This document shows, one piece after another, positions 1-33,565 of a DNA stretch of 33,565 nucleotides. The position numbers and the translations under genes are program-made. The DNA lies in assembly GCA_000934665.2 (NCBI GenBank), contig KZ538232.1:62001-95565 (forward strand). The letters run 5' to 3'. Within the stretch, counting starts at the first letter, position 1, and every line of letters starts with the position of its first letter. The stretch comes from Catajapyx aquilonaris (lineage: Eukaryota). The notes beneath the pieces are model-generated. The model was not told the origin of the DNA and ran no database searches. It saw only the letters and a program-made list of their open reading frames with translations.

Positions 1-110
1 GTAGATTGGTCAGAATGGGTGGCCAACTATGGTTCCGGAGTCAGAGCTTTCCTCTATCCAAATTCATCTTCTCAAGAGTCGAAGGAGGCCAGTCGAGTTC
101 GCATGCGAAG
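1..110 (+). CDS. Penultimate coding exon (5' end uncertain) of a probable fatty acyl-CoA reductase, C-terminal sterile/FAR_C domain
   Basis: Translates (V)DWSEWVANYGSGVRAFLYPNSSSQESKEASRVRMR(R), resembling the FAR C-terminal pattern DWxxY/WxxxYxxGxRxY/FL...ARRRMKR. Strong donor AAG|GTAAGT at 110/111, phase 2. Confidence 0.6.
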
Positions 111-470
111 GTAAGTCCCGTTGTCCATAATGCTTCCGAAGCTATTGTCAGAAGACAGATCAGGGCTCCCTCTCATTGATAAACATCAGTCTGCCTGGAA
201 CTGTCGCAGCTCAGCAGGTTTGGGAAAGCATTTCCGTTGCCATGTCTAGTCGCCAGGAGATAATTTAGAAACGCATCTGATGACTGCTGAGAAACAGGAA
301 GGTAATTGTTGCTTCAGTCCTTCCTCGGGGGCCAATTTCCACAGAGATGATGAGAGAGATGGAGTAACACATTATGACCCAATACCTCCGCTCTCGGAAT
401 CTGAAATTTATTGTTACAGGATGAAGGTTAACACGTGCTCGAGCCTCACATTTCCGTGTTCTCGTTACAG

Positions 471-561
471 ACTCCTCTGGTGCAACTGCGGGGGATTTCT
501 GGCCGTGGTATTGCTCTTGGCTGTGGGCCTTTTCCTTCTGATCGCCTATCTCTACGCATGA
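471..561 (+). CDS. Last coding exon of the probable fatty acyl-CoA reductase (hydrophobic C-terminal membrane anchor)
   Basis: Acceptor TTCTCGTTACAG|A is phase-compatible with the upstream exon. Gives (R)LLWCNCGGFLAVVLLLAVGLFLLIAYLYA*, with AATAAA at 575-580. An alternative in-frame acceptor exists at 419/420. Confidence 0.6.
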
Positions 562-1650
562 CTACAGAAAACAGAATAAATGACGTCTGACTACGTCACT
601 CAGGTGTAATTCCAGGCCTGCTGCTTTTCACCTGTGCCAACCTGTGCGTGACGTGGCCACAGGTGATAAGCCAACTCCCCCACTTCTGTATCATGTTGCC
701 ACTTCTATACAAATATAAATATAGCTTTTTTTGAGTGTGAACCAAGACAGTGGGGTATCTTTTCAGTGTATTCCTGACATTATAGGCTATGCTTGTTCAG
801 TATAGTGTTGAGTGACTGTTATGTATCTGTAGTTGTGACCAATGCAAATATGACAAGTTGCCCGTGCATTCTTTCAGTTTTCCTTCCAAATGCTTGGATT
901 TGGGCCATTCATGGAACAATGTCTGGTAATGAAGTGCTTAAATGCGACTTTCAAGGTGAGCATCAAATTTTCAGCCCGGCCTTGAACTGGAAGTGGCAGG
1001 ACAAGGCTGCTATAACATTTACTGTTTCAAATCAGAAATTCTCTTACGGTACTTTTACTGTGCAAACATATCAGGCGTGTTTAATAAGTGTGAAACATGA
1101 CGTATGCACCGCCAGAGAGAACATGTTGTCGACCTATAACTGCACTAGGAATCAACACTTTCATACAGGCCATGTCATCACAGGTATCACATTGACAAAA
1201 GGGGATTGTTATACTGTAGGGCTCCGTTTAATCTTGTGGGGATTATCCTAAGTAAACAGACGTGTCCACGTGTGTGGAAAAAATGGCCGGAGCTCAGTCA
1301 CACGCTACGACTCGGGCTGAGACAACGTACGAAATTTTCGCCATTTTGGAAATCCCTTGGCGGAAATGAAGGTTGTCTCTCAAGCAGAAAAGGTAAGGGG
1401 GGCTTTAGATGTGCTGGGAAAGAAGGGGGGGAGAAAAGTGAGCAAAATGCGAGTTTCGCTTGGGTGCATTAACCTCTTTGCTGTCTCGGTTTTTCTTTAT
1501 AAGCTGTGTAATATATACAATCCCCCGCCCAATTAAAGGAGCCTTTATCAATACGAATGCGGGCTGTTGTTTGCATCAGATAGGGGCATCTATGCAAAGA
1601 GATATGAAGTGGGATTTATTGGAAAGGTTGGGATGATTAAAAACCAGTCC

Positions 1651-2080
1651 GGTGTTGCCACGTCGTCAGAATACCTGGTTCGCAATAATCTGACCGAGTT
1701 TTTTCCTTTTAAAAAAAAATCCGCGGGCACAGCACCATAAAAGGCAACAGTGGCTACTGAACTTATTTTTACAAACCGGTCTTGCATACGACCTTGACTT
1801 GCGCTTTTACTGTGATTCAAACCTAATACAATAATGGTATTGATAAAAATAACCCGGCCTTCCCATTGCACAAGAACATATGGGGGGAATAAAGGGAGTT
1901 TCTCCTACCGAAAAAAATAAGCAATACAGCGTGAATTTACTGTAATCCCTCTTTTTTTCATAATAATGCGGAAGCCCCCAGGCAATTATGCGAAAGTGAA
2001 ACAGTTTTTTTTGTCCTCTTTCCTGTCCCTATCAATACCCGGCGGTCAGATTAGGCGAAAGTTATAAAATTGGCAACATG
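1651..2080. mobile_element. Degenerate MITE-like inverted-repeat element
   Basis: GTTGCCA...TTCGCAATAATCTGACCG (1654-1696) versus CGGTCAGATTAGGCGAA...TGGCAAC (2043-2077); no clear TSD. Confidence 0.35.
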
Positions 2081-2748
2081 TTACAAATCTAGTGTTTCAT
2101 TCCTGCGTTCAAGTCGCCCACAAAAAAAATTTAAGTAAAAAAAAATATACGGTCAGAATCCATGTCGCTTTACTGAAGAGCAGCACCTGAGAGACACCTG
2201 TTGGAGCAGTCCCATCCTCTCCCCCGGTTGTGCCCCTGCCCCCTCCACCTCATACCCCCCCACACCTATTATACCTGAGCAACCCCCCTGAACCCCCCTC
2301 CTCGCTAACCCCCCTTAACCATTGGCGGATGGCCTCCAAACAGGTCTGGTACACCTTTGCGCAAATAAACACGCGCACCACATTGGCACGCAACCATCCA
2401 GACCCCGAAGCACCACTGTGGACAACCAGATACTCTCACCTCCGGATGCAACCGGTTTTAATCATGAGCCTAATCCTTACCGGCACCCCTGAGGGCATTT
2501 GACTAGACCGGTGGGCACCAGCTTTTGGTCAGGATTGTCTCTACCTGCGCTACAGGTGAGTGCCGGCCAGGAGCAGCCAATCAGAAGGGGTCTCTAGTTT
2601 TGGCCAACTCACAGCAGCAGTCCGTACACAGCTTCCAGTCGTCAACACGGCCGGGTCTCGCTTCGGACGTGTATTGTGCCCAACCTGGGGGGAGGGGGGG
2701 TGTCAGTGCGCGTGTAAGACGCTCGTGTGAGTGCGTGTGATTGGGGAT

Positions 2749-2880
2749 ATGACAATGGTGGAGCAAGTGCTGTGCGCTGTGTCGGTGGCCACCGGTGGCG
2801 TCGGAGGATCTGGGTTGGGATCCGACGAAGAGGAGCTGGTGCTGCTGGCCTTTGCTGCGTTGGACGCCGTCAGCAATGAG
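2749..2880 (+). CDS. fus: fus/ESRP coding exon 1 (start of DnaQ-like domain)
   Basis: [44 protein letters not shown]; donor GAG|GTACGT; phase 0. Confidence 0.9.
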
Positions 2881-5800
2881 GTACGTCAGTTTGATGCTAA
2901 AACTAGTTTTTTTTGTTCTTTAAGGGTGGGAGGGGCGTGCCCTTGAGACCCACGCATTCCGGGGAAACTGTGACGTCGACAGTGTCGCCACGTCAGCTAT
3001 GTTGTACCGCCAGACAATTCGTCAATTACTGGCAGATACAGTATGCTAGAATATGTGAAAGGAGCCACGTTGCCAGTTGGCATCCATGGATGGATAGACT
3101 CAACCCAACCCCGACGGGTCAATGGTCCCAACAACCCTCCCTCAACTACGCTCCTTGCTGGGCCCTCCCTACAGACTCTTCTTTTCTGCTGCTTCTTGTC
3201 CCAGTGGACACTCCCAGGCCATCGTATATTCGCTTATGGAATTGGTCTGGCCAGAGTCAACCACCTCTTTGCAAACCCACCACGTCATGCTCCCAAATGA
3301 CGGCCCTTTCCTTTCACGGTACACTGGCGGGGGTGGCCAAACTTTCGCTTTTCAGACCAGACTTGGAGAGACCTTTTATCATTAAATTGTGGTTCGACTC
3401 AAATTGCATCGGTGCTGATTGCAATTTTAGCAAACGGTAATTAAAATGCCGCGTGAATTCCTGCCAGGTATACCAGAATGTTGAACCGGTTCAATAGCAC
3501 TTTGACCTCTGGTGGGAATGGCCCGGCCTCCGAGTGCTGACGGAGTCAAAACTACGTCATTATTAACATATCCAATGTCGGTAGAACTGATGCGCAATTT
3601 TTGTCACATGCCTACAGGATGCGTTACGTCCGGAGAGGATGCACATATACTGTTATAATTAGTACGTTTTTAACAAGTTGGCTTAAGTACCACTGAAACA
3701 GAGTGAAACGGGATTCTTAACACCAATTCAGGATGAATTTCAGCACGTGCCAAGTTGGTTGTAAAAGTAGGCCCTGTTGTTGGCGAATTTAACTGAAAAT
3801 GTAAATGTATTTGATGCCAACATATGTTTCGGATGGATTCAAAATGGAACATCTGAGGCTTGGAGAGACCTTGCGCAAGGTCGCTGTAGTGACCTTCACT
3901 TGTAAGCAATCCCCGATCACTCCACGTAACTGAAAAAGTAATCCAGTAATAGACACCCCCCCAGTATACCTTCGTGAGTTTCAACAAACTTTGCAACATT
4001 CCCCCCATACGCGTATGAGAACAATTAAGATTTCATAATACACGATGACGCTGCTTTTGCGCTACCGACGGACTGTGAGAATTTCGTGTGATTTGCTACC
4101 TTCAAATAACAAGCCCTTTTGAAAGCTACCATTTTTTTTATTACATTAATTCCGAGTTTTTCCTCAAGCAATGTACTTTTCAATGCCAAATGTACCGAGG
4201 ACCGCGTCATTATAAAATGGCGTTGCGTCTGGCAGTAGTTCAGATGCTCTATTTTGCAGCTGCAAACCAACGCTCTAGTTCCGGATTTCATGAATGGGAT
4301 ACGTGGGAGATTCTAAAAACCATATGTTACGCGCATCAGAAGCAGGAAGGGGTGAAAGCGACACGACGGTGCAGGATGCGGGCCTTGTGTGTATAACTGG
4401 CGCACTGCAAAATAAAGCCATGGGAAGGATTTCCCATCCAAGATGGTGGATCAAAATGGGGGGGTATATAAAAAAAACTACGAAGCAATACAAATGTGTC
4501 CTTGAATAGCCATATACAAAACAACGGCTTTTTAATTCAGTATTTTCAAGTGGTCGGGAGAGCTGAAGGCGCGCAGCGCACACAAGCTTATCAATTGTAA
4601 TTAGATTAAGATACGGCGACTGCTATGGGCAGAAAGCAGATTAAGCATATACATGTTTGCACGCCTGGTTTGATGCATTGTTACGTCAGTTAGTCATTGT
4701 GTTAACACCTGGTACTTGAATACGAAACGTAACAGCTGTAGTGCTGTAACGCTAGTAAAATGTTCCGAGTATCATTGCCCTCAACTAATACAACACTTCA
4801 GTAAATTCTTGTTCAGGGAAATGTTTGTTGTCAGTATTGCAGGCGGTACTGCAGGGGTTGTATAAGCAGGTGTGAAAGGGTGGAGACATTTAATTGCCTC
4901 ACTCATATGTGTGAAGGGGGGGATAAGCTTGTCTTACCACAAAGACACATTTTCTCTAGCAATAAAATAAACTACTGAGCTATATGACCGCAATCCAGAG
5001 GGACGTTGCCTGTCATACGGTATACTGGCGCATTCCAAGAATGCAGATAGCAAGAAATAGGGCAACATATAGCCGTGATTTGAATTTATGAAGAAGCTAG
5101 GACTTCAGGCAGTAATTTAAGGTACAGTTACAAACGTTAATATTATTTATATACTTCCCCTAATTATCCAAACTGACACTGCAGCTGGTGCCTAAATTTG
5201 TCACCTTATAATCTCTCATCATCTGTCGCGTGACTTATACCCGAAAATTTCTTGCTGTCCTAAAGCGCATGCACCTGTATTAAAAACCATAATTTAAACA
5301 GTGTTAAATTATATCTGAAAGGTTTTAAGTCTCTCAAATTAATGTCCGTAAATCATAAATCCGGTATTCAGGAAGTTTTCCGCATTCGTATGCTGCAGTC
5401 GCTTGCGTGCGACAGACAAAACCAAAGGCGCATTTACTTGCAGTATGAATTTTTCAAAATCGGCACGAATGTGAGAATATACCAAGGCATGAAATTTAAT
5501 AGTGATTTTCTTATCAGCGGCTTTTTTAAAAACTCACCCCGTCGAAACATCAACATTGCCACTCTGTTATCTAATCAACATCCTAAAAGCACTTCTAAGG
5601 GAGAAAAAAAAAATCTATTGAAGGATCCATGAAGAAAATGTAAATAGGGGTTTGCGATAGCCGACTAAATTAAGCCGATTTGTGGTTAGCAGTGGTTAAA
5701 GTGAAAGTGGTCAGATTGGATGAGTTTGGACAGCAGATGAATAAGAGAAGACACGGAGGAGCCATTGTGAAGGCTATCTTTTGAACGCAACCAGACCCAA

Positions 5801-8800
5801 CATCCACTTCCTTGGGCCGTCCGTCCGTCGCTTTCTTGCAAACCAGTTTCAAAGTTTGCTATGCAAGCAACTAGAGAGGCCTTTTTTGGGGTCCAATAAC
5901 ATATTCAGCCTAAAGTGCAATGTGGATACATGAACGGGTTTGCGGCAGATTTATTACTGGTCCGGCAATGTAGGCTACGAGTCATCCAACTTGTGTGAAA
6001 AGGAAACCGAAAGTGATTGGAAAGTGTCGCCAATTTTGGGCGTAAGACGTAGCAAAGGAAGGTGATGCAATATATCGCTTTTTTTTGTAGTTGAGGAATG
6101 GGGAGCATGAAGAGGCGGAAGTAGAACAAGGGGAGTTACAGCTTTAAAAATCACGCGAAGGGCGTGTGCTGTTGATTATGGCTGCTGGCTTTCCCGAGCA
6201 ATGTCGACTTTGCAGGGTTAAGTCAATCCGCCATCTTTTTCCGAATCCCGAAACTGGCTTGTAGATAAGACCCCGATAGAGAAAACCGCCCGAACAGGTA
6301 TGGAGGCTGCAAGATCTGCTTTCTGGACAACTGCCTTGGCTTCTCAAGAGGTCCGCGTGCCTTGCCTCACAATATGTGTGGGGCCTCTCATTACGAAAAG
6401 AGAGAGTCAGGTGCGGGCATTGTTGTCGACAGGGGAGCCAACAGGTCTTGTTCCACTTGCACGTCGCGTGATGGGTATCGCGGGTCACGAGAAAATGAGA
6501 GAATAATATTTAAAAATATGCGTGGCCTGGTTTTTTGGGGTCTCGTCCCATGTCGTGATGGGACGACGGAAGCTTGAGTAGCTTCCTCTACGTTTTGAAC
6601 TTGTCACTGACAGCATGCGATCTACAACAATGCTCTTTGACGGATTACAGGTGACGCTTGTGGAGAGACACCTCGTCAAACCTCGGACGGCGGACATCAA
6701 CGAGAACATACTCTCTGAAGAATGCCGGACTGATTTTGGACTCACTGAGGACCAGGTCAAATCTGGAAAATCTCTGGAGGAGGTCATTGAGGAGGTGAGA
6801 TTATTTTTATGCGCGTCCGTCAACTCGGTTGTTCCCACACCCTGACAGTGCCATTGTCCTATCCAAACACGACTCATTATGATGCGACGGGTGCGTTGCG
6901 CTGTAACACGTTGTGGCCGGAACGAGTGTCGCTTCCTGACTACAGATGGTCTTGGAAGTGGTCATTTGCTAGCCACAATCAGTTTGGCCTTTGATCCCGT
7001 CGTATCAGACTCATTTAGCACCCGATGACCTTCAGGATTGACCGTCGTCAGGAGTGTAGTTGCATGCGATGCTCAGGAAATGGGCCTGATAAACCGTGGT
7101 TCGTCGATGTAATTTTCTCACGCAATGTCCTATTGTTTTGACAGTTCGACCAAACTGTGATGGGCCAGCTCGGGGGCCGAATCCCGGTCCTGGTGGCCGA
7201 CGGCCAGCTTCCTCTGAGGCAGTGTCTTCACCCAGAGGCCTGCAACAAAGCCATCGCACTGCCACCTTACTACAATTCCTTCTTTGATCTCCGGAAGGAG
7301 TTCGAATCTCACTATCACTGCACAGATATTATGTCTCTTGCAGACATGCTCAATTGTATCCTTTTGATGTAGCACGTTTGCTGACTCGACAGGAAATGAC
7401 AGGTGTGATGTGCTTCCTAGCATAACGCTATGACATGAAAATAAATAGTCTGGATTTAATGTTTTTCCCTTAACGTGATGTGATGATCAGACGCAGGACT
7501 TGAAGCGGATCAATCTCCAGATTGCTCAGTCAGGCATCTTCAAGACATGGTCAAAATCATCCAGAGGTTGATATTAGATGGTAAGTTTCATAGGATCATT
7601 TTGCCTCTATGGATTGTGAAAACATGTAATAATTTCAGGGCACAAGTTTGAGGACCCAGAAGCGATCCACCAACAGTTAGAACCAGGAATCTGGTAAGTT
7701 AGGTAATAGCCATTGAATCAGGTTTTGGTAAAACCAAATATGGAACTCGTTCCAGCTCCAAGAATGAAGAGGTGGACAACAACTGTGTGGTGAGGGCGAG
7801 AGGGCTTCCGTGGCAGTCGTCAGACCAGGACATAGCGAAGTTCTTCCGGGGTCTCAATGTGGCCAAGTGAGTTTTTATTCACCTGCACTTGCCTTTCTGA
7901 AACGCGCGCATGTTGCCAAGTGTGATGTAATGCTAGGCTTTTGCGAAGGCGTTTGCGGAGGTTCTTATCCTCTGGGGGTGCAGGGAGGACACTTATCCTT
8001 GACGGACAGAATTGTTCGGAGTGGATATGGCTGTATCAGTAGTTTTCGAGTACGATTCTGACCTTTTGCAGCCTGACGATGCCATAATTGGCTTGTAGTA
8101 TTACGTGGCTCTTTGAATAAGATATCGTGTTGAGAAGTGATAGGTACTCCAGATATGTGTACATCAGTATGTTGTGTCGTGAATACTCGGCATAAGCGAG
8201 CAAATATTTTTTCCCCCTTAAACCAACTTGTATCAAGCTGTCAAATCGCGATGCATCTACAAATATCCAAACTTATCAGGAGCAGTGTATGCAGTAATAC
8301 GTTTTGAATCATATTGCAAGAATTCGGCTTGTCACAATTCCCCGATCAGAATTTGTTGACTGGCCAGGAATGTCAGAGGAACTTGGAGCTATGCACATGG
8401 CTGCACCGAAAGGAACCAGACGTCACAATCAGAGGATAACTATGCTGAGGAATGAATAGGGGGGGAGTCAGTAATGTTGTTTTGCAATGCGCGCTAAGTG
8501 CCAGTCGCCTCCAGAAGAATGCGCCTGGAAGGCAAAACAATGGTACGCGAAGTAGGGGACCACAGGCTGCTGTCCTCTTGCTAGTCACTCACAACTAACT
8601 TCCCCGACTGGTCACACATCGAGTCCAAAGTCCACCTTGGTCAAGCATATATCCCGCCCGCCTTCCGAGTAATCCGATGCAGAGGCCTTGGAGACACGGC
8701 CGACAATACGGCAGGTACAAGCAGTGCGAATTTTTGTTCAGTTGTGTGTCCTGCAGGGTGACCGTATCGGCACGACATCCATCAACACAAATAGTGCTCG

Positions 8801-11800
8801 TGGATAGATTAGTGGTGGAAGTGGATGAGTTTGCCCCTTTGACGTCACTAGATTAGGAAGGGCCACAGGTCAGTCTGTTGCCCGATAGTGTTGGTTCCCG
8901 CTGGCTCCTTCATAGCCGGGTTCAAAATATATGGGGCCGACTAATGACAAGAGTGTCCCGCCGTATAGGTAGCATGTCAGCTGGCGACAGGCTGGCGCTT
9001 GAGTACCGGCGGCGGGACGATGCCAAAATTGATGCTTTAGTTTCCAGCAGCGTACGTTGTTGACATTTTAACTGTTTTCCCATGTGTGTTTGGCAAACGC
9101 AGAGGTGGGGTGGCCCTGTGCTTGAGTCCTCAAGGAAGGAGAAATGGCGAGGCTTTGGTCCGGTTCGTGAGCCAGGAGCACCGGGACATGGCGCTCAAGA
9201 GGCACAAGCACCACCTTGGCACCCGGTACATCGAGGTCTACAAGGCAACCGGGGAAGACTTCATCAACGTGGCTGGAGGTCAGTTGATGTTTGCTTTTCA
9301 ATGGTATTTTTCGAATATTTCTGTTCGGAACGGTGACCTGGTTCTGGCTCCAGGAAAAGTGTCGCGCCCAAGTTTTGGTCGAAAGGTTGGGATTGTGGGC
9401 TTCAACTAGACCTTTTGACCCGAGGCGAGGGGTTGAAGATTAGGTTGGTAGAGGAGGAGAAGGAGGCGCAGGAGGGGGGNNNNNNNNNNNNNNNNNNNNN
9501 NNNNNNNNNNNNNNNNNNNNNNNNNNNNNNNNNNNNNNNNNNNNNNNNNNNNNNNNNNNNNGGAGGAAGGGGGGGGGGGTTCTTTTTTAATACAAATAAT
9601 TCGGGGTCAGTCACAGGTGTATGTTGGGCAAGGCGTGGAAAAGAGGCTGAGGTTCCTTGACCACGGGTTTTATCTCGGTCTCGCTCCGTCTGGTCGACTT
9701 TCGTGAGGTTACTGACTTTTCGATGGTAATGTTCGAGACGGGGCTCCGGTTTCATGATCTCAGAGATTTTCCGACGGCCATGTTGTCGTCTCCGATCCCG
9801 AACGTATCGGTTCTTACGTAAGATTGATCTGGAAACATCTTGCTCGTGTTTGTATTTTTAAAAATGGAGGCGGACCACCATGGAGTCAGTCAGGGTCAGG
9901 CCAACAATATTTGAATTTCACCCGGTGAATCACGGGGCAACCTCTCACGTGTCGTGTGATATTTATAAAAGGGGTCGTGACACTGAGGACCCGGTAGAGT
10001 TGCGTCACTTTTGAGTGTGCTTGATCCTTCTATTAGGATTTAAAATCCAGAGCATGTGAGCGATAGAAAGTGTGCCGTGTCATTGTCACGCAGTGTTTAT
10101 CACCGTGGGTTTTTGGGACGAAAAATTCCACCAGAAACTGAACGGCGGCCACGTCACGTGCCTGGAAAAGCCCGTCACTCTTGATATCAAGTTTCTGCAC
10201 AATTATTTCCATTATCTTAATTGCGCATTGTTCCGGCAGACTCCCACAATACATACCGGGCATTTTTTTTTTTTTTGCTCCTCGTGGCGCATTGTTTCTG
10301 GGCAGCTACTCAGATTTCTTTTTGCTATCGTCGTTCCAGCCATTACTTACAAAGCGGGTAATAACACACTGCGTGGCTAGTACAATATGGTATGGCAACG
10401 TCCACATTCGCTGCATGTGATAAAAAGCTATGTGTGCCCGTTTGACGGCAGTACCTGAGAAATCTACTGGAAATTGTTATCAGATGAGTGTATAGTATAT
10501 TCAAGAATGTCTCATCATGGTGTTGTTTCGAATCCTAGTTTTACTCTGCATTTCCCCGTCGCTGTATTTTATTTGTAAAATCTTATAGCTTACAATGATG
10601 CCTGTGTTCGAGTTGATGGAACTACATAATTATTATACAATTGGATTTGCATTCACGATGTTCTCACATCAGTAGCATTGGATGCACCAGGTTTAATCCA
10701 CCAGTTATGTTATCCCCTGAATCCCGAATCGATTCTTCAAAATGAGATACAGAATACTGCATTATTTGATCAGGTTCTTATCGTGGAGTGATAGAAACCA
10801 GTGAGTGTTGAGCAGAAGTTAGGGACGTGTCACTTGATGATTATTTGCTGGCAGTAGAGAGTAAACAACTCGACGAAGCAAGGAATAGTTATGGACGTTG
10901 CACGAGCATATGGAAAATGCATCGTCAGCCCCCCCCCCCCCCCCTCGGGCGTAATGAAGAACGTGGCGCGATATGCACGGTATACATCGTAAATCCATCG
11001 GACACCTTGAAACAATATGAAAAACATTATATTCTATGAATGTAGAGAATTAGTAAGGTAATAACTAATAAGTAATTATTATGTTCGTAATCTTGGGCTA
11101 TGCTGTTGGATGACCTGCACAAAGTACTGTATAAAACCAATTTACTCTATGCAGCCGGAATGAGCAGAGTAAAATATTTATCCGTACCCTAGTTAAGTCT
11201 AACTTATTTCACTGAAAGAGTTTTTCTCATTATCTCCTATCGCATTTTGTAAGACTGGTTTCCAGGGGGTTTGGCTTCTCAACAAAAGTTTGCTCAAGGG
11301 GGTAATCACTTGGCTGAAAAGTGTACACTGGAGTACCAAATTCAAGGAGTACCAACAAGGAGTAATAAAGAGTGAGGTACCTGAGGAGTACCAGGGAGTA
11401 CCACTCGCAGGTGTACACCGGAGTACCGAAGTGGTTACCCCCTTGAGTTTGCTACACCAAAGTACAATTAATTCATTATCATGATTTCTTGGATTTGTAT
11501 CGGCCTTTAGAATTACCCTTAAGGGGCTACATGTCGGCGTTTCTTGTCACCACAACAATGAGTTATATAGTATTTAGTTGCAGCATCATGTGGATAGGTT
11601 TTCAGGACAAATCCTTTCAGGAGGGGAAAAGTACTGTATCACTACCTGTATAGCCAGGTATCCATGTATGACATTGTCACAGCAGAGCAATTTTCCCAGG
11701 GTTGCATTTTTTCAATGTAAAAGTTCATGCGAAAGTTGGTGTTAATGCCAAGTCATGGCCATGTTTCCAAATTCAATTATTACAGTATTTCCTGCAAATA

Positions 11801-14800
11801 TAAGTTTACCGTATAAAACGACATTGATTAGGAGACGAATATAAAATTAGGTCATTGGTGATATCATCTTTCTCTTTGGAAATTGACATTTTAAATTCAA
11901 ATTCTAATGAATGTGCCTATACTGTATAGTCCAATGCCTGGTGGGGTCGAGGGGCTAAACTAATATTAGGTTAGAAGTGAAGCATAAGTGTGAACTCGGA
12001 CTTATTAATAAGACGTGAACCTTGCTCAAAGGGTCCGGGAAAGGTTGCATTTTATCGCAAAAAGGTAACTGAATTACAGGACCAAAGTGCCGTCCAGAAT
12101 GGCCACTGAATGATGTGAAAAGGGGTGGGGGGGGGGGGGCGCTGTGTAATTTGGGCGAGATGGTCTGCGTGACACTGTTGGAGGAATGTCATAAGACTAA
12201 AATGATTGCCTAAGAGGTATGATGCTAATATTTAACTAATAGAAGAATGTGTACACAATTGACACGTTCCCGACTCCCGCCTTCTGTCAGCGGATTTGAC
12301 CTACAACCCGATTGTGGTAAATTCAGATTCGTTGCAATTGAGGGCCCCAATGGAATCTTTTTATTCATTTATCAGCATCATTAAGAGCTTTTAATGACCC
12401 GTTCAAATTGCTATAAGAAGTAAAGTTACTTTCTGCACTTAGCAGTTCTGCTAAGTGCAGAAAATCCATTGTACATCAGGCAGTTCCTAGCCACCCTGTG
12501 GTGAATGGATTAAGACAATGTGGTGTGGGGAAGCTACTTTTAAAGAAGGATGGACAACATCTTTAGAATGTAGACGTCAGTGGGAAACACGACGCGAACG
12601 TAGATTTTTTTGTCACGTGCATATGGTAATTTCGATCAAATGGGAAAAATATCTGCCAAAGGCGCAAAAGAACTCAATGCCTCGTATATTATAGATGGGT
12701 CGGTGAACGAACGCAAGCGGGTGCCCAATTTTATTACAGGAATTACATTACAAACTGTATTCCGACCTGTCATAAAATTGGCCATCTGCTTGCGTTCGTT
12801 CACCGACCCATCTATAGTGTGGTTTGAGTCAGGTTTAATCAGAAGCTTGAATATGATAACTAGTATTGTGTGAATGCCCTGGTATTGAGTGAACGGGTAT
12901 ATCATTACAGTTGTTGGAGGAAATAAGAAGCCTAAGGCCATGAGGACAAGTATCATTATGACAAGTTTATCTTGGTTACTGAAACTTTCAAAGTACAGAG
13001 ACAGTGGCCATAGATTGCTACTCATAAGTCGGTAGAATGTAATTATGGGGAAATTTTAAAATGGAATATTATCAATATCCAGTTAAATCTAGGTTGGACT
13101 ATGACTTGTGTGGTATACTGTACAGTACTACTAGTGTTGTTGAAGTTGAATGAACTTAACTGATCCCTCCCATCTCTTTTCTCACCAACAATGTAGGTAG
13201 CAACAATGAAGCACAGGCATTCCTGTCCAAAGGTGCCAAGGTGATTGTCCGGATGAGGGGTCTACCCTATGACTGCACTGCCAAGCAAGTGGTAAGTGAC
13301 ACCAATGGGTATCACTGATTTATAAGTATCTTGATGTTGTCACTTGAGCTTTAACTCTGTAGCTCCTGTTGCAATGTTTCTGAATTTTTTTACTGCATCA
13401 CACTTGGGGAAGGGCAAGGTCCTGTGAACCCACCACTGGGTCCATTAACCCCATTAACCGATAATCAAATTGTTACTAGGCAATAAAATTCCAATGAAAA
13501 AATTAAATTTTTGATGATGCATCAGCTTGATCAGCTCTCTTCAGGAGTCCTGGAGCACACTATGAGAACCACTGAACTAAGAAACCAGGTTTTATTTGCT
13601 TTTGAATGACTTCATGTGTAAGTGAAGACTGAAGAGGTAACAGCAGGATTCACAAATTCAGTATCCAAAAGGCTTATGGACTTGGGGGGACTCTTTCGGA
13701 CACTTATTAATGTGCCATAAGTGATTTATTCTTGTTGAGTAATGTCGATACATATCAAACTTGGTGGAGACTCATATATGTTGCTTTTTAAAAATTTCAC
13801 AGGACATTTTCACTAGATACATCTTTCACTGGATGTTGATGATTGTGTAGTCATGATTATTCTTCGTATTGACAAGAGGTTCATTAGCAGCAATTACATT
13901 TTCCACCCATATATGTGATAATAATCCCAGCTACAAATGGTACTAACCCGTTCTGATTCAGATTTTTGAGAAGTACTATGTGATACTTACATTGGGCCAA
14001 TTAATGTGATCCTTGATTGATAATTTCTGTGATTTCAATTCAAGTATTGTAACTTGTTTATATTTTTATTGCAGCTTGAGTTCTTCGAGAATGGTGAGAC
14101 CTCAGTTGAGGTGATGGAGGGCGAGTCAGGGGTACTCTTTGTGAAGAGGCCTGACGGCCGTGCCACTGGTGATGCATTTGTCTTATTTGCTACTGAAGAG
14201 GAAGCAAAAGCAGCCTTAAGTAAGCACCGCAATGAGATTGGATCCCGGTACATTGAGCTGTTCCAGAGCACTACTGCAGAAGTGCAGCAGGTTCTCAATC
14301 GCTCCATGGAACCAAGGCCATCTGACATGATTCTTCTTGGTGGCCCTTCCAATGTTGGGGGGCCTGGAGGAGGAGGGCCTGGAGCTTCCCTGGCAGCCTC
14401 TGCAGCAGCAGCAGCAGCTGCTGTAGCTGCTGCTAACCACCACCATCACCACCATCAGGCAAGTTATATGAAAGTCTACTTGAGTAGTGTTACCGTTCCG
14501 AGCATGCGCAATGGGAGGAAGAACACCTCAGTCGCCTGGAGGCCAACGAGGACACATCTCTCCCGTGAAGACCCCTCTACCCTTCCACCTCCACCATCCA
14601 CGTCTTCACGGTGACCTCACAACAAGGGAGGGGAAGAGGAGGGGGGAATGGAAAGTCCTAAACAAACCGAACCAAACCGAACATTATTTTATTGCCCAAG
14701 GTCGGGATGTTGTTTATCAGTGGTGCCAACTCCATGGACGTTTATGAACAAAGTAACATAATTTCAGTATTTTAAACAAGGTCCTTACTGGCACCCCCGT

Positions 14801-17800
14801 GGGAAGAGTTGGTAAGCAGGATTAGCCGCGATATTCAACACTGAACCCAGGGATAGGCAGAGAACGTCAAAAGAAAGTGTCGGGAAGAATGAAACCAGTT
14901 TTTGATCATATAATTTTCTAATACAAACATTGATGTTTATAATAATAAGTTATGACCAGTTAGAAAAACGTGTTCGGAAAGTGTGCATATAATTTAGATA
15001 CATGTAAAGGGCGACACGGTGGCCGAGTGGTTAGCGCCGCAGCCTTCCACCTCTAAGGTCCCGAGTTTGATCCCCGGGTTGGACGGAGGATACTTATGTG
15101 GATAGAGTTTCGGTGGGTTCTGTCCGTGTTCGCGAGGGTTTTCTCGGGGTTCTCCCGTTTCCTCCCACTATCAAAATTCATCACATTACAGGCAAATGAT
15201 TAAAGTCGGGTATTCAAAAGATGATCCCCTAAGAGGCCCAAGGGGCCTATCACGGGGTATCCATTATTATTATTATTATTTAGATACATGTGTGCGAGTG
15301 CATGCGAGTAGAGGCAGTAGAGGTTGTGAATTTCTGTTCATACAATAATTGGTTGTTTTTTAAAAAATTCAAGCGGTATTGGTATGTTGAAGTGGGCAAA
15401 TGCATATTTCGCAGCCAATACAAAGGTGGGATTTCGGATGGGTCACAGGGTAGGGAATCACAGGTATGTGAATCCACGGAGGAACGGGTGGGGGTTATGC
15501 ATATGATTGGCAACATCACTGGCTATAAGTCCGAAGCAATTGAAAATATAGTGGGGACTGTAGGCCGCAGGTCTAGAAAAAAGCGAGCGAAGAGAGTGGT
15601 TTTCTACGCCTGCGTCATAGAAAAATGCGAGCTTAGTGAGGGTTTTTCTAGTTATGTTGAACTTGGTGTTTGTCAATGTACTCAGAAGTGATTGAAAGTG
15701 GAGGGATAATTATAAATTATCCATCTGGGGGCCTTTGAAGCCCGTTCGTAAGTATGGATCGGCGTAAGTCGGGTCGTTCATAAACTGGGGACTACCTGCA
15801 TCGAGTACATGTACTCGATGCAATGTGATAAATAATGGTGACTGGGAATTTGTTTTTTAGATGGCTTAATCCAGTCACATATGATTGCACATTTAGTACC
15901 TCCAATGAGCAAGGTCCAAAACACTGCATTTACCATGTTCTGTTAATAATAGGTTAATTTGCACTAAACAACATGCATGGAACATTGGAATTTATGTAGC
16001 CTACTGGTACTCCTAGACCATTATCATTATTCATAATAATCATCAATACTGCAACTAATTTGTTGTCCTTATTGGACTTTGAACTAGAATAAATCCCTGC
16101 TCATAAACATTATCCCTAGAAAGATTCTCACCACAATTCTGACTGGACCCACAATGCCCACATGGCTGGATGAAAATGGGTTTTCTTATTGACAATTTAT
16201 ACTCTTCATCACACTAAATTGTTGGTGTACTTAAACAGTATTATTAAGTGCCATATTTGCTGCAGGCGGTAGTGGCAGCCCAGGCTGCAGCTGCAGCTCA
16301 CCAGGCCGGCCTTCTTCCACAAGTTCCCCTCCCTCCTGGGGCAGTCCCTCATCATCATCAGGTCCCACTGCTGCCTCAGCAGATAATCACCAGTGGATCG
16401 AGGAAGGAGTGCATCCGACTTCGTGGGCTTCCATATGAGGCGCAAGTTGAGCACATACTTGAATTCCTTGAAGGACATGCTGCCAACATTGTCTTCCAGG
16501 GTGTCCACATGGTCTACAATGCACAGGTTAGTTTTTGCGTAGTTCAAATAATTTATGAGAGGGTCGCTGACATTTTAGCCATAATAATATAGTACAAACT
16601 TAGAAGTAACAAGTGTTTTGGCACAATTAATCCATTCAATTGATGGCTGAGTTGACACATCAGTTATGGTCTTCATTGTCTTGCAACTTCTACTGAGGTG
16701 ATGCTGCGTTCACTGGGATTATTTCTGCTCGTGTCTTGCTTTACTAGAAATCATTGTAGGAGGCTAATGTGGAACACCTAGTATACTAATGTATGTGTAG
16801 AGTGGGATCAACCGCTCCCAAGACATCCATTTTGTCCAGTGACAATGGTAGATGATGGGGTCTTTTACACAAACTGCCAGATCCACCATTATTTGGTTGC
16901 TGTGCACTTGCTATGCACAATTTTGTTGCACATCTAGAGACTCAACTAACACTTGGATTGCATGTCAGTGTGGATGAATTCTGTTAGTACTGTGAGTACT
17001 CTTGTGTGGTGCAATGTCAACTGGATGAATAATCCATCCATGTTACTAACTACAGTACTACCATCAGATGCAAGAAGACCGTAACTCAAAAACTAGTAAG
17101 GGTGAAAGTGGCATGCATGGCCTGCACTAATCCTCCCTCACTCAGAGGGGATTAGTACAGGGCATGCATGCGACTTTCACTCTTACAAGGTTTTGAGTTG
17201 CGGTCTTCTTGCATCTGATGGAAGAGTAGAACCCCGATTAACCGTCACCTATGGGATCGGGGCATGGTAAGATAACAGACAAGGTCGGATAATTTGAGGA
17301 GCAAAGGAAACTTGAATGAAACAAAAAACCACAACATAAAATCCAAGCTACAATCAGTACAATGTTACAGTTTTCTAAGAAATAGTGAAGTATTTATCTT
17401 TTACATACACACTGCTATTTAAAATTTAAAGGCAATACAAAACAAATGCTTAGTAGGCCTGCATACAGTATTTGACGAGAAAACAAATTGCTGGAGCGGG
17501 ATGGTCGGATAAACCGAGGAGTCAGATAATCCGAGGTCAGATAATTGAGGTTCTACTGTAATCCTCATTATTGCCACTCCTACAAACTGGTGATTGTATT
17601 TTACTACAGGGCCAGCCTTCAGGTGAGGCCTTCATCCAAATGGACAGTGAACAATCAGCCCAGCAGGCAGCTGCTCAAAAGCACCACCGCTACATGAACT
17701 TTGGAAAGAAGCAGCGGTACATAGAGGTTTTCCAGTGCTCTGGAGATGACATGAACCTCGTACTAACCGGTGGAGTGGTTAGTCCTCAAGGGAAAGGAGC

Positions 17801-20800
17801 AGCGGCTTCGGCCGCTGCAGCTACTGCAGCTGCCCTGCTATCCCCACCTGGTATGTTGTGGCCGCCCCCTGCGACTGCATCCCCATCCCCACCTTCACCT
17901 CAAGCCAATCCCATGGCTGCAGCAATGGCCTTATCTCGCCAAGATGCGGCTTTCTGGCTGTTAGGTGGAGCCAAGCCTGCGGCCACTACTGCTAACACAC
18001 TTCCACCAGAAGTGGCCTCACTAGTGGCTGCAGCTAAGATGGCCAAATCTAATCAAATGGTGGCTACTTTTCCACAAATGCAGCAACAGTCTCCACAGCC
18101 ATTTTTCTTTTTGCCACGATTGCCTTTGCAAACAACCAATCCATTTCTAGCTGCTCAGACTCAGCAACCGCAGGTGGCAGCGGCTACTGGTAAAAGGTCA
18201 TGGGATCAAGCTTTCCCTCATGCAAACCAGTCAGCAGCTGAGCAGGTTGCTGCTGCTGCTATTAAGAGGCAGTGGCAGCCTGCATATTCAGCTGCAGCTG
18301 CAGCTGCTGCTTACCACTCTCTATACCCAGCAATTTGAGAACTCAAGGCCTTTAGCTACTTCCATGCTAGGTCGTATACATCACAGCAAAAGTACAAAGA
18401 TGCAGTTTCTTGCAGTGGGTGAGATTAAGATTTTTAAGGAGCTGGTCTTGTTGCTTATTATATGTAGAATTGTTTCCCCCTCACACGTGATAATTTGCAA
18501 TCGTTTCAAAATCTTGCACGTAATCCAAGATAGGAGTGCTTTTTGCACTGCTCATTAGATGAGGCAGCATAAAATTAAGAGAAATTCACCTGTACAAGTG
18601 TCTTGTTTCCCCCCACCCCCCTCCCACATAGCATACATGCAACCTGTTGTTGAATGCTGTGCAAAAATCATGTAGTAAATCCATGGACAGACATTATTTT
18701 TGCATGAAGAAATTTTTAAATGATATTGGGCGGATGTTTTGCAAATCAAGATCAAATAAATTGGTGCACAAATCATGTCTCTTGTAGGATACGCCTGATG
18801 TGCCTTTTTTCACTTCTGCACAAAGCATATGGAAAGAAATATTTTGAATACATCTAAAGTCCAATGCAAAGTATTTTGCAAGAGAAGACACGTTGGACAT
18901 CAGGTCATGTAATTCTTGCATTAATCACAATAATATTAATCAGACATGATTATTTAGTTAGATTTTTGAAGTACCTATGCAATTAATTATCCATTCCACT
19001 TTTTCTGCCCCACTGAAGAGTAGTCTGGCAGTGAATTGAACAATCAAAAATGAAACAAACGAAAAAAATACTGGGAATGTATAGCTTGGTCCATCTTGCG
19101 CTCATTTCATTGGTGGACTGGGTATTCTTTTTTGCTCAGTTATTTTATTTTGGTTTTGGAGGAGATTCCAAAGTGCTCTTGAATTATTTGTGGGGCAATA
19201 ATGTCTTCCATAACAAGTTTGCCTTAAATATTCTATATAGTATATTGTAGTTATGTGCACTGTTTTCTCCACTGAAGAATTTTTGGAAGCTTTTTTTGTA
19301 ACTTGGCTCATTGTGTTTTGAGGAAGGTAAAGAGGAAGTGTGCAATGTCTTTTTTTGGGCATTTTTGGACTCTGGCTATTAAGGGGTGCTAACCCAAAAA
19401 AAAAGAATTGAAGTGGTGGGCAAATCAAGAAAAATGGACAAAATGTGGTTTATTTTTTTGTCACATCTTGTTCTTTATTTTTTGGGCTTCCTCTGGTTGG
19501 TGCTGGTAGTTTAGACAAGCCTTGTTCCCCCCCTCCATTATTTACGGTATCTGATTTGGTTGGGGGCAATGTTTTCCTGTTTATGTTTTTTTTTTCTCTA
19601 TTTTTTGGGAAGGGCCTGCCCAAAAGTGACCCAAAACTTTTTGAGGCGCAAATTAGTTATTGGGTTCCACTGCTTCTGTCCTGTTTGTATTTTTTTTTTC
19701 CACTGCAGCCTGCTTTTTAGGGGACATAATTTTGGTGATTTTTGAGGGAGATGTTGCACTTTAGAAGGCGAAGGCTGCACGATGGAACCAATTTTTTTAT
19801 TGGTATCCATAATATTATCCTGTTGTTTTCTAGGCTCCCTGACAGCTAAGCTTCGTGTGTGCGTTAAATTTTTTTCTGGGAAGTGGTTTTTTTTATACTT
19901 TTGGGTTGCTGCTACTGATGCCAGGTTTGGTCTTTGTCTGGGATTCCTACATATACATTTTTTTCTCTTGGGAACCCTCATTCCCACTTACATCCCTAAT
20001 ATTTGTCTAAATTTAGGTATCAGTGACAAAAACTCACACTTGCTCTGAAATAGAATTTCTGTTTACTGTACATAGAACTTTTCACACAAAACAAAACAAA
20101 AAAAATGCAATGGTGTGAAGAAGATAAAATATAATTATTATCTTGTTGCTTAATTGACCAATGTGAGTTTTTGTTATCCATAAGTGGATTTGGTGCCTGT
20201 TTACTTTTGCCAAAAATATTTGGGATAGGATGTGGACATGGGCCTTTCTTCATTCTGGGGTCAGTCATGTTATTAACACTGGACTAATTATTTTCTGTTT
20301 GGAGTTAGATTTGAGAGGGACACTTTTTCTTTTACCTTCAGACTTTTTAGGGGGTTGGGGGAGGATGGATAGATTAGATGTAAGTAATCTGAGGCAGAGA
20401 GATGATCACCATGTTGGGCTGAATTCCAGGTGGGTGCACTTATGATCTTTCTCCTAATATGGACTGGCAAAATTGATTGGAAAAAAAGTGAGTCAGATGC
20501 AGTGGAACCAAAAACAGCCAATTTTTAAAGTGCCTTCAGCAGTTATCAATATCCTTAGTTTCGTTGCATAGTACTTAATCATGGCAGCAGTATATCAGTC
20601 ATTGCCCCCACCTATCATAACACATTAAATTGTTGCATATTCCCTCCAATTATATTTTTCTCCACTTTGAATCTTTTGAGTGAATTTTTTGAGGTGCAAT
20701 AGTAAAGGGAAGGAGGTTGTGTTTGGAGTAAATTGAGGGGCTTATGTATGGCTTTTTTGTTTGTTTTTTATTATATTACTATATTGGCTGGATGACTCAC

Positions 20801-22920
20801 TTTGTATTGTGTGTTTATGCCGAAGGTAATAAATTTATTTAAAGTCTATCCCCCTGCAGGTTTAATGGTTGGGGTTTATTTTTTTTGGGAATCTCTAATG
20901 TGCTCCTTTTCCTCAGTATACTTTTCGGATTTGAGTGTCTGTTGGCGAGCAACTCAGGTAGGAATGACCAATCTCAGTTGCTTTTAAATAGTAAATGGGA
21001 TCTAATTTTATTTATGTGGTTGTCTGGCTTTTTTATCTCTTTTCCCTCTCCTAGTGCCGGATGGACGGACTCCATAATTATGGGAGGCACTGTTTGGCGG
21101 CCCAGATTTGGGGGTCACCTGCGCTACTTCCTGTCTGCTGTAATTTTGTGTGGCTAACAGTTCAGGGGAGACTGCATGGGCTTTGATATCTTCACCTAAA
21201 GGAAAATCTTGTGTTTATTTGCATGTGGTTCATATGTTGGCACGTTCAATCTGGTGACTTGCATAAGCTTAATGTTTTCTTAGATTCAAATATTACTATT
21301 TTGCACTGTTGCAGATGAGTATATATGCATGGGAATGTGAGCCAAACCAGATGTTCAGTTCTTATGTGTTTAAATACTAACCAGCAGAAGTGCTGCTTTA
21401 GATTTCTCAAGGTGCATGAATTACATGTACCTGGCTCGTGATAGGCTTGTGTATAATTTAATGAGAACCTCAGGGAAGTACAGCGTGTACTAAATCGTTT
21501 ACTGCAACAGAGAAAATAATATTTTTCTCATTTAACAGCATCACTTGAACCAGTGCAGGTTGGTGGTTTTTGCTCATGTTTCATCCCTCATCTCCAGCAT
21601 ACCTAGCACGAGCCATACATAGTTTTCTATTTGACAGAAGGTGGCACTCATTCCTGTGCCACCTCACTTTCATATGGAGCTTCAATATCAACCATGCTCC
21701 CTCAGAAACTTTAAAAGCTAAAGGTCCTTTTCATTCAATTTTGTAACTCGAGCCACATTGTGGCTCAACATCTGGATGGACACTGAATCACTGTTGTCAA
21801 CTGCTTGTCTCAGTGACACTCCCCAGGTCCATTAACAACAACTGTCTCTATTATTCCATTAGGTGGCATTCCATCTGCAGCTGGCTACCATCCTCATCAC
21901 CACCACCACCACCATGGGGCCTTCTCTGCATTTGGCCCTGGGGCACAGTTACTCTCCACTCTGACTCCCCTCACTCCACTGACCCCTCTGACCCCCTTAA
22001 CCCCCCACAATCCTGCCTCTGCCCCTCCTGCTCCTCCTGCCCCAACTGCTGCCCCAACCTACTATCCACCAGTCTTCTACTGGCCGTACCCCTCCCCACC
22101 ACTCAGTCCAACCTCCTACTATGCCAACAATCAGCCTGCCATGGTGAGTTACTGCTTCAGTTATTGTATAATTAGGCAAGTCCTGTGCTTGTTTCCAAAG
22201 GGAATAAAAGAAAGTGATATAGGCAACTACAGATGTAATGTAAGTGCAACACAGCTTACAGAAAGGATGTCTTCCAGGATCAGGGTTAGCATGGGTCATG
22301 ATAATCATTAGTAAGACTGACCCTATTAACATTACTGGAAAAGTAAAACTCAGTTTCACCTGATTAGCTCCCAAACTAAGAAATATGGATTTGAAAATAA
22401 TAATTTTGCAATATTCTTTTGAGAATAGCTTTATTTCAAACACGATGCCTTCTATTCAAATGTAGGAGGTACACAGCTTACATCTTCATGATAATATTGC
22501 CACTGTCTCTTGCCCATGGTAGTTGTGCTCCTGGTAACTTAAAGTGTGGTATGTCAGTTTGAAATACCACATACTGGTTGAATGGCATTTTTGTGATGGT
22601 ACCTAACAAATCCAGCTGCACTACATTACAAAATGACATGCTGAATTTTCTGTTAAAGTGCACCGTGATATGAATATGTATTCCTCATTGACATTACGAT
22701 TATTTTGTGATTTTGTTTCCAGGTAAGTCCAGACCCACTTGGCCTACAGCGAAGGGGTCCAAATGGGGATCTTGGTGGAGGAGGTGCCAACAATGGTGGG
22801 GGTGGGTTGCTGCTGTGTGCCCCAACCTCTGGGAGGCCTGGAGACACAATGGATGCCTTTGGGAGCCCAGAAAAGGCCATGAGGGCCAATGCTCACTGCC
22901 TTGAAATGTTCATAACTTGA
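2749..22920 (+). CDS. fus: fusilli / Epithelial splicing regulatory protein (ESRP1/2) ortholog, whole-gene span. Proximal isoform ends at 18338 (~795 aa); distal isoform ends at 22920 (~792-804 aa)
   Basis: Exons 2749-2880, 6651-6794, 7145-7355, 7491-7580, 7639-7693, 7756-7866, 9103-9278, 13197-13291, 14075-14458, 16266-16526 and 17610-18338 (or 17610-17850 + 21827/21863-22143 + 22723-22920) join in frame. ESRP signatures present: [86 protein letters not shown]. Confidence 0.96.
6651..6794 (+). CDS. fus: fus/ESRP exon 2
   Basis: [60 protein letters not shown]; 144 nt, phase 0-0. Confidence 0.92.
7145..7355 (+). CDS. fus: fus/ESRP exon 3
   Basis: [62 protein letters not shown]...ADMLN; ends at the U12-type donor GTATCCTTT. 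Confidence 0.92.
7356..7490 (+). other. U12-type (minor spliceosome) GT-AG intron, 135 nt
   Basis: 5' site GTATCCTTTT matches RTATCCTTT. Branch site TTCCCTTAAC (7465-7474) ends about 15 nt before AG (7489-7490). No polypyrimidine tract. Splicing restores the frame (T|AC = Tyr). Confidence 0.92.
7491..7580 (+). CDS. fus: fus/ESRP exon 4
   Basis: (Y)[29 protein letters not shown](G); donor G|GTAAGT; absent from the ORF track. Confidence 0.88.
7639..7693 (+). CDS. fus: fus/ESRP exon 5
   Basis: TTTCAG|(G)[17 protein letters not shown](C)|GTAAGT; resembles ESRP HRFSDPERVNYKFESGTC. Confidence 0.9.
7756..7866 (+). CDS. fus: fus/ESRP exon 6 (qRRM1, first part)
   Basis: TTCCAG|(C)[36 protein letters not shown](K)|GTGAGT. 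Confidence 0.95.
9103..9278 (+). CDS. fus: fus/ESRP exon 7 (qRRM1, second part)
   Basis: GCAG|(K)[58 protein letters not shown](G)|GTCAGT. Confidence 0.95.
9480..9561. other. Assembly gap (82 N) within a G-rich tract
   Basis: Run of n flanked by G runs; a further single n lies at 31641 within poly-G 31625-31666. Confidence 0.98.
11293..11447. mobile_element. 155-bp MITE with 19-bp TIRs and internal GGAGTACC repeats
   Basis: CTCAAGGGGGTAATCACTT ... AAGTGGTTACCCCCTTGAG (1 mismatch); TTTG on both flanks; about five GGAGTACC units inside. Confidence 0.7.
12430..12463. repeat. Perfect 16-bp inverted repeat with 2-nt loop
   Basis: TTTCTGCACTTAGCAG-TT-CTGCTAAGTGCAGAAA. Confidence 0.9.
12690..12816. 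mobile_element. 127-bp hairpin MITE
   Basis: ~51-bp arms TATAGATGGGTCGGTGAACGAACGCAAGC... / ...GCTTGCGTTCGTTCACCGACCCATCTATA; TA at both ends. Confidence 0.8.
13197..13291 (+). CDS. fus: fus/ESRP exon 8 (qRRM2 start)
   Basis: TGTAG|(G)[37 protein letters not shown]; absent from the ORF track. Confidence 0.95.
14075..14458 (+). CDS. fus: fus/ESRP exon 9 (qRRM2 plus Gly/Ala/His low-complexity linker)
   Basis: [14 protein letters not shown]...[20 protein letters not shown]...[20 protein letters not shown]...[26 protein letters not shown] (GC donor, phase 0). Confidence 0.9.
15006..15277 (+). mobile_element. tRNA-derived SINE with a V-domain-like core
   Basis: A box TGGCCGAGTGG (15020-15030); B box AGTTTGATCCC (15064-15074); core ...CCGTGTTCGCGAGGGTTTTCTCGGGGTTCTCCCGTTTCCTCCCAC; 3' stem-loop; (ATT)n tail; 14-bp TSD ATTTAGATACATGT (14992-15005, 15278-15291). 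Confidence 0.9.
15797..15822. repeat. Perfect 26-bp palindrome
   Basis: TGCATCGAGTACA|TGTACTCGATGCA. Confidence 0.9.
16266..16526 (+). CDS. fus: fus/ESRP exon 10 (qRRM3 start)
   Basis: CTGCAG|AVVAAQ...[58 protein letters not shown]. Confidence 0.93.
17053..17558. mobile_element. pogo/Tigger-like (Tc1/mariner) MITE whose left TIR is split by a nested element
   Basis: TA|CAGTA[insert]GAACCCCGATTAACCG ... GGTCAGATAATTGAGGTTCTACTG|TA; subterminal GGTCRGATAA repeats. Confidence 0.8.
17058..17224. mobile_element. Foldback (hairpin) MITE with 4-bp TSD
   Basis: ~78-bp imperfect arms CTACCATCAGATGCAAGAAGACCG... / ...CGGTCTTCTTGCATCTGATGGAAG; AGTA duplicated at 17054-17057 and 17225-17228. Confidence 0.85.
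17610..18338 (+). CDS. fus: fus/ESRP exon 11, long read-through form (qRRM3 end plus Ala/Pro/Gln tail with NLS); short form ends at the internal donor 17850
   Basis: [61 protein letters not shown]...LLSPP(G|GTATGT)...[10 protein letters not shown]...IKRQWQPAY...YPAI*. AATAAA at 18755-18760 and 20828-20833. Confidence 0.9.
21173..21418 (+). promoter_or_regulatory. Cluster of Rbfox (UGCAUG x4) and QKI/How (UACUAAC) RNA motifs upstream of fus exon 12
   Basis: TGCATG at 21173, 21220, 21326 and 21413; TACTAAC at 21375-21381. Confidence 0.6.
21827..22143 (+). CDS. fus: fus/ESRP alternative distal exon 12 (two in-frame acceptors: 21827 and 21863)
   Basis: Phase 1 matches donor 17850. Reads (G)[32 protein letters not shown]...[16 protein letters not shown]...[34 protein letters not shown]. 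YPSPPxSP is an ESRP C-terminal motif. The ORF track shows a different frame here. Confidence 0.85.
22201..22239 (+). CDS. fus: Candidate 39-nt frame-preserving cassette exon of fus
   Basis: [39 protein letters not shown]; phase 0-0; the 57-nt upstream intron is similar in size to the 58- and 62-nt introns of this gene. Confidence 0.4.
22723..22920 (+). CDS. fus: fus/ESRP distal terminal exon (degenerate qRRM4-like)
   Basis: [77 protein letters not shown]; open in phase 0. GRPGD..F.S.E.A.RA..LEMF echoes the qRRM C-half. AATAAA at 23967-23972. Confidence 0.7.
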   Translation, partial: VSPDPLGLQRRGPNGDLGGGGANNGGGGLLLCAPTSGRPGDTMDAFGSPEKAMRANAHCLEMFIT

Positions 22921-23653
22921 GAAGAGCCACATATCTTCTTAAGATTATAAACCCCCATTAATTGGATGGGTCTGAAATTCAGTCAGTCAAATGTTGTAAG
23001 GCGCATATTGGAAAATGTGCTATCTCATTGCAATTAATGAAACCATTATTATTTGACCCTCCACAGGATAAGTTAGTGCTAAGTTAATGCAGCAGACTGG
23101 GAATTAATTCCAGAGGCAATACTTTGAATGTCCAGTAGGGTGTTTGAAGAAATTATTTTAAGTTGAAATGATGGAGTACATTTTCCAAGTTGTTCTTCAC
23201 TGCGAGACTGATTCTAACCTATCCAACTGATTCCCCATTGTCTGCCCTTGAGGATATGAACTATACCAAAGCTTCCCCCCTCCCCTCCCTCCCCTTAACA
23301 TAACTTCAAAGAGACTAGCCGTGTAGAGATTTTTTTTTTTCTTTTTTGAGTGAATGTTTGTGTGTGCAAGTGTTAGTTATGCTCTCTTTTTCCTCATTTT
23401 GTTTTCCAGCCATGGGCAACCAGCCCAAGTTGACTGCCGATAGATCAAATGTCTCACCCTCCTTCCCCTCATCCCACCATGTTTTACTATGTTAATTATT
23501 ATAATTTTTTGGTTTTAACAGCCGTCCAATTCACACTGATCAAATGTTGAAAGTGACAGTTTACGATGACAGCAAAATGAATCGCTCCCAGTGTCAAACC
23601 CGTTTTTACTTGTTTTACTCCAACAACAATCCTATTACTATTAGTACTACATA

Positions 23654-23686
<33 letters not shown>
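23654..23686. repeat. (ATT)n microsatellite in the fus distal 3' region
   Basis: About 11 units. Confidence 0.9.
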
Positions 23687-24194
23687 GCATTGTTGATTAC
23701 TTGCATTGTTGCCAATTTAGCAGGTAAAATTCATTATTTCATATTAAATACTGTTAACGTGAAATATTGCAACAATAGCTTGTTTGTTACGTATTTTTTC
23801 CCTCTGCTTGCTTTTTACATCACATGACACTGATGCGAGCAATGTGTTGGACTGAAAAGGAATATTTTTCCTTGTTGATAGTTTGTACATGACATGTATG
23901 CTTCTGCGCATAGTTGCCTGTACAGCAAGTGCTGCAAGACTTCCTTGTGGTGCAGACTTAAATAATAATAAAAAGCATGAGCCACATCAATGCAAATTAT
24001 TTGCCAATGCAAGTGATGAAGTATATTATTCTGGTAATAACATAAATTAATACAGCTGGCAAGGCACATGAAATATGGATGGATTTTTTTGTCTATTTTC
24101 AGGTAATGCTAACAGATCATGACAACAAAAGGTAGCACCTCTTTGAACCATTTCAGGAATCGATTAATTAACTGATGCAATGCACTGATATTAC

Positions 24195-24477
24195 TCCTGG
24201 AACTGTGACGTGGGGTCTTTTAGGACCCCAAAGAAATTAAAATGCATTAACATGATAATTACCATGAACTTTCACCATTAAAAAAAGTATATAACAGGAA
24301 GTGCATGTTTACTTTGAATTAGCGATCATTTTAGGCATTGTCCAAAGAATGATGGCATATAGTCAATACATTGAAAAGTATGCTATAAAAATTAATAAAA
24401 ATTAAAATATGGATGGGGTCCTAAAAGACCCCCACATAACAGTTGCCATAACTTTCAGGCACGTCACGGTTCCAGGG
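24195..24477. mobile_element. Second piggyBac-like MITE family (283 bp)
   Basis: TTAC|TCCTGGAACTGTGACGTGGGGTCTTTTAGGACCCCA ... TGGGGTCCTAAAAGACCCCCAC...CACGTCACGGTTCCAGGG|TTAA; same asymmetric terminal/subterminal layout. Confidence 0.75.
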
Positions 24478-25589
24478 TTAACTATGACACCAAATGGTCT
24501 GAAAAATAGTGCAGAATTTAAATATATTTATGGTCTCATTCTTCATTGAGTCATTAAATTACTTGCACAGATCAGCATTTTGGTAAGCAGGAAATCCTGT
24601 GGTATATTCTCGGTCATATTACTGAATAATATAATATGCAATCATTACAGCCAATAATTGCACCTAACCACTAAGATTATGCTTAGTAATATGAAGTCAA
24701 ACATTCTTGTACTCACATGCAATCAATATCCTCCTGAAGATTATAAATGGAACAGTAGTGATTCTATGCACATGGAGTTATGTGCAAGTGCTTCTCGTAC
24801 TTTAGTGTGTTCATCATCTTCAGCTTGGAGTGGCACATTTCAACGAACCTATATATCTACATACCTGAAACTATTACTTTAGAATTTGTTGGCTAGCCAA
24901 CAATTCAATCCCACTGCTTTCATTCCAGAATATAAACACCTGTTGTCTGTTGACAAACAGCTACGTTTTCTCTCTCTATATTGTCCTGATAACAATTCCC
25001 CCTCAGATTAGGTGCATCTTGACCTTGAAAGCTTGAATTTCCAGTGACAACTGTGGTTAGGCTCGCTGCTTGCCAGTTGCCATCATGGAAGGTATGTTTC
25101 TTAAAATTATTATATAACTGCATCAATAAGCTAGCTGCCTCGCGTGAAGGGCCGTAACCCATAAGTGTTTCCCCGCGACATGTTTACGCCCTTGTTATCG
25201 ATGCCTAGCACTTATTGACATTACCCGCTTACCCAAACTATGCAGCTGAACGATGAACAAACAATAACTTTGGCAAAATAAGATCCATAATTATATCCTC
25301 CCCTTCAAATGCGAGACATTTTTTCCTGTTGGCAAAACCGTGCTAAATTTTATCCTCATATTGTGTATAAACCACATTAACATTGCGACCGTGCAGCAAT
25401 AAAATTATGCTCATAAACATTTTAACGTTTACTCTATTAAAAATACCAAAATCAATGTGCTTTAAACTGGCACATTGTGTACATGTCCACATCAACATGA
25501 ATGGCAAGTCTAGTGCGCTGCCTGTCCTTCTCCAAACAAATCAAATATGCGCATGAACATGATAAAACCGTGTGATGTCCTCCAGGGTT

Positions 25590-25670
25590 TGTCGGTTGGC
25601 CGCTTGGGGTGACGTCACAAGGCTGAGATTTTGAATGTGGAACGGATTCGAGCAGGCAGTCAACGGTCAA
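25590..25670 (+). promoter_or_regulatory. Putative PRC1 core promoter motifs: CRE palindrome, CHR and MYB-like sites
   Basis: TGACGTCA 25610-25617; TTTGAA 25630-25635; AACGG 25641-25645; CAACGG 25661-25666; CGGTTG 25593-25598. All lie 110-190 nt upstream of the ATG. Confidence 0.45.
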
Positions 25671-25777
25671 AGGGGTGTGAAGCCGGTCGGCGTCGGTCTC
25701 TCGCAGGAAGGAAGGAAGCTGAACGAAGTGGTACACCGCTCCACGTTGGAAGGAAAGGACTCTCTTTACACTTCAAG

Positions 25778-25897
25778 ATGGGGGACGGTCCGCTGGTGGA
25801 GGAGGCGCTCAAGAAGTGCGATGAGATCTGGTCCAGCGTCGGGTACCCGAAGGAGGCCCAGGAACAGATGGGGGCCAAGCTGAGGGACACACTCAGG
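25778..25897 (+). CDS. PRC1: PRC1/feo exon 1
   Basis: TCAAGATGG start context; MGDGPLVEEALKKCDEIWSSVGYPKEAQEQMGAKLRDTLR|GTGAGG. Confidence 0.85.
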
Positions 25898-28800
25898 GTG
25901 AGGAGAGGAGGAGGCCTCCAGGGGATTGGATTGGTGGGGTTAACCCTTAACTACGTAGGTGGAGCCTGAGAGGCACCAAGCACTATTTAAACGCATGTAA
26001 CTTTTTCATTGAATTTTATTTTCCCCTGTCCTTCCGTGACTTTGTCAGAAAAATCTTCCTAAGCATGAAAAGGAAAGAAAGAATTTTTTAGTCCCTATTC
26101 TTTGGTTTAAAAAAATTCGTAACGAGGGACAGGTCCCTCCTGGGGGGTGTTTTTGGTCCCTCTCCAGGAAGATGGAGAGGAGAGGTGGAAGAGGGCGGGG
26201 CTTCCGGAATATCCCCCACATCCCCCCTCTCCACTATTAAACCACCCTGATTAAACCCAAGAACGGGCGGAATGGTGTAGCTAGGGGAGAAGGCACTCAA
26301 AACAGTTGAGAAGAGAGCGAGGCGAGAGGACCCTGGGCCCAAGGAGGTTTAATTCCGCAACCAATTCCTTGGTGAGGTTTAATTCTTAAACCTTCACCCG
26401 CTTCCCGCCCTCCCTCCGCTCTAGCCCCCTCTCCAGAAAGTCTCTTCCACCTCCGAGGAGAGAAGACACTTTTGGGGATTTTGTGGAGAGCTCCGCCCAT
26501 TTCCCCCCTCTCCAACTTTCTGGAGAGGCACCAAAAACGCTCGGTGGACTCTATACTGGCTCTACCTATGCAGGTGAAGACTGAGCGGCTCAAGCATGCT
26601 GTAACCTTTTAATTAATAATTTTTTCCTGTCGGAATATGCTGACTCAGCATGTGATTTTTACGTGATCGGAAGCCTAATGATCTGAACTGCACTTTCTGT
26701 ATGTGAAAAGTCCAATGTAACAATTTAGTTGATAAGCAGAAATTTAAATATGTCGTTGGAGCCTCTCAGGCTCCACCTACGTAGTTAAAGGTGTTTCGCC
26801 CACCTACGTAGTTAAGGGTTAAATGAAGGCTTGGTCATCATTTTCGCCCTCTCTTGGTCTGTTCACTTGGGCACAGTAACACCCTGGATATTTATTGAAT
26901 GGACCACTATTACATTCCTTTTTGAAGGGACTAAATCAGAGGTTGTGTCTATCAATGTGGGTGTCGCCGATTTTATGAAAGTATCCAGTGGTGCTTGGGA
27001 CTGTAGCCAGCTCCACTTGGAGGAAGATCTATTTTTGCTACAGGCCATGTAATCAGTAACTGCATTTGATTTCAGCATATGGTTGTAGTACTTTCGTGGC
27101 CCAAGTAAAAAAGAAACATTGCCAGTAATAACTTGACACAATGAAACCTGTCCTTAACCCTTAACTACGTAGGTGGAGCCTGAGAGGCTCCAAGCACTAT
27201 TTAAACGCATGTAACGTTTTCATTGAATTCTATTTTCCCCTGTCCTTCCGTGACTTTGTCAGAAAAACCTTCCTAACCATGAAAAGGAAAGAAAATTTTT
27301 TTAAGTCCCTATTCTTTGGTTTAAAAAAATTCGTAACGAGGAACAGGTCCCTCCTGGAACCGCTCAGGCTCTATATCTCAGGTGAAGCCTGAGCGGCTCA
27401 AACACATGATGTAACCTTTTAATTAAAAATTTTTCCCTGTCGGAATGCTGACTCAGCATGTGATTTTTACGTTTTCGGAAGCCTAATGATCTGAACTGCA
27501 CTTTCTGTATGTGAAAAGTCCAATATAACAATTTAGTTGATAAGCAGAAATTGAAATTAGCCTCTCAGGCTCTACCTACGTAGATAAAGGTGTTTCGCCC
27601 ACCTACGTAGTTAAGGGTTAACAGACTCCGATTATGGCGGAAACTTGTCCATTGCGGATTTATTTCTGGGAACAGGCATAGGACATGCAATGTATTTTTT
27701 GACAGATAAAGCAGAAACTTTTTCCATTATGGAAATTTTGTTTATTCCCACGTGATTCTACTATACACAGGTTTCACAGTATTTACCAGTGAGAAACATG
27801 ACAGTCTGCGTGCAAATAAGAGTCAGTTTGGTACTGGAGCGACAGTGAAATTTGACTCGGATGCTGCATAGCTGATCCACATCAGTTGTCATTATTTGAA
27901 AAATGGTGCCTATGATTCAAATACAGTTCAAGTGTTTACAATAGTTATAGCCCGGCGCCGGTGGACTGGTGGTTAGCGCGCTCACCTCTGGTCCCAAAGT
28001 TGTGGGTTCGAACCCGGCCTAGGTCGGTGACTTTTCTCCGGGTGGTAGAAAAGTGAGAGTGCGCCTTCCTTTGGAGGGGAAGTGAAGCCGTCGGTCCCAT
28101 GTGCTTGTGACAATACATTGCACGAGTGCACGTTAAAGTCCCCAGAGGCCAAATTTCCAGGAGGAGGACCACCCCCTGGCGTCGGTGTTGAGCCTTGCAG
28201 CAGAAATAGGCTGACGTTGAGTCCCATTTATTTATTTATAATAGTTATGTTGCCTTCAGTTGTGAGCAACCTGGGCTTTTAGGGCCAATATTATTACTGC
28301 AGCAAGAATACCTCATTACACTGTTAACAGCTATTCAGATTTTTCCAAGTTGGCATTTTCCTCAAGTTTGGAGCCATTATGATGCAGTATGTAGAAGGAG
28401 GAGGGGGAGGTGTGGTGGCCGTGATGGTAACGTCTCGGCTTGCTGAGTGAAAGGCCCCAGGTTCGATTCCCGCCTGGGGAACTTTCCTTTCACCTGTGTC
28501 AGGAGGGTCTCTGACCTGCACCAAGGAGGTGTCTGGCAACCTAACCTCCTGGGGAACAGCACATGACCCATTAGCTATGACATGGCACCTTGCACCCATG
28601 TTCCCTCCCCAAAAATCCCTATCCTTTCCCATTGTCCTTGTTTCCTTGCACCGGTGAATGAAGTGGAAAATATATATATAGAAAAACTGATGGTGGTATG
28701 CCACCCCCCGAAGCAGGACGTAATGTACTGAGCAAGGGGTAGTGAAATAAAATAAATAAATAAAAATAAATAGTATGTAGAAGGAGGACCTTTCTTTCCA

Positions 28801-30377
28801 CAAATCCTGCAAATTTCATGAAATTCCTAGATAGTGAAATTTTCTTCATACCCATCTTAACCCACTTCTACATGTCAAATGTCGCAGGATAGTGCACTGA
28901 ATGATGGTGATAATGTAATCATCACCATCGTCATTAATATTAACCTTACTGTTTATGTGCAGATTCTCGTCGATGAATTTGTGGCAGACACTCGCCGAGA
29001 GAAGGAACAGATAGAAGAGAATATAGAGCGCATGGGCCAGGCCATTACAAGATTGGAACGTGAACTTGGGCTGGAGAACTTTGAGCCGCTTGGGTTAACC
29101 TTGCTGGAGCTGCAGGATGAATTGCAGCATTACCAGGGTGTACTGCATGAAAAGAGGAAGAAGCTGCAGGTATCACATTTTGTCCTGTTTTGGATAAGTG
29201 TTGTGAAGTTAGAGAATGGTGATCCTGTTAATTCGGTATAAATTCTTACGAATTCATTAATTTAGATTACCACAATTTACTGCAAAGAGAAAACTGGACA
29301 CAGGCAAAGTTGTAAACTATTATCAAGCTAGATAGCCATTAAAACCATAAAAAATGGCAACCTCAAGTTCAGGTTAGAAAAATTATTTTCAATGCCATAA
29401 GAGACAGTTTATGTATCATCTTGAAAGCAGATAAAAATGGTAGTGATGAAATTTTAAAAATGAGCATTTAATGACTGCAATAGCATGCCAGTACAGTACC
29501 CTGCATTAATGGCTATGCACAGACATCGCCACCTGGCGGGATTGAGCGGAACTAGGCGTTGGTGGGCTGTGTCCAAAATACTTTGATCTCAAGCACGGTC
29601 GTATAAGGAGAGGTCGGGAAACTCCCAGCCATCTTGCGTTCCGTTACTCATTCCCGCCGTGGCGCTGACTGGAGGTGGCCATGATGTGACCTGGATCGTG
29701 AACATCTCACATATTGCGGCCATCTTGGTATACGCTATTGGTAGTAATCGGGAGGGGGATCGCTGATAAACCTAGTAATCGGGAGGAGGGTTATGGCGAA
29801 TGGAGTTGTTATGGCGAATGAACGACACGCACAGCGAGATTCCATTGTTTTTACTAGCTCCGCTGCGGGAAGGAATAACGGATCGGCCTTTTCTATTGCG
29901 CTGGGATAGAAGTTTCCAGGGGCTGATCTCAAGACTGCTCACGAGACCGCTCTAGACGGCTCAAGATATCGCGGTGGATTAACAGGCATTCGCGTGGTCC
30001 ATGTAATAACTGGTTCACAACCTCAATACATTGATAGGAATCGCAATGGCCTTATAATTCATCCCACAGATATATCTGTGATCCGCTGTGATCCATCTTT
30101 GTAGCAAGAGTTTGAATGCACCGCAGTATCTTGGGCTGTCTAGATAGCACTGCACTGCATTCTAGATAGCACTGCACTGGCTGGTCAGCCCTTAACACCC
30201 CTTTAAAAGTATCTTGGGCTGTCCCAAGTATTTTGGACACAGCCCACGGATGCCTAATTCCACTCGTTCTCGGACAGGTGGTGATGCATGTGCATAGCCG
30301 TTAATGCAGGGCACTGTACAGAGGAGAGTTTGGAGTGCCTAAATATGCAAAAACATACATGGAATGGAAATTATTAC

Positions 30378-30444
<67 letters not shown>

Positions 30445-33198
30445 GGGCTGGCATTCAGATAAGACAATAGGTGGGATCTGCTGTAAGAGGCTGCTTGAGC
30501 AGGACTCTTAGAGCTCGTCCTCACTAGGTGCCATCTCTACTGGTGCTGCTGAATTTGTCCATGCTATATGGAAAGGTCTGCACTTACACATCCAAGTTGT
30601 TGAAAAGCAATCAATTTCCAAATCAAGTGCCATATGACAGTTTTTTAGACAGTGATGAACTCCATTGTTCACCACTGAATTTTGGATGATAACCAGATTC
30701 CTCTCCTTTGTGTGTAAAATTTATACAACACAAAATATGTTGTCATTGCAGCCACATCTTGCATTATAAATTGCTTATTGGCTGGGTGTTCACATATTTG
30801 TAGAATGATACCGATGGTTTTTCTTTGCTTTGTAGGAAGAATCAGACGCTCTGCAAAAGGAGGAGTCCTTTTTGAATGCTCGCCTCTCTGGAGAGAACCA
30901 CACTTGGATCCCGACCAGGACAACAGCATACCCCCTAAAGACAGGGCGTGAGTTGGCTGCCCTTCGTGAGAGGGTGACTGCCCTCCATGCAGAAGAAGCT
31001 GCTAGGCTACTGGAGCTGAGAGCCCTTAGGGAAGCCATCTTAACAGCATTGAAGGCCCTGGAACGTAACGCACAGCAACCTTTGGAGCATGACATGGCTC
31101 GAGAAGCAGAAGACTCGTTGCCCTTAGCCACGAGTTATCTTGCTCAGCTCAGGGATGTTAAGGTAAGTCTAACAAATCTGTGTTATTTTGATAATGGGAA
31201 TTCTGTTAGGTACTGTGGCAGACAGAATGTTTTATTTATGGTAGTTTATAATGTATGGTTATTTAATGATGATATCCAGCAAGGAGTATCTGGATGGATA
31301 AAATTGATATTTGGCATGTTGAGTCTGATCTGTCACGAAACACCCTTTAGCCCAGTCAAGATAGGTTTTAACCAGGAAATTTTAGATAGAAAGCTAATTT
31401 TTGGTACTGTTGTCCTTCATGATGTTCTCAAACAGTGCGTAAAAGTTCCGGGGTGTCCGATGCTTGCTTCATCCGGGACAATGCAAAAAGTACCTGTGTG
31501 ACACTAGTCCAGGAGATACAAAAAAAAATACCCCATACCCCCAGAAAAACTGCAATGGAAATGAACTTTTCACCATTTGTTCAGAAAAATGTGGAAAACT
31601 ACATATCCAAATTCCACAGCGATTGGGGGGGGGGGGGGGGNAGGGGGGGGGGGGGGGGGGGGGGGGCGCAGAAATGCAGAGGTACAGTAAAACTTCTATA
31701 AGTCGAAAAAAATTATGAGCTTGGTTGGTCACAATGTAAAATAATAATAGGAAATAAACTTCCCTAACTCGAAGTGCAGGCAGGGCCTTACGATAGGATA
31801 TCAATGCATTTTCAGTCTCCCTAATAAGTCGAAGTTCATGTTGGCGAGTATGGAAAATTTTCTCATTTCCCAGCCGAAGGGTCGAGAGTAGGCCACATGT
31901 ACAGAAAGGCTCAATTTCCTGATCGCCGTCTACCAGGCATACCAAAAGAAGTGTTTGACTCAATTGTGACAATTGAATCCTTGAATGTAAGAGTGGGCAA
32001 ATGTCCAAAACGGAGATTTCTTTTGCAACAAAGCAACGAGGAACCTTGTAAGTGTGATAGTGACAGTTATTTTTAAGTTTTGAACACCTTTCGTAGGTAG
32101 ACTTTCCTATAGTGTTATGTGCTTTAAAAAATTCCAAACTTCTCTAACTCGAATCTTCTATAACTCGAGGTTTTTTTCCGGTCCCATGGAGATTCGACAT
32201 AGAAGTTTTACTGCATTCTTAAATTAGTCTGAACTCGCAATTGCACAGTAATTGAAATGGTTTGTTATACTGTGGTAATAAGTGTAGATTGACCTAACCG
32301 GCTATTACAGGTCAAGCTGGAACAAGAACAAGAGGAAAACAGGCGGCAAGTGGGCATTCTTTGGACCAAGCTGGAACGAATGTGGAGCCGACTTGGTCAG
32401 GAGCCACCATTGAAGCAAGAGGAAGTTGGTAATGGTCCGGCTGCCATTGGGCACTTGAAGCATGAGGTTGAGGTCGTCCAGCAGCAGGTCAATGCCCGTC
32501 TGGCCGATTTGCTCGAGAGTTGTTTAGATGAAATGAATCATCTGGCCAATGAGGCTTGCCTTGGAGATGAGCACCGACCCTCATTCTTAGGTCGAAATGA
32601 GCCAACTCCCTCTGAGGGCTTACTGGCTGAATATGAAGCACAAGTGACTCATCTGAGAACATATTTGGAGGAATCGGCTCCCATTCGTGCCCTTATATGT
32701 CGCCATGAGGCTGCCTTCAACCGAGCAAGCCAACTTGAAGAGAGTGCTGCAGATCCTCAACGACTGTTTCAGAACCGCCGTGGTGAGCTCCTGGCTGAAG
32801 AAAAAGAGAGGAAGCGAATCCAGAAGGAAGTGCCCAAGTTGAGGGCTGAATTAGAGTCTGCCCTTAAGAAATGGGAGGCGGCGAAAGGGGAGCCACTGAA
32901 GATCTGGGGGGAAGATGCTTCCATGGCATTAGATTTGATGTACCGAAAGTTAGAGGAGGGAAAGGAGAACCGGAAGAGGGAGAGGCAGGTGGCTAGGCAG
33001 AGGCAGCTGGAGCAGGAGTCAAGGATGGGAACCACTAAGAATGGTGGGGTTGGAGGTACCACTATCTTGACGCCAGGTGTGAAGAGGGCTGCACAGGGAG
33101 CACCTTGGACTCCCCAGCAGGTCAAGAGGAGCAGGGCTGATGTGACCACCAAGGCACCCATATTGCAGCCTCCAGTAGGTTCTTTTCATCAATGTTAG
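25778..33198 (+). CDS. PRC1: Protein regulator of cytokinesis 1 / fascetto-like (MAP65/Ase1 family), whole-gene span, ~513 aa if the stop at 33196-33198 is used
   Basis: Exons 25778-25897, 28963-29169, 30836-31162 and 32311-33198 join in phase 0. Motifs EIWSSVGYP, LTLLELQDEL and AADPQRLFQNRRGELLAEEKERKRIQKEVPKLRAELESALKKWE match PRC1 (ASDPNRFTNRGGNLLKEEKQRAKLQKMLPKL). Confidence 0.9.
25944..26818. mobile_element. piggyBac-like non-autonomous element (MITE), copy 1, with nested insertion
   Basis: TTAA|CCCTTAACTACGTAGGTGG ... CCACCTACGTAGTTAAGGG|TTAA; duplicated subterminal repeat at the right end; collinear with copy 2 except for a ~400-bp insert. Confidence 0.92.
26145..26543. mobile_element. 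Inverted-repeat element nested in piggyBac-like copy 1 (boundaries approximate)
   Basis: GTGTTTTTGGTCCCTCTCCAGGAAGATGGAGAGG pairs imperfectly with CCTCTCCAACTTTCTGGAGAGGCACCAAAAACGC; the segment is absent from copy 2. Confidence 0.7.
27158..27617. mobile_element. piggyBac-like MITE, copy 2 (460 bp)
   Basis: TTAA TSDs at 27154-27157 and 27618-27621; same TIRs and same orientation as copy 1. Confidence 0.92.
27949..28239 (+). mobile_element. tRNA-derived SINE with a Deu/Nin-domain-like core
   Basis: A box TGGACTGGTGG; B box GGTTCGAACCC; core CCTTTGGAGGGGAAGTGAAGCCGTCGGTCCC...GCACGTTAAAG; (TTTA)n tail; 9-bp TSD AATAGTTAT (27940-27948, 28240-28248). Confidence 0.85.
28403..28771 (+). mobile_element. 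tRNA-derived SINE, third family
   Basis: A box TGGCCGTGATGG; B box GGTTCGATTCC (28460-28470); (AAAT)n tail; perfect 17-bp TSD AGTATGTAGAAGGAGGA (28386-28402, 28772-28788). Confidence 0.9.
28963..29169 (+). CDS. PRC1: PRC1/feo exon 2
   Basis: GTGCAG|ILVDEFVADTRREKEQIEENIERMGQAITRLERELGLENFEPLGLTLLELQDELQHYQGVLHEKRKKLQ|GTATCA. Confidence 0.9.
29494..30316. mobile_element. Tc1/mariner-like non-autonomous element (823 bp, ~95-bp imperfect TIRs)
   Basis: TA|CAGTACCCTGCATTAATGGCTATGCACA...GTGGGCTGTGTCCAAAATACT and AGTATTTTGGACACAGCCCAC...TGTGCATAGCCGTTAATGCAGGGCACTG|TA. Confidence 0.85.
30370..30443. repeat. (TAT)n microsatellite
   Basis: About 24 units; source of the spurious poly-Y and poly-I ORFs. 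Confidence 0.95.
30836..31162 (+). CDS. PRC1: PRC1/feo exon 3
   Basis: TTTCTTTGCTTTGTAG|EESDALQKEESFLNARL...LREAILTALKALERNAQQPLEHDMAREAEDSLPLATSYLAQLRDVK|GTAAGT. Confidence 0.88.
31685..32213. mobile_element. pogo/Tigger-like MITE
   Basis: TA|CAGTAAAACTTCTATAAGTCGAA ... TTCGACATAGAAGTTTTACTG|CA; subterminal TAACTCGA repeats. Confidence 0.8.
32311..33198 (+). CDS. PRC1: PRC1/feo exon 4 (rod end, spectrin-fold microtubule-binding domain, basic tail); may instead end at the donor 33174/33175
   Basis: TTACAG|VKLEQEQEENRRQVGILWTKLERMWSRLG...DPQRLFQNRRGELLAEEKER...TPGVKR...TPQQVKRSR. Possible donor CCA|GTAGGT shortly before the stop. Confidence 0.88.
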   Translation, partial: VKLEQEQEENRRQVGILWTKLERMWSRLGQEPPLKQEEVGNGPAAIGHLKHEVEVVQQQVNARLADLLESCLDEMNHLANEACLGDEHRPSFLGRNEPTPSEGLLAEYEAQVTHLRTYLEESAPIRALICRHEAAFNRASQLEESAADPQRLFQNRRGELLAEEKERKRIQKEVPKLRAELESALKKWEAAKGEPLKIWGEDASMALDLMYRKLEEGKENRKRERQVARQRQLEQESRMGTTKNGGVGGTTILTPGVKRAAQGAPWTPQQVKRSRADVTTKAPILQPPVGSFHQC

Positions 33199-33565
33199 GG
33201 GTCCAAAGCATGGGGTTTTTAAAAGGGTTAGTACACTGCCCATTTGATGGCGTCTGGCATGGTGCTTTTTTATTTGCTCATAGTTGTAAAAGCTTGTTGG
33301 TCCTTTTCCGAAATGCCAGGTACTGCGAGCGAAGGAAGATTTTTTGGGAGGGGAAATGTGCAGGTGCAGATGCGAGGGGAATGGCGTTTTGTGGAGTCCC
33401 CTGCGTGTTAATCGAGCGGAGATCCACCCGAGGCTAAGCCAGAGACAACGAAATATGGATATTTAGTCTTAAGGTGGTCGGCAACCCCTTTGCAGCGCCG
33501 CTACCAGGCAACAGAGGGCGGGCACTTCCCTATGTATTTCTTATGGTACGGCTCTGGATACTTCC

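Follow-up and report, generated by a model that had tools for sequence, protein, structure and literature searches.

A fusilli-like pair of alternative C-terminal tails in the ESRP gene of Catajapyx aquilonaris and their probable control by splicing against intronic polyadenylation

The ESRP/fusilli gene and its branching exon

The DNA analysed here (the window, 33,565 nucleotides of Catajapyx aquilonaris contig KZ538232.1, positions 62,001 to 95,565) carries on its forward strand a gene that, judging by its sequence, is the arthropod-like orthologue of ESRP/fusilli. The protein search yielded 441 matches at E<=1e-3, the best 120 of which were all fusilli/ESRP, either by name or by their precomputed Pfam set, and the 102 of these 120 that bear an organism name came, as judged from the names, exclusively from arthropod genera. 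The best identity was found with mayfly fusilli (85% over 333 columns, using the exon-joined core), the window's own species being absent from the protein collections searched. Exactly three RNP2-type R-G-L-P-aromatic motifs are found on the forward strand (at 7799, 13256 and 16422), the number corresponding to a three-RRM protein. When single exon pieces were compared with Pfam, RRM_1 appeared only below threshold (19 bits, compared with a cut-off of 20.7), as expected because the RRM domains are split over exons. In a tree built from the window and 29 of the 120 best matches (the other 91 being left out, and all rows being arthropod), the window formed a separate branch among arthropods other than insects and was contained in no well-supported set. 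A search with a MAP65 exon, from a neighbouring gene, found one relative.

RRM3 has its second half encoded by a composite terminal exon, whose features are collected in Table 1 with those that follow it. This exon is preceded by an acceptor AG at 17608-17609, starts in phase 0 (GQPSGEAF...) and is entered by a contig joint at 16522>17606 (cut +4, i.e. 16526>17610); the best matches of its common part are arthropod fusilli/ESRP proteins, with E down to 3e-42. Directly after ...LLSPP stands an internal donor, CCACCTG/GTATGT, with its G at 17850, its GT at 17851-17852 and the junction in phase 1, the bases GGT ATG TTG (17850-17858) being the codons G-M-L in the read-through form.

The RNA data are contigs of one public run, X1, from one study, whose kind is not on record and which possibly derives from the assembly's own sample. 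The run is considered cDNA-like because ten GT..AG joints fall within the ESRP/fusilli gene, and it contains 0.62 of the sampled words of the window; its contigs carry no information on strand, RNA ends or amounts. The spliced form is represented by a contig of 1267 letters, made of 27 letters of the common-exon end, then 21863-22143, then 22723-23638. Its first joint, 17849>21862 (cut +1, i.e. 17850>21863), is of the GT..AG type and has a short side of 27 letters, while the second, 22142>22722 (cut +1, i.e. 22143>22723), has a short side of 255 letters and connects a phase 0 donor after 22143 (ATG/GTGAGT) with the acceptor at 22723 (cag/GTAAGT). The read-through form is represented by a contig of 912 letters that runs unbroken from 17823 to 18734, straight through the donor. 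In both contigs 27-28 letters lie upstream of the 17850 donor, which is below the 31-letter rule for bridging. Cover in X1 extends over the bins 17718-20972, is almost nil in the next bin and stops between 20972 and 21623; past the donor, it includes a contig, 19056-20609, that is not assignable to the ESRP gene or to a strand.

These results bear out most of a preliminary description made from the letters alone. Its donor after LLSPP is correct base for base, the further codons that it put at about 160, ending at 18338, number 162, and the two mRNA forms that it expected to branch at 17850/17851 are both present in this one run, where the joint 17850>21863 is listed and the whole of 17851-18338 lies within an unbroken contig. 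The in-frame continuation that it proposed through two distal exons also holds: a scripted join of 17610-17850, 21863-22143 and 22723-22920 is interrupted by no stop before the terminal one, and the joint between the distal exons is found in X1. As to the two acceptors offered for the first of these exons, 21827 and 21863, either one brings the distal exon into frame and the latter is in use, but no joint to 21827 is listed among the X1 contigs (weak evidence, coming from one run), and that acceptor may be a minor site.

Table 1. Features of the branching exon and of both continuations (all on the forward strand; positions are those of the window)
Feature	Position	Strand	Evidence
Common exon part: RRM3 second half and linker ending ...LLSPP, plus first base of the Gly codon	17610..17850	+	sequence, translation, X1 joint
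Internal 5' splice site GTATGT	17851..17856	+	sequence; GT..AG joint in X1
Tail A, read-through coding extension, 162 codons from 17850, stop TGA 18336-18338	17851..18338	+	translation; X1 contig; arthropod alignments
KRSWDQAF, matching the core of the NLS peptide of fly fusilli	18192..18215	+	sequence, translation, alignment
KRQWQP, second conserved basic-aromatic motif	18264..18281	+	alignment A1
AATAAA, candidate signal for proximal polyadenylation of the read-through form within the intron	18755..18760	+	pattern scan
ATTAAA, candidate intronic poly(A) signal	20624..20629	+	pattern scan
AATAAA, second candidate poly(A) signal of the read-through form	20828..20833	+	pattern scan
Stretch between the two in-frame acceptors	21827..21862	+	sequence
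First of the two distal exons encoding tail B (GIPSAAGY ... NQPAM)	21863..22143	+	X1 joints; arthropod B-type alignment
Last coding exon of tail B, with the end CLEMFIT and stop TGA 22918-22920	22723..22920	+	X1 joint, translation, alignment
3' UTR of the distal form, at least to the contig end	22921..23638	+	X1 contig 22722-23638
Candidate poly(A) signals past the distal UTR contig	ATTAAA 23743, AATAAA 23967	+	pattern scan

The two tails and their arthropod relatives

The read-through tail (tail A) is, as its alignments show, genuine conserved coding sequence. When its 162 residues were searched by themselves with phmmer, 1.84 billion representatives yielded 0 matches at E<=1e-3, and Pfam gave no match with either tail. 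The tail is of low complexity, and its homology was therefore established in context, by alignments that include the neighbouring domain and by a profile search, instead of by the tail alone. In BLASTP, the read-through protein piece aligned over residues 1-240 of 242 with a beetle fusilli isoform X1 (41% identity, E 1e-32), reaching its C-terminus, and tail A could be aligned to the last residues with the fusilli tails of beetle, Artemia, cockroach and termite. It thus continues the RRM3 exon without a break, and its homology extends as far as the stop, as is characteristic of a D-type tail. A MAFFT alignment of the window with 11 of the 23 motif-bearing matches displays six common blocks: LLSPGML, the FWLLG/LWFMN block, FFFLPRLPL, KRSWxxAF, KRQWQP and a terminal YPxx. 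With a profile made from the final 84 residues of the tail, 44 proteins were recovered at E<=1e-3, and the 13 of these with an organism name were all from insects, Artemia or a springtail. A further 38 proteins run unbroken into A-type tails, many of them beginning at a Met within the RRM3 half-exon.

Two of the conserved blocks are basic-aromatic motifs. The window sequence KRSWDQAF conforms to the pattern K-R-[ST]-[WY]-x-x-A-F of D-type tails; its K, R, A and F do not vary in an alignment of 13 tails (A1), and W is what the tails of cockroach, termite, stick insect, mayfly and Artemia (KRSWEAAF in the latter) commonly have at the aromatic position. The second one, KRQWQP, has nearly invariant K61 and R62 in the same alignment and occurs in identical form in cockroach and termite tails.

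The distal tail (tail B) was aligned with 13 of the 84 B-type matches, and its end matches the ...RYIELFMA of chelicerate, crustacean and termite proteins. It has the conserved block and, after the splice at the S-P-G donor, the terminal E-[LM]-F-x-x that characterize the G type, and by way of calliphorid fly isoforms it can probably be equated with the G type of fly fusilli. The exon 22723-22920 is what is left, in degenerate form, of the second half of a fourth RRM. Chelicerates and crustaceans keep the first half of that domain in their B tail, whereas the window tail lacks it; when this first half was sought in the window, none was found. Tail B contains no motif resembling KRSWDQAF.

Among the best 120 of the 441 matches, 21 had only the A type, 84 only the B type with its PSPPxSP tail, 2 both motifs and 13 neither, so that the NLS-like motif is present in 23 of these 120. 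In both types the branching occurs after S-P-G. In the 23 motif-bearing arthropod tails, the residues following S[PT]G are ML in 14 and TL in 5. Both types are present within the same species in Zootermopsis and Artemia, and the NCBI isoforms of arthropod fusilli/ESRP (X1 versus X2/X3, in beetles, termites, ants and moths) show the same two tails and the same S-P-G branch as the window.

Comparison with known isoform switches

The literature search on localisation isoforms of fusilli/ESRP returned a single paper (Yang and Carstens 2017, Sci Rep 7:3848, PMC5478600), the only one in which the string of the fly peptide was found as well. According to that paper, Drosophila fusilli produces, by means of alternative C-termini, a nuclear form D and a cytoplasmic form G; a peptide of 14 residues, QSMKRSYENAFQQE, which includes KRSYENAF, suffices to bring about import into the nucleus, the localisation of the fly proteins having been tested in HeLa cells; and exon 9 has a 93-nt retained intron. 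The long tails of fly fusilli D and of the window share K-R-S-aromatic-x-x-A-F, a second K-R motif and an aromatic-rich ...YPxx end, and dipteran fusilli sequences branch, like the window, after S-P-G. The window tail A, at 162 codons, is shorter than the fly long tail, and within the eight core positions KRSWDQAF differs from KRSYENAF at three (Y>W, E>D, N>Q).

The same source describes mammalian Esrp1 isoforms with and without CKLP, generated from two donors 12 nt apart that are joined to the same downstream exons. The likeness to the window is one of position: in both cases the decision is taken at the 5' splice site ending the exon after RRM3, just past LSPP (GLSPPP in vertebrates, LLSPP here). 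The outcome in Esrp1 is a nuclear or a cytoplasmic protein, and the same is predicted for the window gene. The arrangement differs, since Esrp1 has two competing donors and the window has one donor competing with read-through to a separate 3' end. The vertebrate comparison is made with the 15-mer printed in PMC5478600, with which the LSPP position alone is in common; neither the vertebrate pNLS GLSPPPCKLPCLSPP nor a CKLP-type peptide is found in the two window continuations, and a single donor is present after LLSPP.

The preliminary description had named both precedents, and its accounts of the competing Esrp1 5' splice sites after GLSPPP and of the localisation switch of fusilli by alternative C-termini agree with PMC5478600. 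The branch point does lie where it had placed it, at a protein position like that of vertebrates, after the LSPP motif of the 15-mer. It had also supposed a different NLS in this gene, which is correct with respect to the vertebrate CKLP signal but not with respect to the fly, since KRSWDQAF matches the core of the fly peptide. As tail A carries this core, the gene repeats the fly arrangement and does not represent a third solution. The isoform switch of the fly was already known, and it is found here again in a poorly sampled species.

A further parallel is offered by composite terminal exons with intronic polyadenylation in general, for instance that of the immunoglobulin mu gene, in which a 5' splice site is in competition with a poly(A) site upstream, yielding the two C-termini of the secreted and membrane forms. 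The competition between donor and poly(A) site proposed for the window is the same, although it concerns another gene family with another outcome and the poly(A) sites of the window are candidates.

The proposed switch, its alternatives and its meaning

These elements can be integrated in a model, held at a probability of about 0.8, of a fusilli D/G-like switch in which splicing competes with intronic polyadenylation and which probably controls the ratio of nuclear to cytoplasmic ESRP. Use of the donor at 17851 leads to splicing to the two distal exons and, in consequence, to a tail devoid of the import motif (type B, fusilli G-like). When this donor is not used, cleavage and polyadenylation would presumably take place within the intron, the signals at 18755, 20624 and 20828 being the candidates, and the resulting read-through mRNA would encode the conserved type A tail (fusilli D-like), in which KRSWDQAF is found. 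The choice would thus consist of the splicing of one donor competing with intronic polyadenylation, and this donor choice most likely sets the nuclear:cytoplasmic ratio.

The part of this model that admits most discussion is the localisation of the proteins. Both mRNAs might be real and the A and B proteins nevertheless alike in their nucleo-cytoplasmic distribution, either because KRSWDQAF is not an import signal in this species or because the B form enters the nucleus otherwise, in which case the tails would differ in partners, stability or 3' UTR programme. The entirely different 3' UTRs of the two forms would fit this possibility, as would the three core positions of eight that are unlike those of the fly and the restriction of the localisation tests to fly proteins in HeLa cells. 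It is regarded as unlikely in view of the invariance of K, R, A and F across 13 tails, of the commonness of the W variant in the cockroach, termite, stick insect, mayfly and Artemia tails, and of the lack of a similar motif in tail B; moreover, that so short a motif is conserved where the rest of the low-complexity tail changes rapidly suggests that a function has been retained.

Doubts about the RNA forms themselves weigh considerably less. The read-through cover could come from an unspliced or intron-retaining precursor, with the B form as the sole functional product and the open frame past the donor as a leftover, given that the contigs cannot reveal poly(A) ends, that the read-through contig has just 28 letters in common with the exon and that X1 is not on record as RNA. 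This is very improbable: stop-free runs of at least 162 codons begin at only 348 of the 32,965 forward-strand positions (1.06%), even with the real exons of the window included; the tail aligns block by block, to the stop, with annotated arthropod fusilli tails; and the fly obtains a functional nuclear isoform from just such an arrangement. In addition, the introns spliced by contig 1 of this gene have bins without X1 cover (7953-8603, 9906-11207 and 11859-12509), whereas 17851-20972 is covered. As for the distal exons, they might belong to another transcription unit, the joint at 17850 being an artefact of an assembly overlap of 27 letters, located in a somewhat repetitive Ala/Pro-coding stretch. 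This can hardly be believed when the GT..AG ends of that joint fall exactly at an in-frame donor and acceptor, the joined frame has one stop, at its end, and these exons encode the ...ELFMA tail found after RRM3 in 84 of the 120 best fusilli/ESRP matches.

A greater age can be tentatively considered for the D/G-like switch, although this extension is doubtful. The switch would then be far older than the fly, its G-M-L donor, NLS-bearing read-through tail and NLS-less distal tail coming at least from the pancrustacean, perhaps the arthropod, ancestor, and the nuclear/cytoplasmic decision at the LSPP intron after RRM3 would have been inherited from bilaterian ancestors, with only the import signal replaced. 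The LSPP boundary and the position of the donor provide a concrete comparison on whether the CKLP switch of vertebrates and this one are a single event under different forms. For the annotation of arthropod ESRP genes, a simple rule can be derived: past RRM3 and S-P-G, a continuation with ML or TL denotes the NLS tail, and a splice denotes the PSPPxSP tail. The mode by which the fly obtains nuclear and cytoplasmic ESRP from fusilli is not a dipteran or insect peculiarity, as its arrangement, with one donor in a composite exon, a read-through tail with KRS[WY]xxAF and a distal tail without this motif, is kept in a distant, poorly sampled arthropod-like lineage, which lends support to the conserved role that Yang and Carstens ascribe to the cytoplasmic form of ESRP.

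Gene structure and the two C-terminal frames

An animal ESRP/fusilli gene lies on the plus strand of the window, and the coordinates assigned to it in the preliminary description were all found to be correct in the sequence, the translation and the joined frame. When the internal donor is not used, the frame runs on for 162 further codons, producing the read-through tail (tail A); stop-free runs of at least this length start at 348 of 32,965 plus-strand positions (1.06%), the real exons of the window included. When it is used, both downstream acceptors, 21827 and 21863, put the frame back in register, leading to the distal tail (tail B), and the translation of the exons joined by script contains one stop, which is terminal. 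By our own count the donor fits the U1 consensus at 7 of 9 positions, and several constitutive donors of the gene are not stronger.

Features of the gene and of the X1 contigs (window coordinates)
Feature	Position	Strand	Remark or basis
RRM3 second-half exon	start 17610, AG at 17608-17609	+	sequence; translation ends ...LLSPP
Internal donor CCTG/GTATGT	G 17850, GT 17851-17852	+	phase 1; directly after LLSPP
KRSWDQAF motif, tail A	18192-18215		
Read-through stop (TGA)	18336-18338		translation
First distal exon	ends ATG/GTGAGT after 22143	+	sequence, translation
Last coding exon	22723 to TGA 22918-22920	+	sequence, translation
X1 joints	6792>7143, 7355>7491, 7579>7638, 7692>7755, 7866>9103		contigs, before cut shifts
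X1 joints, continued	9276>13195, 13290>14074, 16522>17606, 17849>21862, 22142>22722		contigs, before cut shifts
Candidate poly(A) signals	AATAAA 18755; ATTAAA 20624; AATAAA 20828	+	pattern scan

Several other features of the gene deserve mention. The intron at 14459-16265, which separates the RRM2 exon (14075-14458) from the exon for the first half of RRM3 (16266-16526), appears to be of the GC-AG type (CATCAG/GCAAGT ... TGCTGCAG/GCG, phase 0 at both ends). The GT donors tried within 14392-14480 all looked poorer than the GC donor, and the RNA joint of this intron is unlisted because reads at 14392-14460 were passed over as repeats. Immediately after the acceptor of the last coding exon comes a consensus donor-like hexamer (cag/GTAAGT, 22720-22728), through which the RNA contig passes. 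Histidine runs, both surrounded by long alanine runs, occur before the GC donor (HHHHHH, 14440-14458) and early in the distal tail (HHHHHHH, 21888-21908), the latter being missing from the arthropod tails aligned here. An assembly gap (a run of N, about 9460-9545) falls within the intron following the 9103-9278 exon.

Spliced and read-through forms in run X1

The run search gave no run recorded as RNA and one of unknown kind, X1, containing 0.62 of the sampled words; it is a single run from a single study, possibly from the same animal as the assembly. Its contigs on 6000-25500 showed 10 joints following the gene's exons, and X1 was considered cDNA-like because all ten were GT..AG, with good splice-site contexts once the tool's stated cut shifts were applied. 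The spliced form is represented by a 1267-letter contig, made of 27 letters of the exon end, 21863-22143 and 22723-23638, and the read-through form by a 912-letter contig spanning 17823-18734 unbroken across the donor. Both start at 17823, like two branches off one shared word, and on the upstream side of the donor both fall short of the 31 letters required of a bridging record; it is this shortfall that most weakens the RNA evidence. No joint at acceptor 21827 is listed in the X1 contigs. The proposal of a two-form switch joining to 21827 or 21863 is supported, as far as one RNA run can show, by spliced and read-through RNA, and by the homology of both tails, with the amendment that the acceptor seen in use is 21863.

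X1 cover is present over 17851-20972, and the following bin is almost empty; bins without cover (7953-8603, 9906-11207 and 11859-12509) lie in introns joined across by contig 1. The contig at 19056-20609 is not assignable as to strand or gene of origin. Depth in intronic 14463-15764 (about 80) and 11208-11858 (about 33) far exceeds that of exons (about 10); these stretches are probably repeats or other transcripts placed there, and loose contig ends occur at 11355, 11446, 15195 and 15209. Contig 1 also carries, ahead of the exon starting at 6649, 80 letters that match nowhere in 6000-25500; therefore, at least one further 5' exon must exist upstream of 6000.

Conservation of both tails

A query of exon plus tail A, restricted to longer proteins, gave 441 matches at E<=1e-3. 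The best 120 of these are all fusilli/ESRP, the 102 with an organism name belong, by our reading of the names, to arthropod genera, and none comes from the window's own species. BLASTP against beetle fusilli isoform X1 aligned residues 1-240 of 242, reaching the C-terminus (41% identity, E 1e-32), and an Artemia protein containing KRSWEAAF aligned to 90% of the query. Among these best 120, 21 contain only the motif KR[STG][WYF]..[AS]F, 84 only a PSPPxSP block; the two features occur together in 2 and are both missing from 13. The A and B types part directly after S-P-G, followed in the 23 motif-bearing proteins by ML (14/23), TL (5) or other pairs (2), with no S-P-G match in 2. The long form reads the window donor, G/GTATGTTG, as the codons Gly-Met-Leu; the splice site thus also serves as conserved coding sequence, and we infer that donor function accounts for the G-M-L conservation.

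Alignment of the window's tail A with 11 of the 23 motif-bearing matches revealed six common blocks, among them LLSPGML at the junction, FWLLG (cockroach LWFMN) and the terminal YPAI. When the last 84 residues of tail A are aligned with 12 arthropod tails, the first motif shows no variation at K, R, A and F, and the second motif's K and R, together with two tyrosines, are nearly invariant. Searching with a profile of this alignment gave 46 proteins at E<=10, of which 44 passed E<=1e-3; insects, Artemia and a springtail account for the 13 with organism names. Among these proteins 38 were new, 31 of them matching the motif pattern. Many of the new proteins begin at a Met inside the RRM3 half-exon and continue uninterrupted into the tail, which fits the presence of the same composite exon in their species. 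A phmmer search with tail A alone gave no match. Judged by these comparisons of sequence, the read-through tail is conserved coding sequence.

Thirteen B-type matches out of the 84 were aligned with tail B, which has AFSxFGP..AQL and one further block in common with them. In chelicerates and crustaceans a fourth RRM has a second half reading CIQLQRNGDGRPNGE...RYIELFMA, to which the last exon of tail B, LGLQRRG...GRPGD...CLEMFIT, corresponds. No first half of that RRM was found in the window, whose plus strand contains only three R-G-L-P-aromatic motifs.

A tree was built from the exon-joined core and 29 of the 120 best matches. In it the window ESRP forms a separate branch of length 0.31 among arthropods other than insects, and no well-supported set includes it; the highest identity, 85% over 333 columns, is with a mayfly protein. 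The next gene downstream (25700-33200, plus strand) encodes a MAP65/ASE1 (PRC1-like) microtubule-bundling protein (exon 32299-33195, Pfam PF03999, E 4.4e-29), with only one relative in a large protein collection. The isolated branch, the top identity of 85% and this single relative indicate a poorly sampled lineage, and arthropod-like is the most that can be said of it. Long (ATT)n/(TAT)n microsatellites occur at 23650-23690 (distal 3' UTR region) and about 30390-30460 (one intron of the downstream gene), and a single N lies within a G-run at about 31640 in the downstream gene region.

Relation to the fly and vertebrate switches

The background on Esrp1 and fusilli given in the preliminary description agrees with PMC5478600 (Yang and Carstens 2017), the only paper on such localisation isoforms found in our literature searches. 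There, exon 12 of mouse Esrp1 ends in a pair of 5' splice sites separated by 12 nt, whose choice decides whether CKLP is present within GLSPPPCKLPCLSPP, +CKLP forms being nuclear and -CKLP forms cytoplasmic. Nuclear localisation of fusilli needs the C-terminus specific to its D isoform, for which the 14-residue peptide QSMKRSYENAFQQE suffices; according to the authors, this peptide is conserved across 12 fly species as well as in other insects. KRSWDQAF in the window is the counterpart of KRSYENAF in fly fusilli, with three conservative changes, and its W form is the usual one in cockroach, termite, stick insect, mayfly and Artemia tails. Hence, the signal suggested to be a different one differs from that of vertebrates only and corresponds to that of the fly.

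In the most likely mechanism, splicing from one donor within a composite terminal exon would compete with the cleavage and polyadenylation of transcripts inside the following intron. Splicing would yield the motif-less B protein, predicted by homology with the fly to be mainly cytoplasmic, and read-through the motif-bearing A protein, predicted to be nuclear. The balance is probably set by poly(A) sites or regulators. On a bolder reading, the CKLP switch of vertebrates, which also sits at an LSPP boundary, may derive from the same ancestral event as the arthropod one. As far as the sequence and one RNA run carry, the evidence supports the window gene as a further case of the already known switch between the nuclear D and cytoplasmic G isoforms of fusilli.
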